A DNA stretch of 64,000 nucleotides from Deltaproteobacteria bacterium (GTDB taxonomy: Bacteria > Myxococcota > B64-G9), in NCBI GenBank assembly GCA_016935365.1, contig JAFGRB010000067.1:11901-75900 (forward strand), written 5' to 3'. How positions within the stretch are numbered: position 1 is the first letter of the stretch; the number at the start of each line of letters is the position of its first letter. Below the pieces are notes generated by a model. The model did not search any database and was not told the origin of the DNA. It saw nothing but the letters and a program-made list of their open reading frames with translations. Made by a program: the position numbers and the translations under genes. This document shows positions 1 through 64,000 of the stretch, one piece after another.

Positions 1-1
1 C

Positions 2-1099
2 ATCTACGACTTCGTAAAAGAAGACGGTGTGTTCTTGATGGTCATGGAGTTCGTCGAGGGCATCGATCTCTTCGACCTGCTGGAGAAGGTCCACCGCGTG
101 CCGCCGACCGTCAGCGCCGCCATCGGGCTGGCCGTGGCCTCGGCCCTGGAGTATGCCCACTACCGGGGGATCATCCATCGGGACATCAAGCCCTCCAACA
201 TCATCTTGTCGCGCAAGGGAGAGGTGAAGCTGATGGACTTCGGTATCGCCCGGGACGAGAACCTGGGCGATCTGACCCGACCGGGCACCTCCCTGGGCAC
301 GCCCGCCTACATGTCGCCCGAGCAGATCATGGGCGTCAAGATCGACTTTCGCTCGGATCTGTTCTCGTTCGGGATCGTCCTCTACCAGCTGCTCACCGGC
401 GCCAAGCCCTTCACTGAGGGCGGCGGCAAGAGCATCATGCACAAGATCCTCAACACGGAGTTCATCCGTCCGCGCAAGCTCAATCCCAACATTCCCAGGG
501 CGCTGGAGCGGATCGTCTTGCGATGCCTGGCCAAGGAACCGGCAGATCGGTACAACAGCACCGGCGAGCTCCGGCGCGCTATCGAGAAGTACATCAGCCA
601 CCGGGTGCGCTTCAACTACTCCGGCCGGCTGGTGGCCTACCAGTACCACAACAAGCTCGTCTGCCGGGAAGAAGCGGAAAACTTCGTCTCCACGGACATC
701 CTGGACGACCCCGAGATCGAGCGCGAGGATGCCGGCCTGCCGCCGCCGTTGAAGCTGCGGACGATCGCATCGGTTCAAGCTGCCCTGGGTGTGGCCGCGC
801 TCACCGGCCTGCTGCTCGTCCACCTGGTCATGGGACGGCCGGCCGGCGTGGCCGCCCACGGCGGTGCGGTGACGGGACAGCCGGGCATGTTGAAGGTCGT
901 CGCCTGGCCATGGGCCGAGATCTGGATCGATGGGGCTTACGTGGAGACGACGCCCGTGGCCCGCTCGTTCTCGCTCTCGGCCGGAGTCCACACCATCACG
1001 CTCAAGAACCCCCACTTCAAGGACAGCACCGAGAAGGTGCTCATCGAGCCTGCACGCACGCAGAAGATCAAGGTGAGCTTGCAGCGCAACAAGCCATGA
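2..1099 (+). CDS. Ser/Thr protein kinase, 5'-truncated by the window edge, with a C-terminal PEGA-like domain
   Basis: The frame is open from nt 2 (IYDFVKEDGVFLMVMEFVEG, kinase subdomain V). Catalytic loop HRDIKPSNIIL, DFGIARD and GTPAYMSPEQ are present. A hydrophobic segment (AALGVAALTGLLLVHLV) is followed by a PEGA-like tail 'LKVVAWPWAEIWIDG...HTITLKNPHF'. Stop TGA at 1097-1099. Confidence 0.9.
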   Translation: MYDFVKEDGVFLMVMEFVEGIDLFDLLEKVHRVPPTVSAAIGLAVASALEYAHYRGIIHRDIKPSNIILSRKGEVKLMDFGIARDENLGDLTRPGTSLGTPAYMSPEQIMGVKIDFRSDLFSFGIVLYQLLTGAKPFTEGGGKSIMHKILNTEFIRPRKLNPNIPRALERIVLRCLAKEPADRYNSTGELRRAIEKYISHRVRFNYSGRLVAYQYHNKLVCREEAENFVSTDILDDPEIEREDAGLPPPLKLRTIASVQAALGVAALTGLLLVHLVMGRPAGVAAHGGAVTGQPGMLKVVAWPWAEIWIDGAYVETTPVARSFSLSAGVHTITLKNPHFKDSTEKVLIEPARTQKIKVSLQRNKP

Positions 1100-2343
1100 G
1101 CCGCAAGGAGCCTGGAGATACGCGAATGGCATGCCGCAATCCAGTGAGCGACGATTCGCACCTGAGCACTGGACACCCGCAGCGCTCGAGGCACACTGCG
1201 ATGGTGACGGGCGTGCTGGCCTGCCTGCTGTGGCCGCAGGCGGTCATGGCCCTGCGCTACAAGCCCCAGGCCAACGAGACGCTGTCCCACATCTCCTTGA
1301 TCCACTATGGCAGCCCCAAGAAGTACATCTACTTCACCTCCATCAACCGGATCTCGGACCCGGACAACTGGCCTCGCCGCATCCTTCGCATCCCCACGGT
1401 CTGGCCGTACCGCATCCGCAAGGGCGATGATCTCTCCAAGCTGGCCAGGAAGTACCTCAAGGATGCCGAGCGGGCCGACTTCCTCGCCTGGCAGAACCAC
1501 ATCAAGGATCCGCGCGACATCGAGCCCGGCACCCTCATTCACATTCCTTTCTTGATCAAGCACAAGGCGAGCAAGACCGACACGATGATCAAGGTGGCCA
1601 AGAGATACTACTGGTCCACGCGCCAGACGGGCCTGCTGCGCAAGTTCAACAACAAGCGCAACAACAAGCTCAAGGAGGGCGAGATCGTCTGGGTGCCGAT
1701 CTACGACCAGCAGGCGCACACCGACAGGGTCCGCGAGCGGCTCAAGCAGTACCAGGAGAAGGAGCTCAAGGCCGCCGAGGAAGCGCGCAAGCGAGCCCAG
1801 CGCCTCGCCGCCGACAAGAAGCGCGACCCGGACACGAAGCCTGGGGACTCCGTCGAGAAGCCGGGCGACGGCGCCAAGCCTGACGCAGCGGGCGACGGCA
1901 AGCCGGACGAGCCGGAAGACAGGCGGCCCGACGAGAAGACAGACGATGCCGGATCGGACGCGAGCTCCGGAGACTTGGACAATCCCCCGGATGAGCCGCC
2001 CGATCTGGAGGCCATCCTGGGAGACGCGAGCCCGACCACCCGCAGCTCCTCCGGCCTGAACATCCGGCTCATCCGAGAGGCCACCGAGCTGTACCGCGAC
2101 GGCGAGTACGAGCTGGCCCGGGCCAACCTGGAGCGCGCGCTGGAGAGCGGAGATCTGGCCAAGGAGGACGAGGCCGACGCGCGCGAGGTGCTGGCCTTCT
2201 GCCTCGTGGCTCTCGATCGCAACAAGGAAGCCGAGCACGAGTTCGTGCGCCTGCTCATGGTGGTGCCCGATCGCAAGCTCGATCCCGTCACCACTTCGCC
2301 CAAGATCTTGGGCGTCTTCGAGCGCGCGATGGGTGGACGCTGA
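1096..2343 (+). CDS. Secreted protein with three LysM-like repeats, a charged linker and a TPR-like C-terminus
   Basis: ATG 1096 overlaps the kinase stop (ATGA). Three LysM-like segments end in 'ILRIP', 'TLIHIP' and 'EIVWVP' (e.g. 'GDDLSKLARKYL...'). A K/E/D/P-rich linker follows, then the C-terminal helices 'ATELYRDGEYELARANLERAL'. Alternative starts lie downstream (e.g. MVTGVLACLLW). The ORF-track start at 523 is a GC shadow inside the kinase gene. Confidence 0.7.
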   Translation: MSRKEPGDTRMACRNPVSDDSHLSTGHPQRSRHTAMVTGVLACLLWPQAVMALRYKPQANETLSHISLIHYGSPKKYIYFTSINRISDPDNWPRRILRIPTVWPYRIRKGDDLSKLARKYLKDAERADFLAWQNHIKDPRDIEPGTLIHIPFLIKHKASKTDTMIKVAKRYYWSTRQTGLLRKFNNKRNNKLKEGEIVWVPIYDQQAHTDRVRERLKQYQEKELKAAEEARKRAQRLAADKKRDPDTKPGDSVEKPGDGAKPDAAGDGKPDEPEDRRPDEKTDDAGSDASSGDLDNPPDEPPDLEAILGDASPTTRSSSGLNIRLIREATELYRDGEYELARANLERALESGDLAKEDEADAREVLAFCLVALDRNKEAEHEFVRLLMVVPDRKLDPVTTSPKILGVFERAMGGR

Positions 2344-2351
2344 GGCCCGGC

Positions 2352-2771
2352 TCAGTTCTTGCGCGTCTCGAAGACCAGCAGGTAGGGCACGGCGGGCCGC
2401 TGGCCGGTGTCTCGGAAGGCGTTGAACTGACCCTTGTTGATCCAGATCGCGTAGGCCTTGCCCGGCGCGAGTTCGACCGGCAGCACGATGCTGCGCCGGT
2501 CCTTCAAGTAGTGCGGCTGGCCCGTGGTCTTCGGATAGCTGGCCGGATCGATCTGGACGAAGGACCACATCCGCTCGGTCAGCATGTCCTTGGAGAACCG
2601 CACCCGGATCTCCTTCAGCCCGGGATCCACGACCCGGTCGCCCGATCGAGGCGTCGTCTCCACCACCACCGGCGGCAAGCTGGCCACCGAGATCTCGCCC
2701 GCCCCGGCCCTGCCCGCTGCCATCAAGACGAGGGATCCGATCGCTGCGCACAGCAGAACGCCTGGCTTCAT
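2352..2771 (-). CDS. Small secreted Ig-like (bacterial Ig/SbsA-type) domain protein
   Basis: ATG (rc) at 2769-2771 is preceded by GGAGG. Signal peptide MKPGVLLCAAIGSLVLMAAGRAGA. One beta-sandwich-like domain 'VVETTPRSGDRVVDPGLKEIRVRFSKDM'. The rest of ORF 2352..3887 is Arg/Ala/Gly-rich antisense shadow of the next gene. Confidence 0.7.
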   Translation of the reverse strand: MKPGVLLCAAIGSLVLMAAGRAGAGEISVASLPPVVVETTPRSGDRVVDPGLKEIRVRFSKDMLTERMWSFVQIDPASYPKTTGQPHYLKDRRSIVLPVELAPGKAYAIWINKGQFNAFRDTGQRPAVPYLLVFETRKN

Positions 2772-2915
2772 CTGCTCACCTCCTCTGTTGGTCTCACGAT
2801 ACACGAATCGGTCGGCAGCACAAAGCGCTCGCAGCGCCCCCTTCTCGCTTGAAAGCGCGGTGACGGCGTGGGAGTAATGGTCCAGATGGCCCGAGCGGCC
2901 GCAGGAGAACACGCC

Positions 2916-4781
2916 ATGCGACTGACGTCCCGGCTCCGATTCGCGCTCGCCTGGATCCTCATGGCCGCAGCAGCCCCGGATGCCTCGGCGGCACCCGGGC
3001 TCCGGGGGCGGGCCGACCGCGATCTGGACGGGGTGGAGGACGAGCTGGACTGCGCCCCGGAGGATGCCGCCTTCGGCACGCGGAGCTGCGACGCGGACGG
3101 GGACGGGTACTGCAGCCGGGCCATCTCCGGCCGCGTACAGGCCGCCTTCTGCCCGCTCGATTGCGGTCAGGGCCTCTGCCGGCCAAACGACTGCGACGAC
3201 AACCCGGCCATGTGCGGTGCGGGCTGCTTCCCTCTCAACCCGGCCCCGGACATCTGCGACGGGGTCGACCAGGACTGCGACGGCCAGCGCGACGAGGATC
3301 CCGACCTGCGGTGGTTCGCCGACTCCGATCTCGATGGCTACACGGCGAGCGAGGGCAGCGTGCTGGCCTGCGAGGATCCGGACGGCGACCAGGCCGTGTG
3401 GCTGGGCTCGGCCACCGAGGAGGACTGCGACGACGGCCAGGCGCTGTCGAATCCCGGCCTGGACGAGGACTGCTCGGACGGCATCGACAACGACTGCGAC
3501 GGGCTGACGGACGGTGCAGACGACGATTGTCCCGTGTGCGGCAACGGTCGGCTGGACGGTGGCGAGGCCTGCGACGACGGCGGTCTTGCTGGCGGGGACG
3601 GCTGCGATCCATCTTGCGAGCTCGAGGTCGGCTGGGCCTGTCGGCAAGAGCCCGGCAGCCCGAGCGTCTGCGGGCACATCGCCAGCGCCGGCGAGGTGGT
3701 CATTTCCGAGATCATGGTGAACCCCGGCTGCGTCACGGACAGCGCGGGCGAGTACGTGGAGATCCGCAACGCGGCCGACCGCGACCTCGTGCTGCGCGGC
3801 TGGCTGCTCGGCGATCGAGACACCGACGCCCACGTCCTTCGCGATCTCGTCCTGCCTCTCGGCGGTTACGCCGTGATCTGCCGCCATGCCCAGATGGACG
3901 AGAACGGCGGCGTGGCCTGCGACGCCGAGGCCTCCATGGTGCTGGCCAACGCACGGGACGAGCTGCGGCTATTGGATCCCGACGACGTGCTGATCGACGA
4001 GGTCGCATACGACACCGCGGCGGGCTTTCCGGACCTGAGCGGGGCGGCCATGGTGCTGACCCATGGCGCGGACGCCACGGCCAACGACGAGGGCGCCAGC
4101 TGGTGCTCCTCCCTCTCGGTGATCAGCCACTGCGGCGACCTGGGCTCGCCCGGTCTTCCCAATCGCGATTGCGGGAGCGCCTGCTGGGACCGCGATCAGG
4201 ACGGCCACGAGGCGCGGCCCTGCGGTGGAGACGACTGCGACGACATGGATCCGGACACCCATCCGGGCGCAGAGGAGCGCTGCGGAGACGGCGTGGACAA
4301 CGACTGCGACGGCCTGACCGACATGGTCGACGACCTTTGCTGTGACGACGCGGACGAAGACGGCTACGGCGAGGGCTGCGGCGCCGGGCCCGACTGCGAC
4401 GACGCCGACCCCGCGGTTCACCCCGGAGCGGCGGAGAGCTGCGCTGACGGGCTCGACAACGACTGCGACGGACGCACCGACGGCCAGGATCTGGATTGCG
4501 GAGGCCTGTGCTCGGATCGAGACCTGGACGGCTACACGGACCGACAGTGCGGCGGAAACGACTGCGACGACGACAACGCGGATGTCCATCCCGGCGCGAC
4601 GGAGCGTTGCGATGACGAGTTGGACAACGACTGCGACGGCGCCGTGGATGCACAGGATGACGACTGCGCATCGGGCGAAGGCTGCGGCTGCAGGGCCTCT
4701 GCGCCGGAGGCGAGCCCGTGGATCGCGCTCGCCGCGCTGTGTTTCTGGCTGAGACGGCGCGGGCTATTGCGAGCGGCTTGA
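2916..4781 (+). CDS. Secreted Cys-rich repeat protein with a lamin-tail domain and a MYXO-CTERM-like sorting tail
   Basis: ATG 2916 follows GGAG. Signal peptide MRLTSRLRFALAWILMAAAAPDASA. The module 'DCDDxxxxxHPGAxExCxDGxDNDCDGxxD' recurs (e.g. DCDDMDPDTHPGAEERCGDGVDNDCDGLTD), matching the putative metal-binding motif of myxobacterial proteins. A central LTD-like segment reads 'VVISEIMVNPGCVTDSAGEYVEIRNAADRDLVLRGWLLGDRD'. The C-terminus 'GCGCRASAPEASPWIALAALCFWLRRRG' matches the MYXO-CTERM pattern (GCGC, hydrophobic helix, RRR). Confidence 0.85.
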   Translation: MRLTSRLRFALAWILMAAAAPDASAAPGLRGRADRDLDGVEDELDCAPEDAAFGTRSCDADGDGYCSRAISGRVQAAFCPLDCGQGLCRPNDCDDNPAMCGAGCFPLNPAPDICDGVDQDCDGQRDEDPDLRWFADSDLDGYTASEGSVLACEDPDGDQAVWLGSATEEDCDDGQALSNPGLDEDCSDGIDNDCDGLTDGADDDCPVCGNGRLDGGEACDDGGLAGGDGCDPSCELEVGWACRQEPGSPSVCGHIASAGEVVISEIMVNPGCVTDSAGEYVEIRNAADRDLVLRGWLLGDRDTDAHVLRDLVLPLGGYAVICRHAQMDENGGVACDAEASMVLANARDELRLLDPDDVLIDEVAYDTAAGFPDLSGAAMVLTHGADATANDEGASWCSSLSVISHCGDLGSPGLPNRDCGSACWDRDQDGHEARPCGGDDCDDMDPDTHPGAEERCGDGVDNDCDGLTDMVDDLCCDDADEDGYGEGCGAGPDCDDADPAVHPGAAESCADGLDNDCDGRTDGQDLDCGGLCSDRDLDGYTDRQCGGNDCDDDNADVHPGATERCDDELDNDCDGAVDAQDDDCASGEGCGCRASAPEASPWIALAALCFWLRRRGLLRAA

Positions 4782-4864
4782 GCGCTCCGCGCTTTTCGCT
4801 TTCGATCTCCACCTTTCGAGGATAGAATTCCCTTCGGCCCGGCTCCGGCCGGGCGGGGAGCGCC

Positions 4865-6844
4865 ATGAGGCTCTCGCTGGCCACCAAGATCTTCATCGGA
4901 TTCAGCGTCGTCCTGGCGGTCTTCGGCACCGTGACCGTCTACGGTGTGACCCGCTTCAGCTCGGTACGCCAGAAGCTGAGCACGGTGAATCGCGGGTACC
5001 TGCCTCTCGATCGCATCGCCGCCAGCATCGAGACGCTGCAGGAGACGACCCGCCGGAGCGTCGACGGCATTCTGCGTTTCGACAACGTGGACCTGCAGCG
5101 ATCCCTGCTGGTCAAGAACCGCCGCTCGTTCAGCCGCAACATGACAAGCAAGATCGAGCGGGCGATGGCCATCCTCCAGAAGCTCGAGAGCCAGCCCATT
5201 TCCGAGCGCGAGCAGTCCTTTCTGGTCGCCACCCGCGATCGCTTCGAGAGGATGCAGCAGCGGACCGACGAGATCGCGACGTCGCTGGAGCTCATCCTTC
5301 AGGGGCTGGATCAGCTCGATCGGCCCGCCGGCGAGACGGATGGCGTTCGCAACCTGCGCAAGAACGAGCGGCAGCTGGCCCGCGATGTACGCCTGCTCAA
5401 GCTTGCCTTGAAGAACATGATCAGCACCCAGATGCTGCGGGTCGAGGAAGAGGACAGCGAGTCGGTCGGCGTGATTCTATGGCTGACCGTGCTGGCGCTG
5501 CTGGTGAGCACCGCGGTCACGGCCGCCTCGCTCTGGGCCATGCGCCCCATCCGCCGCCTGGCCGAGGCAGCCCGCCGCATCTCCCAGGGTGACTTCGCAC
5601 ACACCGTCGAGGTTTCATCCAAGGATGAATTCGGCTTTCTGGCGAGCGAGTTCAACCGCATGGCCCGCTCGCTCGCCCAGCGCGAGGACGAGCTCCGCCG
5701 CCAGCAAGGCCAGCTGGAGAGCATCAACCTCCAGCTCAGGCAGTCGAGCATCGATCTCGAGCTGATCACTCTGTTCTACGAGCACATCATCCGCTCCATC
5801 CACAACGGCATCCTGGTGGTCAACGCGCTGGGCGAAGTGACGACGGTCAACCCGGCGGCCGAGCAGATCTTCGAGCTGTCCTCGGATGCGATCAGCGGCC
5901 AGCGCCTGGATTCGCTTCCCTTCGCCGCATCCATGTCCGCTCTGCTGGAATCCTGGGAGCGGGTTCTGCAGCGCGATGAGCCCATCCTCTTCGAGGCGCT
6001 GGAGTTCGTTGTCCCCTCCCGCGGTCAGATCCTGGTCGATCTCTACGCCGCGGCCCTGCGGGACGCGCGCGGAGAGCGCCAGGGCGTATTGCTGGTGTGC
6101 GAGGACGTGACCGAGAGAGTCCGCACCAAGCAGGCGCTCCTCCAATCCGAACGCATGGCCACGATCGGCCGCATGTCGGCCCTGGTCGCCCACGAGATCC
6201 GCAATCCGCTGAGCTCCATCGGCCTCAACACGGAGCTGCTCCAGGAGGAGATCGAGCAGCTGCCCTCCGATGCGACCGCCGAGGCGAGCGCCATTCTCTC
6301 GTCCATCTCGCGCGAGGTGGAACGCTTGACTGAGGTCACGGACGAGTACTTGCGCTTTGCCAGGGTGCCCAGGCCAAACCTCGTCCCGGAGCGGTTGAAC
6401 CAAATCCTCGAGGATCTCTTGCGTTTCCTGAAGAGCGAGCTGGACGACGCCGGCATCGAGATCAAGCACGACCTCGATCCCGACGTGACCACCATCCCGG
6501 CCGACGAGAACCAGCTCCGGCAGGCCTTTCTCAATCTGATCAAGAACTCGGCCGACTCGATGAGCACAGGTGGAACCTTGACGATCTCCACCGAGCGGAC
6601 CGACGGCCAGATCCACGTCCGCATCTCCGACACGGGTGAGGGCATCGCCGAGGAGCGGATCGGCCGGATCTTCGACCCCTTCTTCTCGACTCGAGACGGC
6701 GGTACGGGTCTCGGTCTATCGCTGACCCAGCAGATCGTCAGCGAGCACGGGGGATCGATCAGCTGCGAGAGCAAACCCGGACAGGGGACCGTGTTCGTGG
6801 TGCACTTGCCGACGAGCCAGTCTCCGGGCGAAGAGCCTTCCTGA
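4865..6844 (+). CDS. Sensor histidine kinase (TM-HAMP-PAS-HisKA-HATPase)
   Basis: Two TM helices. HAMP 'RPIRRLAEAARRISQGDFAHTVEVSSKDEFGFLASEFNRMARSL'. PAS 'IIRSIHNGILVVNALGEVTTVNPAAEQIF'. H-box 'HEIRNPLSSI', N-box 'LNLIKNSADS', G1 'DTGEGI', G2 'GGTGLGLS'. Confidence 0.95.
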   Translation: MRLSLATKIFIGFSVVLAVFGTVTVYGVTRFSSVRQKLSTVNRGYLPLDRIAASIETLQETTRRSVDGILRFDNVDLQRSLLVKNRRSFSRNMTSKIERAMAILQKLESQPISEREQSFLVATRDRFERMQQRTDEIATSLELILQGLDQLDRPAGETDGVRNLRKNERQLARDVRLLKLALKNMISTQMLRVEEEDSESVGVILWLTVLALLVSTAVTAASLWAMRPIRRLAEAARRISQGDFAHTVEVSSKDEFGFLASEFNRMARSLAQREDELRRQQGQLESINLQLRQSSIDLELITLFYEHIIRSIHNGILVVNALGEVTTVNPAAEQIFELSSDAISGQRLDSLPFAASMSALLESWERVLQRDEPILFEALEFVVPSRGQILVDLYAAALRDARGERQGVLLVCEDVTERVRTKQALLQSERMATIGRMSALVAHEIRNPLSSIGLNTELLQEEIEQLPSDATAEASAILSSISREVERLTEVTDEYLRFARVPRPNLVPERLNQILEDLLRFLKSELDDAGIEIKHDLDPDVTTIPADENQLRQAFLNLIKNSADSMSTGGTLTISTERTDGQIHVRISDTGEGIAEERIGRIFDPFFSTRDGGTGLGLSLTQQIVSEHGGSISCESKPGQGTVFVVHLPTSQSPGEEPS

Positions 6845-6857
6845 GGAGGACGAGGCG

Positions 6858-8267
6858 GTGGCCGTCGGCAGGCAGTTTTCGGGATTCACCCTGCGCAGGA
6901 AGATAGCCACTGGAGGCATGGCGGAGATCTATCTGGCGAGCCAGCAGACCGCAGAAGGGCTGCGGCCGTGCGTCATCAAGATGATGCGGCCCGAATCCTT
7001 GCGCGATCCCCGTGCCCTCAAGCTCTTCCTCGGCGAGGCGCGCCTGGCCTCCCAACTGGAGAATCCCCACATCGTCCGCATCTTCGACCGTGATCGAGTC
7101 GACAACTACCACTTCATCGCCATGGAGTACGTGACCGGCGAGACGCTCTACCACATCATTCATCAGGCGGTCCAAGAGCAGCGTCGAGTCGAGCCCGGCG
7201 AGGCCGCAGCCATGATCCTGCAGGTCTGCGAGGGGCTGAGCTATGCTCACGAGCTCCGCGATCCCCACGGCCAGCCTCTGCACATCGTCCACCGGGACAT
7301 CACACCGGCCAACTTGATCCTGACATACAGCGGCCAGCTGAAGATCCTCGATTTCGGCATCGCCCTGGCCCGGAATCGAAGCCTGGAGGTCCCGAAAGGC
7401 AAGGCCCTGGGCAAGTTCGGGTACATGTCCCCGGAGCAATGTCGCAGCGAGAGCATGGATCTCCGCACGGACATCTTCTCCCTGGGCGTGGTGTTCTGGG
7501 AACTGCTGACCGGCCGGAGCCTCTTCGCGGGCGGGAGCCTCAAGGACCTGGTCGAGTCCATCATCCGCGGCGAGATCGAGCCTCCCTCGCGATACAACGC
7601 GGCTGTCTCTCCGCTGCTGGACACGGCGATCCTTCGCTCGCTCGAGCGGCGGCCCGGGGATCGCTTCCAGAGCTGCCGCGAGCTGGCCCTGGCCATCGAG
7701 GAGGCCTTCGTCGATGGCGGTCTGGCGAGCTGCGAGGACCTGACGGACATGCTGGTCGAGCTGTTCGGCAAACGGCGGCGGCGCCTGGTGCTGAAGGGAG
7801 ACGTGGGCGCCGAGCTCGATCTGGAGGCGATGCTCTTCGACGACCTGGACGCCGAGCCGCCTGAGCAGCCTACGCGATCCAAGCAGCCGAAGCCCGGTCT
7901 GCATCTGAGCCGCCTGACGACCATCCTGCTCCTGGTGGTGGTGGCGGTCTTGGCCGTCGGCGCGGGGACCATCCTGTCCGTCAAGCTCTTCGGTCACACG
8001 CCTCACAGAGAGCAAACCCCGACCAGCAGCTATGGCTCCCTGGTCGTCGACTCCTCTCCCAGGAGTGCCCGGGTTTTCGTCGATGGCCAGGACTCGGGAC
8101 GCGATACACCAGCCAGGCTGGGCGGGATCCGGATGCACGCCCTGCACGAGATCCGCATCAGCAAGGACGGATTCGAGGACTGGACCGGCCGGGTGCGTCT
8201 CGACCAGGAGATGCGCCGGATCTACGCCCAGCTCCGAGCCGTGAAGCCCGGAATCACCGCACCATGA
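6858..8267 (+). CDS. Ser/Thr protein kinase with a TM segment and a C-terminal PEGA domain
   Basis: GTG start. Gly-loop 'IATGGMAEIYLA', catalytic loop 'HRDITPANLIL', 'DFGIALA' and 'GYMSPEQ'. TM helix 'LTTILLLVVVAVLAVGAGTIL'. PEGA-like 'GSLVVDSSPRSARVFVDGQDSG...HEIRISKDGFEDW'. Confidence 0.93.
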   Translation: MAVGRQFSGFTLRRKIATGGMAEIYLASQQTAEGLRPCVIKMMRPESLRDPRALKLFLGEARLASQLENPHIVRIFDRDRVDNYHFIAMEYVTGETLYHIIHQAVQEQRRVEPGEAAAMILQVCEGLSYAHELRDPHGQPLHIVHRDITPANLILTYSGQLKILDFGIALARNRSLEVPKGKALGKFGYMSPEQCRSESMDLRTDIFSLGVVFWELLTGRSLFAGGSLKDLVESIIRGEIEPPSRYNAAVSPLLDTAILRSLERRPGDRFQSCRELALAIEEAFVDGGLASCEDLTDMLVELFGKRRRRLVLKGDVGAELDLEAMLFDDLDAEPPEQPTRSKQPKPGLHLSRLTTILLLVVVAVLAVGAGTILSVKLFGHTPHREQTPTSSYGSLVVDSSPRSARVFVDGQDSGRDTPARLGGIRMHALHEIRISKDGFEDWTGRVRLDQEMRRIYAQLRAVKPGITAP

Positions 8268-11173
8268 GACAGCGCATCCAGGGGATGGCTCGCGCCGCCG
8301 CCCGATGCTGCGCACTGCTGCTGATCGCACTCGGTCTTCTCACCTCCCTCACGGCCCGGTCGCACGACCCCGCCCTGCGCTGGTGGACCATCGAAAGCCC
8401 GCATTTCCAGGTACACTTCCCCGAAGGCGAACGCGAGCTCGCCATGCGTGTCGCGCGCATCGCCGAGTACGCCCTCGCCCGCGTCGTCGAGTGGCTCGAG
8501 CACGCGCCCGACGCACCCATTCAAGTCGTGGTCATGGACTCCGCCGACACGGCCAACGGCTCGGCCAGCGTGCTGCCATACAACACGGTTCACGTGTATG
8601 CCGAAGCGCCGGACAGCCTGCACGTGCTCCAGGACTACGACGATCACCTGCAGATCCTCCTCGTCCACGAGCTGACCCACATCGTCCACATGGACACGAT
8701 CCACGGTCTGCCGGCCTGGATCAACCGCGTCCTCGGGCGGACGGTCTTCCCGAACGGCGCACAGCCGGTCTGGTTCACCGAGGGCCTGGCCGTCCATGCC
8801 GAGTCGGCCTTCACGTCCGCCGGCCGTATCCGCTCCTCGCTCTTTCAGATGTACCTGCGCACGGCTGCGCTCGGCGGGACCTTTCCGACGCTCGACGAGG
8901 CGAGCGGGGTGAGCCTGGAGTGGCCACAGGGAACGATTCCGTACCTGGTGGGTGCTTTTTTCGTGGATTACCTGGCGCAGCGATTCGGCCAGACGGCGCT
9001 GACCGATCTCAGCCAGGAGATGAGCGACGAGCTGATCCCGTGGTCGCTCAACGCGATCGCACGCTCCGTGCTGGACGCCGACTACCTCGCGCTGTACGAC
9101 GACTGGCGCGCGCAGGTCGAGGCCGAGGCCCGCGATCAGCTCGAATCGATCGAGTCAGAGGGGCTCACCCCCACCGTCCCCATCACCCGGGGCGGTCAGA
9201 TCCAGGACCGACCTCGCATCTCTCCGGGAGGCGGCGTGCTGGTCTACTACAGCGCGCCGACCGACGACCGGCCCTCGTTGAGGACATCGGCGCTGGACGG
9301 TGGCGGGGATCGCGAGCTCATCGAGGTCAACGGCGCGGGCGGGGCGGCGTTTCGGCCGGACGGCGACAAGATCGTCTTCTCCCAGCCCGAGGTCTTCGAG
9401 CAGTTCTACTACTACCAGGACCTCTTCGAGCTCGACCTGGAGACCGGACATGTCGAGCGGCTCACCCGCGGCCTGCGGGCTCGCTCCCCGGACGTCTCGC
9501 CGGACGGCCGGACGATCGTCTTCGTGCGAAATCGCTCCGGCAAGAGTCAGCTCGCGATGATCGGGATCGACGGCAGCGGGCTGCGCGCCCTGACGTCCTT
9601 TTCGCGCAGCGAGCAGGTCTATACGCCCCGCTTCTCGCCGGACGGACGCCAGGTGGTCTACAGCGCTTCCCGTCCCGACGGCGGACGGGACATCCTCTTG
9701 TTCGACCTGGCGAGCGGTTCGATTCGCCGCTTGACCGACTCGCGCTGCATGGACATGGATCCGGTCTTCACCCCCCGCGGTGATCGGATCCTCTTCAGCT
9801 CGGATCGCACCGGCGTGTTCAACATCCACGAAGTGGATCCGCGAAGCGGGCAGATCCGCCGCCTCACCAGCGTGCTCACCGGCGCCTTTCGACCGCAGCC
9901 CGCTCTCGATTCCTCCGGCATCGCCTTCGTGCTCTATGGCCCGCGAGGCTTCGACATCGCCTGGATGGACTGGCCCGAACAGCGCTTCGACGATCGAACG
10001 ACGCGCGCGCCCAGACCGGCCCCGCACGTCGAGATCGAGCCGGTCCGCTATCCCGTCGAGCCCTACCGGCCGTGGACCACGCTGCTGCCCAGGAGCTGGT
10101 TTCCGCTCTACGGCGAGGATCCGGGCGGGACGACACTGGGGGTGCTCTTCGGAGGCCAGGACGTGATCGGCCAGATCAGCTACCAGGCCGGCATCACCAT
10201 GGGCATCGAGAGCAAGGAAGTCCACGCCGACCTGAGCCTCAAGTCGAGGCTCCTCTACCCCACCCTGTCGGCTTACTTCAGCCGTCACGTCTATCGGAGC
10301 TCGGGCCTGGCGCGGGTCAACGGCGAGCCCTGGCCCCTGGACCGAGAGCGGATCACGCTCTTTGTCGACCTCGCCTTCCCATTCTCCAGCGTCCGACGGA
10401 CCGACATGCTATTCGCCAACTACGATGTGCATTGGTTCGACAGCCGCGGGGAAATCCCGTTCGATCCCATGGACATGGAGCCGACGCTGCCGGACGATCG
10501 ACGTCTGGCATGGCTGTCGATCGGTTGGTACGGATCCGACGTGCGCAGCTATACCCAGTCGATCAGCGCCGAGGAGGGCCTGTCGGCATCGCTGTCCTTA
10601 CGCTACGCACACCCGGCGCTCGGCAGCAGCGCCCGTGTGGCCGAGGCGCGCTTCTGGCTCCGGACCTACTTCCCGATCGTCCGGCGCCTGCACCACGTAC
10701 TGGCGCTGGCGCTGCAGGGCGGCCTGGCGATCGGGGACGCGAGGAGCAAGTCGGCCTTCGGTGTCGGCGGGCTGCCTCTTCGGGATCCCGTCCAGGACAT
10801 CTACTACGGCTATCGCTACGGCGGTCTCTATTTGCGAGGCTATGCGCCGGGCGCCTTCGCGGGTTCGGCCTACCTGCTGGCCTCGGCCGAGTACCGCTTG
10901 CCGATATGGACCATCGAGCGCGGTCTGCTCACCTTGCCCTTCTTCCTCCAGCGTCTCCACGCAGCCGTCTTCATCGACGCGGGCGGGGCGGGACCCGCCG
11001 ACCGAGGCGACGAGCTGCTCGGAGAGCTGTGCAAGGTCGGCCTCGGGGCCGAGCTGCGGCTCGATATGCTGCTGGCCTATCACCTGCCATTCAGCCTGCG
11101 CTTCGGTTACGGGCGTGGTCTGATGGAGGGCGGGACGAACAACATCTATCTCACGATGGGTTCGGGCTTCTGA
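8264..11173 (+). CDS. Outer-membrane multidomain protein: HExxH metallopeptidase-like domain, PD40/TolB-type beta-propeller and Omp85/BamA-like C-terminal barrel
   Basis: ATG 8264 overlaps the kinase stop (ATGA). A signal peptide is present. 'LVHELTHIVHMD' carries HExxH. There are at least five PD40-like repeats ('FRPDGDKIVFSQ', 'VSPDGRTIVFVRNRSG', 'FSPDGRQVVYSAS', 'FTPRGDRILFSSDRTG'). The C-terminus 'GGLYLRGY...SAEYRLPIW...FIDAGGAG...GLGAELRL...LRFGYG...IYLTMGSGF' is typical of Omp85-family barrels and ends in Phe. Confidence 0.85.
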   Translation: MRQRIQGMARAAARCCALLLIALGLLTSLTARSHDPALRWWTIESPHFQVHFPEGERELAMRVARIAEYALARVVEWLEHAPDAPIQVVVMDSADTANGSASVLPYNTVHVYAEAPDSLHVLQDYDDHLQILLVHELTHIVHMDTIHGLPAWINRVLGRTVFPNGAQPVWFTEGLAVHAESAFTSAGRIRSSLFQMYLRTAALGGTFPTLDEASGVSLEWPQGTIPYLVGAFFVDYLAQRFGQTALTDLSQEMSDELIPWSLNAIARSVLDADYLALYDDWRAQVEAEARDQLESIESEGLTPTVPITRGGQIQDRPRISPGGGVLVYYSAPTDDRPSLRTSALDGGGDRELIEVNGAGGAAFRPDGDKIVFSQPEVFEQFYYYQDLFELDLETGHVERLTRGLRARSPDVSPDGRTIVFVRNRSGKSQLAMIGIDGSGLRALTSFSRSEQVYTPRFSPDGRQVVYSASRPDGGRDILLFDLASGSIRRLTDSRCMDMDPVFTPRGDRILFSSDRTGVFNIHEVDPRSGQIRRLTSVLTGAFRPQPALDSSGIAFVLYGPRGFDIAWMDWPEQRFDDRTTRAPRPAPHVEIEPVRYPVEPYRPWTTLLPRSWFPLYGEDPGGTTLGVLFGGQDVIGQISYQAGITMGIESKEVHADLSLKSRLLYPTLSAYFSRHVYRSSGLARVNGEPWPLDRERITLFVDLAFPFSSVRRTDMLFANYDVHWFDSRGEIPFDPMDMEPTLPDDRRLAWLSIGWYGSDVRSYTQSISAEEGLSASLSLRYAHPALGSSARVAEARFWLRTYFPIVRRLHHVLALALQGGLAIGDARSKSAFGVGGLPLRDPVQDIYYGYRYGGLYLRGYAPGAFAGSAYLLASAEYRLPIWTIERGLLTLPFFLQRLHAAVFIDAGGAGPADRGDELLGELCKVGLGAELRLDMLLAYHLPFSLRFGYGRGLMEGGTNNIYLTMGSGF

Positions 11174-11245
11174 TCGACACCGGACTCGACGCTGGACATA
11201 CGCCCGTTTCTGAAAGAAACTCGACCTCATTCCGGGAGGCGACGG

Positions 11246-14092
11246 GTGAGCTCCAGCTCCGGACAGCTTCGCCGCACTCTGGCTGCAGTGCTTCGCATCC
11301 AACCCGGCGAGGGCCGCAAGACGGCCCTCATGTTCGGGATCCTCTTCTGCGTCGTCGGCTCCTTCATCATCGGTCGGGTCGCCAGGGACAGCCTCTTTTT
11401 GAGCCGCTACTCGATCGACTACCTGCCCTTCCTCTACATCTGGGTCGCGCTGGGCGTGAGCCTGGAGTCCTACCTGTACTCCCGCATCGCGGATCGCGTC
11501 CGGCGGGATCGATTGCTCGTCGTGAGCGTGGCGTGCATCCTGGTTCTCTACCTGGCCTCCTGGCTCATGGTCAACCTGGTGGGCGACTGGTTCTTCCCCG
11601 TCTTCTACGTCCTGGTCGAGTTGTTCGGCAGCCTGCTGATCATCCAGTCATGGACGCTGGCCAACGAGGTCTTCACGACGCGCGAAGCCAAGCGGCTCTT
11701 CGGTCTGATCGGAGGCGGAGGCGTCGCCTCGTCGGTCGTGCTGGGATTCTCCATCCGGGGCGTCGTGCGGCTGATGGGCACGGAGCAGCTCCTGCTGCTG
11801 AGCGCCTTTCTCCTCGGGGGGGCGCTGGTGCTGGGGCTGCTGCTGTCTCGGGCCTGCCGTGAGGACATCCTCGCCAGCATGTCCCAGATGCACCGCGAGC
11901 TCAGCCGCCGCATCGCCCTGCTGTCCGACTGGCGCAGGATCCTGGCCAGCAAGCACCTGCTGACGGTGGCCGGCCTGATCACCGTGTTGGGACTGGCCAT
12001 CACCCTGGTCGACTACCAGTTCAAGGTCTCGGCGCGCTATGCCTACCTCAACCAGGAAGACCAGCTGGCTGCCTTCTTCGGCCTGTTCTACGGCTTGACC
12101 GGCTGCTTGAGCGTGCTGCTCCAGGTCTTCGTGACCGGCCGGATCCTGGAGCGCTTCGGCATCCTGGTCTCGCTGCTGCTGCTGCCGGCCGCCCTGCTGG
12201 TAGGGACGATCGGCTTGCTCGTCCACGTCGCGCTGTGGAGCGCCACCCTGCTCAAAGGCGGCGACGCCGTGCTGCGCTATACCGTCAACGATGCCACGGT
12301 CCAGCTCCTCTACCTGCCGGTGCCTTCCAGCATCCGGGGACGCGCCAAGGCATTCGTCGACGGGATCATCCGCCCCCTGGCCATCGGCCTGGGCGGCTGC
12401 AGCCTGGCCTGGGTTCTTCCCCGGCTCGCCGAGGATGCGTTCGGCTGGCTGCTGCTCGTGCTGGTCCTGGCGTGGTCCGTCCTCGCCATCGGCGTGCGGC
12501 GACAGTATCTGGCCTCGCTCGTCCAGACCCTGCGCATGCGGCGTCTGAACCTCGACGAGGCCAGCCACTTCGTGCCCGACCAGGCGGCCACGCGCGTGCT
12601 CGAGGAAGCGCTCGGCGATCCCTCGGAACAAAACGTGCTCCACGCCCTGGAGCTCATCCCGTACAGCCCGCGCAAGGACTGGAGCGAGGTCCTGATCCGC
12701 CTCCTCAAGCACCGTCATCCGCAAGTGCGCGCGAACGCCCTGCAGCGGATCGGCGCCGAGGGCAACCTGTCCCACGGACCCGTCGTTCACGCATGCCTGC
12801 GGGATCCGGATCCCACCGTCCTGGCAGCAGCCATCGAGGCTTACTGCGCGATCGGCAAGGTCCGCGCGGTCCACACGATCTCGAGCTTCTTGGATCACGA
12901 CGACCTGGCCGTCCAGGCCGCCGCGGTGATCGGGCTCGTCCGCTACGGCGGCCTGGATGGCGTGCTCAGCTCTGCCGAGCGCCTCAAGGCGATGCTCGAG
13001 AGCCCGAGCGGAGACGAGCGAGCAGCGGGAGCGCGAATCCTGGGAGAGATCCAGGTCAAGAACTTCTACCATCCCTTGCTGAAGCTGATGACCGACGACG
13101 ACATCCAGGTCCGCCTGTCCGCGATCCGGGCTTCCGGACGCATGCGAAGCCGAGAGCTGCTCCCGGCCCTCGTCTATCGCCTGGAGCAGCCGGACACGCG
13201 CTCGACAGCCGCCGAGTCCCTGGTCTCCTTCGGGACCCAGGCCGTGCCCTTGCTTTCCCGGGTCCTGGGCAACGAGAGCGAGTCCTGCGCCACCCGGCTG
13301 GCCGTCGCCTCGATCCTCGCCCGGATCGGGGACCAGGCCAGCCTGAACGCGCTGGTGGACCAGATCCAGGCCCCGCAGGATGCCGTGCGCAGCCGGGTGC
13401 TGGAGGCCATCCACCGGCTACGGCTGCACAAGCCCCATCTGGAGATACCGCAGGACCACCTGCAGCAGTCCGTGATGGACGAGATCCACGCGTTGTTCGA
13501 GCTGGCATACATCCTCGACGACATCGGCACGCCGGACGGCTCGCTGCTTCGAGATGCCCTGGACCACCGCTGGCGCCAGTCCGTGCGCCGGGTCTTTCGG
13601 CTCCTGTCCTGCTTGCTGCCCACCCGCGCAGTCGACGCCGTGTTCGCCGGCCTGGCCTCGCCGATCCGGCGCTATCGCGCCAACGCGCTCGAGCTGCTCG
13701 ACAACCTGCTCGAAGCGGATCTCAAGCGCCTGCTGCTCTGCCTGCTGGACGACGCCCAGCGCGATCGCCGCCTGGAGGAGGGCCGGGTGGCATTCGGCCT
13801 CGGGCACGAGGATCGCGTCGCGCGCCTGCGCGCATTGTTGACCGCATCCGACAGCTGGCTGGTCACCTGCGTCCTGTACGAGGCGGGCCAGATGCGCACC
13901 GCCGAGCTGGAGCAGGATATCCTGACCTGCACCACCTCCGACGATCCGCTGGTGCGGGAGACGGCGCTGCTGGCCCTCGGGCGGATCCTGCCGGGGAGCG
14001 AGCTGCAACGGACAGCCCGGCGCCACCTCAAGGATCCGTCCGAGCAGGTCAGCAGCTACGCCGCCTGGCTGCTCCAGGGGGCGACGAGTTGA
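11246..14092 (+). CDS. TLC/Npt-like (ATP:ADP-antiporter-type MFS) membrane domain fused to a HEAT-repeat domain, paralog 1
   Basis: GTG start after GGGAGG. The N-terminus 'IQPGEGRKTALMF...RDSLFLSRYSIDYLPFLYIWVA' and 'FTTREAKRLFGLIGGGG' match my memory of Npt1/Npt2-type transporters. About 11-12 TM helices are followed by about 500 aa of HEAT-like repeats ('HRHPQVRANALQRIG', 'DPDPTVLAAAIEAY', 'DDDIQVRLSAIRASG'). Confidence 0.85.
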   Translation: MSSSSGQLRRTLAAVLRIQPGEGRKTALMFGILFCVVGSFIIGRVARDSLFLSRYSIDYLPFLYIWVALGVSLESYLYSRIADRVRRDRLLVVSVACILVLYLASWLMVNLVGDWFFPVFYVLVELFGSLLIIQSWTLANEVFTTREAKRLFGLIGGGGVASSVVLGFSIRGVVRLMGTEQLLLLSAFLLGGALVLGLLLSRACREDILASMSQMHRELSRRIALLSDWRRILASKHLLTVAGLITVLGLAITLVDYQFKVSARYAYLNQEDQLAAFFGLFYGLTGCLSVLLQVFVTGRILERFGILVSLLLLPAALLVGTIGLLVHVALWSATLLKGGDAVLRYTVNDATVQLLYLPVPSSIRGRAKAFVDGIIRPLAIGLGGCSLAWVLPRLAEDAFGWLLLVLVLAWSVLAIGVRRQYLASLVQTLRMRRLNLDEASHFVPDQAATRVLEEALGDPSEQNVLHALELIPYSPRKDWSEVLIRLLKHRHPQVRANALQRIGAEGNLSHGPVVHACLRDPDPTVLAAAIEAYCAIGKVRAVHTISSFLDHDDLAVQAAAVIGLVRYGGLDGVLSSAERLKAMLESPSGDERAAGARILGEIQVKNFYHPLLKLMTDDDIQVRLSAIRASGRMRSRELLPALVYRLEQPDTRSTAAESLVSFGTQAVPLLSRVLGNESESCATRLAVASILARIGDQASLNALVDQIQAPQDAVRSRVLEAIHRLRLHKPHLEIPQDHLQQSVMDEIHALFELAYILDDIGTPDGSLLRDALDHRWRQSVRRVFRLLSCLLPTRAVDAVFAGLASPIRRYRANALELLDNLLEADLKRLLLCLLDDAQRDRRLEEGRVAFGLGHEDRVARLRALLTASDSWLVTCVLYEAGQMRTAELEQDILTCTTSDDPLVRETALLALGRILPGSELQRTARRHLKDPSEQVSSYAAWLLQGATS

Positions 14093-16902
14093 GCAGGCTG
14101 CTGCGCTGGCTCGGTATGCAACCCGGAGAGCTGGCCCGCACGGGCTGGATGTTCTGCTACCTCCTGCTGACGGTCGGCGCATTCATCAGTGGGCGGATCA
14201 CGCGAGACGCCCTGTTTCTCAACCGCTACGACATCGAGTACCTGCCGTACATGTACGTCTGGGTGGCCGTGGCGATGAGCGCCGTTGCCTACCTCTACTC
14301 CCGCTTCGCGGATCGCTTTCGTCGAGATCGACTCGTGCTGGCGGTCACCGCCGTGCTGCTGGCGGGTGTGCTGATCGCGCGGGTGCTGACCACGACGGCC
14401 GGAGTGTGGTTCTATCCCGTGCTCTACGTCTACGTGGAGCTGATGGGTGGCCTGTCCATGATCCTCTTCTGGACATTCGCCAACGACGTATTCACGACCC
14501 GGGAGGCGAAACGCCTTTTCGGCCTGGTCGGAGCCGGCGGTGTGGTCGCCACGGTGCTCGCCGGATTCACCATCAGCGGCATCTCCGAGCGCATCGGCAC
14601 GATCAACCTCCTGTGGCTGTGCGCCGGCCTGCTGGCGGGCTGCATGGCTTTGGTCATCGTCCTCAGCCGGATTAGCCGCACGCGCCTGGAACAGGCCGCG
14701 GCGGGCTTCCGAGCCCCGCGGACCATCTCGCTCGGCGCGGACTGGATCCGTCTGCTCGGCAACCCGCAGTTGAAAGTCATCGCCCTGATGACCATGCTGG
14801 CCTTCGTCACCGTCACCATCGTCGACTACCAGTTCAAGTTCATCGCCCGCAACACTTTCCTCAACCGCGAGGATCAGCTGGCCGCTTTCTTCGGGCTGTT
14901 CTACGGTGCAGCCGGCGCGCTGAGCATCTTCATCCAGCTTCTGCTCACCGGCCGGGTCCTGCAACGCTTCGGAGTGGTCGCCGCGCTGACGATCCTGCCG
15001 CTGGCACTCGGAGGAGGGACCTCGCTGCTGCTGATCGCACCCGGCATCCTGACCGCCAGCCTGCTCAAGGGCACCGACAACGTATTGCGCTACACGATCC
15101 ACGACGCGAGCACCCAGCTGCTCTACCTGCCCATACCTGGCCACTTGCGCGGGCGCGCCAAGGCCTTCATCGAGGGCATTCTCAAGCCGCTCGCCCAGGG
15201 TCTGACCGGGCTGGTCATCGCCTGGTCGGCCTGGCTGGTCGGTCACCGGGTCGACTGGCTCGGCTTCGGTTCGTTCTTCTTTCTGGTGGCCTGGATCACC
15301 TTGATCGTGGGTCTGAAAAAGGACTACCTGCACGCCCTGGCCGCCTCGCTGCGAAGGCGCGAGACTCGCCTCGGCCGCGCAGCCGCACCCGCGTCCGGGC
15401 CGGGAGGGGTCGCGGCCCTGCAGCGGACCCTGGCGGACGAGGACGAGCAGAACGTGCTGGACGCGATGGAGATTCTACCATTCGCACAGCGCCACGACTG
15501 GTCCAAGCAGCTCGCCGGCCTCCTGGATCACCGCTCGCCGCAGGTCCGGATGCAGGCCGTGCGCTTGCTCGAGAGAGAGGACCCGATCTCGTTTCTGGAT
15601 CGCGTTTTGATGCTGTTCGACGATCCGGATCACGGCGTGCGCGCCGAGGCGGTCAACTTCTACTGCGGGGTGCTCAAGGAAAAATCCATGCCAGCCGTCT
15701 TGCCCTTGCTGCGCGACGGGTCGAGCCGTGTCCGCGCGAGCGCGGTGGCCGGCCTGATCGAGTATGGCGGTCTGGATGGCATCATCCTCGCGTCGCAGAG
15801 CCTGCGCGAGATGCTCGCATCCGCGGATGCCGGGGATCGGCGAGCCGCGGCCTGGGCCATCGGTCGGGCTCGCCTGCCGACGCTCTACCGCAGTCTGCTG
15901 CCTCTGCTGGAGGATCCCCAGCCCCAGGTGCGGGTCGAGGCCGTGCGGGCAGCCGGTGAGCTGGAATCGCCCGAGCTCGTCTTGAGCTTGATCCATCGGC
16001 TCCTGGATCCCCACAGCTGCCGGGCAGCCGTCTCGGCCCTGGCCGCCTACGGACCCTCTTTGCTGAAGACGCTGCGGACCATTCTCGGCAACCCGCGAGA
16101 ACAGCCCGAGATCCGCGAGGCCATCCCCCGCGTGCTGGCGCGGATCGGGGACCAGCTCAGCATGGACATCCTCTCCCGCGTGCTCGAGACCGCCACGACA
16201 GCCCTGCGGGCCCAGGCGCTCGAAGCCATCCTCCAGCTCCACCTTCGCTACCCGAAGCTCACCCGCGACCGAGGGATGCTGCGGCGGGTCTTGCACCGGG
16301 AGCTCAAGCAGGCCTTTCAGTTTTTGGCCATCTCGATCGATGTCCGTCCGCTCGAAGCGCCGCTGCTCGAGGAGAGCATCCGGCACAGGTACCAGCAGTG
16401 CATCGATCGGATCTTCAAGCTGCTGATGGTCCTCTATCCGGGTCAGAACATGGAGGTGGTCCACCGCAACCTCGCCAACCCGATCGACTCGATCCGCGCA
16501 AACGCGCTGGAGCTGCTGGAGCAATCGGTCGACGATGAGACCCGCCGCTGCCTCCTGCCGCTGCTGGAAGAGCACGATCCGGCTTCCCTGGCATCCAGGG
16601 GAGATGCGCTCTTCCCCCTGCTGCACCACAAGCCTTTCGACTGGCTCTACGAGCTCTTGCTGGGAGAGCACGTGTGGACCACGGCGTGCTGCCTGGACGT
16701 GATCCGCAGGCTGGGCGACCGGCGTTTCGAACCCCATGTGCGGATGCTGCTCGACAGCGACAAGGCGCTCGTGCGGGAGATGGCGGTCTTCTGCCTGGGC
16801 GAGCTCAGCCGCGGCGACGATCTCTCGCAGGCCTTGGCCCCGCTGGCGGCGGATCCCGACCCGCGCGTGCGCCAGGCGGCGCGCGGTCTATGCGCCACAT
16901 AG
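14089..16902 (+). CDS. TLC/Npt-like membrane domain fused to a HEAT-repeat domain, paralog 2
   Basis: Same architecture as paralog 1 ('MQPGELARTGWMF...RDALFLNRYDIEYLPYMYVWVA', 'FTTREAKRLFGLVGAGG', HEAT units 'HRSPQVRMQAVRLLE', 'DPDHGVRAEAVNFY', 'DPQPQVRVEAVRAAG'). Similarity to paralog 1 extends upstream of the first ATG (14116). I therefore favour TTG 14089, which overlaps the upstream stop (TTGA). ORF-track 12235..16902 is an open-frame artefact upstream. Confidence 0.82.
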   Translation: MSRLLRWLGMQPGELARTGWMFCYLLLTVGAFISGRITRDALFLNRYDIEYLPYMYVWVAVAMSAVAYLYSRFADRFRRDRLVLAVTAVLLAGVLIARVLTTTAGVWFYPVLYVYVELMGGLSMILFWTFANDVFTTREAKRLFGLVGAGGVVATVLAGFTISGISERIGTINLLWLCAGLLAGCMALVIVLSRISRTRLEQAAAGFRAPRTISLGADWIRLLGNPQLKVIALMTMLAFVTVTIVDYQFKFIARNTFLNREDQLAAFFGLFYGAAGALSIFIQLLLTGRVLQRFGVVAALTILPLALGGGTSLLLIAPGILTASLLKGTDNVLRYTIHDASTQLLYLPIPGHLRGRAKAFIEGILKPLAQGLTGLVIAWSAWLVGHRVDWLGFGSFFFLVAWITLIVGLKKDYLHALAASLRRRETRLGRAAAPASGPGGVAALQRTLADEDEQNVLDAMEILPFAQRHDWSKQLAGLLDHRSPQVRMQAVRLLEREDPISFLDRVLMLFDDPDHGVRAEAVNFYCGVLKEKSMPAVLPLLRDGSSRVRASAVAGLIEYGGLDGIILASQSLREMLASADAGDRRAAAWAIGRARLPTLYRSLLPLLEDPQPQVRVEAVRAAGELESPELVLSLIHRLLDPHSCRAAVSALAAYGPSLLKTLRTILGNPREQPEIREAIPRVLARIGDQLSMDILSRVLETATTALRAQALEAILQLHLRYPKLTRDRGMLRRVLHRELKQAFQFLAISIDVRPLEAPLLEESIRHRYQQCIDRIFKLLMVLYPGQNMEVVHRNLANPIDSIRANALELLEQSVDDETRRCLLPLLEEHDPASLASRGDALFPLLHHKPFDWLYELLLGEHVWTTACCLDVIRRLGDRRFEPHVRMLLDSDKALVREMAVFCLGELSRGDDLSQALAPLAADPDPRVRQAARGLCAT

Positions 16903-16999
16903 ATGGCCTGCCCGCCCGCGAGTTTGCGAGCCGGCCCAGCCTGTGATAGGGTCTGCGGGCATTCTCGGCAGGAACGACCTGCCGGCGCGGAGGACACCG

Positions 17000-17857
17000 A
17001 TGAGATCGATCGCCGCCGTATTGCTGCTCGCGCTGCCCGGCATCCCGGCCAGCGCCCAGGAGCCCAGCCCCCCGACCGTCGACGAGATCATGAAGCAGGT
17101 CGAGGTCGAGATGGCCAAGGTCAAGGACTACACGGCCATCATGTACAAGCAGGAGCGTTTCGTCGACAAGCTCGGGCCCGTGGAGAAGATGAGCATCAAG
17201 TTCGCCAGCCCCTTCAAGGTCTACATCAAGTTCTTGACCGTCCACAAGGGCCGTGAGGCGATCTACGTGCGGGGCAGGAACAGCAACGAGGCCAAGGTCC
17301 ACAAGGGCTCCTTTCCCGACTTGACGGTCAACCTGGACCCTCGCGGCAGCATGGCCATGGAGGGCAACCACCACCCGGTGACCGATTTCGGCCTGGACAA
17401 CACCATGCGGGTGGCCCGGAAGAACCTCGCCACGGCCCGCAAGCACGGCGAGGGGGAGTTCTCCGTCACCGATGGCGGTCTCATCGACGGCAAGGCCACC
17501 TGGAGGATCGAGTCGAAGTTCCCCCGCGGGGGCTACTTCACGACAGCCAAGGATGACGAGACGCTCTGGCATATCGCCGACCGCACCGGGCAGGACATGT
17601 ACGTGATCATGTACTGCAACAGGAAGAATTACGACGAGCCAGACGATCCCGACGAGGGCGACAAGGTCTTCATCCCCCGCTACTACGGCGGTCGCTCGGA
17701 GTTCTTCCTGGAAAAGAAGACCCTGATGCCGCTCAAGGTGACCACCTGGGACTGGGACGGGAAGATGTACGAGACCTACGAGTACCACGACCTCAAGCTC
17801 AACGTCGGCCTGAGCAGGAAGGACTTCGATCCCGACAACAAGGCATACGACTTCTGA
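17000..17857 (+). CDS. Secreted DUF1571/LolA-like protein with an inserted LysM-like segment
   Basis: ATG 17000 follows GGAGGA. Signal peptide MRSIAAVLLLALPGIPASA. 'VKDYTAIMYKQERFVDKLGPVEKMSIKFASPFKVYIKFL' resembles DUF1571 proteins. 'DETLWHIADRTGQDMYVIMYCN...GDKVFIP' is LysM-like. The family assignment is from memory. Confidence 0.65.
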   Translation: MRSIAAVLLLALPGIPASAQEPSPPTVDEIMKQVEVEMAKVKDYTAIMYKQERFVDKLGPVEKMSIKFASPFKVYIKFLTVHKGREAIYVRGRNSNEAKVHKGSFPDLTVNLDPRGSMAMEGNHHPVTDFGLDNTMRVARKNLATARKHGEGEFSVTDGGLIDGKATWRIESKFPRGGYFTTAKDDETLWHIADRTGQDMYVIMYCNRKNYDEPDDPDEGDKVFIPRYYGGRSEFFLEKKTLMPLKVTTWDWDGKMYETYEYHDLKLNVGLSRKDFDPDNKAYDF

Positions 17858-17883
17858 ACGTGCATGAGCGAGGGTCCGGCGTC

Positions 17884-18855
17884 ATGGAATCACCCCTGAT
17901 CATGGCTGTCGACCTGGGGGTCACCAACGTCAAAGCGGCCCTGGTCGACCGTCGCGGCCAGATGACGCACTACGACGAGCGCCCGACCAGAATGGAGGCG
18001 GGCACTTCCGGCGTGGCCGAGGTGCTGGTCGAGACCTGCCGCGAGATCCTCGGCAAGGCCGGTCTGAGCACCCGCGAGCTGGCCGGCGTGGGTTGCGCCG
18101 TGCCCGGCTGCGTCAGCCCGGACACCGGCGTCATCGTGGCCTCGGCCACCCCGAGCTGGATCGGCGTGGATGTGAAGCAGCCTTTGGAGCAGTCGTTCGG
18201 CCGGACGGTCAGCGTGGAGGGCGACGGCTGCGCGGCGGCCATCGCGGCCTATACCTTCGGACCGACCCGTGGCCAGGACCACCTGCTGGGCATCCACATC
18301 GGCACGGGCATCAGCTGCGGTTACCTGCCGGACGGCCGGCTGCTGCGGGGAGCTGGCCAGGCAGCGATGGAGGCGGGTCACATGCCCCTGTTCCACGAGG
18401 GGCGCTCCTGCTCCTGCGGGCACCGCGGTTGCTGGGAAGCCCATGCGGGCGGCGGCGCTCTGCGTCGGCTGCTGGTCGAGTACCGGCAGGCCGGCCACGA
18501 GATACCCGAGCTGCCCGAGGAGCTGGCCGAGCTGGCCCTGGAGGCGAACGACGAGGTCGCGGTGCGGATCTGGCAGGAGCAAGGGACGGTGCTGGGGCTG
18601 GGCGTGGCTGTGATGCTCGACATCCTCAATCCCCGGACGGTGGTTTTTTCCGGCGGCTACAGCCGGTCCTGGTCCCTGTTCAAGAAGTCCCTGCTCAAGA
18701 CCGCCCGCGAGCGCGCGCTGAGCCGCAACGCCGAGGCGGCCATCGTCTGCGCGCCCAACCCGCACCGCAGCGCCTTGCTGGGTGCTGCCGTGACCGCGGT
18801 GCGGCTCCAGGGACCGGCGGACTTTTTCGTTGACGGCTCGCATGCGGCGTCCTAG
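17884..18855 (+). CDS. ROK-family sugar kinase/regulator-like protein
   Basis: N-terminal 'MAVDLGVTNVKAALVD' (ATP-binding DxGxT). ROK zinc motif 'CSCGHRGCWEAHAGG'. ATG 17884 is preferred; GTG 17860 is an alternative start. Confidence 0.85.
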   Translation: MESPLIMAVDLGVTNVKAALVDRRGQMTHYDERPTRMEAGTSGVAEVLVETCREILGKAGLSTRELAGVGCAVPGCVSPDTGVIVASATPSWIGVDVKQPLEQSFGRTVSVEGDGCAAAIAAYTFGPTRGQDHLLGIHIGTGISCGYLPDGRLLRGAGQAAMEAGHMPLFHEGRSCSCGHRGCWEAHAGGGALRRLLVEYRQAGHEIPELPEELAELALEANDEVAVRIWQEQGTVLGLGVAVMLDILNPRTVVFSGGYSRSWSLFKKSLLKTARERALSRNAEAAIVCAPNPHRSALLGAAVTAVRLQGPADFFVDGSHAAS

Positions 18856-18918
18856 ACTCCGCTCGTTGAAGCTCGCATTCCATTCGATGACAGCATCACA
18901 GGCAGTCGAAGCGCGGCC

Positions 18919-19353
18919 ATGATCTCGACTGTAGAGAAGGTCCTCTTCCTCAAGTCCGTGGACCTGTTCTCCCAGATCCCGGGCGAGGATCTCGCCCAGG
19001 TGGCGGGAATTGCCCAGGAGATATCCTTCGAGCCGGGCGAGCTGATCATCCAGGAAGGCGAGATGGGAGACTCGTTGTACCTGCTCGTAGACGGCGAGGT
19101 CTTGGTTCACCGCCTGACCAAGGAGATCACCCGGCTCGGGCAGCGGGAGAGCTTCGGTGAGATGGCCATCCTGGACAACGAGCCGCGCAGCGCTTCTGTG
19201 AGCTCGGTCACGGACGTGACCTGCCTCAAGGTCTCGCGGGACGACTTCTACGAGCTGATGAGCGAGAAGATCGAGATCGCCCACGGCATCATCCGGGTCC
19301 TCACCCACCGGCTGCGAGACGCCAACGCCAAGCTCTCGGACCAGCCCGGCTGA
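18919..19353 (+). CDS. Stand-alone cyclic-nucleotide-binding domain protein
   Basis: 144 aa, essentially one CNB domain: 'LFLKSVDLFSQIPGEDL...GELIIQEGEMGDSLYLLVDGEV...FGEMAILDNEPRSASV'. Confidence 0.88.
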   Translation: MISTVEKVLFLKSVDLFSQIPGEDLAQVAGIAQEISFEPGELIIQEGEMGDSLYLLVDGEVLVHRLTKEITRLGQRESFGEMAILDNEPRSASVSSVTDVTCLKVSRDDFYELMSEKIEIAHGIIRVLTHRLRDANAKLSDQPG

Positions 19354-19540
19354 ATCCTCGCCGTGGTTTTTCACGCCCGGTGTCCAGATCCGGACACTCG
19401 TGTCGCCATCTCTGGGCCTGGATGACGCAGGCACTCTCTCGGGGCCGGCAGGTCTGGATGCCGACTCGAACAGCAAGACCCCGAAACTTCGAGACATTGC
19501 CACCGAGCCACCCTGGCTTGCGAGTCACTGCAGACCGGAA

Positions 19541-19561
19541 CGGGAACTGGCACGTCATTTG
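19541..19561 (+). repeat. attL core (direct repeat CGGGAACTGGCACGTCATTTG)
   Basis: Exact 21/21 match to 30790-30810, checked base by base. The flanking bases differ on both sides. Confidence 0.85.
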
Positions 19562-19584
19562 TGAAAGTGGCCTACCGTCTCTAA

Positions 19585-19622
19585 CCGGCTCCCCGCGTCG
19601 CTTTCCGGCTGCGGGGAGCCGG
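19585..19622 (+). other. Perfect 12-bp stem-loop just inside attL (terminator-like, no U-tract)
   Basis: CCGGCTCCCCGC (19585-19596) pairs with GCGGGGAGCCGG (19611-19622) across a 14-nt loop. It is followed by ATTCCCTT rather than a T-run. Confidence 0.4.
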
Positions 19623-19894
19623 ATTCCCTTGCCCAGCTTGGCTTTCCGCGTCGGCTCGTTCTGTCTCCGGGCGGCTCGCGGTGTCTCGCGAAAAGTGCTC
19701 ACGGAGAGGTCAACGGGCACGATCTGATCCCTCTCAGATCACCGAACCGACACCCCTGTCTTGACGCCCGACACCTGGGATGGATAGAGTCTGGATCCAG
19801 GGGCTAGGTACCGGGTAGCTCCCGGGGACCGAACACCGGCCATCCCAAGCCGGCGCCCCGCTCTCTCTTGGGACCGCGATGGGAGGCGGGCATC

Positions 19895-21091
19895 ATGACG
19901 GATCGAAGGACATACCAGAGACCGGAGGCGTGGGGGCCTATCGCAATCGATGCGCGCAACGAAGAGAACGTGCTGCTGCGCTTCCCTGACGGCAAAGAAT
20001 CGATCAGGCGTTTGCCAATCAGGCGAGTATCGATCGAGAATATCGATCGACAATTGGATGAGGATGATGACGCCAGGGCCCGCCGACTCGAAGCTCTGAC
20101 CATACTTGAGGGCAAGAAAAAACCAGATGTGGACACGGAGGATCTCTCAAGTGTGCCAGAGAACATTATTCCACGGTACACCGAGGCGGACCGCGCAGCA
20201 GCAAGTATCCCCTTCTGGTATCGCCTTCTCGACGTGGGCGAGTGGCGATCTGGGGCCCGCGCAGGCGAGGTAGCAAGAAAGAACCTAGCAGCCCAAGGCC
20301 TCGGTCCAACAGATGAGGAACTCAGGGATCGATTGTTCGAGATGCTTGTTGAGGGTGGTGTGTTCACTGAGCAGTTTGCATCGGTACTTGCCAAGAAACA
20401 GGATCCATGGTCAGCCTGGCAGCAAGCCCTCATGTCTCAACTCGGCCGAGATTCGATTCATGCGATCCATGATCTTGTGCTCCGGACACACGAGGTTGCC
20501 CTCAGATTGGAGCTGAGGCCGAAGGGAATTGATATCGCGCAGTACGAGGAGCTCCTCGGCAAAGAGACCAGTCGAGAGGTGGTCACAGCCACGGCAACGA
20601 CTACTGCGCAGCGAGAGGAGCAGGCCTCATCAGATGCGCGTATGCTTTTTCCGTTGCTATCAGTTTGCGAAGGCATGAGAAGATTGGATGCTGAACTTGT
20701 CTTGGCCGAGCATTACCTCAACGACGACTTCCAGCACGACGTGCTAGCCCTCCGGGCTGGTAACAGGAGTCTTGACGAGATGGCCAGGCGCTGGCCCGCG
20801 GCGTGCTGGAAGCAACACAGGCCGATTCGGGAGAGGGGCCCGGACGATCCGTTCTGGATGCCCGCCGCTCTGGCACAGAACAAGCGCCGCCGCGGGCGCG
20901 ACGTAACGCAGCCCGGCAGGTTGATGTTTGCCTATTGGATCCTCAGAACGCAACATGGGCCAGGCTTCAACATCGATAAGATCCACGGCGACGACATTGC
21001 CCGCGCCGTCCGCATTGCCAACCTGCACCACATCGATCCCTTCAAGGCGCTCTGCCGTTTTCAGGAACGAATCCGAAAGCACAGCCGATAG
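19895..21091 (+). CDS. Hypothetical protein (398 aa), orphan cargo gene of lower G+C
   Basis: ATG 19895 lies 8 nt after GGAGG (TTG 19868 in the ORF track is less likely). Amino-acid composition is diverse and I recognise no motif. Three 60-nt lines counted by hand (20041-20220) give 48-57% G+C, against clearly higher values in neighbouring genes. Confidence 0.75.
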   Translation: MTDRRTYQRPEAWGPIAIDARNEENVLLRFPDGKESIRRLPIRRVSIENIDRQLDEDDDARARRLEALTILEGKKKPDVDTEDLSSVPENIIPRYTEADRAAASIPFWYRLLDVGEWRSGARAGEVARKNLAAQGLGPTDEELRDRLFEMLVEGGVFTEQFASVLAKKQDPWSAWQQALMSQLGRDSIHAIHDLVLRTHEVALRLELRPKGIDIAQYEELLGKETSREVVTATATTTAQREEQASSDARMLFPLLSVCEGMRRLDAELVLAEHYLNDDFQHDVLALRAGNRSLDEMARRWPAACWKQHRPIRERGPDDPFWMPAALAQNKRRRGRDVTQPGRLMFAYWILRTQHGPGFNIDKIHGDDIARAVRIANLHHIDPFKALCRFQERIRKHSR

Positions 21092-21164
21092 TCCGCCGTA
21101 ATTACGCCCAGCTGCCCCCGCCCTGCATTTGCGGGCTTGGACTTGTCGCGCAGATCCCCGCACC

Positions 21165-21401
21165 ATGGAGCGCATGAAAGCGCGAGATTCATGTTCTCGG
21201 TTGGCGTTGCTGCTCCGAGCGCGGCGCCTGTCGGTCACTGAGCTGGCCCGGCGCGCAGGCGTCGCCCGGCGCGCCATTCATGCCTGGTTGAGCGGCCGCG
21301 CGCTGCCGTCGCTGCCTTCAGCTTTTGCTGTCGCCCGGGTGCTGGAAACCGACGTGACGTGGCTCTTCGGTGACGCCAGCGAGGACCGGGGCAATGGCTG
21401 A
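21165..21401 (+). CDS. XRE/Cro-CI-type HTH transcriptional regulator
   Basis: 'LSVTELARRAGVARRAIHAWLSGRALPSLPSAFAVARVL' is a classical HTH_3 pattern. ATG 21165 is preferred over GTG 21129. Confidence 0.75.
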   Translation: MERMKARDSCSRLALLLRARRLSVTELARRAGVARRAIHAWLSGRALPSLPSAFAVARVLETDVTWLFGDASEDRGNG

Positions 21402-21756
21402 AGATCGGCTCCTACCCCTCCGGGAAGCCGCTGCGCGCGTCGGGCTTACTGCCAAGAGTGTCCGTCAACGCGCCTGGCGATCGCGTGCTGGCCTGGGGGG
21501 CCCTCGGCCGCCGTTCCGGCTGCTGCACAGGGACGGGCGGATCTACGTGTCCAAGTCCGACGTTGATCGAGCCGTCGCCGAGTTGGCAGCAAAGCCAGCA
21601 AATGCAGGCCCAGAGCGGATCTCCGCAATCTTGCCGAAAGCTCTCGAGGCGATCGCCAGTGAGATCGAGGCCATCTATCCGCAAGCCGCAGATCGGCTCC
21701 GTCGGCTCGCAAGCCACGACGATCGCATCTCCCGGAGATCCACCGATGAGACCTAG
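21394..21756 (+). CDS. Excisionase/MerR-like HTH DNA-binding protein (putative Xis/AlpA-type)
   Basis: ATG 21394 overlaps the upstream stop (ATGGCTGA). 'LLPLREAAARVGLTAKSVRQRAWR...RIYVSKSDVDRAV' resembles excisionase-family HTH_17 proteins. Confidence 0.6.
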   Translation: MAEDRLLPLREAAARVGLTAKSVRQRAWRSRAGLGGPRPPFRLLHRDGRIYVSKSDVDRAVAELAAKPANAGPERISAILPKALEAIASEIEAIYPQAADRLRRLASHDDRISRRSTDET

Positions 21757-21985
21757 CGCGCGCAAACCCAAGCGGGGCGCGGGATTCCACGATCGCATAC
21801 TGGCATCGGATATGCCAGCACTCCCGGCCGAGCTGTTCGAGCTGGTTCGGGTCGTGATCCGCGATCTGCGTTCTGTCGCCGTGCAGGCCTGCGAGGACCT
21901 GGCCGCCGTCTGCTGGCGTCACAACCACCCAGGCGCCGCCTACCACGTCGGGCGCATGGCCCATCGGATCAAGGATGCAGGATGA
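21746..21985 (+). CDS. Hypothetical protein (79 aa)
   Basis: ATG 21746 overlaps the upstream gene by 11 nt, and its stop overlaps the next start (ATGA at 21982). Third-position G+C is high. No motif recognised. Confidence 0.45.
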   Translation: MRPSARKPKRGAGFHDRILASDMPALPAELFELVRVVIRDLRSVAVQACEDLAAVCWRHNHPGAAYHVGRMAHRIKDAG

Positions 21986-22704
21986 GCACCTGGCGCACCG
22001 TCATTCCGTCGGAGGTGTGGGCAATGATCGAAGAATCGGATCTGACCGGCCCGGAGGCCTTTACCCTGATCGCGCTGCGTCACTTCGCAGACGGCCAGGG
22101 GCGAGGAGCGAGGCCAAGTCACCAGCGCTTGGCGCGCATGATGAAGTTCTGCCCTCGAACGATTCGTGCCGCCATCGTAGGCCTCGAGGCAAAGGGCTTC
22201 TTGGAGAGACGCCGACACCCCGGCCGGTGTGATGAATACATCCTGCTACCCCGGCAGGGGATGCCGCGGCAGGAGATGCCGAGCGGTAAGAGCTGCCGGA
22301 CACCTCGGCAGGAGATGCCGGACACTCCGGCAGGAGCTGCCTACGATCAGGATCCAGGATCAGGATCCAGTGATCAGGATCCAGGGGTTTCGGCCAGGGA
22401 AGAAAAGGATCTGCTTTCAAGGTACAACGGCAGCAAACAGACAATCCTCTCAGCCCTGGCAGAAGTCGCAGAGACCCGGAAGAGGAGGCGCGTTGCGCCT
22501 TCGGTCCGGGTGAAGATCCTTCGCCGGCTGGACCAGTATCCCGTGGCCGCAGTGCTCGAGGGCTGCGGAATCTACACGCGCAAGCACTACGGCCGGGCAG
22601 GCAAGGCCGAGGGCTACTTGGCCGCAATCTGCCGAGGCTGCGCCCGCGAGCGCGAGGCGAAGGACGCCAGCAAGCCGCAGAAGGGGATTGAGAGATGGGT
22701 TTGA
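21982..22704 (+). CDS. Winged-helix replication-initiator-like protein (lambda O / DnaD-like N-terminus) with internal iterons
   Basis: 'FTLIALRHFADGQGRGARPSHQRLARMMKFCPRTIRAAIVGLEAKGFLERRRH' is a wHTH of the type found in phage replication initiators. The low-complexity linker 'QGMPRQEMPSGKSCRTPRQEMPDTPAGAAYDQDPGSGSSDQDPG' is encoded by the DNA repeats at 22252-22384. Confidence 0.7.
   Translation: MSTWRTVIPSEVWAMIEESDLTGPEAFTLIALRHFADGQGRGARPSHQRLARMMKFCPRTIRAAIVGLEAKGFLERRRHPGRCDEYILLPRQGMPRQEMPSGKSCRTPRQEMPDTPAGAAYDQDPGSGSSDQDPGVSAREEKDLLSRYNGSKQTILSALAEVAETRKRRRVAPSVRVKILRRLDQYPVAAVLEGCGIYTRKHYGRAGKAEGYLAAICRGCAREREAKDASKPQKGIERWV
22252..22341 (+). repeat. Four 15-bp palindromic iteron-like repeats (putative element ori)
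   Basis: CGGCAGGGGATGCCG 22252-22266; CGGCAGGAGATGCCG 22267-22281 and 22306-22320; CGGCAGGAGCTGCC 22328-22341. Each unit is itself an inverted repeat (CGGCA-N5-TGCCG). Confidence 0.6.
22345..22384 (+). repeat. Three tandem 13-bp repeats GATCAGGATCCAG (GATC/GGATCC-rich)
   Basis: Copies at 22345-22357, 22358-22370 and 22372-22384, directly downstream of the iteron block and inside the initiator gene. Confidence 0.6.
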
Positions 22705-24782
22705 CCTACGCACAGGCCGCCTTGGCCGGCATCCGGCAGGATCTCGCTGCCGCGCCCGTGGGCGAGCGCAACAGGCGGTTGAACGCCAGCGCGTACACTC
22801 TCGGCCGCTGCGTCGGCTCCAGCGAGCTTGACCGCGCCCAGGCTGAGGGCGAGTTGCTCGCCGCTGCCCAGGCCGCTGGCTTGCCCGACCTCGAGGCCAG
22901 GCGCACGATCGCGTCCGGTCTCGACGCGGGCTTGCGAAACCCCCGCTCTCCGTCGCCTGGGCACGCCAGGAGCCGCGCGAAGACCTCGACCGTGCCCGAG
23001 CCCTGCCCCGCCCCCGAGGGCGCCCCCCCGGCCTTCCAGGGTATGCGCTGGCCCGACCGCGAGCACCCGCGCAACGGCCAGCCCTTCACCCTGGGCCTGG
23101 CCGAGCTGGCCGAGCTGCTCGAGCACCCGCCGGAAGCACGCGGCAAGGACGGACAGGAGCAATGGGCCTTCGCTTCGTTCGAGAATGGGCACCGGCGCGG
23201 CTCGAATCTCCGAGCCGTCTTCGCCCTCGCCCTGGACGGCGACGCCTGCCGGGTGGGCCTCGAGATGCTTGATCGTGTCTTCGACTCCGTGTGCTGGGCT
23301 GGGCACACGAGCTGGAGCCACACCGAGCGTACCCCGCGCTGGCGCGCGGTGTTGCCGCTCTCCCGGCCGTGCTCGGCGTTCGAGGTCCGCATGCTCGCGC
23401 GATGGGCGCGGCGTCTCCTGCCGGGGCTGGACGAGCTCCCGCCGAGCCAGGCCTTCTATCTCCCGGCCCGCCGGCCGGGCTACCGCTTCCGGATCCACGA
23501 AGGCCCGCCCCTGGATGTGGATTCCCTGCTGCCCCGCCTGGCCGAATCTCGCCCCCCGCCTGATAGCCCATGGCGCCGAGAGCGGGATCTTGCCGCGCGT
23601 CGGATCGTCGCGGCTGCAATCCACGATCCCGGTCTCGTGGCCGAGCTCGACCTCGAGCCCTCCGAGCTCCCGAGTCTCGCGCTGTGCGAGGTCTACGAAT
23701 GGATCAAGCGCCGGGTCGACGCGGGCGAGCGAACCGCGTTGCTCGACGTCACAGACGGCTCGGCGCTGCCCCGGGAGACGATCGACGATCTGATCGAGAA
23801 CGTCTTTGTGGTGGCGGGCCGCACCGTGTGGCCCGAATGGGTCGAGACGCTGCGGGCAGGGAATCGGCGAGCGACGGTGATCGCTCAGATGCACCTGGCC
23901 GCAGCAGATCTCGAGCGCGCCGAGCTTACACCCGATGATGCCGTCGCCCGGCTTGCTTCCATGCCGGAGCCCGCGGATTCGGAGATCGTGTCCGTCGAGG
24001 ACTCGCTGCCTGGGTCCTTTGAGCACTTGATGAAGATCCAGGCCGGCGAGGTGCCCGGCCGCATCCCGACGGGCTTTGTCCTGCTCGACGACTACGCGCC
24101 CGGTCCGGGCCACGTTGCGATCATCGGCGCGCGTACCTCGGTAGGCAAGAGCCAGCTCGCCTTGCAGATCGCGCGCAACCTGGATGCTCCAAGCCTGTTC
24201 TGCTCGGCCGAAATGTCGATCGAGGAATGCGACTGGCGCTTGCTCGCGGCAGAGGCCCGGGTTCCCGTGGATGCTTTCCGGCGCCCTGGCGGGCTGCGAC
24301 CGGATCAGATCGAGCACCTGCGAGCGGCCCGCGAGACGATCAAGACCCTACCGATACGCTGGGCAACCATGATCCGGCCGGAGCGGATCTGCTCGGCTGC
24401 CGCGCGGCTCCAGCGCTCGCAGGGGATCAAGGTGCTGTTCGTCGACTACCTGCAACGGCTCAGCCTGCCGCGCGCCGAGAATCGCAATCTTGAGGTGCAG
24501 GCCGCAAGCCGCATGTTCAAGGACCTGGCAGCCCAGACGGGGCTTGTCGTGTATCTGCTTTCGCAGGTAAGGCGCCCGGGCAGGGATGCAGAGAAAGACC
24601 CGCCGAGGTTGTCAGACCTGCGAGACAGCGGGTCGCTTGAGCAAGACGCCGACCTGGTTGTCCTGCTGCATCGGGAGCCGTTCTCAGAGGATCTGTTCGT
24701 AGGCATCGCAAAGAACCGACACGGCCGCCGCGATGAGCTCAAGCTGAAGTTCATTGGCGGGCGGGTCGTTGACGACATGTGA
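22695..24782 (+). CDS. Primase-like domain fused to a DnaB-type replicative helicase (pri-rep)
   Basis: The N-terminal module 'ERNRRLNASAYTLGRCVG...LPDLEARRTIASGLDAG' is common in phage/plasmid primases. A central AEP-like signature is present ('ALALDGDA' DxD, 'GHTSWSHT', 'PRWRAVLPL'). The C-terminal DnaB core has Walker A 'GARTSVGKS', Walker B 'VLFVDYLQ', 'LLSQVRR' and 'LSDLRDSGSLEQDADLVVLLHR'. Confidence 0.85.
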   Translation: MGLTYAQAALAGIRQDLAAAPVGERNRRLNASAYTLGRCVGSSELDRAQAEGELLAAAQAAGLPDLEARRTIASGLDAGLRNPRSPSPGHARSRAKTSTVPEPCPAPEGAPPAFQGMRWPDREHPRNGQPFTLGLAELAELLEHPPEARGKDGQEQWAFASFENGHRRGSNLRAVFALALDGDACRVGLEMLDRVFDSVCWAGHTSWSHTERTPRWRAVLPLSRPCSAFEVRMLARWARRLLPGLDELPPSQAFYLPARRPGYRFRIHEGPPLDVDSLLPRLAESRPPPDSPWRRERDLAARRIVAAAIHDPGLVAELDLEPSELPSLALCEVYEWIKRRVDAGERTALLDVTDGSALPRETIDDLIENVFVVAGRTVWPEWVETLRAGNRRATVIAQMHLAAADLERAELTPDDAVARLASMPEPADSEIVSVEDSLPGSFEHLMKIQAGEVPGRIPTGFVLLDDYAPGPGHVAIIGARTSVGKSQLALQIARNLDAPSLFCSAEMSIEECDWRLLAAEARVPVDAFRRPGGLRPDQIEHLRAARETIKTLPIRWATMIRPERICSAAARLQRSQGIKVLFVDYLQRLSLPRAENRNLEVQAASRMFKDLAAQTGLVVYLLSQVRRPGRDAEKDPPRLSDLRDSGSLEQDADLVVLLHREPFSEDLFVGIAKNRHGRRDELKLKFIGGRVVDDM

Positions 24783-24791
24783 GGTGAGCCC

Positions 24792-25238
24792 ATGACTACC
24801 GACCCCCAGCAGCTTGCGGCCCGTGTCGAGGCCCTCGAGCATGAGCAGGCGCAAGACCGCCGCGCTGTGCTCCAGGGCGCGAGCGAATCCTTGCGCATCG
24901 CATCCATGCTCGCCGCCCTGGCCGCCCGGGCACCTGTCTTGAGGCTCGAGCTCGTGGCCGTTGCCGGCTGCGCCTGGCGGCTTGCCGATTCGCTCTCAGG
25001 CTTGGGTCTGGGTCGACTCGGAAGCGGGCAGGGCGCCGAGCAAGATCCCTGTGCGATCCCCGGTCCGACGCCGTCGCCAGAAATCCCCAGCCAGAGCGGC
25101 TTTTCGAGCGGCGAGACAGCACCGGCACTGCCAAGTCGCGCACAGCAGGCCGCCGCCGAGCTGGCCGCTCTTGCCGCTGAAGTCGACGCGCGGGCCGATG
25201 CGGTCGCCGCAGGCCTGGGATTGGAAAGCACGTCATGA
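24792..25238 (+). CDS. Hypothetical protein (148 aa)
   Basis: ATG follows GAGGTGA. The stop overlaps the next start (ATGA). The antisense 363-aa ORF is Ser/Arg-rich junk. No motif recognised. Confidence 0.55.
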   Translation: MTTDPQQLAARVEALEHEQAQDRRAVLQGASESLRIASMLAALAARAPVLRLELVAVAGCAWRLADSLSGLGLGRLGSGQGAEQDPCAIPGPTPSPEIPSQSGFSSGETAPALPSRAQQAAAELAALAAEVDARADAVAAGLGLESTS

Positions 25239-25726
25239 CGACTCACAAAACACCGAAAAGAACGAGGCGCGGCAAGGGTGAGACGCGGTTGTCGCCCAGG
25301 CGAACGGCCGCCGTTCAAAAGCAAGCGAAGGCCCTCGAGCTCAGGGCCGCGGGCAAGGGCTACGCGGAGATCGCGGCCACGTTGGGATACGCGGATCACA
25401 GCGGCGCGTTCCGCGCTGTCCAGGCTGGCCTCGACCGGGCAATGGCCGAACCCGCCGAGCACTGCCGCCGGCTCGAGCTCGACAGGCTCGATCGCCTTTG
25501 GGCCGCGCACTGGAAGCGTCGAGCGCAGATCGCGCATGCGAAGATCCTGTTGGCAATCTCAGAACGCAGAGCGCGCCTGCTCGCGCTCGACAAGCAACCG
25601 CCGAATCTTCCCGAGGGGCCTTCTGAGTTGCTCATCGCGATCCGCCGGCGCATCGAAGCCGGCGACTTCCGGGTGGCGCCCGGGCCTGCAAAGGAATTGG
25701 AGGATGGAGACGATGACGAATCATGA
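25235..25726 (+). CDS. HTH protein resembling a phage small terminase subunit (TerS-like)
   Basis: 'AKALELRAAGKGYAEIAATLGYADHSGAFRAVQAGLDRAMAEPAEHCRRLELDRLDRLWAA...AKILLAISERRARLLALDKQPP'. This is an N-terminal HTH followed by the 'LELxRLDxL...RRAxLLGLD' helix pattern I associate with siphovirus TerS proteins. The assignment is from memory. Confidence 0.6.
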   Translation: MTTHKTPKRTRRGKGETRLSPRRTAAVQKQAKALELRAAGKGYAEIAATLGYADHSGAFRAVQAGLDRAMAEPAEHCRRLELDRLDRLWAAHWKRRAQIAHAKILLAISERRARLLALDKQPPNLPEGPSELLIAIRRRIEAGDFRVAPGPAKELEDGDDDES

Positions 25727-25910
25727 ACACGAATACGACGGCGAGTTGATCGTGATCGGCGACGGCCCCGACGCGCTGATCATGGGCGTGGACAACGGAC
25801 CAGACCGGCCGCCCGACACGATCGTGATCGGCAGCGGTGCCACGCTTGAGCAGATCCGCTCGGCGATCGACGTGAGCAGCAGGCCACCGAGCGACCCGGA
25901 CCTGAAGTGA
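25713..25910 (+). CDS. Hypothetical protein (65 aa)
   Basis: ATG 25713 lies 9 nt after GGAGG (ATG 25704 is an alternative). It overlaps the upstream gene by 14 nt. Sequence: 'MTNHEHEYDGELIVIGDGPDALIMGVDNGPDRPPDTIVIGSG'. Confidence 0.5.
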   Translation: MTNHEHEYDGELIVIGDGPDALIMGVDNGPDRPPDTIVIGSGATLEQIRSAIDVSSRPPSDPDLK

Positions 25911-25963
25911 ACACGCGCGCCTGTGCGCGCTTACATGCCGCTTTGCGGCGAGGAGATGAACCA

Positions 25964-26701
25964 ATGGCAACGAATCCCCAGACCCCTAACAGCGAGGGCG
26001 ATCGCATCGCCCAGCAAGTCGCAGCGAGCGGCGGTCTGCACCAGCTCGACACGACGGCCGCCGAGCTCGGGCAGCAGGTCCGCGAGCTCGACGACATGAT
26101 CGCCGACAGGCGCGCGCGCATCGAAGCCACGCTTTCGCTGTGGCAGGCCGAGCGCGAGAAGATCATCGGCCAGCCCGGCTATTCGCGGCTTCGCGAGGAG
26201 GCCCAGGTCGAGGAGCTCGAATCCGCGCACGCCAAGAGCATCAGCACGTGCCGTGACCTGCTCGTCTTGGTCACGAGCACGGAGGCGAGTTTGCGCAAGC
26301 GGATCGATGCCTTCTCGGCTCCGTCGCGGCCCAACTACAAGCCGCTGACGCCCTCCGAAGAGATGCACGTCGAGCGCTTGCTGTACCGCTTCACAACCCG
26401 ACCGGGCGAGGTTGACGGTGCAATCGCGAATCTCACGTCCGACGATCCCGATTGCGCGGTCGTTCTCGTGGCCTGTCGTCGCGCCATCGTGGCTGGTCGG
26501 CACGCGACGGGCGAGACGAAAGCGCGCATCGATCTGCTGCAAGACAAGCTCGACGGCCGAGACGAGAGCCGCGAGCGGGCCCGGCAGGCCGTCGAGCTGA
26601 GGGCGGAGATTGGCGCGGTGACGCGCAAGCTGAATCGCGCCCACGACCTGGTTGACCGGGCCGAGCGCTCGCAGCGACGGATCTACCATGGCGGCGAGTG
26701 A
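25964..26701 (+). CDS. Hypothetical coiled-coil protein (245 aa)
   Basis: ATG 25964 lies 7 nt after AGGAGA (GTG 25907 is an alternative). Long helical, charged segments are present. No motif recognised. Confidence 0.6.
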   Translation: MATNPQTPNSEGDRIAQQVAASGGLHQLDTTAAELGQQVRELDDMIADRRARIEATLSLWQAEREKIIGQPGYSRLREEAQVEELESAHAKSISTCRDLLVLVTSTEASLRKRIDAFSAPSRPNYKPLTPSEEMHVERLLYRFTTRPGEVDGAIANLTSDDPDCAVVLVACRRAIVAGRHATGETKARIDLLQDKLDGRDESRERARQAVELRAEIGAVTRKLNRAHDLVDRAERSQRRIYHGGE

Positions 26702-26811
26702 GGCACTTGCGAGGACGTGGCCCTGGCCGCTGCCGACTCCCCGGCGACGGTCGAGCAGACGAACACGAGCAGGCCGCCTTGTCGCGGCCCCTGAAGATCG
26801 GAGGTGAACCC

Positions 26812-27252
26812 ATGGCCGCAAGACGTGAACCCGATCCGCCGCTGCGCGGGCAGGCGCTCATGGACGAAGTTGACGAGGTGATCCGAGTCGTCGAGGCCGG
26901 CCGTAAGCGCTGGGCCGAGCGAGTCGCATCGATGAAGGCGAACGGTCGCTGCATCGCCCAGGCCGGATCGGTCTCGATCTACTTTTGCACCGGCGGCCGC
27001 CTGTTGCTTTGCGACAATGGCGAGTGCTGCGAGACGAAAGATGGCGCTTCTGCGCGCGATTGGTTCCTGCGGCGCAACAAGGGCGACTTGTCATCAGACG
27101 CCAGCTCGGCGTTGAAGCAAGCGCATGCTTGCGCGTGGGGCAGGCGCAACGACTACTACACCGACCCGCCGCCCGCGCCCAAGGCCGCGCAGCCCGCGCC
27201 GGACCCGAGCCGTCGCAGGCAGGCCGCGCCCGATCCGGCCGAGGGGAGCTGA
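26812..27252 (+). CDS. Hypothetical protein (146 aa) with a Cys cluster
   Basis: ATG 26812 follows GGAGGTG. Cys cluster: 'GRCIAQAGSVSIYFCTGGRLLLCDNGECCETKDG'. Pro/Ala-rich tail. Confidence 0.55.
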   Translation: MAARREPDPPLRGQALMDEVDEVIRVVEAGRKRWAERVASMKANGRCIAQAGSVSIYFCTGGRLLLCDNGECCETKDGASARDWFLRRNKGDLSSDASSALKQAHACAWGRRNDYYTDPPPAPKAAQPAPDPSRRRQAAPDPAEGS

Positions 27253-27253
27253 C

Positions 27254-27565
27254 ATGGCAAAGCAGCGACTCATGAGCCTGGATTCCTACCTGTCGGCACC
27301 GAGGCAACCGGAGATCACCCTGGCCGCTGCGGTTCGGCTCCGATGTCTGGATTGTTGCGCGAATCAGCGCGGCGAGGTTGCCCGATGCACAGCCTACCGT
27401 TGCCCGCTCTGGTCGTATCGCATGGGCCGACGGTTCGAGCCCGTGCCGCCCGGGCTATGGGCGCCAGATCCCGATTCTGAGCCGAAACGGGGCACGGTGA
27501 GCACTCCCACGGAGCGCGGGTGCTCCGAGGCATGCACGGGGTCGGCCGATGCCGTCGCGCGATGA
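27254..27565 (+). CDS. Small Cys-rich (zinc-binding-like) protein (103 aa)
   Basis: ATG 27254 follows GAGGGGAG, 1 nt after the upstream stop. 'RLRCLDCCANQRGEVARCTAYRCPLWSYRMGRR' is a CxxC...C-x4-CPLW-x-YR-x-G pattern seen in small prophage proteins of unknown function. Confidence 0.6.
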   Translation: MAKQRLMSLDSYLSAPRQPEITLAAAVRLRCLDCCANQRGEVARCTAYRCPLWSYRMGRRFEPVPPGLWAPDPDSEPKRGTVSTPTERGCSEACTGSADAVAR

Positions 27566-27788
27566 GGCGCCGCTTCCCGGGTCCGGATCGGCCGCCGTGC
27601 AGCTTGCGGCGCTGGCCCGGCCGCGTCCATGGCCCGAGAGCCGGATCCATGAGGCTGCGTTCGAGGCTGCCCGGGCTGGCCGTGGTGTAGTCGTGGTCCG
27701 GCTCGACGACACCCGACTTGTCGCTGTAGTCGGCGCAACGGCTTTTGTCGATCTGCTCACGGCTGCCGCCCGGGGCGGATCGCAGTAG
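27549..27788 (+). CDS. Possible small protein (79 aa), weakly Phd/YefM-antitoxin-like
   Basis: Co-oriented with the element and overlaps the upstream gene by 17 nt. 'AARAGRGVVVVRLDDTRLVAVVGATAFVDLL' loosely resembles Phd/YefM antitoxins. A competing antisense ORF (27315..27800) has equally good third-position G+C over this stretch, so the coding strand is unresolved. Confidence 0.35.
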   Translation: MPSRDEAPLPGSGSAAVQLAALARPRPWPESRIHEAAFEAARAGRGVVVVRLDDTRLVAVVGATAFVDLLTAAARGGSQ

Positions 27789-27908
27789 GTATGCCAGCAC
27801 CGAACGCGGAAAGCCTTGCTGCTGGCGGCTCTCCGGGCACGGTGGCCTGACAGGGATCTATGCGTGACCAGACTTGACGGCCTGCCCGGGTTGTGGGATC
27901 CTGGGGGC

Positions 27909-27989
27909 GACTAAGGCAGGAGTGTGATGAAAACCAAAACCACAAGATTGCCGGCCGATCTGTCTTCGCGTCGCACTCCTGCCTTAGTC
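27909..27989. promoter_or_regulatory. Perfect 16-bp inverted repeat with a 49-nt spacer in the only large intergenic gap of the element
   Basis: GACTAAGGCAGGAGTG (27909-27924) is the exact reverse complement of CACTCCTGCCTTAGTC (27974-27989). It lies 55 nt upstream of the ATG at 28044. Confidence 0.55.
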
Positions 27990-28043
27990 AGCGGAATGCT
28001 TCTCGAGCGGGTCGGCCGGCTTTCTTGTGCGCGGAGGTTTCCC

Positions 28044-28391
28044 ATGGACAACCCCAAAACCCACACACTACGTCGAGACGGAAAGCGCAGTCTCAGGTTC
28101 GAGGGCGAGCTACTCGCCGAGTGCTCGAGCAAGTCTCACACCGGGCCGAATCAGAATCGATGGACGGAGATCGACATCTACCAGACGAAGGCCGGCAAGC
28201 ACGTCGTGCAGATCGTGCGCCGGACGTGCTGGCAGGGCGAGCACGACACCTACCAGGCCGAGCTGTGCGAGGAGCCCGAGGACGTGTATCGGTTCCTCGT
28301 GGATGCCGAGGACGGGCTGCTCACCGACCTGGCCAAGCAAGCGCTGAAAGAGGCGGGCTTGGATGATCTCACCTTCGAGACTGTGGAGTGA
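28044..28391 (+). CDS. Hypothetical protein (115 aa)
   Basis: ATG 28044 follows GGAGG. The upstream extension to 27924 has visibly poorer third-position G+C and crosses the inverted repeat. Sequence: 'LRFEGELLAECSSKSHTGPNQNRWTEIDIYQTKAGKHVVQIVRRTCWQGEHDTY'. No confident family call. Confidence 0.65.
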   Translation: MDNPKTHTLRRDGKRSLRFEGELLAECSSKSHTGPNQNRWTEIDIYQTKAGKHVVQIVRRTCWQGEHDTYQAELCEEPEDVYRFLVDAEDGLLTDLAKQALKEAGLDDLTFETVE

Positions 28392-28750
28392 CAGCCATGA
28401 TGCTGTCAAAGGGCCGAAGCGCCATGCGCGCTGAGCTCGACAAGGGCCGGCTCCTGCTCGGCGAGAGCTTGAGCCTGACGCCCGAAGTCATCGTGCAAGA
28501 CGGTATCGAGTTGATCGAGGTGCGGGCCGGCGAAGCCCTGGGCCTGCTCGAGAGCGGATTCCTGCCGGCATTCGTGGCGACGGCCACCCGGGCAGACTTC
28601 CTGCGCGGGTTGAGCGATGCCTTGCTTTCCGACCTGGGAGCTCGCCTCGGGGTGGCGAGGCCCTCCGTTGCGGTCACGCCGCCCGATGTTACCGCCGCGC
28701 TGGGCATGCTTGCCGCCCGCGCAGCGCATCTCGAACGAGGTGCGCCATGA
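28388..28750 (+). CDS. Hypothetical protein (120 aa)
   Basis: GTG 28388 overlaps the upstream stop (GTGA); ATG 28397 is an alternative. No motif recognised. Confidence 0.55.
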   Translation: MTAMMLSKGRSAMRAELDKGRLLLGESLSLTPEVIVQDGIELIEVRAGEALGLLESGFLPAFVATATRADFLRGLSDALLSDLGARLGVARPSVAVTPPDVTAALGMLAARAAHLERGAP

Positions 28751-28950
28751 CCGGCCGAATCGTGGCAGCCAGCGACGCGCTCAAAGCTCACAGCACCCTG
28801 GGCGCCGCGGGCTGGCACCTGGCCGACATGCCCGACGGCCCGAAGCCCGCCGGCACCGTGGCCCTGTACGAGCGCGCCGGGAAGCGAGCTTGGTTGATTC
28901 GTAGCAAGGGGAGCTTCGAGCTCCGGGAGGTGCCACATGGTAAAGCGTAG
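28747..28950 (+). CDS. Hypothetical protein (67 aa)
   Basis: ATG overlaps the upstream stop (ATGA). No motif recognised. Confidence 0.5.
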   Translation: MTGRIVAASDALKAHSTLGAAGWHLADMPDGPKPAGTVALYERAGKRAWLIRSKGSFELREVPHGKA

Positions 28951-29206
28951 CAAGCGCCCCCGTCACGGCCGCCTTGCTGCCTTGCGCAACGGCCTGCTGG
29001 CGGCGCGCATCATGACCTCGGGCCCGGTCACGGTCGGGGAGCTCGCCAGGCGTATCAAGATGACTCGCAGATCGACCTGGCGGCTGCTCGGCGCCCTGGC
29101 CGCGGTCGGCTGCCCGATCGAACGCGGGTGGCTGGGCCGTTCCCGAACCCACCGGCTGCGCAAGGGGGCCACCTGTCGGTGGCTCACCGGCGAGAAAGCG
29201 AGGTGA
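28937..29206 (+). CDS. Small winged-helix/HTH DNA-binding protein (89 aa)
   Basis: ATG follows GGGAGG and overlaps the upstream gene by 14 nt. 'VTVGELARRIKMTRRSTWRLLGALAAVGCPIER' is HTH-like. Confidence 0.55.
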   Translation: MVKRSKRPRHGRLAALRNGLLAARIMTSGPVTVGELARRIKMTRRSTWRLLGALAAVGCPIERGWLGRSRTHRLRKGATCRWLTGEKAR

Positions 29207-29210
29207 CACC

Positions 29211-29546
29211 ATGGCGACCCGATACGCGATTGTTGACGACCACGGCCGGGCCTGGGCCGGGCGTCGCTTCATGCCGTCGTGCTTCGCCTGGAGCTTCGCA
29301 CCGCATGAGCTGCCGCGTCGGCTCCGGGACACCGAGCTTGTACGGCCGCACACCGGCGAGGCCGGATACTACCGCCCCGGCGAGAGCGAGCCGGTCTACC
29401 ACGTCCGACCCGTGACCGGTTGGACCCGGCGCCCTACGCGCCCCCTGGGCGCTTCGAGCGGGTCAACGCATACCCCGGCAAGGGCCGAGGCGTCCAAGCC
29501 CCTGGGCGTGCCGTCCGGGCAGCCCTGGGCGCGAGATTGGAGGTGA
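29211..29546 (+). CDS. Hypothetical protein (111 aa)
   Basis: ATG follows GAGG, 4 nt after the upstream stop. No motif recognised. Confidence 0.5.
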   Translation: MATRYAIVDDHGRAWAGRRFMPSCFAWSFAPHELPRRLRDTELVRPHTGEAGYYRPGESEPVYHVRPVTGWTRRPTRPLGASSGSTHTPARAEASKPLGVPSGQPWARDWR

Positions 29547-29549
29547 ACC

Positions 29550-30785
29550 GTGGCTCTTTTCAGACTCGCACGCGCCGACTGCCCGGCCTGCGGGCACGCG
29601 GCACAGGCCCACGTCCCGGAGACCGAGCACCGGCGCAAGTCGTGGTCTCTGACCTGCCCGGGCTGCGGGCATGAGTGGAGCGCGCAGATTGACCCCGCCT
29701 GGCGCATCTCCTACCGGGACCCGGGCGGTCGGCTGCGGCGCAAGCGCATCGGGCCGGACCGCAGGACCGCGACGCGGGTGCTCAGCAAGATCGAGGTCTC
29801 GATCGCTGAGAACAAGTACATCGACCGGGCCAAGCGCTGCAGGACAACCCTGGGCGAGCTCCGGGATGCCTACCTCGAGCACCTGCGGCCGCTCAGGAAG
29901 CCCGGCAATCTCCTACGCGATCGGAGCTGCCTTGACAACGTAGCGAGCAGGCTCGGCCGGGACCTGCCCATCGCCAGCATCACCGAGGCGACCGGGGAAG
30001 ACTACAGGCGTCAGCGGCTGGCCGAGGGCGCGGCGCCCGCGACCTGCAACCGGGAGTTGGGCGTGTTCTCTGGCGCCCTGACCTACGCGGTGAAGCGCGG
30101 GCTCATCCCATCGAAGCCGAAGCTCCCCACCCCGCCACCCAACAACGAGCGCGTGCGCTTCCTGGGCAAGGCGGAGATCCGTACGCTGCTCGAGGCCTGC
30201 GGCGAGGACATCCGGGACATCGTGAAGGCCGCGCTGTCGACCGGCATGCGCAGGGGCGAGCTCCTGGCGATGCGCTGGGATTGGATCAACCTCCGGACCG
30301 GCCAGATCAGCATCCCCGCGGCTGCATCCAAGTCGGGCAAGGGGCGCCCCATCCCCATCAACACCACCATGCGCAGGGTGCTCGAGCGGGCCCGGACCCG
30401 GGCCGTGTCGGGTGCGCCCGTGCTGCACTTCGAGGGCCGATCGTGGTCGGCTCCGTGCCTTCACAAGCGGTGGAGGGCGGCCGTCGACAAGACCGGCATC
30501 GACAACCTGCGGTTCCACGACCTGCGGCACTGCGCGGCGAGCGCGATGGTCCAGGGCGGCGCCACCCTCTACCAGGTCAGCCTTGTTCTCGGTCACTCCA
30601 CCCTGGCCATGAGCCAGAAATACGCCCACCTGGCCCCTTCCCACCTGAAAGACGCGATGGCCCTCGCGTCGGTCGAAGATGTGTCTGTGGAGCCCGGGTG
30701 TGACGCAGATGGCGCACAGACTGCTCACTCTCAGGTCCCTGCCGAAATCATCCCCTTCCAACCCCGCGTTTCTGCTGTGCACTAG
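29550..30785 (+). CDS. Tyrosine recombinase (phage-type integrase) with an N-terminal double-CxxC zinc ribbon
   Basis: GTG follows GGAGGTG. N-terminal 'CPACGH...CPGCGH'. An arm/SAM-like domain 'WRISYRDPGGRLRRKRIG' follows. The catalytic domain has 'ALSTGMRRGELLAMRW' (Arg), 'RFHDLRHCAASAMV' (HxxR) and 'LVLGHSTLAMSQKYAHL' (His...Tyr). Confidence 0.93.
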   Translation: MALFRLARADCPACGHAAQAHVPETEHRRKSWSLTCPGCGHEWSAQIDPAWRISYRDPGGRLRRKRIGPDRRTATRVLSKIEVSIAENKYIDRAKRCRTTLGELRDAYLEHLRPLRKPGNLLRDRSCLDNVASRLGRDLPIASITEATGEDYRRQRLAEGAAPATCNRELGVFSGALTYAVKRGLIPSKPKLPTPPPNNERVRFLGKAEIRTLLEACGEDIRDIVKAALSTGMRRGELLAMRWDWINLRTGQISIPAAASKSGKGRPIPINTTMRRVLERARTRAVSGAPVLHFEGRSWSAPCLHKRWRAAVDKTGIDNLRFHDLRHCAASAMVQGGATLYQVSLVLGHSTLAMSQKYAHLAPSHLKDAMALASVEDVSVEPGCDADGAQTAHSQVPAEIIPFQPRVSAVH

Positions 30786-30789
30786 AAAG

Positions 30790-30810
30790 CGGGAACTGGC
30801 ACGTCATTTG
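30790..30810 (+). repeat. attR core (direct repeat CGGGAACTGGCACGTCATTTG)
   Basis: Exact copy of 19541-19561. It begins 4 nt after the integrase stop codon (TAG 30783-30785). Confidence 0.85.
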
Positions 30811-30868
30811 CTGTATCTAGAGTCGTCCAGGCGGACGAAGCAGGACAGGACAGAAACGGAGCCCCACC

Positions 30869-31003
30869 ATGATCCAGATGACACTGTGCCCCAACTGCCG
30901 CACCATCCAGCGAGCCGGATCCATCTGTCCCCTGTGCAAGTGCCCTGTCCGGGTGCCGAGAAGCACCAAGGCCTGCGAGCCCAGGAGACAGCGGGCAGGT
31001 TGA
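30869..31003 (+). CDS. Possible small zinc-ribbon protein (44 aa), below the ORF-track cutoff
   Basis: ATG 30869 follows GGAG. My own translation: MIQMTLCPNCRTIQRAGSICPLCKCPVRVPRSTKACEPRRQRAG, with two CxxC pairs. Third-position G+C is high. It converges on the FGE gene with a 5-nt gap. Confidence 0.4.
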   Translation: MIQMTLCPNCRTIQRAGSICPLCKCPVRVPRSTKACEPRRQRAG

Positions 31004-31008
31004 GCCCA

Positions 31009-31722
31009 TCAGCTCCGCGATCGCCCACACCTAAAGCCGATGCTCGTGTATCTGCGTGACGGCTGGAGGTATTTCCGAGCCTTCGCGCTCAGGAGGACCG
31101 GGCTGCCTCGGTTCCATGAACCGCCGAGCAGCACGCGTCGGCCCTTCCTGGAAGACGACGTCCACTCCCATACATTGCCGCTCAGGTCGCACAGCCCGCT
31201 CACGCTGTTTCCTGCGGGCAGCGAGCAGACCGGCCAGGTGGATCTCTTTCCGCAGCCGAGCTCCTCGTCGGGCATGACCGCAAACCTGCAGCTCGCCTCG
31301 GCGTCTCCCCAGGGATACCTCCGCCTGCCTCCGTTCGATGCTTCCGCGAACCACTCCTGCTCACTCGGCAGCCTGCCGCCCACCCACTCGCAGAATGCCT
31401 TGGCCTGATACCAGTCCACGCAATTGATCGGATGTTGCTCCCGGTCGGGATGGCCCCAATTGCAGTGGTGGCTCGATCGATTCGACCTCGGCTTCTCGCA
31501 CCTGCCGGCCAGCGCACAGGCGCGATACTGGGCCACGGTCACCTCGCTCCTGGTGAGCTCGATGCCGGACAAACGGCTTCGGATCCAGGTCAATCCCTCC
31601 GGCTCGGGGCTGGCTTGCGCGGACGGCCGCGTTGCGCTCTCCACCTCGTTCGCAGCCGTATCCGACCATGCAAGCGGAGCTGGCAAGCAACACACCATGA
31701 GAAGCGCAGGCCAGCTCCTCAT
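31009..31722 (-). CDS. Formylglycine-generating-enzyme (FGE/SUMF1) family protein, secreted
   Basis: A signal peptide is present. Motifs: 'CVDWYQAKAFCEWVGGRLPSEQEW', 'GNVWEWT', 'LGGSW', 'IGFRC'. Confidence 0.85.
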   Translation of the reverse strand: MRSWPALLMVCCLPAPLAWSDTAANEVESATRPSAQASPEPEGLTWIRSRLSGIELTRSEVTVAQYRACALAGRCEKPRSNRSSHHCNWGHPDREQHPINCVDWYQAKAFCEWVGGRLPSEQEWFAEASNGGRRRYPWGDAEASCRFAVMPDEELGCGKRSTWPVCSLPAGNSVSGLCDLSGNVWEWTSSSRKGRRVLLGGSWNRGSPVLLSAKARKYLQPSRRYTSIGFRCGRSRS

Positions 31723-31732
31723 GAGATCCCTC

Positions 31733-33763
31733 CTACTTTCGCGTCCAGCGGTTCAACCACGCGAGCACGGTACGGTGCCACAGCCGTGAGTTCTGGGGCT
31801 TGCGCACCCAGTGGTTCTCGTCCGGGAAGTACAGGAGCTTGCTCTCGATCCCCTTTCGCTGCAGCGCGTTGAAGGTCGAGAAGGCCTCGGTCTCGACCAC
31901 CCTGAAGTCCAGGGCGCCCTGGATGACCAGCATGGGCGTCTTCCAGCGGGCGACGTGGCGCAATGGAGAGTTGCGCTCGTAGACCTCGCGGCTCTCCCAG
32001 GGCGTGCCCTGCATCTCCCACTCGGGGAACCACAGCTCCTCGGTGTTGAAGTAGGAGCTGGTCGTGTCGAAGTCGCCGTCGTGGTTGACCAGGCAGCGAA
32101 AGGGATGTTCCTGGCCCGCGATCCAGTTGATCATGTAGCCGCCGAAGGAAGCGCCCAGGGCGCACATGCGCTTGCGATCGATGAATCGATTCTTCTCGAG
32201 CACGTGCTCGAGTCCGGCCATCAGGTCCGAGTAGGGACCGGGCCCCCAGTTGCCGCGGATGGCGTCCACGAAGGCCTGGCCGTAGCTCGTCGAGCCGCGG
32301 AAATCGATCCCCACGACCGCGTAGCCCGCGCCGGCGTAGAACTGGGGGTTCCAGCGGTAGTGGAAGTCGTCGCCCCAGCAGCCCTGCGGGCCGCCATGGA
32401 TCAGGAAGGCGAGCGGGTAGCTTCGCCCCTTCTGCCAGCCCACCGGCTTGAGCAGCCAGCCGTGGATCCGAGATCCGTCGTGCTCGAACCAGAAATCCTC
32501 GGGCTCGCTCATGCGCACGCTCGCCAGGTGCGCGTCGTTGACGCGGCTCCGCCTTTGCGTATCGCCGCTGGCCGGGTTGTGGACGAAGACCTCTCGCGGG
32601 TGGACCATCCGGTCTCGCAGAAAGACGAGCTCCCCGGTGCGGGTCAGCGTGAGCGAGCTGTTGCTCCCCTCCTCGACGATGGCCTTGACCGCGCCGCTCG
32701 CCACGTCCACGGCGAAGATCTTGAGCCGCGCGTGCTCCGAGGCGGTCGCGTAGAGCGTCCGGCCGTCGGCCGACCAGATCATCTCGTTCACCGATCGATC
32801 CCAGTCCTTCGCGAGCGGCCGCTTGCGCCCGCTCGACAGGTCGTGGATCACGATGTGAAAGCGGTCCGCCTCGAAGCCCGGCCTGTCCATCGCCAGGTAG
32901 GCGAGCTGCTTGCCATCCGGCGAGAAGACCGGATGCGTGTCCCAGGCCGGGTTGGCGGAGGTCAGGCAGCTCGGCTTGCCCTTGCCCGACGCCGGCATCA
33001 GGTAGATCTCGGTGTTCGTGTGCCAGGCCTCGTTCTTCGACGGTTTGGAGGCGAAGGCCACCGTCTTGCCGTCGGGCGACCAGTCGAACTCGTCCGCTCC
33101 TCCCCACGGGACGGTGGGGGTGTCCTGGTCCCAGCCCGGGGTCAGATCGATGGGTTTTCCCGCCTCCAGGTCCATGACGAAGAGGTGGTTGCGCCGACCT
33201 TCGAACCAGCTGTCCCAGTGCCGGATCATCAGCCGGTCGAAGATGCGCGCCTTGACCTTGCTCTTTGCTAGCTCGGCCAGCCTGTCGGCCGTGCACTTGA
33301 GATCCTTGCAGTCCGGGAAGACCCGGGCCCAGAACAGCACCCGCCCATCGCCGGGCGCGAGCTCGAAGCCCTCGATGTCGACCGGCAAGGTCGTGACCTG
33401 GCACGCCTCGCCGCCATCCGCCGGCAGCCGCCAGATCTGCATCGAGCCCGAACGGCTGGACAGAAAGAGGATGGACCTCCCGTCGGCCGTCCAGCGGCCG
33501 TTCGTGTCCACCTCGGGCGTGAAGGTCAGGCGCCGGTGCTCGCCGCGGCTGTCGATCAGAGCCAGGTCCGTGTTGGAGCTGTTGGCCTCGATGTCGAAGC
33601 GGGTTTCGGAGACCAGGACCCGAGAGCCGTCGGGCGCGGGCCGGGGATCGGCCAGGCGCACCATGGCGAACATGTCCTCCCAGCCGAAGGGATGGGTCCT
33701 CGCAGGGCCGGCCGCCACCGCGCTGGCCCAGCCGAGAACCAAAAACAGGGCGAGTGTCTTCAT
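31733..33763 (-). CDS. S9-family serine peptidase (prolyl oligopeptidase/DPP type) with an N-terminal beta-propeller
   Basis: ATG (rc) at 33761-33763 follows GGAGG. Signal peptide MKTLALFLVLGWASAVAA. Propeller repeats ('WSPDGKTVAF', 'FSPDGKQLAY', 'WSADGRTLY'). Nucleophile elbow 'GASFGGYM'; 'QGALDFRV' (Asp); 'FPDENHWV' (His). The ORF-track start at 34060 is an upstream shadow. Confidence 0.9.
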   Translation of the reverse strand: MKTLALFLVLGWASAVAAGPARTHPFGWEDMFAMVRLADPRPAPDGSRVLVSETRFDIEANSSNTDLALIDSRGEHRRLTFTPEVDTNGRWTADGRSILFLSSRSGSMQIWRLPADGGEACQVTTLPVDIEGFELAPGDGRVLFWARVFPDCKDLKCTADRLAELAKSKVKARIFDRLMIRHWDSWFEGRRNHLFVMDLEAGKPIDLTPGWDQDTPTVPWGGADEFDWSPDGKTVAFASKPSKNEAWHTNTEIYLMPASGKGKPSCLTSANPAWDTHPVFSPDGKQLAYLAMDRPGFEADRFHIVIHDLSSGRKRPLAKDWDRSVNEMIWSADGRTLYATASEHARLKIFAVDVASGAVKAIVEEGSNSSLTLTRTGELVFLRDRMVHPREVFVHNPASGDTQRRSRVNDAHLASVRMSEPEDFWFEHDGSRIHGWLLKPVGWQKGRSYPLAFLIHGGPQGCWGDDFHYRWNPQFYAGAGYAVVGIDFRGSTSYGQAFVDAIRGNWGPGPYSDLMAGLEHVLEKNRFIDRKRMCALGASFGGYMINWIAGQEHPFRCLVNHDGDFDTTSSYFNTEELWFPEWEMQGTPWESREVYERNSPLRHVARWKTPMLVIQGALDFRVVETEAFSTFNALQRKGIESKLLYFPDENHWVRKPQNSRLWHRTVLAWLNRWTRK

Positions 33764-33780
33764 CTCGAGAACACCTCCTT

Positions 33781-34110
33781 CTAGAAGAGCCAGCGGAGCA
33801 GCAAGACCAGGCCGCCGGCCAGGCCCAGGAGCACGAGCACGCCGGACTCCTTGAGCGCCAGGACGAGCATGATCTGTCCCGTACCCAGCGTCGGAAAGAG
33901 CCAGCGAGCGTAGAAGACCGCCAGCACGAACAGCGCCACCACCGCGCCGCCGGCCACCGGCGCCGCCCCGGCGCCCTGCGACCCGAGCGCGAGCATGAGC
34001 ACCAGCGAGGTCTGGGCGACGACGTTGAAGAGCACCAGGACGTTCAGCAGCCACACCCACGTCCTTCCGCCTTTCTCAACCGCTCGTGGACCGCTGGCCT
34101 GCTCCGCCAT
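33781..34110 (-). CDS. Small integral membrane protein (109 aa, about 3 TM helices)
   Basis: ATG (rc) at 34108-34110. Three hydrophobic helices ('WVWLLNVLVLFNVVAQTSLVLMLAL', 'AVVALFVLAVFYARWLF', 'VLVLLGLAGGLVLLL'). Confidence 0.55.
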   Translation of the reverse strand: MAEQASGPRAVEKGGRTWVWLLNVLVLFNVVAQTSLVLMLALGSQGAGAAPVAGGAVVALFVLAVFYARWLFPTLGTGQIMLVLALKESGVLVLLGLAGGLVLLLRWLF

Positions 34111-34193
34111 TCCGGCTCGCCTCCGGCGCCACTCTAGCACCGCCCGCGCAAGGGCTTCAAGGCCGGGAGCCGGTGGTGTAGTCTCTTTCGAGC

Positions 34194-35375
34194 ATGGTCG
34201 GCAGACTCATCCTCCTGCTCGGGACGATCCTGGGCCTCCTGGTGGGCGGCCACTACCTGCTCTACGTATCGGCCGTGCGCGCCTTCGGCATTCAGCCGGG
34301 CCTGCTCCGCACCTGCCTGCTGGCCAGCGCCTTCGGGCTCTCGGCGAGCTTCCTCGTTACCATGCTCCTGGTCAAGCTCTGGCAGAGCCGGATCTCCCGC
34401 GCCTTCTACGTCCTGGCCGCCGTCTGGATGGGCCTGTTCATCCACCTCCTGCTGGTGGCCGGCGCCGGCTGGCTGGTCTCGACCGCAGCCCTGGCCTTGG
34501 GCCTGGACTTCCATCCCTGGACCGCCCTGGTCGCGATCGGCCTGGCGGTGGGCTTCACGGCCTGGGGGTACTGGAGAGCCCGCCACCCGCAGCTGCGGCG
34601 ATACGAGCTGGCCATTCGAGGCCTGCCGCAGGCCTGGCAGGGACGCGTGCTGGTCCAGCTCTCCGATCTCCATCTCGGGCCCGTTCACGGCGTCGCGTTC
34701 ATGCGCCGGGTAGCCAGGCAGGTCCGGGCTCTGGATCCCTTCCTGGTCGTCATCACCGGCGATCTCATCGACGGCCTGGGAGGGGACTTCCCCTCCCTGC
34801 TCCCGGCCATCGACAGCCTCGAGGCCGAAGGCGGCGTCTTCTTCGTCGCGGGCAACCACGAGCTCTACAGCCGGGCCGGGCCCGCGCTGGAGCGGACCCG
34901 GCTCCGCGTGCTCGACCGCGAGGTGGTGGAGGTGGAGGGTGTCCAGATCGCCGGGGTGGCCTATCCCGGCCTATCGGGCGAGGCGGAGCTGGCGGCCTTC
35001 CGACGCGCGCTCGCAGCGGACAGGGCGAGCATCCTGCTCTTCCACACGCCGACCGACATCGTGCAGCGCGGCGTGGGCGCGACCGACCAGCACTTCTCTA
35101 CCTACTGGACGCCCGACACCACCTGTCGGCTGAACCGAGAGCTGGGCTTCGACCTGCAGCTATCCGGTCACACCCACGCCGGCCAGATCTTCCCCTTCGG
35201 CCTCCTCAGCCGACTGATCTACAGGGGACGCGACCGAGGTCTGCACCGCTCGGGCTCCTTTTCCCTGCACGTGTCCTCGGGCACGGGCACCTTCGGTCCC
35301 CCCCTGCGCACCAGCGCGTGCAGCGAGATCGTCGCCTTCACCCTGGTTGACGGCCGTCGCCCGCCCGGCGTATGA
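34194..35375 (+). CDS. Membrane-anchored metallophosphoesterase (calcineurin-like)
   Basis: Four or five N-terminal TM helices. Motifs: 'QLSDLHLG', 'VVITGDLIDG', 'FFVAGNHE', 'LLFHTP', 'LSGHTHAGQ'. Confidence 0.87.
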   Translation: MVGRLILLLGTILGLLVGGHYLLYVSAVRAFGIQPGLLRTCLLASAFGLSASFLVTMLLVKLWQSRISRAFYVLAAVWMGLFIHLLLVAGAGWLVSTAALALGLDFHPWTALVAIGLAVGFTAWGYWRARHPQLRRYELAIRGLPQAWQGRVLVQLSDLHLGPVHGVAFMRRVARQVRALDPFLVVITGDLIDGLGGDFPSLLPAIDSLEAEGGVFFVAGNHELYSRAGPALERTRLRVLDREVVEVEGVQIAGVAYPGLSGEAELAAFRRALAADRASILLFHTPTDIVQRGVGATDQHFSTYWTPDTTCRLNRELGFDLQLSGHTHAGQIFPFGLLSRLIYRGRDRGLHRSGSFSLHVSSGTGTFGPPLRTSACSEIVAFTLVDGRRPPGV

Positions 35376-35384
35376 TCATCTGCC

Positions 35385-36218
35385 ATGGGAGAGGGCCCCG
35401 GCAACACGCGCGGTGAGAAGCTCAACCAGCGCGGGATCGAGCTCGCGGATCGCGGCTGGCTCGACGAGGCGCTGTGCGAGTTCGACCGGGCCATCGAGCT
35501 CGACGGCCAGGATCCCTTCCCGCGCATCAACCGCGCGAGCGTCTATGTGGAGCAGGGTCGGATGCTGGACGCGCTGGAGGACCTGCTGGCCGCGGTGAAG
35601 CTGGCGCCCGACGACCCCACGACCCACTACCACCTGGGGGCCCTGCTGACGGGCTACGGTCACCAGCTCGGCAAGCGGGAGCTGCAGATCTCGCTGGCCA
35701 TGGATCCCGACCAGGTGGACGCCCTGCTGGAGCTGGGCGTGTGCAGCGCCGACATCGGCGAGTTCGAGGAGGCCGAGCAGGCTTTTCGCTCGGCGCTGGA
35801 GCTGGATCCGGACGACGGCCTGGCCCGGCGCGAGCTGGGGGTGCTGCTGCTGGATCGCGGCGAGGTCCACGAGGCCATCGAGCACCTCAAGACGGCCCGG
35901 CAGCAGCTCGGCAGCGCCGAGGCTGAGGTGGACCTGGGCCTGGCCTACCTGCAGGCAGGCTTCCTCGACAAGGCCGAGAGCCTGCTCGTCGAGGTCCTGG
36001 CCAGCGATGAGGACAATATCTTCGCCCACTACAACCTGGCGGCCATCTACGCGCACCAGGGCAGGGTCGACGCCTGCCTGCTCCACCTGCAGCGCGCCGC
36101 CGAGATCCACGCCCCATCGGTCCGGGAGTGGCTGCGAGACGATCCCTTTTTCGAGGCCGTCCGCCGCGAGGAGCCCTTCCAGCGCTTCGCAAGCGCGGCC
36201 ATACCAGATATGGGGTGA
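35385..36218 (+). CDS. TPR-repeat protein
   Basis: Six or seven 34-aa TPR-like units ('GWLDEALCEFDRAIELDGQDP', 'FEEAEQAFRSALELDPDDG', 'VHEAIEHLKTA'). Confidence 0.85.
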   Translation: MGEGPGNTRGEKLNQRGIELADRGWLDEALCEFDRAIELDGQDPFPRINRASVYVEQGRMLDALEDLLAAVKLAPDDPTTHYHLGALLTGYGHQLGKRELQISLAMDPDQVDALLELGVCSADIGEFEEAEQAFRSALELDPDDGLARRELGVLLLDRGEVHEAIEHLKTARQQLGSAEAEVDLGLAYLQAGFLDKAESLLVEVLASDEDNIFAHYNLAAIYAHQGRVDACLLHLQRAAEIHAPSVREWLRDDPFFEAVRREEPFQRFASAAIPDMG

Positions 36219-36340
36219 GGGGCCGGGGCTACCCCATCCGGATGTGGATCGAGGGCACTTTTTCCCTTTACAGGGACGTGAGGCTGTGCTAGTTCTCTTG
36301 CTCGCTTCGATATCAGCTAAAGATCAAGGCGATACGCAGA

Positions 36341-36380
36341 TTGAAAACACACTACATGACGTTACATTGCGCTATATAAT
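36341..36380 (+). promoter_or_regulatory. Candidate sigma70-like promoter elements upstream of smc
   Basis: A locally AT-rich 177-bp gap contains TTGAAA (36341-36346), a 16-nt spacer and TACATT (36363-36368), plus a consensus TATAAT at 36375-36380. The motifs are seen by eye only, and myxobacterial promoters often deviate from this pattern. Confidence 0.25.
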
Positions 36381-36395
36381 CACCGAGGCCCAGAC

Positions 36396-39300
36396 GTGAA
36401 GATCCGAAAGCTCGACATCATCGGCTTCAAGTCCTTCACCGAGCGTACGCGCTTGCGTTTCGACGATGGGATCACCGGCATCGTGGGCCCCAACGGCTGC
36501 GGCAAGTCCAATGTGGTCGATGCCATCCGCTGGGTCATGGGCGAGCAGAGCGCCCGCAAGCTGCGTGGCAAGTTCATGGAGGACGTCATCTTCGCGGGCA
36601 GCGAGACCCGGCCGCCCATGGGCATGGCCGAGGTGATGCTGACCTTCGAGAACGACGGCCGCAACATGCCCCCCGAGTATGCCGACTACCCGGAGATCCG
36701 GGTCGGCCGGCGGCTCTTCCGCTCCGGCGAGAGCGAGTACACGATCAACCGCACGGCCTGTCGCTTGCTGGACGTCCAGGAGCTCTTCATGGGCACCGGC
36801 GTGGGCACGCGGGCATACTCCATCATCGGCCAGGGCCAGATCGGTCTGCTCGTCAGCCAGAAGCCCACCGAGCGGCGCTCGCTCATCGAGGAGGCCGCCG
36901 GCGTCAGCAAGTACAAGGCCCGCCGCAAGGTGGCCGAGCGCAAGATGGAGTACACGCGCCAGAACCTGCTCCGGGTCCAGGACGTGCTCCTGGAGATCCG
37001 GCGCAGCATGGGCTCGCTGCAACGCCAGGCCCGCAAGGCTGCGCGCTACCACAAGCTCAGGGGCCAGCTCCGCGAGATCGAGCTCCACGATGCGGCCCAT
37101 CGCTGCCTCGAGCTGCAGGCCTTGCAGCGCCATGCGCACGGCAAGCAGCAGCGGCTGCAGATGCGCGAGGCCGAGCTCCACAGCCAGATTGCGCGGCTCG
37201 ATGCATCCGTGGAGCAAGGCCGGACTGTGCTGCTCGACGAGGACCGCGGGCTCGCCGATCTCCAGGAGCGCCTGCTCTCGACGGACAACCAGATCCGGCT
37301 CTGCGAGCAGAACGTCGAGTTCCTCAGCCGGGAGGTGGAGGGGCTGACCCAGCGAGGCCAGGAGACCGCGCAGGAGGTCCAGGCCCTGCGCGGCCAGCTC
37401 AAGGAGCTTTCGGGCGAGGTGGAGCGAGCGGAGCAGGAGAGAGACGAGCTGGCCGAGCTCGCCCGGACGGCGGCCAGACGCCTGGACGAAAGAGAGCAAG
37501 TGCGCGCCCGCCAGGCGACCGAGGTCGAGCGGATGGAGCGCCAGATCGACTCCGATCGCCAGGCCCGGGAGCGGCTGGGAGAGGAAGCGGCCGAGCTGCG
37601 CGGTCGCCTGGCACAGCTCCAGCAGCGCATCCTGGACATCCAGAGCCGGCTCGGTCAGGCCACCGGAGAGCGCAGCGCGCTGGACGAGCGCATCGCGGAG
37701 ATGAAGTCTCGCAAGAGCTCCGGGTCGGAGCGCTTGACCGAGCTTCGCCAGCTCCACCTCGACCTGGTCCAGAGACGCGAGTTCGAGGAGAACGCCCTCG
37801 TCGAGCTCCAGAGCCAGGCCCGGGAGAACGAAGCGCGGGGCATGGCGCTGCGGGAGGAGATCGAGCGCCGCCGATCGAGGCTGGAGTCGCTGCAGGAGAT
37901 CGAGCGCAACTACGAGGGCTGCCTCAGCGGCGTGCAGTGCGTGATGCGCCATGCGCGCGAGGACGACCAGTTCGTCGGCCTGGTGGCCGACATCCTGCAA
38001 GCCCCGCCGCGCTACGAGACGGCCGTGCAGGCCGTGCTGGGCGACCGCTTGCAGAGCGTGATCGTCAAGTCGCAGCAGGCCGGCCTGGAGGCGGTCGACT
38101 ACTTGAAGTCCGAGAGCGAGGGGCGCTCCTCCTTCATCCCGATGGACCTGCGGCCGTCGGGCCGTCGCGAGGATGCCCTCGTGAGCGGTCCTGGCGTCAT
38201 CGGGCCCATCCAGCGCCTGCTGGACTACCGGAGCGAGTACGATCGCGTGGTGGACTACCTGCTGGGCGACGTGGTGCTGGTCGAGGATCTCTCGACCGCC
38301 CTGCAGGTCTGGTCTGCCAACGGCCACCGCGCCACCCTCGTCACGCTGGACGGGGAGATCCTCGAGCCCCAGGGCGTGCTCACCGGCGGTTCGCTGGAGG
38401 GAGCCGGGACCCATCTGCTCGAGAGCAAGCGGGAGATCCGCGAGCTGACCGACAGGCTCCAGTCCCTCGAAGCCGAGCATCGCATGGTTCAGGATCGCCA
38501 GGGCAAGCTCCGCTCGCGCATCGCGTCCTGTCAGGCCGCGATCGACAGCCTGCGCGACAACTCCCACGACGAGGAGATCCGGATCGTCGATCAGAAAAAG
38601 GACCTCGGCCACCTCGACGAGCAGCTCGCCCAGACGGAGGATCGCGCCCGCGATCTCGTGGAGGAGCACGGCAGGTTCCAGGACGAGCTGGCGAGCGCTC
38701 GCCAGGAGAAGGAGCAGACGACCCGGCGCATCGACGAGCTGCGCGCCCGCCAGGAGGAGATCGCGGCCGGGATCCGCTCGACCCGCGATCGCAGCGAGAA
38801 GGAAAAGGGCGTGCTCGCGGAGCTGGTCCAGGAAGTGACCGAGCTGCGGGTCCAGTCGGCCTCGGCCGAGGAGCGCTGCGAGTCGAGCCGCCGCAACCTG
38901 GAGCACTTGTTTCGCACCCGTCAGGATCTGGAGTCGCGGGTCGAGAAGCTCCACTCGGCCATCTCCAGCGGCAACATCCAGTCGATCGAGGGCAAGCAGA
39001 GGATCGAGGACAGCCAGCAGGAGATCTCCACGCTGCTGGCCACGAAGGAGCGGCAGCAGACCGAGCTCGCAGCCCGCCGCAGCTCCTACGAGAAGCAACT
39101 GGCCGCGGTCCAGGCCGAGCAGGACCAGGTCAAGTCGCTGCGGCGTGAACTCGAATCGACCGGGCTCGAGCTGAGCCAGACCAACCTGCACCTGCAGGAG
39201 ATCGAGCTCGGCTTGCAGCACCTGCGCGACGACGTGCGGCGTCAACACAAGGCCGAGCTGTTCGAGTGTCTGTCCGCGTTTCACCTCTTACCGCCCCCCG

Positions 39301-39977
39301 GAGAGGGGGCCCTGCAGCGCGCCCAGAAGATCCGGCACGATCTGGACCGAATGGGCGACGTGAATCCCAATGCCGTGGAGGAGTACGAGCAGCAAAGGGA
39401 GCGCCACGACTTCCTCAGCACACAGGCCGAGGACCTGAGCGAGTCGCTGGACAAGCTTCAGAAGGTGATCGTCAAGATCAACCGCACCAGCCGCAAGCGT
39501 TTCAAGGAGGCCTTCGAAAGCATCAATGCGAAGTTCACGGAGGTCTTTCCGCGGTTGTTCCGCGGCGGGCGCGCCCATCTGAGCCTGGACGAGAACCAGG
39601 ATCTGCTCGAGGCCGGCGTGGAGATCGCGGTCCAGCCGCCGGGCAAGAAGCTGCAGAACATCGAGCTGCTGTCCGGCGGCGAGAAGGCCCTGACCGCGGT
39701 CGCCTTGCTCTTCAGCATCTTCCTCGTCAAGCCCACGCCTTTCTGCCTGCTCGACGAGGTCGATGCCCCGCTGGACGACGTGAACATCGACCGGTTCAAC
39801 GCCATGGTCAAGGAGATGTCCGCGAGCAGCCAGTTCATCTTGATCACCCACAACAAGCGGACCATGGAGATGCTCGACCGGCTCTACGGCGTGACCATGG
39901 AGGAGCCCGGCATCTCGACCATCGTGACGGTCCGGCTGACCGACGGCTCGGCCGACGCACTCAAGAAGGCCGGCTGA
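36396..39977 (+). CDS. smc: Chromosome partition protein Smc
   Basis: GTG start. N-terminal 'MKIRKLDIIGFKSFTERTRLRFDDGITGIVGPNGCGKSNVVDAIRWVMGEQSA'. Long coiled coils flank a hinge ('GLVADILQAPPRYETAVQAVLGDRLQSVIV'). The C-terminus has signature 'LSGGEKALTAVALLF' and Walker B 'FCLLDEVDAPLD'. Confidence 0.97.
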   Translation: MKIRKLDIIGFKSFTERTRLRFDDGITGIVGPNGCGKSNVVDAIRWVMGEQSARKLRGKFMEDVIFAGSETRPPMGMAEVMLTFENDGRNMPPEYADYPEIRVGRRLFRSGESEYTINRTACRLLDVQELFMGTGVGTRAYSIIGQGQIGLLVSQKPTERRSLIEEAAGVSKYKARRKVAERKMEYTRQNLLRVQDVLLEIRRSMGSLQRQARKAARYHKLRGQLREIELHDAAHRCLELQALQRHAHGKQQRLQMREAELHSQIARLDASVEQGRTVLLDEDRGLADLQERLLSTDNQIRLCEQNVEFLSREVEGLTQRGQETAQEVQALRGQLKELSGEVERAEQERDELAELARTAARRLDEREQVRARQATEVERMERQIDSDRQARERLGEEAAELRGRLAQLQQRILDIQSRLGQATGERSALDERIAEMKSRKSSGSERLTELRQLHLDLVQRREFEENALVELQSQARENEARGMALREEIERRRSRLESLQEIERNYEGCLSGVQCVMRHAREDDQFVGLVADILQAPPRYETAVQAVLGDRLQSVIVKSQQAGLEAVDYLKSESEGRSSFIPMDLRPSGRREDALVSGPGVIGPIQRLLDYRSEYDRVVDYLLGDVVLVEDLSTALQVWSANGHRATLVTLDGEILEPQGVLTGGSLEGAGTHLLESKREIRELTDRLQSLEAEHRMVQDRQGKLRSRIASCQAAIDSLRDNSHDEEIRIVDQKKDLGHLDEQLAQTEDRARDLVEEHGRFQDELASARQEKEQTTRRIDELRARQEEIAAGIRSTRDRSEKEKGVLAELVQEVTELRVQSASAEERCESSRRNLEHLFRTRQDLESRVEKLHSAISSGNIQSIEGKQRIEDSQQEISTLLATKERQQTELAARRSSYEKQLAAVQAEQDQVKSLRRELESTGLELSQTNLHLQEIELGLQHLRDDVRRQHKAELFECLSAFHLLPPPGEGALQRAQKIRHDLDRMGDVNPNAVEEYEQQRERHDFLSTQAEDLSESLDKLQKVIVKINRTSRKRFKEAFESINAKFTEVFPRLFRGGRAHLSLDENQDLLEAGVEIAVQPPGKKLQNIELLSGGEKALTAVALLFSIFLVKPTPFCLLDEVDAPLDDVNIDRFNAMVKEMSASSQFILITHNKRTMEMLDRLYGVTMEEPGISTIVTVRLTDGSADALKKAG

Positions 39978-39988
39978 GGCAAGCTGTC

Positions 39989-41590
39989 ATGCCCTGGCTC
40001 GTCCGCTTCAACCTGGCCTCCGTGGCGGAGAAGGCCGAAGGCGGTAGCGACGCGTTCGCCATCGTCATGCTGGTGCTGGTGCTGGCCTTCTTCGCCTGGC
40101 TGGCCTTTGCGGTCGTGCGCAAGCTGCTGCGCCGCGACCGCTTCGCGGACATGACCGAGGACGAGGCCGAGGCCGCGCGGACGGCGCGCCTGTGGGCCGA
40201 GGCGCGGAGGGGGGCCGAGGAGGAGGAAGAAGAGGAGGAGGAGGAAGAGGAGGAGCCCGATGTCGACATCCAGACCGAGATGATCGAGAGGGCCCGCCAG
40301 CGCCGGACCGAGCGCCGGGACCGCGATCTCGAGTCGAGAGAGCTGAGCCAGCAGGCCCTGCGCGCCTCGGCAGAGCCCGAAGCCGAGCCCGAAGCCGAGC
40401 TCGGAGCCGAGCCTGGAGCCGAGCGTGGAGCAAGGCCTGAAGCCGAGCCCGGAGCCGAGCCTGGAGCCGAGCGTGGAGCAAGGCCTGAAGCCGAGCTCGG
40501 AGCTGAGCCTGGAGCCTATCCTGGAGCAAGACCCGGAGCCGAGCCTGGAGCAAGGCCTGGCCCCGAGCCTGGAGCAGAACCTGGAGCAAGACCCGAAGCT
40601 GAGCCTGGACCAGTGCCTGGAGCCGAGTTCGAAGCCGAGGAGCCCGTAGCAGACCTCGGAGCCGAGCCAGAGGCCGAGGCGCCGGCCGCGCCGCGGAGCC
40701 TCGAGGACGGCCTCAAGAAGACCCGCGAGGGCTTCGTCTCCCGGCTGACCCGCATGTTCGGCCGCAGTCGGCTCAGCGAGGACGAGGTCGAGGAGATCGA
40801 GGAGCTGCTCTTCACGGCCGACATCGGCGTGCGCACGGCCCAGAAGCTGGTCGACTTCATCCAGTCAGAGATAGGCCGAAAGGAACGCGCCGATCCGTCC
40901 AGGCTGCTCGAGTCGCTCAAGGAGCGCATCCGCTCCATGCTGTCCATCGAGGCGCCCGCGCTGGACATCTCGGCCAGCCGCCCATTCGTCATGCTGGTCG
41001 TGGGGGTCAACGGCACCGGCAAGACGACCACGATCGGCAAGCTCGCCATGAAGTACACCCGCGAGGGCAAGAAAGTCATCCTGGCGGCGGGCGACACCTT
41101 CCGGGCGGCCGCTTCCGAGCAGCTCGAGATCTGGGGCCAGCGGGCGCGCGCCGAAGTCGTCCGGGGTCAGCACGGCGCCGATCCCGGCGCGGTCATCTTC
41201 GACGCCATCAGCCGGGCCCGCAGCCAGGGTGCCGACCTGGTCATCGCCGACACGGCCGGCAGGCTGCACACGAAGCGCAATTTGATCGAGGAGCTCAAGA
41301 AAGTCCACCGGGTCTGCGGCAAGGCCGCGGACGGTGCGCCCCACGAGGTCGTCCTGGTGCTCGACGCCACCACCGGCCAGAACGCCATCAACCAGGCCAA
41401 GCAGTTCCACAAGGCCCTGGAGGTCAGCGGGCTCGTGCTCACCAAGCTCGACGGCACGGCCAAGGGCGGCGTGATCATCGGCATCGCCGACAGCTTCGGC
41501 ATCCCGGTGCGCTTCATCGGCATCGGCGAGCAAGCCGAAGACCTGCGCCCCTTCGATCCCGAGGCCTTCGTCAAGGCCATGTTCGCCTGA
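39989..41590 (+). CDS. ftsY: Signal-recognition-particle receptor FtsY with an extended repetitive acidic N-terminal region
   Basis: ATG 39989. NG domain motifs: 'VMLVVGVNGTGKTTTIGKLA', 'GDTFRAAA', 'DTAGRLH', 'TKLDGTAKGG'. The N-terminus has a TM helix, a run of 13 Glu (40217-40255) and Ala/Glu/Pro/Gly repeats. Confidence 0.93.
   Translation: MPWLVRFNLASVAEKAEGGSDAFAIVMLVLVLAFFAWLAFAVVRKLLRRDRFADMTEDEAEAARTARLWAEARRGAEEEEEEEEEEEEEPDVDIQTEMIERARQRRTERRDRDLESRELSQQALRASAEPEAEPEAELGAEPGAERGARPEAEPGAEPGAERGARPEAELGAEPGAYPGARPGAEPGARPGPEPGAEPGARPEAEPGPVPGAEFEAEEPVADLGAEPEAEAPAAPRSLEDGLKKTREGFVSRLTRMFGRSRLSEDEVEEIEELLFTADIGVRTAQKLVDFIQSEIGRKERADPSRLLESLKERIRSMLSIEAPALDISASRPFVMLVVGVNGTGKTTTIGKLAMKYTREGKKVILAAGDTFRAAASEQLEIWGQRARAEVVRGQHGADPGAVIFDAISRARSQGADLVIADTAGRLHTKRNLIEELKKVHRVCGKAADGAPHEVVLVLDATTGQNAINQAKQFHKALEVSGLVLTKLDGTAKGGVIIGIADSFGIPVRFIGIGEQAEDLRPFDPEAFVKAMFA
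40372..40640 (+). repeat. In-frame tandem repeats in the ftsY A-domain (48-bp unit plus degenerate 12-24-bp units)
   Basis: 40409-40456 and 40457-40504 are 48-bp copies with 2 mismatches ('EPGAERGARPEAEPGA'). They are flanked by degenerate GAGCCTGGAGC-type units. Confidence 0.8.
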
Positions 41591-41594
41591 ACGC

Positions 41595-42026
41595 TTACTC
41601 GCTCACCGAAAAGACGTTCGTCAGCAGCAGCAGCGTCAAGGGGTGGAACGCCATGCCGTGCACCTTCAGCGCACCGCCCAGCAGATCCTTGACCATCTTC
41701 TGCCCGCTGGGGTCCAGCAGGTTGGGCAGGTAGCAGCGGACGGGCACGGTGGACAGGCCGAGGATGGCCTCGCTCTCGGCCTCGATGTGCAGATCGGGCT
41801 TGCCCACCAACCCATCGAGCACCACGCAGCTGCCGTGGTTGAAGTAGAGCGTCAGGCTCACCTCGGCATCCGTCGCGGTGATCGCCACCGCGGCCCTGAG
41901 CAGATTGAACGCCTTGACCTTCTCGGGCCGCTGCTCGAGGTTCTGGCGGATGAGATCGGCAAGCATGATCGCCAGGCCGTTCTCGCGGGCCGACTCGTCG
42001 AGGATGATGCTTGGTTCCACCGCCAT
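41595..42026 (-). CDS. SCP2 (sterol-carrier-protein-2-like) domain protein
   Basis: ATG (rc) at 42024-42026 follows GGAGG. 143 aa: 'LAIMLADLIRQNLEQRPEKVKAF...VAITATDAEVSLTLYFNHGSCVV...GALKVHG'. The SCP2-type fold call is from memory. The ORF-track start at 42512 is a shadow. Confidence 0.7.
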   Translation of the reverse strand: MAVEPSIILDESARENGLAIMLADLIRQNLEQRPEKVKAFNLLRAAVAITATDAEVSLTLYFNHGSCVVLDGLVGKPDLHIEAESEAILGLSTVPVRCYLPNLLDPSGQKMVKDLLGGALKVHGMAFHPLTLLLLTNVFSVSE

Positions 42027-42031
42027 CCTCC

Positions 42032-43213
42032 TCACAGGGCCTGCCGCAGCAGGCCGGCGATCTCGTCGGTATCGAAGACCGGCTTCGGGCTGTAGATGAT
42101 GGCCCCGTCGCTCACGGCCATCTCGGCCACCTTGGCCAGGCCGTCCTCGTCCACGCCGTGATCCGCGAGCCGCTCGTTCAGGCCGACCTGGGCGATGAAA
42201 TCCTGCATGCGATCGGCCGCGCTGAAGCCCGCCTCGCTCTCGCTCATGCCCGAAGTATCCACCCCCATGGCCCGGGCCACCATGGCGAAGCGCTCCGCGC
42301 ACACGTCGTTGAAGAAACGCATCGTGTAGGGCAGCAGGATGGCGTTCAGCGTGCCGTGGTGCGCGTGGTAGATCGCGCCCAGCGAGTGGGCCATTGCGTG
42401 GTTGAGGCTCACCATGGCGTTGGAGAACGCCGTGCCGGCCATGGAAGCCGCCATGAGCATCTGGCCCCGAGCGGTAAGATCCCCGGGCTCGCTCAGCGAG
42501 CGCGGCAGCCACTCGGTGGTGATCTCGATGGCCCGCAGGGCATAGGCGTCGGAGAACGGCTGCCTCAGCGAGGAGATGAGCGCCTCGACGGCGTGGCTCA
42601 TCGCGTCCATGCCCGTGGCTGCGGTCAGCTTGGGCGGCAAGCCGACCACCAGCTCCGGATCCAGCACCGCCACGTCGGGGTGCAGGAAGTAGGAGCCCAC
42701 GTAGGTCTTCTGCCCCCGCTCGGGATCGGTGATCACGGTCACCAGGGTCATCTCGGAGCCCGTCCCGGCCGTGGTGGGCACGGCGATGTGTGGCGTCACC
42801 CGCCGCTTGAGGTTGTGGTAGCCCTCGTGATCGAGCAGCTTGCCGCCCTCGGTGAGCACGACCGCCATGGCCTTGGCCGTATCGATGGCGCTTCCGCCCC
42901 CGAGCGAGATGAGCGCGTCCGCGCCCTTGCCGCGGGCGAAGTCGGCCCCTTCATCCACCGAGGGCGCGGTCGGGTCCGGCACCACACCCGCGAACACGCC
43001 CGCCAGGCGAGGCCCGAGCGCCTTTTCCAGGCGGGCGATCATGTCGGTCTTCTCCGCCAGGAAGGAGTCGGTCACGATCAGGGCCTTGCTGCAGCCCAGC
43101 AAGCCGAGCTGCTCGCCCGTCTCGGACACGGCGCCCGCACCGAAGACGATCCGCGGCGTGTGGGCGAAGGCGAAGCTCAGATCAGATCCATAGCCGCCGG
43201 TGCTCATGGTCAC
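42032..43213 (-). CDS. Iron-containing (class III) alcohol dehydrogenase
   Basis: 'ALIVTD', 'VVPDPT', 'ISLGGGSAIDTAKAMA', and a His-rich metal site 'MSHAVEA...LNHAMAHSLGAIYHAHHG'. Confidence 0.9.
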   Translation of the reverse strand: MTMSTGGYGSDLSFAFAHTPRIVFGAGAVSETGEQLGLLGCSKALIVTDSFLAEKTDMIARLEKALGPRLAGVFAGVVPDPTAPSVDEGADFARGKGADALISLGGGSAIDTAKAMAVVLTEGGKLLDHEGYHNLKRRVTPHIAVPTTAGTGSEMTLVTVITDPERGQKTYVGSYFLHPDVAVLDPELVVGLPPKLTAATGMDAMSHAVEALISSLRQPFSDAYALRAIEITTEWLPRSLSEPGDLTARGQMLMAASMAGTAFSNAMVSLNHAMAHSLGAIYHAHHGTLNAILLPYTMRFFNDVCAERFAMVARAMGVDTSGMSESEAGFSAADRMQDFIAQVGLNERLADHGVDEDGLAKVAEMAVSDGAIIYSPKPVFDTDEIAGLLRQAL

Positions 43214-43632
43214 TCATCCATAAAGCGGGTGTCGATCCGGGCTGCGTTGGAGACCAGGACCTGGGCGGCCTTGACGTGGCGGACGATGATGGGCAGGTTG
43301 CCCTTGAGCTTGAGCTTGCCCTGCATCATGCCCTTGATGGGATCGAGCTCCTTCTTGATGACCGCCTTCCACTGGGCGTAGGAGCCGGTGATGACGAAGG
43401 GCTGCTTCTGGGCTTCGTCCATCTCTGTGATGTAGGCATCGCGACACTCGCCCTTGTGTACATCGAGCACGAAGGCGACGTCCTGCTCCATGCCGATGGC
43501 CGGCTCGGCGCTGACCACGAAGGCCAGGGGACCGGCCTCCCAGGTCGCCCCGGCAGTCTTGTACTCGGGATCGTTGTTGATGGCCTCCTTGTAGGCCTTG
43601 GTCCACTCCTCGCTCGGGAAGTCGATGGGCAT
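43210..43632 (-). CDS. SCP2 domain protein
   Basis: 'EEWTKAYKEAINNDPEYKTAGATWEG...FVITGSYAQWKAVIKKELDPIKGMMQGKLKLKGNL' is the canonical SCP2 C-terminal pattern. Its stop overlaps the ADH start (ATGA). Confidence 0.85.
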   Translation of the reverse strand: MPIDFPSEEWTKAYKEAINNDPEYKTAGATWEAGPLAFVVSAEPAIGMEQDVAFVLDVHKGECRDAYITEMDEAQKQPFVITGSYAQWKAVIKKELDPIKGMMQGKLKLKGNLPIIVRHVKAAQVLVSNAARIDTRFMDE

Positions 43633-43765
43633 GGGTCCTCCTCGTCCTTGGATAGATTCGATTGCGAGCCATTGTGCCCAGCTTGGGCCAGCCTGTCAAT
43701 AGCAGTCCAGAGCTCTGGCCGGGGTGGTTGACTTGCTCCCCGGCAGTGAAGAACAATACCTGCCC

Positions 43766-45088
<1,323 letters not shown>

Positions 45089-45128
45089 GATTGCGCATTG
45101 CTTTCGGATCTGCTAGAACCGTCTCGGA

Positions 45129-45632
45129 ATGGACGAGCAGGATACAAGCGCTGAGGAGCTCATCTCGGGACGGCTCGCGGAGTGCGCCTTCGTTGAGAAG
45201 TCTCATCTTTTCAAGGGACTCCAGCGAAACGATCTCGATCACCTCTACCGCGTGGGGCGCCTGCGGCGATTCGAGGCAGGCGAGTTCATCCTGCACGAGG
45301 GCGACGAGGGAAGCGAGCTGTTCCTGATCGAGAGCGGCAAGGTCAAAGTCGTCACGCAAAGCGCATCGGGCGTCGTGGAGCTTTCGCAGCTCTCCCGGGG
45401 CGCCTTCTTCGGGGAAGTCGGCCTGCTGACCGGCAAGCCCCGCACCGCGACCGTCATGGCGATGAACGACGTGCTGACGATCTGCTTCCAGAAAGACGAC
45501 CTGGAGCCCATCCTGCTCAAGTATCCCAGGGTGCGAAAACTGATGCAGACCATGATGAACGCCCGGGCCAAGGCGGCCATCGAGAAGAAGAACCGGCCCG
45601 GGGAGCAAGGCCCGAGTCGTTCGGGAGGGTGA
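45129..45632 (+). CDS. Cyclic-nucleotide-binding domain protein
   Basis: 'HLFKGLQRNDLDHL...GEFILHEGDEGSELFLIESGKVKV...FFGEVGLLTGKPRTATVMA'. Confidence 0.88.
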   Translation: MDEQDTSAEELISGRLAECAFVEKSHLFKGLQRNDLDHLYRVGRLRRFEAGEFILHEGDEGSELFLIESGKVKVVTQSASGVVELSQLSRGAFFGEVGLLTGKPRTATVMAMNDVLTICFQKDDLEPILLKYPRVRKLMQTMMNARAKAAIEKKNRPGEQGPSRSGG

Positions 45633-45633
45633 G

Positions 45634-46629
45634 ATGAAGCCGCGTTTCCTTCTCCTGCTGGCCTTCAGCTTGCTCATGCTGCCCGGTCCCTGTGCGCGGG
45701 CCGACGGCTTCAAGCTGGGCGGACGCTGGTGGACGCCGCTCGGGGTGCTGCGGATCGAGCAGGCGGGCAATATCGTCACCGGCAAGATCTCCTGGAAGTG
45801 CAAGGTCTGCCCCTTCAAGCGGGGCACCGAGGTCCTCAAGGGCGTGCTGCTCGAGGACTCCCTGTCGGGGCGCATCCGATACTGCCTCAAGGGCAAGGGC
45901 TGCCAGGGCGACGACTGGGCGCCGATGGTGCTTCTCGTCGCCAGGGAGGGGCGCGTGCTGTCCGGCGCGGCCCACTTCAAGCCCAACGAGTGCAAGATCG
46001 GCGGCAAGGGAAAGAAAGACGGCATTGTTCTGCAGAAGCTCCGCCGCCGGAAACGCAAGGTCACGCCCAAGCCTCCCCAGGGCGCGCCCGATGGCGGCGC
46101 GCCGGATGCGCAGGCGCCGGCGCTGATCGTGGTGCCGGCCAACGAGTTGGTCGACGAGCAGGGCGAGCAGATGGAGACCGAGGTCGACACGCCCGATCCC
46201 AAGGCGTTCGAGAAGAACCTCGGCAGCTGGCAGAAGAACATGGAGGCCGGCGCCGGGTTCATGGAGAGCGGCTTCTTCGAGCGGGCTCGCCGCAAGTTCC
46301 GGCAGTCCATCGAGCTCGATCCGACCCGGCCCGAGGCCTTCAACGGCATCGGTGTGACCTACTACGCGCGCAACGACTACGAGGAGGCGCTGCGCTGGTA
46401 CAAGAAGGCCCTCGAGGTGAACGCCAACTTCGGCGACGCCTACTACAACATGGCCTGCATCTACTCGCTGCAGAAGAAGAAGGACCTGGCTTTTCGCTAC
46501 CTGCACATCGCCGCCCTGAACGGCTTCGTGCAGCCCAAGGTCCTGCAGCAGGACAGCGACCTGGAGAACCTGCGCTCCGACCCCCGCTACCGGAAGATCC
46601 TGGGCGAGATGCACAAGTCCGCCCGCTGA
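45634..46629 (+). CDS. Secreted TPR-repeat protein
   Basis: ATG lies 1 nt after the upstream stop. A signal peptide is present (MKPRFLLLLAFSLLMLPGPCARA). C-terminal TPR units include 'FERARRKFRQSIELDPTRPEAFNGIGVTYYARNDYEEALRWYKKALEVNANF'. Confidence 0.85.
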   Translation: MKPRFLLLLAFSLLMLPGPCARADGFKLGGRWWTPLGVLRIEQAGNIVTGKISWKCKVCPFKRGTEVLKGVLLEDSLSGRIRYCLKGKGCQGDDWAPMVLLVAREGRVLSGAAHFKPNECKIGGKGKKDGIVLQKLRRRKRKVTPKPPQGAPDGGAPDAQAPALIVVPANELVDEQGEQMETEVDTPDPKAFEKNLGSWQKNMEAGAGFMESGFFERARRKFRQSIELDPTRPEAFNGIGVTYYARNDYEEALRWYKKALEVNANFGDAYYNMACIYSLQKKKDLAFRYLHIAALNGFVQPKVLQQDSDLENLRSDPRYRKILGEMHKSAR

Positions 46630-46753
46630 GCCCGACCCCGGAACCTCCAAGCCGCCTTGGATGTCGGAGCCGGAGTACGCGGTCCGGCGAACGACGATGC
46701 TGGGCCTGCATCCGATCTGCGGGATCTCGCGATCTCGGAAAGCGAGGGCCATC

Positions 46754-48067
46754 ATGGCACCCCGATGCGATATCCGTCCGCTCTCGGTCAAGGTCTTCTG
46801 GGGCAGGGTGTGCCTCGACTCCAGGGTCTTTCCGCGCGGCTCGCCGGTGACCATCGGCGCGCAGCCCGGGGCCGGCATGCAGATCAGCACGGACCTCCTG
46901 CCGGATGAGCCCTTCGAGCTCGCGAGCCCGGGCGGCCCGGCGGGGCACGTCGTCCAGGCGCCGCCGGGATCGGATCTCTGGCTGCAGCGCGAGGGCGAGC
47001 AGGCGCGCCGGCCGGCGCAGCGCTCCTGCCTGCTCCAGACCGGAGATCGGGCCCGGGTCGAGCTGGGCTCGCTCCGCCTCGCCGTGGAGTACGTGGAGGA
47101 TCCGCGCGGCGTCTCCCCGGCCGGCCTCGCGGGGCGCGATCTGCAGATGGCCAGGTGGTGGGCGACCTTCTTCATCGTGGCTGCCGGTCTCTGGCTGATG
47201 ATCGAGGCCACGCCCCGGGCAGAGACGCAGGCCTCCGACTACTTGAACGATCCGGCTCGCTTCTCGAGGATGATCATGCCCGCTTCCCAACCGGAGAAGA
47301 CGGCCCGCTTCGAGGCGATCCGCGAGAGGCCCAGGCAAAGACCGGCTCTCGACGGCCAGGCCCGGTGGAAGAAGGTCAGCTCGCGGTCCAGGTCCAGACA
47401 GGACGGCATCCCGAGCGATGCCAGGCGCGCCCGCGATCGCAGGGCCGCCGTTCGCGCCGGCATCCTGGCGCTGCTCAAGGAGCGCGGCGGCGGCCCGGGC
47501 GGGCACGGCGGCTCGGTCCTGGGCGGCGCGGATCTGTCGGACCTGGACGCCGCGATCGAGGGCATCGCGCGCAGCAGCATGGGCCATGGAGACGGCTTCG
47601 GCGGCATGGAGATCCGCGGCGGGGGCATCACCGGCAGCCCCGGCCTGGATATCGACGGGTTCGGCCCCCGCTCGTACGAGCGCGGCTCGGAAGCCTGCAG
47701 CGGCTCTGTCCCGATCGCCCGCCGCGGCAAGTCCGATATCCAGGTGGACCAGCAGCGGAGCCGCATCGTGGGTGGCCTGAGCCAGCAGGTCGTGGGCAGG
47801 TACATCGAGCGGTACTGGGCCCAGTTCAAGTACTGCTACGAGCGCGAGCTCGCCAGGAGCCCCGACCTCTACGGCAAGATCACGACGACCTTCACCATCT
47901 CCGGAAGCGGCCGGGTCAGCGAGGCGCAGGTCCTCCAGAGCTCCATGCACAACGCCAACGTGGAGCAGTGCCTGCTGCGCGCCATCCGCCGGATCCGCTT
48001 CCCTCCCCCGAGGGGCGGCGGCCAGGTCATCGTCACCTATCCCTTCCTGCTCCGCACGGCGGGGTGA
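46754..48067 (+). CDS. AgmX/PglI-type C-terminal (TonB_C-like) domain protein
   Basis: The C-terminus 'VVGRYIERYWAQFKYCYERELARSPDLYGKITTTFTISGSGRVSEAQVLQSSMHNANVEQCLLRAIRRIRFPPPRGGGQVIVTYPFLL' matches the myxobacterial AgmX/PglI C-terminal pattern. A TM helix lies mid-protein. The start is uncertain (ATG 46754, or 46661 as in the track). Confidence 0.75.
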   Translation: MAPRCDIRPLSVKVFWGRVCLDSRVFPRGSPVTIGAQPGAGMQISTDLLPDEPFELASPGGPAGHVVQAPPGSDLWLQREGEQARRPAQRSCLLQTGDRARVELGSLRLAVEYVEDPRGVSPAGLAGRDLQMARWWATFFIVAAGLWLMIEATPRAETQASDYLNDPARFSRMIMPASQPEKTARFEAIRERPRQRPALDGQARWKKVSSRSRSRQDGIPSDARRARDRRAAVRAGILALLKERGGGPGGHGGSVLGGADLSDLDAAIEGIARSSMGHGDGFGGMEIRGGGITGSPGLDIDGFGPRSYERGSEACSGSVPIARRGKSDIQVDQQRSRIVGGLSQQVVGRYIERYWAQFKYCYERELARSPDLYGKITTTFTISGSGRVSEAQVLQSSMHNANVEQCLLRAIRRIRFPPPRGGGQVIVTYPFLLRTAG

Positions 48068-48078
48068 CAGGGCGGGAG

Positions 48079-49251
48079 CTACGCATACAGCAGGATCGGG
48101 CGGCGCTTCTCGGCGAAGGTCTCCACCTCGCGGCGCCAGCCGGCGGCCAGCTCGCGGGGCTCGCGCCCGGCGTCGAGCAGCTCTCGCAGCCGCGCCGAGC
48201 CGTACAGCCGGTCGATGGCCGGCGGGTCGCAGACGAACTCGTACGGCTCCGCTCTCCAGGCGAAATCCTCGGGCGACTGGAGCCGGGCGGCGTGCAGCAG
48301 CTGGACGCCGCAGGCGAAGGGCGTGAAGGTATCGCGGTCGCAGACGTGGACCTGGACGCCGTGACAGCTGCGGCCGGCGTGCTTGTGGAAGGTGGGCGTG
48401 AAGTCCGCTGGCCGGAAGCGCACCCCGGGTAGATCGCGGCGCGCGAGCTCGGTGGCCAGCGCGGGCCCGTCCAGCCACGGCGCGCCCACGAGCTCGAACG
48501 GCCGCGTCGTCCCCCGCCCCTCGGACAGCGTCGTGCCCTCGACCAGGCACGCGCCCGGGTAGACCAGGGCCGTGGCCGGGCTGGGCATGTTGGGCGACGG
48601 CAGCACCCAGCTCAGGCCGGTCTGCTCGAAGTGCATCCGGCGCTCCCAGCCCTCGGCGCGGGTCCAGGACAGCTCGACGTCCACGCCCTCCAGGCAGGCC
48701 AGGCGCGCGAGCTCCGCCAGGGTCAGCCCGTGCCGGACCGGCACCTCGAAGCCGCCCACGAAGGAGCGGAGATCCGCTTGAAGCAGCGGGCCCTCCATGT
48801 GCAGGCCGTCTATCGGATTGGGCCGGTCGAGCACGTGGACGGCCGCGCCTGCGCGCGCGCAGGCCTGCATGCAATAGCGCATGCTGACCGCATAGGTGTA
48901 GTACCGGCTGCCCACGTCCTGCAGGTCCACCACGAGCAGGTCGATCTCGTCCAGGGCCCCGGCGGTCGGGTGCAGGCTCGCGAGGTCGGCTCCGTAGAGG
49001 CTCACGCGAGACGGCCCTGCGCCGTCCGGCTCTCTCACGGCCTGCATGTCCTGGGCTGCGCCATCCAGCCCGTGCTCCGGGGTGAACACGACCCGCAGAT
49101 CGAGCGAGAAGCGCGACATGGCAGCCAGGATGGGCTCCAGCTCGCCGCTCACGGCCGCCGCGTGGGTGAGCACGCCCAGGCGACGACCCTTCCAGGCGGA
49201 AAAGCCCCGCTCGATCTGCACGTCGAGGCCGCAGCGCACCCCCGCACCCAT
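48079..49251 (-). CDS. DUF1343-family protein (NamZ-like exo-beta-N-acetylmuramidase family)
   Basis: ATG (rc) at 49249-49251. Motifs: 'RLGVLTHAAAVSGE', 'VVFTPEHGL', 'LLVVDLQDVGSRYYTY', 'VLDRPNPI', 'LPSPNMPS', 'EGTTLSEGRGTTRPFE'. Confidence 0.87.
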   Translation of the reverse strand: MGAGVRCGLDVQIERGFSAWKGRRLGVLTHAAAVSGELEPILAAMSRFSLDLRVVFTPEHGLDGAAQDMQAVREPDGAGPSRVSLYGADLASLHPTAGALDEIDLLVVDLQDVGSRYYTYAVSMRYCMQACARAGAAVHVLDRPNPIDGLHMEGPLLQADLRSFVGGFEVPVRHGLTLAELARLACLEGVDVELSWTRAEGWERRMHFEQTGLSWVLPSPNMPSPATALVYPGACLVEGTTLSEGRGTTRPFELVGAPWLDGPALATELARRDLPGVRFRPADFTPTFHKHAGRSCHGVQVHVCDRDTFTPFACGVQLLHAARLQSPEDFAWRAEPYEFVCDPPAIDRLYGSARLRELLDAGREPRELAAGWRREVETFAEKRRPILLYA

Positions 49252-49259
49252 CGCCGCGC

Positions 49260-50759
49260 TCACTTCTCTCCGGGGCGCAGCTTCAGCTCGAAGTCGTAGG
49301 TGGCGCCGAAGCCGGCGGGGAAACGCGAGCGCCTCAGGTTCCAGATGGCGCACAGGTCCAGCACGCTGTCGCCCACGGTGTTGCGCGCCATGGTCACATC
49401 GACCACCTGGCCGCTGTTGTCGACGCCGACTTTCAGCAAGAGATCGCCCTGAAGGGCCGGGTGTTCCTTGAGCCGCAGCTTGTAGACCTTGGCGATATGG
49501 GTCTGGTTGATCGCGAAGATCTTGTCGGGCGTCTTGGCCTCGATCGGATCGGGCAGGATGAAGAAGCGGGCATAGAGCTTCGCCAGGGCGGACTTCGCGC
49601 CGGCGTGATCGGGCTTCTGCTCCAGCACCGCCTGGTAGAACTCGATCGCCTTGGAGAACTCCTCGCCCTTCTCGTAGATCTCCGCCAGGCCGGCGAGCGC
49701 GTCCATGTTCTTGGGGTTGTCCTGCAGCAGGACCTGGTAGGACGGAAGCGCCCTCTCGATCTCGCCGCGCTGCAGGTAGATCGGCGCCAGAAAACCGTGG
49801 GCCTTCAGGTTCTCGCCGTCGGCCTGGACGATCCGCTCGTAGGCCTCGACCTGCAGATCGACGCTGTTCAGGGCTGCGCCCAGGTCGGCGAGCTCCTGCC
49901 AGCACTCCACCTTGCGGGGCTTGACCTCGCAGGCCTCCTTGTATGCGGGCACCGCCGCGTCGTGCTTGCCCAGCTTCTCGATCAGCTGGGCGCGCACGAT
50001 GCGCACCCGGTAGTCCTTTCTGTCGAGCGCAGCGGCCCGCCCGTAGGACGCGATCGCGGCCTCCATGTCGCCCAACGCCAGGAGGAGATCCGCGAGCTCC
50101 GCGTGGGGTGCGAAACGATCAGGCGCCTGCTCGATGACCTTGGCGTACTCCTTGCGCGCGGCCTGCTGCTCTCCGGTCTGCGCCAGAGCCCTGGCCAGAT
50201 CGAGCCGGAAGTCGACGTTCGTGAAGTCCTTCTCGATGGCCTGATTCAGCATGGCGACCGCCTTGGCCGGCTCGCCCTTGTGAAGCCACATGCGACCGAA
50301 ACGCGCGTAGCCCAGCGCGATCCCCTGGCCCAGCTGGATGGCCCGGCTGAAGTTCTGCTCGGCCTGATCGTAGACCTTCCACTCGTCGAGGATGATGGCC
50401 ATGCCGAGGTAGGCCCAGTAGAAGCGGTCGTTGAGCTTGGTGACCTTGGACAGCTCCTGCCAGGCCTGGTTGCGATCGTCGAGGCTGTAGGCCCAGAGGA
50501 AGCGCTTGAAGGGGTTCTTGGGCTCGGCCCGGAAGTCCTTTCCGTAGCTCGCCTGCAGCGCCTTTCGCGCCTGGCCGCTTGCGCTCTCTATCTCGAGCAT
50601 GGCTGCGGTCATGCCTTCGGTCGAGAAGGCGCCTGCCCGCCGGGTTCCGGAGGGCTTCGCCCCGGGGCGTGGCTCCGGGCCGGATTGAGGCGGGCAGGCC
50701 GTGCCTGCAGCCAGTGCGGCGGCCAGCACCGCGGTCATGAGCACCTTGCTCCGTTCCAT
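49260..50759 (-). CDS. Secreted/lipoprotein-like TPR-repeat protein with a TonB_C/AgmX-like C-terminal domain
   Basis: A signal peptide is present (MERSKVLMTAVLAAALAAGTAC). About 9 TPR units follow. The C-terminus reads 'LLLKVGVDNSGQVVDVTMARNTVGDSVLDLCAIWNLRRSRFPAG'. Confidence 0.85.
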   Translation of the reverse strand: MERSKVLMTAVLAAALAAGTACPPQSGPEPRPGAKPSGTRRAGAFSTEGMTAAMLEIESASGQARKALQASYGKDFRAEPKNPFKRFLWAYSLDDRNQAWQELSKVTKLNDRFYWAYLGMAIILDEWKVYDQAEQNFSRAIQLGQGIALGYARFGRMWLHKGEPAKAVAMLNQAIEKDFTNVDFRLDLARALAQTGEQQAARKEYAKVIEQAPDRFAPHAELADLLLALGDMEAAIASYGRAAALDRKDYRVRIVRAQLIEKLGKHDAAVPAYKEACEVKPRKVECWQELADLGAALNSVDLQVEAYERIVQADGENLKAHGFLAPIYLQRGEIERALPSYQVLLQDNPKNMDALAGLAEIYEKGEEFSKAIEFYQAVLEQKPDHAGAKSALAKLYARFFILPDPIEAKTPDKIFAINQTHIAKVYKLRLKEHPALQGDLLLKVGVDNSGQVVDVTMARNTVGDSVLDLCAIWNLRRSRFPAGFGATYDFELKLRPGEK

Positions 50760-50835
50760 CGCTCGCGCTCCGTCGTCATCAGGTGTAACAGCTCTCGCAA
50801 GGCCCGACCGGCCAATCCGGCCGTCCGCTCGAGGG

Positions 50836-52818
50836 CTATCGGAGTATCTCGGGTCTCAAGCTGACCTTGCCATCCTTTACCACTACCGAGAAACGGACCA
50901 TCCGGCAAGCATGTCTGTTCTTGAGCGCCTCGGCTTGGCGCTCCAGCTTTCTGCGGAAGCGCGCGAGATCCAGCTTGTCCAGGCTGTCGCCCTGGCCAGC
51001 CTTGGCGCGGCAGAACTCGTTGAAGAGCTTGCGGTAGTAGAAATCCTCTGCCTCGGCTGCCCCGGCGCCCGCTCCAGCCTCGGCACCTGCTGCGGCCTCA
51101 CCTGCTCCGACCTCAGCGCCTATTGCGGCCTCTGCGTCCGTCTCAACGTCCGCTCCAACCCCGGCAACTGCTCCGACCTCGACGCCTGCTGCGGTCCCTG
51201 CGTCTGCTGCGGCTCCTATGCCTGCTGCAGTCCCGGCGCCCGCTCCAGCCTCGGCGCCTGCTGCAGCCTCGGCACCTGCTCCGACCTCAGCGGCCTCTGC
51301 GCCCGCTCCGATCTCGGCGCCTGCTGCGGCCTCAGCGCCCGGCACAGCCTCAGCGCCTGCTGCGGCATCTGCGTCCGTCTCAACGTCCGCTCCAGCCCCG
51401 GCACCTGCTCCGACCTCAGCGACTGCTGCGGTCCCTGCGTCTGCTGCGGCTCCTATGCTTGATGCAGTCCCGGCGCCAGCTCCAGCCTCGGCGCCTGCTG
51501 CAGCCTCGCCTGCTCCGAACTCAGCGGCCTCTGCGTCCGCCTCAACGTCCTCTCCAGCCCCGGCACCTGCTCCAACCTCAGCGCCTGCTGCTGCGTCTGC
51601 TGCGGCTTCTATGCCTGCTGCAGTCCCGGCGCCAGCTCCAGCCTCGGCGCCTGCCGCGGCCTCGGACATCTCCTCTCTCTCCTGGACGTCCTTCGGCCAG
51701 GCACCCCCCGCCTGCCTGTCCTGGGCTCGGATCTGGTTGACGAGCGCCGCCAGGGAGCGCACCAGTCCGGGACCCTTCTCGCTGAAGACCCGCTCCCCTT
51801 CGCCATGTGCGATCTCGAAGGCCTCGCGCTCCATGTGCCGAAGCCCGCGGGCCAGCCCCCCACCCAGCACGCCCACCAGGGTCGCCAGCAGCAACAGCGC
51901 GACGCCGGCGCCGCCGAAGATGTACAGCCTGAGCTCGTCCAAGGGCCGGTTCGTGGACCGGGTCGAACGGAGCATGGCGATCGCGCGCCCCTTGCCCGGC
52001 AGGGGCATGGCCGCGACGCGCAAGCGCTGCTCCGCCCGATTCAGGTCGAATGGCTCGGGTCGCTTGCCCGCCATCAAGGCCGCGAGGAAATCGGGCTCGC
52101 CGGCGAGATGCTGGTCCAGCGCGTGCAGCTGTGCGTCCGACAGGTTGCTGCAGGCGATGCCCTTGGCGGTCAGGTAGGCGAAATCCACATCCAAGTCGAG
52201 CTCGCTGCTCCTCGCCTTGACCAGGTGATCGTCGAGCGGAGAGGTCATCAGAAGCACGCCGAGCAAGCCCTTGTCTGGGCCGACCGGAACAGCGACAGCC
52301 CTGCAAAGCCCTGCATCGTGCTCGAAGACGACGACCCGCCCCACTCCCTTGCGAGCCGAATCGACTGTCTCCAGGATCGGCTGGAGATCGGAAGCCGGCT
52401 TGCCCGTCCAGAGCGGATCGATGTTGCGAGCCAGGCCGAGGCCATCGGGCCCCAGCACGAAGAAGTCCTTCACGACCGGCTCGACCTCTCCGGGCGATAC
52501 CTGCCGCGCAGCCGTGACCAGGCTATCGATCTCCTCATGAAGCTGAGCCAGCCACTCCTTGTCCTTGGCCGGTTGGGCTGGTCGCTTGCCGAGCAGGTCT
52601 CGAAGTCCAGGACGCATCGCCAGCTCGCCGAGCCGTCGAAGCAACCTCCCCTCGTCGGCCGCGTCCATCTCCTGGAACAACCGCCCGGCGAGATCGAGCC
52701 CCCGGGTGACCTCGTCGAGCTGGATCTCCTCCACCCGGGGCAAGACGAGCAGGTGAATCGCGGTGGCACCGCCCCCCAAGGTGACGATCAGCAGCACGAC
52801 GACGGCGACTCTGGACAT
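50836..52818 (-). CDS. Membrane protein with a periplasmic sensor-like region, a long Ala/Gly/Glu repeat tract and an MXAN_5187-type C-terminal domain
   Basis: The N-terminal TM helix and a second TM helix bracket about 270 aa. About 200 aa of 'AEAGAGAGTAAGI.AAADA...EVGAGAGAG.DVE.DAEAA' repeats follow. The C-terminus 'FYYRKLFNEFCRAKAGQGDSLDKLDLARFRRKLERQAEALKNRHACRMVRFSVVVKDGKVSLRP' resembles the MXAN_5187 C-terminal domain. The family name is from memory. Confidence 0.8.
   Translation of the reverse strand: MSRVAVVVLLIVTLGGGATAIHLLVLPRVEEIQLDEVTRGLDLAGRLFQEMDAADEGRLLRRLGELAMRPGLRDLLGKRPAQPAKDKEWLAQLHEEIDSLVTAARQVSPGEVEPVVKDFFVLGPDGLGLARNIDPLWTGKPASDLQPILETVDSARKGVGRVVVFEHDAGLCRAVAVPVGPDKGLLGVLLMTSPLDDHLVKARSSELDLDVDFAYLTAKGIACSNLSDAQLHALDQHLAGEPDFLAALMAGKRPEPFDLNRAEQRLRVAAMPLPGKGRAIAMLRSTRSTNRPLDELRLYIFGGAGVALLLLATLVGVLGGGLARGLRHMEREAFEIAHGEGERVFSEKGPGLVRSLAALVNQIRAQDRQAGGAWPKDVQEREEMSEAAAGAEAGAGAGTAAGIEAAADAAAGAEVGAGAGAGEDVEADAEAAEFGAGEAAAGAEAGAGAGTASSIGAAADAGTAAVAEVGAGAGAGADVETDADAAAGAEAVPGAEAAAGAEIGAGAEAAEVGAGAEAAAGAEAGAGAGTAAGIGAAADAGTAAGVEVGAVAGVGADVETDAEAAIGAEVGAGEAAAGAEAGAGAGAAEAEDFYYRKLFNEFCRAKAGQGDSLDKLDLARFRRKLERQAEALKNRHACRMVRFSVVVKDGKVSLRPEILR
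51045..51670 (-). repeat. Imperfect long tandem coding repeats (Ala/Gly/Glu/Val-rich)
   Basis: Blocks such as GTCCCGGCGCC[CA]GCTCCAGCCTCGGCGCCTGCTGCAGCCTC and CTGCGTCCGTCTCAACGTCCGCTCCA recur three to four times. They are in frame within 50836..52818. Confidence 0.8.
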
Positions 52819-52902
52819 CCTTCCTCCATCGAAGAGGACAGCTCGACGCCCATCACGGAATAGAATAAAACGGAGGACAATTCAAGCAGGACTTGAGCTG
52901 GC

Positions 52903-53910
52903 TTACCTGAGCAAGCCGTAGATCCGGTTCAGCTCCCGGTTGGCCTGGTCGTACTGGCCATCTCCCACGAGCTGGATCGACTTGCGCAGCAGCGCCTGGA
53001 CCTTCTTCTTGCTGGCCGGATCGCCAGGGGGCTTGCTGCGGCTGAGCCCGTTGAGGCGATCGAACTTCCGCTTGATGAATCCCTCGTCCACCACGGTGGC
53101 CGCGACCGCTGCATCGAGCTGCTCGACGAGGTCCAGGACTCGCTGGTTGTTGCGCTTCCTGCGGGCCTGCTCGATCTCCTTTCGCAGCCCGGTCATCTCG
53201 GCCGGCAGATCGGCCCACAGGATGCCCTTGGCGTTCATCCGCTTCGTCGCGCTCTTGTATGCCGCCTCGGCCTGCTTGCGCGTGACCCTGCCACCCGGCG
53301 CGCTGGGAGGCATGGTCACGACCCTGGTGGGCATGGACTTGGCCTTCTCGGTCAGCTCGACCAGGAGCGCCGCCAGCCTCTCCTCCAGCTTGACGATCTT
53401 CTGCTCGCGCTCCTGCAAGTCCTTCTCCCTGCTGGAAACCGCTTTCTCCCGACCCGCCACGGCGCTCTCCCGTCTGGCGAGGGCCATCTCGTTGCTCGCC
53501 TGGCTTGCTCCGGGCGCGCCCTGCCCCTTCATCAGGCTGTCGAGGATCTCGGACTTGCGCTTGTCGAGCTGCCGGCGCTCCTGCTCCATCGTCGTCTCTC
53601 GGCCCTCGAGATCCCGGCGCTTTCGCTGCAGCTCCCGGAGCTTCTCGACGTCCTCTTTCTGGAGCCGCGTCTTCTCCGCCAGCAGCTCGTCCTGCTCCTT
53701 GCGCAGCGCCTCCATCTCCTTCTCGAACTGCTCCTGCTTTCTGGCCAGCTCCTTTTCCTCGACGGTCAGCGCCGACCGATCCGCCTCCACCACGATGGTC
53801 AGATCCTCCTGCGACTTCTCCTGCGGACGCTCGCAAGACGCCAGCAGCCACAGGAGCCCCAGCACACAGGCCGCCGGGATCCGGACTTGCCTTGGCTCGA
53901 TTCCCCTCAT
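52903..53910 (-). CDS. Coiled-coil lipoprotein
   Basis: Lipobox 'LLASC'. Long K/E/R-rich heptad-like region. The start overlaps the cyclase stop (ATGA at 53907-53910). Confidence 0.8.
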   Translation of the reverse strand: MRGIEPRQVRIPAACVLGLLWLLASCERPQEKSQEDLTIVVEADRSALTVEEKELARKQEQFEKEMEALRKEQDELLAEKTRLQKEDVEKLRELQRKRRDLEGRETTMEQERRQLDKRKSEILDSLMKGQGAPGASQASNEMALARRESAVAGREKAVSSREKDLQEREQKIVKLEERLAALLVELTEKAKSMPTRVVTMPPSAPGGRVTRKQAEAAYKSATKRMNAKGILWADLPAEMTGLRKEIEQARRKRNNQRVLDLVEQLDAAVAATVVDEGFIKRKFDRLNGLSRSKPPGDPASKKKVQALLRKSIQLVGDGQYDQANRELNRIYGLLR

Positions 53911-55376
53911 GCCGTCTTCTCCCCGCTCTGGCGCAACTTCTTGATTTCCTTGATGGTATTCGCCTTCATCTCGACCACCTCGAAAAGCGGAATGGGCTCG
54001 ACGATGCCCTTCATGAATACCGCCTCCTTGGAACGGGTCACGACGATATCACTCACCTTCGCGTAGGTCGCCTCGCTGATCAATATCTGGCCCTCCCGGG
54101 TCGAGGCCTCGATCCGCTGAGCGAGGTTCACGTTTCGCCCGATGACCGTGTACTCCATGCGGCGCGCAGAGCCGATGTTGCCGGCGATGGCCTCTCCGCT
54201 GTGAATGCCGATGCCGAAGTTGACCACCGCCTTGCCTTCCTGCAGCCGCTTCCAGTTGTACTCGCCCACGGCCCGCTGGATCTCGACCGCCGTCAAGGCG
54301 GCCCGCGCCTCGGGCAAGTCGATCGCGTGCGGCGCTCCGTAGATGGCCATGATGGAATCGCCGATGAACTTGTTGATCGTGCCCTCGTAGCGAAAGATGA
54401 TGTCGATGATGATCTCGAAGTAGTCGTTGAGCAAGCTCACCACTTCCCGAGGTTCCTTGTCCTCCGAGAGTGTCGTGAAGCCGCGGATGTCCAGAAAGAG
54501 CACGGTCACCTTCCGGAGCTCGCCCCGAAGATCGAGCTCGTCCTGCTCCTTGAGGATCCGCTCGGCCACTTGATCGGAGACGTAGCGGGCGAAGGTGTGC
54601 CGGATCCGCTCACGCTCCCGGAGCCCCCGGGTCATGAAGTTGAAGGTGCTGGCCAGAGTGCCGATCTCATCGCGACTCGTCACGGCCAGCGTCTGCTCGA
54701 GTTGCCCGGCGGAAACCCGTTGCATGGCCTCGGCCATCTGCCGAATGGGACGCGTGAAGTGGCGGGCCATCAGGAAGGCGCCGATCAGGCCGAACAGGAA
54801 GGCGGCCAGAGTGATCTCGGCATTCGTCCAGATGGAAGCGCGGATCTGCGCATCCATCTCCACGGTCGAAAAGCCGAAGAGCACCTTGCCGATGGTTGTC
54901 CCGTCCTTGTCCTTGATGTGCAGGCGAAAGGTCCTGATGCTCTCCTCGCCGAAGCTCCAGCCGAGAATGCACTCGAACCTCTCCTGCTCAGTACCCGTGT
55001 GCATCCTGGCTGCCAGGCTCGGTGCCGCCTCCCGGAGCAGATGAACGTTGAAGCTGCTCCCGGGCTCGACCCGCTCCTCGGCGTCCAGCAGGACGACGAA
55101 GCACAGGCCGGTACCCATCTCGTGAGCGTGCTCGACGAACATGCGGATCAGAGTCGGATCGAAGCGGCGGACCGATCCGGTCCCGCGCACCACGCCGAAG
55201 AGCTGGCCCATGGAGCGGACTTGCCGGTTCATGGCCGAGCGGTGATCCTGGGCCGTACGCAGGGCCACGAACAAGGCCATGGTGGCCGAGACGCCCAGGA
55301 CGAGCGCCGAGACGAGGAGCGATAGCTTGACTCCCAGCGTCCAGCGGCCACGCGTTTGATCGCTGTGCTTGGCCAT
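53907..55376 (-). CDS. Membrane-bound class III adenylate/guanylate cyclase with a HAMP domain
   Basis: Two TM helices. HAMP 'RPIRQMAEAMQRVSAGQLEQTLAVTSRDEIGTLASTFNFMTRGL'. Cyclase core 'VTVLFLDIRGFTTLSE', 'KFIGDSIMAIYGAP', 'IGIHSGEAIAGNIGS', 'EYTVIGRNVNLAQRIE'. ATG 55376 is preferred over the track start at 55415. Confidence 0.9.
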   Translation of the reverse strand: MAKHSDQTRGRWTLGVKLSLLVSALVLGVSATMALFVALRTAQDHRSAMNRQVRSMGQLFGVVRGTGSVRRFDPTLIRMFVEHAHEMGTGLCFVVLLDAEERVEPGSSFNVHLLREAAPSLAARMHTGTEQERFECILGWSFGEESIRTFRLHIKDKDGTTIGKVLFGFSTVEMDAQIRASIWTNAEITLAAFLFGLIGAFLMARHFTRPIRQMAEAMQRVSAGQLEQTLAVTSRDEIGTLASTFNFMTRGLRERERIRHTFARYVSDQVAERILKEQDELDLRGELRKVTVLFLDIRGFTTLSEDKEPREVVSLLNDYFEIIIDIIFRYEGTINKFIGDSIMAIYGAPHAIDLPEARAALTAVEIQRAVGEYNWKRLQEGKAVVNFGIGIHSGEAIAGNIGSARRMEYTVIGRNVNLAQRIEASTREGQILISEATYAKVSDIVVTRSKEAVFMKGIVEPIPLFEVVEMKANTIKEIKKLRQSGEKTA

Positions 55377-55457
55377 GCCCGGGGGATTATACCCCGCTGG
55401 GCTCCGAAACCGCAAAAAAGACCGAGCGATCTGTGACGGGCTCGCTCCAGCTCGCCA

Positions 55458-57557
55458 TCAGTATCTGGAGTATCGCAAGAACTGCCGGCCGAGCTCCTCG
55501 CTGTGCGAGATGCTGGCGTCCTCGTAGCGCCCGGATACCCCCCGGTGCGGCCGGATCTTGGGCATCACGTATGCGATCAGCCTCCGAAGACCGAGCTCAC
55601 CCGCCCGTCCCGCGATGCCCTCCATCTCCGGCCAGCTGGCATGGGAGCCGTATCGCTGGATGAGTCGCAGCCCCGAGCTTCGCTCTGCGGCCGAGAGGAT
55701 CTTCTGGCTCCGCTTGAGCAGCTTCTCGATCGCCTGGCGCAAGACGGCATGATCCGGCACGACCACCACGGTCTTGCCGTCCTGCTCGACGAGGCGGACC
55801 GCCCCCGCCTTCTCCATCAGGTAGCGGATGATCACCCGGCGGGCGATGTCTCGGGGTCGCAGCGAGTCGCTGCTGCTCAGGACCTCTTCCACCACGGCCT
55901 CGGCCGCCAGGAAGTCCCAGGCCGCCCGAGACGCATCGCGGCCCGGGAGCATGCCGAGCTCGGTGAGCTTGGGATCGGCAAGCAGGTACCACGAGACCAG
56001 CTCGGCCTTGATCTCCTCCATGACCGGCATGACATTCCGCAGGCTCTTCTTCGCCCTCGGATCCGTGCGGCCCGAGTAGCGCCCGAAGAGATCGCGCAGC
56101 GCCACCCGCACCAAGGCCACCGAAGGCAGGTGCTCGCAGACCTTCTCGCGCACCGCGGCCGGCACGAACTCCCGCGCCAGCGGGAGGGAGACGGCCCTGG
56201 TGCGGGCCTCGATCACGTTCGAGAGGACGAGCACTTTCTGGGCTCGCTCCTGGCCGGCGTCCCGATCCGGTGCGAGCGAGAACGCCTCGTTGCACATCGG
56301 ACCCGCGCCGCCGGTCGCCACGAGCAGGTCGACGGCCACCGCCAGCGGAGGCGCGCCCCAGTTCCTGCGCTGCTCCTTGGGCCAGGGCAACTGCCCCTCG
56401 AAGTACTCCAGATGCCTGACCAGCGACGCGAGCTGCGCAGAGACCGGCTCGTTCGCATAGCCCACCAGGCCCTCGAACAGCCCCTTGGCATGCCGGGGAT
56501 CGAGCGACAGGTCGTTGAAGCCAATCATGAACTCGAGGCGGAAGGGCCTCTTGTACCATTCCCGGCTCACCGAATCGAAAGTCCTCGGATTGCCGGTCCG
56601 GAAATACTCGATCAGGTCGGCCAGGATGGCACGCTGTGTCTTCCCAGCCCACGCGAGTACGCCGTAGAGCCGCCGATTGACACGCCGAAGCTCGGAGGCA
56701 TATCGACCCGGCGGAATGGTTCGACGCTTGTCCCCGCTCCTGTAGATCTCCTCGACCAGCCGCCCGTCGACCCGGATCAGGCGGGAGTTCCGAGAGTAGT
56801 TCTCCTCGAAGCTCCTCAGAGAGCGCATGGTCACGCCCCGGTAGAGGTTCAGTGCGGATGCGCTCAGGATATCGCGCTTGACTTGGGAGGTCTCGGGCAC
56901 GAGACGCGGCTGGTGGTCGGCGTCGAAGATGATCGGCTTGAGGCGGGCCAGCCTCTCCTCGAGCGACTCGCCGCGCTCCAGCCCCATCTTGGCGCCGGCG
57001 GCATTCGCGGCGTGGGCGGCGGCCTGGAATCGCTCGCAGGGCAGATCGGGCACGAACTTGATGCCGGTCGAGCGATCGTAGAAGCCGCTGTGGATCCCCA
57101 GCCGGAGCAAGTACTCGCGCAGCTTCGACTCCGTCTTGGGATCGGAGTCCAGCGTGTTTTCCAGAATGCTCTCGACAAGGCAGCGGACATCCAGGCCGCT
57201 GCGATGAACCTGGTCGAAGGTGATGTCCCTGCCCGCCAGCGCCGCCCTGGCCAGGTGGTAGGCCATGACCCGCTCGCGGGCCTTGAGCCGCTTGAAGCCG
57301 TCGGCGAAGAGGCGGACCAGCTGCACGTCGCAGACGTGACCCGCCCGGTAGCTCGCCTCATCGCGCTCGACCTGGACCTCGTCCGGCTCGGGCTGCTCGT
57401 AGCTGAAGTCGTCCTCGGGCGGCTCCTCGTCGGCAGCTGGCACCGGCTCCGGCGCGGCGGGCGGCTTGTCCGCCTCGGCCGGCTTCTTGCAGCCCGGCAT
57501 GCCTCCGAGCAGGAGCACGAGGCCACAGAGAAGAGAGATGTGCCGGGTGCAGTCCAT
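55458..57557 (-). CDS. Lipoprotein-like M49 (dipeptidyl-peptidase III)-family homolog, apparently lacking the zinc-binding His residues
   Basis: ATG (rc) at 57555-57557; 'LLLGGMPGCKK'. Overall DPP3-like layout. 'MEEIKAELV' matches the second M49 motif (EExxAE/D). 26 residues upstream, where HExxGH is expected, the sequence reads 'RDLFGR'. The family call is from memory. Confidence 0.7.
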   Translation of the reverse strand: MDCTRHISLLCGLVLLLGGMPGCKKPAEADKPPAAPEPVPAADEEPPEDDFSYEQPEPDEVQVERDEASYRAGHVCDVQLVRLFADGFKRLKARERVMAYHLARAALAGRDITFDQVHRSGLDVRCLVESILENTLDSDPKTESKLREYLLRLGIHSGFYDRSTGIKFVPDLPCERFQAAAHAANAAGAKMGLERGESLEERLARLKPIIFDADHQPRLVPETSQVKRDILSASALNLYRGVTMRSLRSFEENYSRNSRLIRVDGRLVEEIYRSGDKRRTIPPGRYASELRRVNRRLYGVLAWAGKTQRAILADLIEYFRTGNPRTFDSVSREWYKRPFRLEFMIGFNDLSLDPRHAKGLFEGLVGYANEPVSAQLASLVRHLEYFEGQLPWPKEQRRNWGAPPLAVAVDLLVATGGAGPMCNEAFSLAPDRDAGQERAQKVLVLSNVIEARTRAVSLPLAREFVPAAVREKVCEHLPSVALVRVALRDLFGRYSGRTDPRAKKSLRNVMPVMEEIKAELVSWYLLADPKLTELGMLPGRDASRAAWDFLAAEAVVEEVLSSSDSLRPRDIARRVIIRYLMEKAGAVRLVEQDGKTVVVVPDHAVLRQAIEKLLKRSQKILSAAERSSGLRLIQRYGSHASWPEMEGIAGRAGELGLRRLIAYVMPKIRPHRGVSGRYEDASISHSEELGRQFLRYSRY

Positions 57558-57622
57558 GTGTCCAGCCGAGGACTCTAGCGCGCGACGGATCCCGGTTTCA
57601 AGCGCCAAGCCCTCTTGTGGTC

Positions 57623-57665
57623 GTATATTTGACTACTCTGTAGGATAAGTAGTATATTTCACTAC
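57623..57665. promoter_or_regulatory. Direct 14-bp repeats in an AT-rich divergent promoter region
   Basis: GTATATTTGACTAC (57623-57636) and GTATATTTCACTAC (57652-57665) match at 13/14 positions with a 29-bp period. They sit in the 122-bp gap between divergent genes. This is the most AT-rich stretch I noticed on the backbone. Confidence 0.45.
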
Positions 57666-57679
57666 ATAGGAGGCGCGCC

Positions 57680-57946
57680 ATGAGAAGCCCGGCATGTCTG
57701 CTCTCTTTCCTGGCGATCGCCACGCTGGCCCTCCCGGCCATTGCTGCGGAGCCCGTCCTGATCACGACCGCCGATCTGGACGCCGCCATCGACCGCCTGC
57801 CCCGGATCGCAGAGCGAGAGCCTATCGAGGCGCGCCTCGTCGAACTACCGGTGCGCTCGGGCAGCGATCCCGAGCTCTTGCGGTCGCGGAGCGTCCCCCG
57901 CCTGCCGGCCGGCACGCGAGCCGCAACGAGCCGGCCTGGCGGCTGA
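57680..57946 (+). CDS. Small secreted hypothetical protein (88 aa)
   Basis: ATG follows AGGAGG. Signal peptide MRSPACLLSFLAIATLALPAIAA. Confidence 0.55.
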   Translation: MRSPACLLSFLAIATLALPAIAAEPVLITTADLDAAIDRLPRIAEREPIEARLVELPVRSGSDPELLRSRSVPRLPAGTRAATSRPGG

Positions 57947-57967
57947 CATGGCACACAGGCATTCAAG

Positions 57968-58531
57968 ATGAGCTACCTCTACTACCTGGTCGAGTACGCC
58001 TTCGTCGTGCGCGTGAACCAGGAGATGACCGAGGCCCAGCGTCTCCTGGCAGACGGCAGCTGGGTGGACTACCCCGATCTCTGGGATGTGGCCACCAACG
58101 GGAAAGCCATCGACACGCAGAAGCAGGCCCTGGAGACCGCCCGGCAGCTCTTCGAACGGGATGCCCGTTGGGATCGAGAGGCGTCCGTCTCCGACGAAGC
58201 CCAGGCGCTCGAGCTGCTCTTCGAGAGCTTGCTCCGATACCTCACCGCGGACGGCTCCGATCTCGACAGGCCGGCCTTCGAACGAGAGATCACCTATCAG
58301 CACCAGCGCTTCGGCCAGGTGAGCGCGGGTCTGGAGCTGGGCCTCGACCAGCGTCGCTGTCATCTCACGCTCTACGCCAGGATCGGAAAAAGCAAGAGCT
58401 GGGTCTGGATCTCCACCGGCGAGATCTCCGAGGTCTTCGACGACGCGTACCGCTTCTCCGCCGACACGGGTCCGATCGAGAAGCAGCTCGCCGAGCTGTA
58501 CCGCAACCTCCTCGAGCTGGACAGGATCTAG
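57968..58531 (+). CDS. Hypothetical cytoplasmic protein (187 aa)
   Basis: Diverse, protein-like composition. No motif recognised. Overlapping alternative ORFs are Arg/Pro/Gly-rich shadows. Confidence 0.6.
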   Translation: MSYLYYLVEYAFVVRVNQEMTEAQRLLADGSWVDYPDLWDVATNGKAIDTQKQALETARQLFERDARWDREASVSDEAQALELLFESLLRYLTADGSDLDRPAFEREITYQHQRFGQVSAGLELGLDQRRCHLTLYARIGKSKSWVWISTGEISEVFDDAYRFSADTGPIEKQLAELYRNLLELDRI

Positions 58532-58536
58532 CGCTT

Positions 58537-60348
58537 CTAGCGGCAGCAGGAAGACGAATGGGCGCCACCCTGGTAGGTCACGGGGTGGTTTTCGTGATCG
58601 TGCCAGTCGATCTGCGCCACCTGCCAGGTATCGCACTCGGCGGTCATCTGATCCTGGTACTCGACCGTGGGCTCGAGATCGCCCTTGAAGTAGATCCGCA
58701 CGGTCGCCTCGGTGGTGCCCCGGAAGGGCTCGTAGTAGTTGACCGCCACGCGGTAGATGCCCGGCTCGGGCTCGTTGATGTTGACGGTCTCGACCCGGCA
58801 GCCGTGGGTGCAGTCGATGGCCAGCAGCGGATCGTCCGACTCGTCGCCCGGCACGCCCCAGTCCGGGTGGCGGGCGTTCCAGAAGCAGTCGGTGCCCGAG
58901 CAGGTCTGCCAGTAGCATACCGGTCCGCCGCCGTTGTCGTAGCAGTCCTGGGCCAGCTCGCAGCCGCTCGGATCGCAGTTGGGCGTCCGGCAGGTCGAGT
59001 CCACGCAGGCGGTGCGCGTCCAGTCGGGGTCATCCGGCTCGATCGGGTTGTGCCGGCAGTCCTGGGTCGGCGAGCAGAACACGCCCGCCGGCGCGATCAA
59101 GTGCAGGTCCAGGTCCGGGCCCAGGATGTCCCAGGTGAGCTCGATGCGGATGTCCTCCCGAGGGAAAGCCTCGAAGTGGACGCACTGACACTCCAGCTCC
59201 GCGGCGGTCTTTGCGTACTCGCAGTCACAGTCTTTTTTCCTATCGCTTTCCATGCCGTGGACGTCCCTGGCGGTCAGGCACACGGTGTACCCGCCGGAAA
59301 GATCCGGCTTGAAGGTCGGATGGAAGGCATCGCTGTCCAGGATGCTGCGGCTGCTGCCGTCCGGCCGCTGCTCCAACTGCCAATCGAGGAAGGACGGCTG
59401 GATCCCCTCGTCCTCGGGATCGCTCACCACCGCGGCGAAGCGGATGGTGTCCGAGGGCGCCATGGCGCATAACTCCTCCAGGGGCGTGCCGTCGAGCAGG
59501 GTGACCGACTCCACCCGCACGCCCACGAGGGGGGGCAGATTGCCGAAGGCCATGCCCCACAGCGGCACCTCAAGCGGGCTCTCGTCTGGGTCGTTCGAGT
59601 AGATGAGCAGCACGGCCTCGTCGGGGTCCTGCTCCAGGGTGATAGGATTCACATGGGGCTCGCGCGGTGAGTAGACCACCTCGATGCTGGCCTGCTCGCC
59701 CGCGTTCAGCCTCATGTCCTGGGCGTGGAAGAGAAAGGGCGGGCTCTCCTCTTCCGACTGCAGCTCCATGTCCTCGGCCACAACATCGAGTCGTGCCCCT
59801 CCCCGGTTGTGGACGGTCAGCATGTGCGAAGCGGACGACTCGAAGGGCACGCCGTCGAACTCGAGCGACGCCGGCTCCACATCGATGTCGGGCAGAGATC
59901 CCTGCCCCAGGATCGGCACCCGGAGCTCGGGCTCGTTCTCGGCGTCCGAGATCACGACCAGCTCGGCCCCGTACTCCTGCACCTGCTCGGGCGCGAAGGC
60001 GAGCTGGACGAGCGCCTCGACGCTGGCGCCTGAAGTCGAGTGGGCGATGCCCAGCGGAAAGGAGATCTCGTCCAGCGGCACGCCTTCCACGGAGTCGACC
60101 CAGTAGGCCTCGTCGCCCTCGACGGCCAGGCTCTGGATCAGCAAGGGGGCGGTGCCCGTGTTGCGCAGCGCGACCTGCTCGAGGTGGGTGGTCCCGACCG
60201 CCACGCCCTCGAAGACGATCGGGTTGGGCTCCACCTCGATCTGCGGCTTGCCGCTCTGCAGGTTGGAGTCGCCGCACTCGCAGGCGATCCCCAGCGGGAC
60301 GAGCACGAGCACGCAGGCGAAAGCTACCCGAAGCTTGTTCGCCGCCAT
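58537..60348 (-). CDS. Secreted lipoprotein-like multi-Ig-domain protein with a Cys-rich C-terminal beta-sandwich
   Basis: ATG (rc) at 60346-60348 follows GGAGG. Signal/lipobox 'VLVPLGIAC'. Repeated Ig-like modules ('IEVEPNPIVFEGVAVG...VALRNTGTAPLLI', 'IDVEPASLEFDGVPF...LTVHNRGGARLDV'). C-terminus: 'IRIELTWDILGPDLDLHLI' plus many Cys. Confidence 0.8.
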   Translation of the reverse strand: MAANKLRVAFACVLVLVPLGIACECGDSNLQSGKPQIEVEPNPIVFEGVAVGTTHLEQVALRNTGTAPLLIQSLAVEGDEAYWVDSVEGVPLDEISFPLGIAHSTSGASVEALVQLAFAPEQVQEYGAELVVISDAENEPELRVPILGQGSLPDIDVEPASLEFDGVPFESSASHMLTVHNRGGARLDVVAEDMELQSEEESPPFLFHAQDMRLNAGEQASIEVVYSPREPHVNPITLEQDPDEAVLLIYSNDPDESPLEVPLWGMAFGNLPPLVGVRVESVTLLDGTPLEELCAMAPSDTIRFAAVVSDPEDEGIQPSFLDWQLEQRPDGSSRSILDSDAFHPTFKPDLSGGYTVCLTARDVHGMESDRKKDCDCEYAKTAAELECQCVHFEAFPREDIRIELTWDILGPDLDLHLIAPAGVFCSPTQDCRHNPIEPDDPDWTRTACVDSTCRTPNCDPSGCELAQDCYDNGGGPVCYWQTCSGTDCFWNARHPDWGVPGDESDDPLLAIDCTHGCRVETVNINEPEPGIYRVAVNYYEPFRGTTEATVRIYFKGDLEPTVEYQDQMTAECDTWQVAQIDWHDHENHPVTYQGGAHSSSCCR

Positions 60349-60422
60349 GGGCCCGACCTCCAGCTCAATTATCGCCGATCGCATTGCGCCAGTCGACAAA
60401 AAGCTCCGGCGCGCTCTCTGAG

Positions 60423-63400
60423 CTATACACCGGTCCGGACCCGTCTCCCGATGACGGGCAGGGTGTGCTTCTCGTGGAAACGGGCGATCCGCTCCAGCTC
60501 CTGCAGGATGGCGTCCTTCTTCTCCCCCGAGAGCTGGTAGCTCATGTCCACGATGTCCGCTCCCGATATCCCCTGCCCCCCCATGAACTGCCCCCCCATG
60601 ACCAGCATGTAGTCGGGCAGGCTGTCGATCCGGTTGATCGCGGCCCACATCCGGCACCAGGCTCGGGTGGTCGAATGCACGTCGTATCCGCCTGCACCCA
60701 GCATGAGGAAATGCGGGCAGCGGTCCCTGAGCATCTCGATGGCGCGCACCATCCCGTTGTTGGTCAAAGCCAGCCTGGAAAGCGGATCGGACCTGTGCGT
60801 GTCGGCACCCACCACGACCACCACCACCGACGGGACGAAGAGCCGCAAGGCCGGCGGAACGATCCGCTCGAAGACCATCCCGAAAGCCTCGTCGTCGGTC
60901 TCCTCGGGCAGAGGGACGTTGATCGTATAGCCCTTTCCGATGTCCTCGCCGATCTCGGTCTCGAAGCCGGACCAGGGATAGAGCGTCTTTCCGCTCTGGT
61001 GGAGCGAGATGAACAGCACGCGATCATCCCGGTAGTATGCATCCTGGACGCCGTTTCCGTGGTGGGCATCGATGTCGACATAGGCCACCCGGAACCCGCG
61101 GGCCAGGAACGAGTCGATCGCCACGATCGCGTCGTTCACGTAGCAGAAGCCCTCGGCGTGAGACCGGCTGGCATGGTGGAAGCCGCCCAGGGGGTTGAAG
61201 ACGACATTCGCATTCTCGTCGGCGATGAGATCCACCCCGGTCGCAGTCGCAGAGGTGTACAGCAGGATGTAGTCGAACAGGCCGGGGAAGATGGGACACT
61301 CGTCACCGCCGAGGTGAAATCGCAAGAAGCTCTCATCCCACTCGCCCGAGTTGGCCCTCTCGAGCGCCTCGATGTACATGGGGTTGTGGGACTCGATGAG
61401 CCGCTCCCGGGTGATCATCCTCGGCTCCTCGATCCGCATCCACGGCTCGTTGAGAAAGCCCTGTCTGTTGATCAGGTTCAAGGCCACCCGGGCCCGATCC
61501 GGCTGGAACGGGTGGCCCTGCCCGTACGAGTAGTCCCCGAATCTGCCGGAGTAGACGATGATGCTGTCCTTGGGCCGCTTGACGTCCTCTTCCGGGAACT
61601 GGACCGTGAGGGTGCAGTAGCCGGAATCGTACTGCTTGGTGGCCGTCGGCCAGGCCTTGGAGATCAGGCCGATCGTGGCGGCGTTTTGCTGGATCACCTC
61701 CGCATACAGGCCGGAGAGCCCCCGGGCATAGGCGATCTTGTTGAGGTAGTTCGCCAGGAAGGTGGCGATCCCCTTGCCCTGGTAGTCCTCGGCGACCACC
61801 ACGTCGAACTCGCCCATGTTGTTCGCGGGATTGAGGAGATAACGACCCTCGGCGATGATGCGCGGGTTGAGCCGCGGACCCACCAGGCCCACGATGGCCA
61901 TGTCGCGGCTGTAGTCGATCGCGGCGATCTTCTGGGCCTCCTGGTCGGGCAGCGTCGCGACCGCCCCGTGGTACCTCGAACGCTTCGCTTCCGGAGAGAG
62001 CCGGTAGAACATCCGCCGCAGTCGCCGGGCATCGCCGGGCTGCATGGGACGAAAGAAGACCTCGCTGCCGTCGCGGAAGGTGTGCGAGAACTCGTACTGG
62101 TGAGGATAGACGCAGCCCTTCTCGGGCGGGATCACCTGCTCCTCTCTGACGTACTTGAGCTCGATGGCTTGTTCCAGCAACTGCCGGCGGAACCTCGGAT
62201 GGGCGATGGAGATGAGCGCGATGGCCCTCTCGCGAATGGAGAGGCCGAAGAGGTTGACGACCCCGTACTCGGTCACCACGTAGTCGACCTCGTTGCGGCA
62301 GAAGGACACCCCCCCACCGGCGCTCTTGGCCACGATCCGCGATTGCTTTCCGTCCGGGGTCGTGGATGCCAAGGCCATGATCACGAACCCGCCCCTCGAC
62401 CGCCGCGCACCGCAAATGAAGTCCCGGCTGCCCGGGAGATTCTGTACGTGGGTCGTGTGCTCCTTGTCGATCCTCGGCATCCCGGTCAGCTCGATCTCGG
62501 GGATCGAATGCACGGAGATCGTGTTGTCGTTCTTGCTGAGCACGAAGGGATCGTTCACGTAGTCGATGGGCAGCAAGACGATCGACTCGTTGCGGTGCAC
62601 GGCCTTGTACAGGTCCTTGGAGCCGAGGGCCATCGAGGCCACGGTCTTTCCTCTGAGGATCGTCTTCTTCGCATTCGTGACAGCGCCGGAGCGGATCAGG
62701 CGCAGCATCTCATCGGTCAGGATGTCCGTGTGGATGCCGAGGTCCTTCTTCGTGTCCAGATAGCGCATGGTGGCAGCGCTGATCGGCGTCCGGTCGAAGT
62801 GCAGGGTCGCACCATCGGTGATGTAGCTGGAGATGTATCGGCCGATGGTGAGAGAGACGGGATCGAGCTCGACCGGCGGCACCTCCACCAACGGTGCATG
62901 CCCCTCGACGAGCAGATCGATGCAGTCGACATGGATGGTGGAGTTGCCGCTGGTCACGGGCATGTGATCGTTCACCTGGGCGATGACCAGCTTGGCGTGC
63001 TCCACCGCCGCCTTGGTCGCGTCGACCGCGATGCCCAGGCTGCACATGCCGCTCGAGTCCGGAGGGGACACGTGGATCAAGGCGATGTCGATCGGGATGA
63101 TGCCCTCGGCCATGGCCTTGGGCAGTTGCCGGATCTCCATGGGCGTGTAGTCGGCCGTGCCGTTCGCGACCGCATTCGAGAGGCCGCGGCCCACGTAGAA
63201 GGTGTTGTAGCGGAAGTGCTTGATGAGCTCCGGGCTGGCCAGCTTGGTCTCCGGCTGCGATGCCGTCAGGTGGATGACCTCGATGTCCCAGAACTGGTCG
63301 GCCATCCTGGCCAGGGTCTCCATCAAGAGGACCGGCTCTCCGGCGCCCGAACCCACGTAGACGGTCTGCCCATTCTTGACGCAGGAGACCGCCTTCTCGG

Positions 63401-63473
63401 CGTCGACCAGCTTGTCGGCGTAGATCTCCTGCCAGGATCTCGATGTCACGTACGCTCCTCGCTCTCGCGCCAT
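60423..63473 (-). CDS. Triple-fusion protein: acetyl-CoA hydrolase/CoA-transferase, GNAT acetyltransferase and HDAC/AcuC-type deacetylase
   Basis: ATG (rc) at 63471-63473. N-terminal 'VKNGQTVYVGSGAGEP...' through 'EVDYVVTEYGVVNLFGLSIRERA' is a CoA-transferase family I / acetyl-CoA hydrolase layout. The central GNAT has 'VVVAEDYQGKGIATFL'. The C-terminal deacetylase has 'NPLGGFHHA', 'YVDIDAHHGNGVQ', 'VVGADTHRSDPL' and 'LGAGGYD'. Confidence 0.88.
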   Translation of the reverse strand: MARERGAYVTSRSWQEIYADKLVDAEKAVSCVKNGQTVYVGSGAGEPVLLMETLARMADQFWDIEVIHLTASQPETKLASPELIKHFRYNTFYVGRGLSNAVANGTADYTPMEIRQLPKAMAEGIIPIDIALIHVSPPDSSGMCSLGIAVDATKAAVEHAKLVIAQVNDHMPVTSGNSTIHVDCIDLLVEGHAPLVEVPPVELDPVSLTIGRYISSYITDGATLHFDRTPISAATMRYLDTKKDLGIHTDILTDEMLRLIRSGAVTNAKKTILRGKTVASMALGSKDLYKAVHRNESIVLLPIDYVNDPFVLSKNDNTISVHSIPEIELTGMPRIDKEHTTHVQNLPGSRDFICGARRSRGGFVIMALASTTPDGKQSRIVAKSAGGGVSFCRNEVDYVVTEYGVVNLFGLSIRERAIALISIAHPRFRRQLLEQAIELKYVREEQVIPPEKGCVYPHQYEFSHTFRDGSEVFFRPMQPGDARRLRRMFYRLSPEAKRSRYHGAVATLPDQEAQKIAAIDYSRDMAIVGLVGPRLNPRIIAEGRYLLNPANNMGEFDVVVAEDYQGKGIATFLANYLNKIAYARGLSGLYAEVIQQNAATIGLISKAWPTATKQYDSGYCTLTVQFPEEDVKRPKDSIIVYSGRFGDYSYGQGHPFQPDRARVALNLINRQGFLNEPWMRIEEPRMITRERLIESHNPMYIEALERANSGEWDESFLRFHLGGDECPIFPGLFDYILLYTSATATGVDLIADENANVVFNPLGGFHHASRSHAEGFCYVNDAIVAIDSFLARGFRVAYVDIDAHHGNGVQDAYYRDDRVLFISLHQSGKTLYPWSGFETEIGEDIGKGYTINVPLPEETDDEAFGMVFERIVPPALRLFVPSVVVVVVGADTHRSDPLSRLALTNNGMVRAIEMLRDRCPHFLMLGAGGYDVHSTTRAWCRMWAAINRIDSLPDYMLVMGGQFMGGQGISGADIVDMSYQLSGEKKDAILQELERIARFHEKHTLPVIGRRVRTGV

Positions 63474-63629
63474 TCTCTCGTGTCCGGGAGATGGTAGCTC
63501 ACACGCCCCGGGGCGCACAATGGCCTGTTTTTGACATCCAGGAGCCACTGTAGTACGATGTTCGACAATGCGGCACAATTCCTGCCGTTGGAGCAGGATT
63601 GCCTACCTGAGCGGAAGAGGAGCACCACC

Positions 63630-63827
63630 ATGGCGGAGAAGAAATCGGCCCAGACGGACAAGCGCAAACAGAGCCTCTACTTCCCCGAGGACATGCTGGC
63701 GGAGATCAAGAGAGAAGCGCTGCGCCAGGACCGCTCCCTCTCGTGGATCGTGCAGCAGGCCTGGCGCATCGCCAGGGATGACATCAAGAAGTTCCCCTCG
63801 ATCAACACGGGGCTCGACGACGACTAG
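63630..63827 (+). CDS. Small ribbon-helix-helix (CopG-like) protein of the Myxococcales-restricted type
   Basis: ATG 63630 follows GAAGAGGAG. 'KRKQSLYFPEDMLAEIKREALRQDRSLSWIVQQAWRIARDDIKKFPS' is an RHH pattern that I remember as a small Myxococcales family. The upstream part of track ORF 63531.. is unlikely to be coding. Confidence 0.75.
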   Translation: MAEKKSAQTDKRKQSLYFPEDMLAEIKREALRQDRSLSWIVQQAWRIARDDIKKFPSINTGLDDD

Positions 63828-63842
63828 CCTGGGTCCCCAAGC

Positions 63843-64000
63843 TCACTTGACCGCGTTGCACTCATCCGAAATGGCGGCGCAGCTCTCCAGGTAGTCCAGC
63901 CGTCCCTCGACTCGCGGGTAGTTATCCGGATCGTCCACCAACGCAGCGTAGCCTGCAATCCAGGGCCGGATGACGTCGATGACCGGCAGGTAGGTCTCCA
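63843..64000 (-). CDS. 3' end of a hypothetical gene that starts beyond the window
   Basis: My own translation of the minus strand: ...ETYLPVIDVIRPWIAGYAALVDDPDNYPRVEGRLDYLESCAAISDECNAVK*. Third-position G+C is high. Stop (rc TGA) at 63843-63845. Not in the ORF track because there is no start in the window. Confidence 0.5.
   Translation of the reverse strand, partial: ETYLPVIDVIRPWIAGYAALVDDPDNYPRVEGRLDYLESCAAISDECNAVK

Follow-up and report, generated by a model that had tools for sequence, protein, structure and literature searches.

The window analysed here, i.e. the whole stretch of 64,000 nucleotides, contains 11.27 kb of co-directional, close-packed genes enclosed by 21-bp repeats. In an independent gene call (Logan contig SRR13394437_48033, same DNA), 18 genes, each of them on the + strand, lie within these repeats, with a possible 19th at 27549-27788. 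The features are as follows (ORFs for which no other evidence is given are from the independent gene call):

19541..19561, + strand, attL core, left copy of the 21-bp direct repeat (repeat search)
19585..19622, + strand, strong GC-rich hairpin without a T-run, just inside attL (folding)
19895..21091, + strand, 398-aa ORF without family match (profile, sequence and phage tblastn searches)
21165..21401, + strand, XRE-family HTH regulator, 78 aa (HTH_3, PF01381, 7e-10)
21394..21756, + strand, Xis/AlpA-like HTH protein, 120 aa (phrog_66 "excisionase and transcriptional regulator", 4.2e-7)
21746..21985, + strand, 79-aa ORF, no matches
21982..22704, + strand, winged-HTH replication initiator of the lambda-O type, 240 aa (phrog_270, 1.5e-8)
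22244..22385, + strand, putative origin within the initiator gene (iteron families D1-D3)
22695..24782, + strand, 695-aa fusion of a primase-like region and a DnaB helicase (DnaB_C, 8e-47)
24792..25238, + strand, 148-aa low-complexity ORF, no matches
25235..25726, + strand, TerS-like protein, 163 aa, with long helices after an N-terminal HTH (phrog_645, 7e-18)
25704..25910, + strand, 68-aa ORF, no matches
25964..26701, + strand, 245-aa ORF, no significant matches
26812..27252, + strand, 146-aa ORF, no matches
27254..27565, + strand, 103-aa Cys-rich ORF with a CLDCC...C...C motif, no matches
27789..28043, + strand, largest non-coding gap of the element (inverted repeats, folding z -2.8)
28044..28391, + strand, 115-aa EXLDI-like protein (TIGR04342, 1.4e-5, under the curated cut-off)
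28397..29546, + strand, four small ORFs of 117, 67, 89 and 111 aa
29550..30785, + strand, tyrosine integrase, 411 aa (PF00589, 3.4e-24; phrog_1, 1.7e-66)
30790..30810, + strand, attR core, right copy of the repeat (repeat search)

The 21-mer CGGGAACTGGCACGTCATTTG occurs in exactly two copies, at 19541-19561 and 30790-30810, in direct orientation and identical at both ends, as the sequence-only reading of this DNA had claimed; 0 such repeats are expected by chance, dinucleotide-preserving shuffles yielded 0 matches, and the pair is the sole perfect long-range direct repeat within 15000-36000. The right copy indeed starts 4 nt past the integrase stop codon (TAG at 30783-30785, repeat from 30790). 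The earlier view of the interval as an integrated foreign element agrees with these att-like repeats and with a shift of GC3 (0.78 in the element vs 0.88 in the host, p = 5e-7); the tetranucleotide distance also peaks across the island. The nearest SMC relatives (64-67%) come from MAGs labelled Myxococcota or Deltaproteobacteria, in line with the Myxococcota-type genome proposed before, and the host is an uncultured, Myxococcota-like bacterium.

The tyrosine integrase has placed the element in an intergenic region, at the 21-bp core. The attL core (TGGCACgtcatTTGt) is 1 base short of the sigma-54 promoter consensus; the attR core together with the next host base forms an exact consensus match (TGGCACgtcatTTGC), with a 44-aa host ORF lying 58 nt downstream, and a sigma-54-like promoter of the host thus stays intact at attR after the insertion. 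On the left side, the region 19562-19640 folds with a minimum free energy of -35.8 kcal/mol (z -3.2; 0/200 shuffles equally stable), and the hairpin in it might serve as an accessory site in recombination, or else as an insulator or terminator-like element. An empty attB did not turn up; the genome and metagenome collections searched lack the 21-mer, and the nearest genomes retain only TPR-SMC synteny. The flanking proteins are on no other contig, and neither an excised form nor a second copy of the element was found.

The orientation of all ORFs between the repeats, noted earlier, was borne out by the independent gene call, which counts 18-19 genes rather than the 21 ORFs given before and reveals no pseudogene fragments among the 18. 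"At least nine" overlapping junctions had been reported; the overlapping itself is real, and the number depends on the choice of start codons, since the independent calls give eight (8, 11, 4, 10, 4, 23, 4 and 14 nt) and 12 are reached only with alternative GTG starts. The XRE, Xis-like and integrase genes named before were all recovered. The XRE-family protein, which also matches the repressor families phrog_8 and phrog_3, presumably acts as a repressor or in a Cro-like role; it is followed by the Xis-like HTH protein, and the integrase, present and intact, displays an N-terminal double CxxC zinc ribbon and the catalytic R, K, HxxR, H and Y residues.

The replication module starts with the initiator, for which further matches were found to phrog_391 "O-like" (4e-6) and HTH_36 (3.4e-5), and the winged-HTH initiator with iterons described previously is thereby confirmed: the putative origin inside the gene has an 18-nt iteron (..CGGCAGGAGATGCC) in 4 copies and, after these, GATCAGGATCCAGG in 3 copies. 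In the 695-aa protein, residues about 300-687 constitute a complete DnaB helicase, to which PDB DnaB chains align. Residues 1-85 form a helical domain that elsewhere adjoins Prim-Pol domains, and the N-terminal domain recurs elsewhere fused to AAA_25 or DnaB_C. Residues about 110-290, with DxD and SxH-type motifs and matches of residues 155-280 to phrog_256 and phrog_9765 (about 5e-6), probably represent a primase domain. Thus, of the AEP-like primase fused to a DnaB-type helicase that had been proposed, the helicase stands, and the AEP primase is a prediction, residues 1-300 having neither a Pfam family nor a PDB sequence match. The arrangement resembles the lambda replication module in its "O-like" initiator, in the two iteron sets within the initiator coding sequence and in the helicase gene that comes next and overlaps the initiator; it differs in that the lambda-type P loader borrows the DnaB of the host, whereas the element brings its own DnaB and a probable primase domain.

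For the replication genes just one close homolog is available (P0019, 45% identity). Its surroundings are an early region of phage type that also encodes a methyltransferase and a RuvC-like resolvase, and contig L098 (Logan SRR29850981), a 6.7-kb contig whose ends are beyond view, is the only close relative. It has an initiator of 26.5% identity (E 4e-20) and a primase-helicase of 44-45% identity in the same order and with overlapping junctions, but continues with phage early genes (phrog_874, methyltransferase, RuvC-like resolvase) where the element has terS and small ORFs. Judged by these homologies the replication module is phage-derived, and therefore the element could be the leftover of a prophage. 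In this reading a temperate tailed phage was streamlined by losing everything from the large terminase through the tail and lysis genes while keeping its att sites, integrase, regulators, replication module and terS, and the remnant may still excise and replicate without being a dedicated parasite of a helper. Such a history would suit the phage-like surroundings of the sole close relative, the mainly phage distribution of the TerS-like family, the orphan status of the element (no family of similar small elements was found) and the fact that no sign of mobility was found. We consider it less likely than a satellite, but a serious rival. Against it stand the identity of the two att cores, the undamaged integrase and the tight overlaps among ORFs that are all intact; no fragment of TerL, portal or capsid was detected by HMM or tblastn, and terS overlaps both neighbours (4 nt upstream and 23 nt downstream in the independent gene models), which resembles an evolved operon and not a deletion scar.

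The 163-aa protein had been described as a TerS-like HTH protein, and this description has held up. Beyond the phrog_645 match, five independent phage contexts (Gordonia Zitchvirus phages, L004/L005, L013/L014, L006 and L012) have a homolog encoded immediately before TerL, and a BFVD search with its AF2 model (pLDDT 82) gave 14 matches at E<=1e-3, several of them named small terminase; among solved structures the best match is also a small terminase, at a non-significant E of 1.7. The small terminase (gene 1) of the Gordonia Zitchvirus phages and its counterparts on related uncultured actinophage-like contigs share with it 34-53% identity over the HTH and the first long helices, the motifs LELRaaG and ERRArLLGLD and the same predicted all-helical fold class; the C-terminal 45 residues are not conserved. 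In those phages and contigs the large terminase comes next, whereas in the element the 68-aa ORF does. The pairing of a TerS-like protein with a primase or helicase recurs, because contigs L007 and L011 also have it, together with no recognisable structural genes. The TerS assignment, which rests on position and on homology to unstudied phage proteins, suggests that the protein probably marks the DNA of the element for phage packaging.

Alternatively, the 163-aa protein might be a DNA-binding regulator, and the element an integrated plasmid-like replicon transferred by a non-phage route or not at all. A PDB profile search with this protein returned only weak LuxR/GerE-type HTH matches, its N-terminal domain resembling the HTH of LuxR/GerE or of sigma-70 region 4, three homologs (L007, L010 and L011) are located away from any terminase, and the initiator, primase-helicase and ori form a complete set for autonomous replication. 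This reading is improbable given the small-terminase position of the family in the five phage contexts and the nature of the BFVD matches, which are phage small terminases; moreover, none of the ORFs of the element matches a relaxase, FtsK-like translocase, partition or conjugation family in Pfam or PHROGs.

The statement that the element has no virion gene was upheld by the profile searches called for earlier and by phage tblastn: no capsid, portal, large-terminase, tail or lysis gene was detected (Pfam, PHROGs, NCBIfam, PADLOC, PDB sequences and tblastn against 50,697 phages). Eleven ORFs have no assigned function, and a divergent structural gene might in principle be among them; the 398-aa ORF is the only one among the ORFs without a family that is large enough for a portal, TerL or typical MCP. 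The eleven ORFs without a detectable family would also leave room for a complete small non-tailed temperate virus with capsid and packaging genes too divergent to recognise, and 11 kb falls within the size range of such viruses. We regard this as highly improbable, as no packaging-ATPase or capsid family was matched (Pfam, PHROGs, NCBIfam), no Walker-A motif was seen by eye in the translations outside DnaB, the two largest family-less ORFs look helical and not beta-rich (a low-confidence model for the 398-aa ORF, inspection by eye for the other), and a TerS-type protein is part of tailed-phage packaging.

Taken as a predicted integrative, self-replicating and capsid-less element, the locus is best read as a TerS-encoding, PICI-like satellite, to which we assign a probability of about one half. 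A satellite, or at minimum an autonomous integrative replicon, had been proposed before; the replication module of its own, the TerS-like gene and the lack of detectable virion genes agree with that proposal, whereas the place of the integrase and the O-like initiator with DnaB depart from the classical PICI layout. The element resembles SaPI-type PICIs in its att repeats at both ends and size of about 11 kb, in its integrase, HTH regulator, Xis-like protein and replication module with an ori, in a terS homolog with small accessory ORFs behind it, and in the lack of tail, portal, capsid and lysis genes. Counted by function and not by PICI-specific profiles, it has 4/5 components of the PICI core of SatelliteFinder and 0 "forbidden" ones (PMC10085698). 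In classical PICIs, however, int and the repressor diverge from the remaining genes and replication depends on Pri-Rep, while here the integrase comes last, at the far 3' end, all genes point the same way, and the lambda-O-like initiator is combined with the primase-like::DnaB fusion. Further differences from SaPI-type PICIs are that no capsid-morphogenesis or Ppi-like gene is recognisable and that the host is a Myxococcota-like MAG. No helper phage and no second family member were found, and IMG/VR contains no related element. More than 99.9% of detected PICIs are in Proteobacteria or Firmicutes (PMC10085698); a satellite here would belong to a phylum without satellites reported in the literature searched, and would be of a kind already known.

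By analogy with PICIs, the satellite would be kept silent by the XRE protein until a helper phage lifts the repression, excised by Int and the Xis-like protein, and amplified by the initiator and primase-helicase; the TerS-like protein would then bind a pac site on the element and recruit the large terminase and procapsids of the helper. Some of the eleven small function-less ORFs downstream of terS could interfere with the helper, and the low-GC gene at the left end could be cargo. The latter encodes the 398-aa protein (GC 0.577, the lowest in the element; GC3 0.65), whose AF2 model (pLDDT 41.6) is mostly helical and uninformative; it is probably an accessory or cargo gene. The 245-aa protein, helical and coiled-coil-like by eye with a weak coiled-coil match (0.017), is by its position a candidate helper-interference protein. 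Weak matches were also obtained for the 115-aa EXLDI-like protein, to hypothetical proteins of jumbo Microbacterium phages (tblastn, phages), and for the 89-aa ORF, to HTH_11 (2e-4). The gap at 27789..28043 contains interleaved inverted repeats (27909-27927/27971-27989 and 27941-27958/28012-28029) and could serve as a regulatory, leader or pac region.

The window contains just two exact copies of the 21-mer CGGGAACTGGCACGTCATTTG, at 19541-19561 (attL) and 30790-30810 (attR). A 21-mer match arose in 0 of 100 dinucleotide-preserving shuffles, and no other perfect long-range direct repeat was found within 15000-36000. This confirms the two identical copies described in the sequence-only reading, as well as the position of the right copy, which begins 4 nt after the end of the integrase ORF (30785). 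With att-core direct repeats at both ends and an adjoining integrase, the region has the organization of a tyrosine-recombinase element; it is a real and sharply delimited integrated element that has inserted site-specifically. The predicted attB junction is GCAGACCGGAA-CGGGAACTGGCACGTCATTTG-CTGTATCTAGAGTCG, and the predicted attP junction is GTGCACTAGAAAG-CGGGAACTGGCACGTCATTTG-TGAAAGTGGCCTACC. The exact 21-mer has no match in genome_contigs and metagenome_contigs, hence no unoccupied attB was seen there, and an exact look-up of both flanking proteins returned one contig only, the one bearing the island. The relatives that an SMC-anchored scan picked out among GTDB genomes (64-67% identity) keep the TPR-SMC pair, with an att neighbourhood that is not syntenic. 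Both flanks are made of ordinary chromosomal genes, coding for DUF1571, ROK kinase and cNMP-binding proteins on the left, and for a 44-aa zinc-ribbon ORF, an FGE-sulfatase-like protein, an S9 peptidase, a metallophosphatase, a TPR protein and SMC on the right. A tRNA-Gly(ACC) called by ARAGORN at 32321-32392 (- strand) was considered as the att target and rejected: this call, with its unusual anticodon, is almost certainly a false positive, because it lies inside the S9 peptidase ORF (31733-34060) and no Rfam tRNA supports it.

The nearest SMC proteins among 185,579 species genomes come from a "Deltaproteobacteria bacterium" MAG (67% identity) and a "Myxococcota bacterium" MAG (64%), so that the description of the host as a Myxococcota-type genome is reasonable, though it has no close sequenced relative. 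Overall GC is 0.666, the same inside and outside the element, GC3 is 0.78 in the element vs 0.88 outside (Mann-Whitney p = 5e-7), and it is over the island that tetranucleotide composition lies farthest from that of the host. The element is foreign, yet adapted to its high-GC host.

The same DNA is present as a 15.8-kb Logan contig (SRR13394437_48033), on which independent gene calls placed 18 genes within the repeat-bounded interval; as had been read from the sequence, every one of them is on the + strand. The earlier figure of 21 ORFs was not reproduced, the count hinging on start-codon choice. The overlapping junctions are real, but instead of "at least nine" they number 8 by these gene calls, and up to 12 with alternative GTG starts. 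Since the repeat, the integrase position, the + strand genes and the overlaps were all reproduced, the sequence-only description of the element is essentially correct. The genes for regulation, replication, packaging and integration are as follows.

Recognizable genes of the element, with the supporting family matches
21165-21401, + strand: XRE HTH protein (HTH_3, 7e-10)
21394-21756, + strand: Xis/AlpA-like protein (phrog_66 "excisionase and transcriptional regulator", 4e-7)
21982-22704, + strand: winged-HTH initiator of the lambda-O type (phrog_270, 1.5e-8; phrog_391, 4e-6; HTH_36, 3.4e-5)
22695-24782, + strand: primase-like::DnaB fusion, 695 aa (DnaB_C, 8e-47)
25235-25726, + strand: TerS-like protein (phrog_645, 7e-18)
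29550-30785, + strand: tyrosine integrase (PF00589, 3.4e-24; phrog_1, 1.7e-66)

The XRE and Xis-like proteins, the wHTH initiator with its iterons and the integrase, all proposed earlier, are thus each backed by Pfam/PHROG matches or by iteron copies. The iterons, 4 copies of ~18 nt (22244-22341) and 3 copies of 14 nt (22345-22385), lie inside the initiator gene, which matches the classical "ori inside the O gene" arrangement of lambda-type replication. In the 695-aa protein, residues ~300-687 align to full-length DnaB structures. For residues 1-300, neither Pfam nor the PDB sequences gave a match, and a 10-sequence profile did not change this for the PDB. When 1.84 billion representatives were searched exhaustively with HMMER, one full-length homolog emerged (P0019, 45% identity), along with ~10 proteins that join the N-terminal domain to an AAA_25 or DnaB_C helicase. 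Residues 1-85 form a helical domain that elsewhere directly follows a Prim-Pol domain (PF09250), and residues 155-280 give weak matches to phage primase and helicase families (~5e-6) and contain invariant DxD and S/T-x-H-type positions. Because of this domain association, the weak primase matches and the conserved positions, we can reasonably infer an AEP-like primase; of the earlier proposal of such a primase fused to a DnaB helicase, the helicase half is secure and the primase half is inferred rather than demonstrated. The element appears to hold a self-contained replicon.

Judged from its sequence relationships, the element is an orphan. A word-indexed search with the helicase retrieved, besides the protein of the window itself, a single weak partial match, an alignment-based scan of JGI metagenomes yielded no relative, and single-protein scans of IMG/VR with the helicase and with the TerS-like protein found nothing; a further IMG/VR scan gave 80 generic DnaB loci, which have nothing else in common with the element except distant integrases. 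The replication genes have one close relative, P0019, found on two contigs, L098 (Logan SRR29850981_1173863) and L099, where initiator and primase-helicase occur in the same order as in the element. On L098 (630-6627, GC 0.60) the genes downstream of these two encode a phrog_874 protein, a DNA methyltransferase and a RuvC-like resolvase, a gene set typical of a temperate-phage early region. Because its one close relative occupies such a region, the replication module derives from a phage. Genes taken from phages are a known feature of satellites, but a decayed prophage would equally show a phage-derived replication module; that the element is a streamlined prophage remnant we consider unlikely. 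If it were only that, it would be ordinary.

The satellite hypothesis hinges on the TerS-like protein. Its family, phrog_645, is named "RNase E", which is an annotation artefact, because the same gene 1 of Gordonia Zitchvirus, which overlaps the large-terminase start, is called small terminase in some records and HTH protein or RNase E in others. Among 5.8 billion proteins we found 15 homologs and inspected the contexts of 7, of which 4 are phage contigs where the homolog occupies the place of TerS: Terminase_6N/6C genes come straight after P0011 and P0007, P0014 precedes genes for a phrog_2 large terminase, a portal and an SU10-type capsid, and P0017 is separated by one small ORF from a downstream phrog_2 large terminase. 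Together with Zitchvirus, five phage contexts place the homologs upstream of TerL. The AF2 model built from a 16-sequence alignment is all helical (pLDDT 82) and has 14 BFVD matches at E<=1e-3, all of them small phage proteins and several named small terminase. The best Foldseek match among solved structures, the G20C small terminase, is not significant (E 1.7), and a PDB profile search gave only a weak LuxR/GerE-type HTH. The proposal of a TerS-like HTH protein is upheld by the family match and the five contexts, and the element carries a relative of phage proteins whose genes occupy the small-terminase position.

Three homologs (on contigs L007, L010 and L011) lie away from any terminase; two of them are beside a primase or helicase, with no recognizable structural gene on the 15-kb contigs. 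These could mark analogous capsid-less elements, or the family could also include regulators. A non-phage integrative replicon with a TerS-like regulator would fit the second option; set beside the five phage contexts, it seems improbable to us. An integrative mobilizable or conjugative element (IME or AICE) was rejected, as no ORF matches a relaxase or FtsK-like DNA translocase family in Pfam or PHROGs. The L007 locus (Logan SRR14518748_16229, 3030-12142) comprises XRE, HTH_17, a 630-aa primase/helicase and a TerS-like homolog (43% identical), followed by further ORFs including a 1050-aa protein. Ten of its ORFs were scanned and gave no structural PHROG match, so that the locus may represent a capsid-less element of the same design but unrelated. 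On L010 (JGI Ga0669142_0049131, 4118-5827), the closest homolog (53% identity) directly follows an IS110-family transposase and has housekeeping genes nearby; lying where a 6-kb contig ends, it may mark the edge of another island. The loci with TerS-like homologs have no further gene in common with the element.

For capsid, portal, large-terminase, tail and lysis genes, Pfam, PHROGs and NCBIfam gave no match to any ORF of the element. This agrees with the sequence-only reading, which had recognized no such gene and had suggested PHROGs and Pfam searches for capsid, portal and TerL homologs; run on all ORFs, they detected none. A concatenated tblastn of the 13 family-less ORFs against 50,697 phage genomes gave no virion-gene match, and the same searches, at profile-level sensitivity, found no holin or head-tail connector. 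PADLOC was negative on ten ORFs without a family. By length, a portal, a large terminase or a typical capsid protein would fit in the 398-aa ORF (19895-21091) alone, for which the single-sequence AF2 model is mostly helical and of low confidence (pLDDT 41.6); neither this ORF nor the 245-aa ORF (25964-26701) has a match in a PDB sequence search. Because the sequence searches were negative and the 398-aa model is of low confidence, the absence of virion genes is supported at profile-HMM and not at structural sensitivity. A functional tailed prophage was rejected, since large terminase, portal, major capsid, tail and lysis genes were undetected and the element totals 11.27 kb. A cryptic non-tailed virus, whose proteins would lie among these profile-negative ORFs, we regard as very improbable. 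The sole signal in the family-less ORFs is a sub-threshold EXLDI match (TIGR04342, 1.4e-5) in a 115-aa protein (28044-28391), which is also 38-40% identical to hypothetical proteins of ~190-kb Microbacterium jumbo phages. A 103-aa Cys-rich protein (27254-27565; RCLDCCANQRGEVARCTAYRCPLWSYRMGR) resembles small zinc-binding phage proteins but matches no library family.

SatelliteFinder defines the PICI core by five components (integrase, regulator, primase-replicase, capsid morphogenesis and terS), with tail, holin, portal and connector as forbidden genes, a median size of 9.5 kb, and Type B for elements missing one component (PMC10085698). The element has the integrase, with catalytic R, K, HxxR, H and Y visible in the sequence; candidates for the regulation component (alpA, merR or stl homologs), namely an XRE HTH_3 protein and a phrog_66 protein; a putative primase-replicase with its own origin, judged by function (O-like initiator, iterons, primase-like::DnaB fusion); and the small terminase, by its phrog_645 match, position upstream of TerL and BFVD fold matches. 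The optional capsid-morphogenesis gene is missing, no ORF matching a head-morphogenesis family in Pfam, PHROGs, NCBIfam or tblastn searches, and the forbidden genes are absent at sequence-profile sensitivity. On functional criteria it would be a Type B PICI with 4 of 5 components, no sequence link to known PICI, P4, PLE or PICMI genes having been found. It therefore resembles a SaPI-type PICI in the functions of its components, which makes it at most a putative member of the PICI family. In classical PICIs, integrase and master repressor stand at one end, divergent from the replication and packaging genes, whereas here all genes are on the + strand, the integrase comes last, beside attR, and replication relies on an O-like initiator and a DnaB fusion. 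A cfPICI was rejected, because its own capsid, portal, protease and head-tail connector genes have no match in the element; so was a P4-like satellite, since Psu, Delta, Sid, Epsilon and the alpha-type primase have no Pfam or PHROGs match, and the helicase is of the DnaB type instead of P4's alpha type.

We regard a phage satellite as the best single explanation, unproven and with a probability of roughly one half. The XRE protein would silence the element until a helper phage relieves the silencing, Int and Xis would excise it, replication would begin at the iterons, and TerS would direct packaging into helper capsids; some small ORFs downstream of terS may serve interference, and the low-GC 398-aa gene beside attL may be cargo. 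No helper phage was identified, and no paralog of any element gene occurs elsewhere in the 64-kb window; a helper prophage within the window was rejected on this ground and on that of the ordinary chromosomal flanks. Phage satellites are vehicles for genes of defence, virulence and resistance and influence phage-host dynamics. Those catalogued are almost all from Proteobacteria and Firmicutes (PMC10085698). In line with the earlier remark that such elements are not known to be described for myxobacteria, no report of phage satellites in Myxococcota was found in the searchable literature, and a 2026 paper surveying the mobile elements of 3,229 myxobacterial genomes lists no phage-satellite category (10.64898/2026.09.14.751636). 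If a satellite, the element would be of a known type in a phylum without an earlier report. Its confirmation would bring this lifestyle to a phylum of social predators, add a new design of replication module (primase-like::DnaB beside an O-like initiator) and provide a handle for finding its helper phages. More tentatively, and with some doubt, it might be the founding member of a Myxococcota phage-satellite lineage, a TerS-only hijacker that combines a lambda-O-like initiator with a primase::DnaB fusion, has no sequence kinship with PICIs, P4, PLEs or PICMIs and is seated in a sigma-54-type promoter, so that one promoter copy would stand before the host gene and a near-copy would face into the element. 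If true, this implies undiscovered helper myxophages with Terminase_6-type packaging.

The att core includes a sigma-54 promoter consensus at 30797-30811 (attR) and 19548-19562 (attL). The attR sequence TGGCACgtcatTTGC is the sole exact match in the window, 58 nt upstream of the 44-aa zinc-ribbon ORF (30869-31003), and the attL copy, oriented into the element, deviates in its last base (TTGT). Because matches with <=1 mismatch are no commoner in the window than expected by chance (5 found vs 4.8 expected), promoter function is put forward as a suggestion. A very stable GC-rich hairpin without a T-run lies 24 nt inside attL (19585-19622); the 79-nt stretch 19562-19640 has a minimum free energy of -35.8 kcal/mol (z -3.2, 0/200 shuffles equally stable), and the hairpin could insulate the element against host-side read-through. 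The largest non-coding gap inside the element (27789-28043), which has no Rfam match, contains interleaved inverted repeats, 27909-27927/27971-27989 (19 nt, 95% complementary) and 27941-27958/28012-28029 (18 nt, 89%), which may allow alternative structures (fold z -2.8); the gap could be a leader, operator or pac region before the second gene block. The integrase begins with a double CxxC zinc ribbon (29550-29690), its two CxxC pairs being encoded by a duplicated 18-nt DNA motif (29579-29596 and 29654-29671), and this N-terminus weakly matches small CxxC zinc-binding prophage proteins. Outside the element, the host encodes a 948-aa protein (11246-14092) that joins a TLC-type ATP/ADP transporter or MFS domain to HEAT repeats, a fusion unusual in a free-living bacterium.
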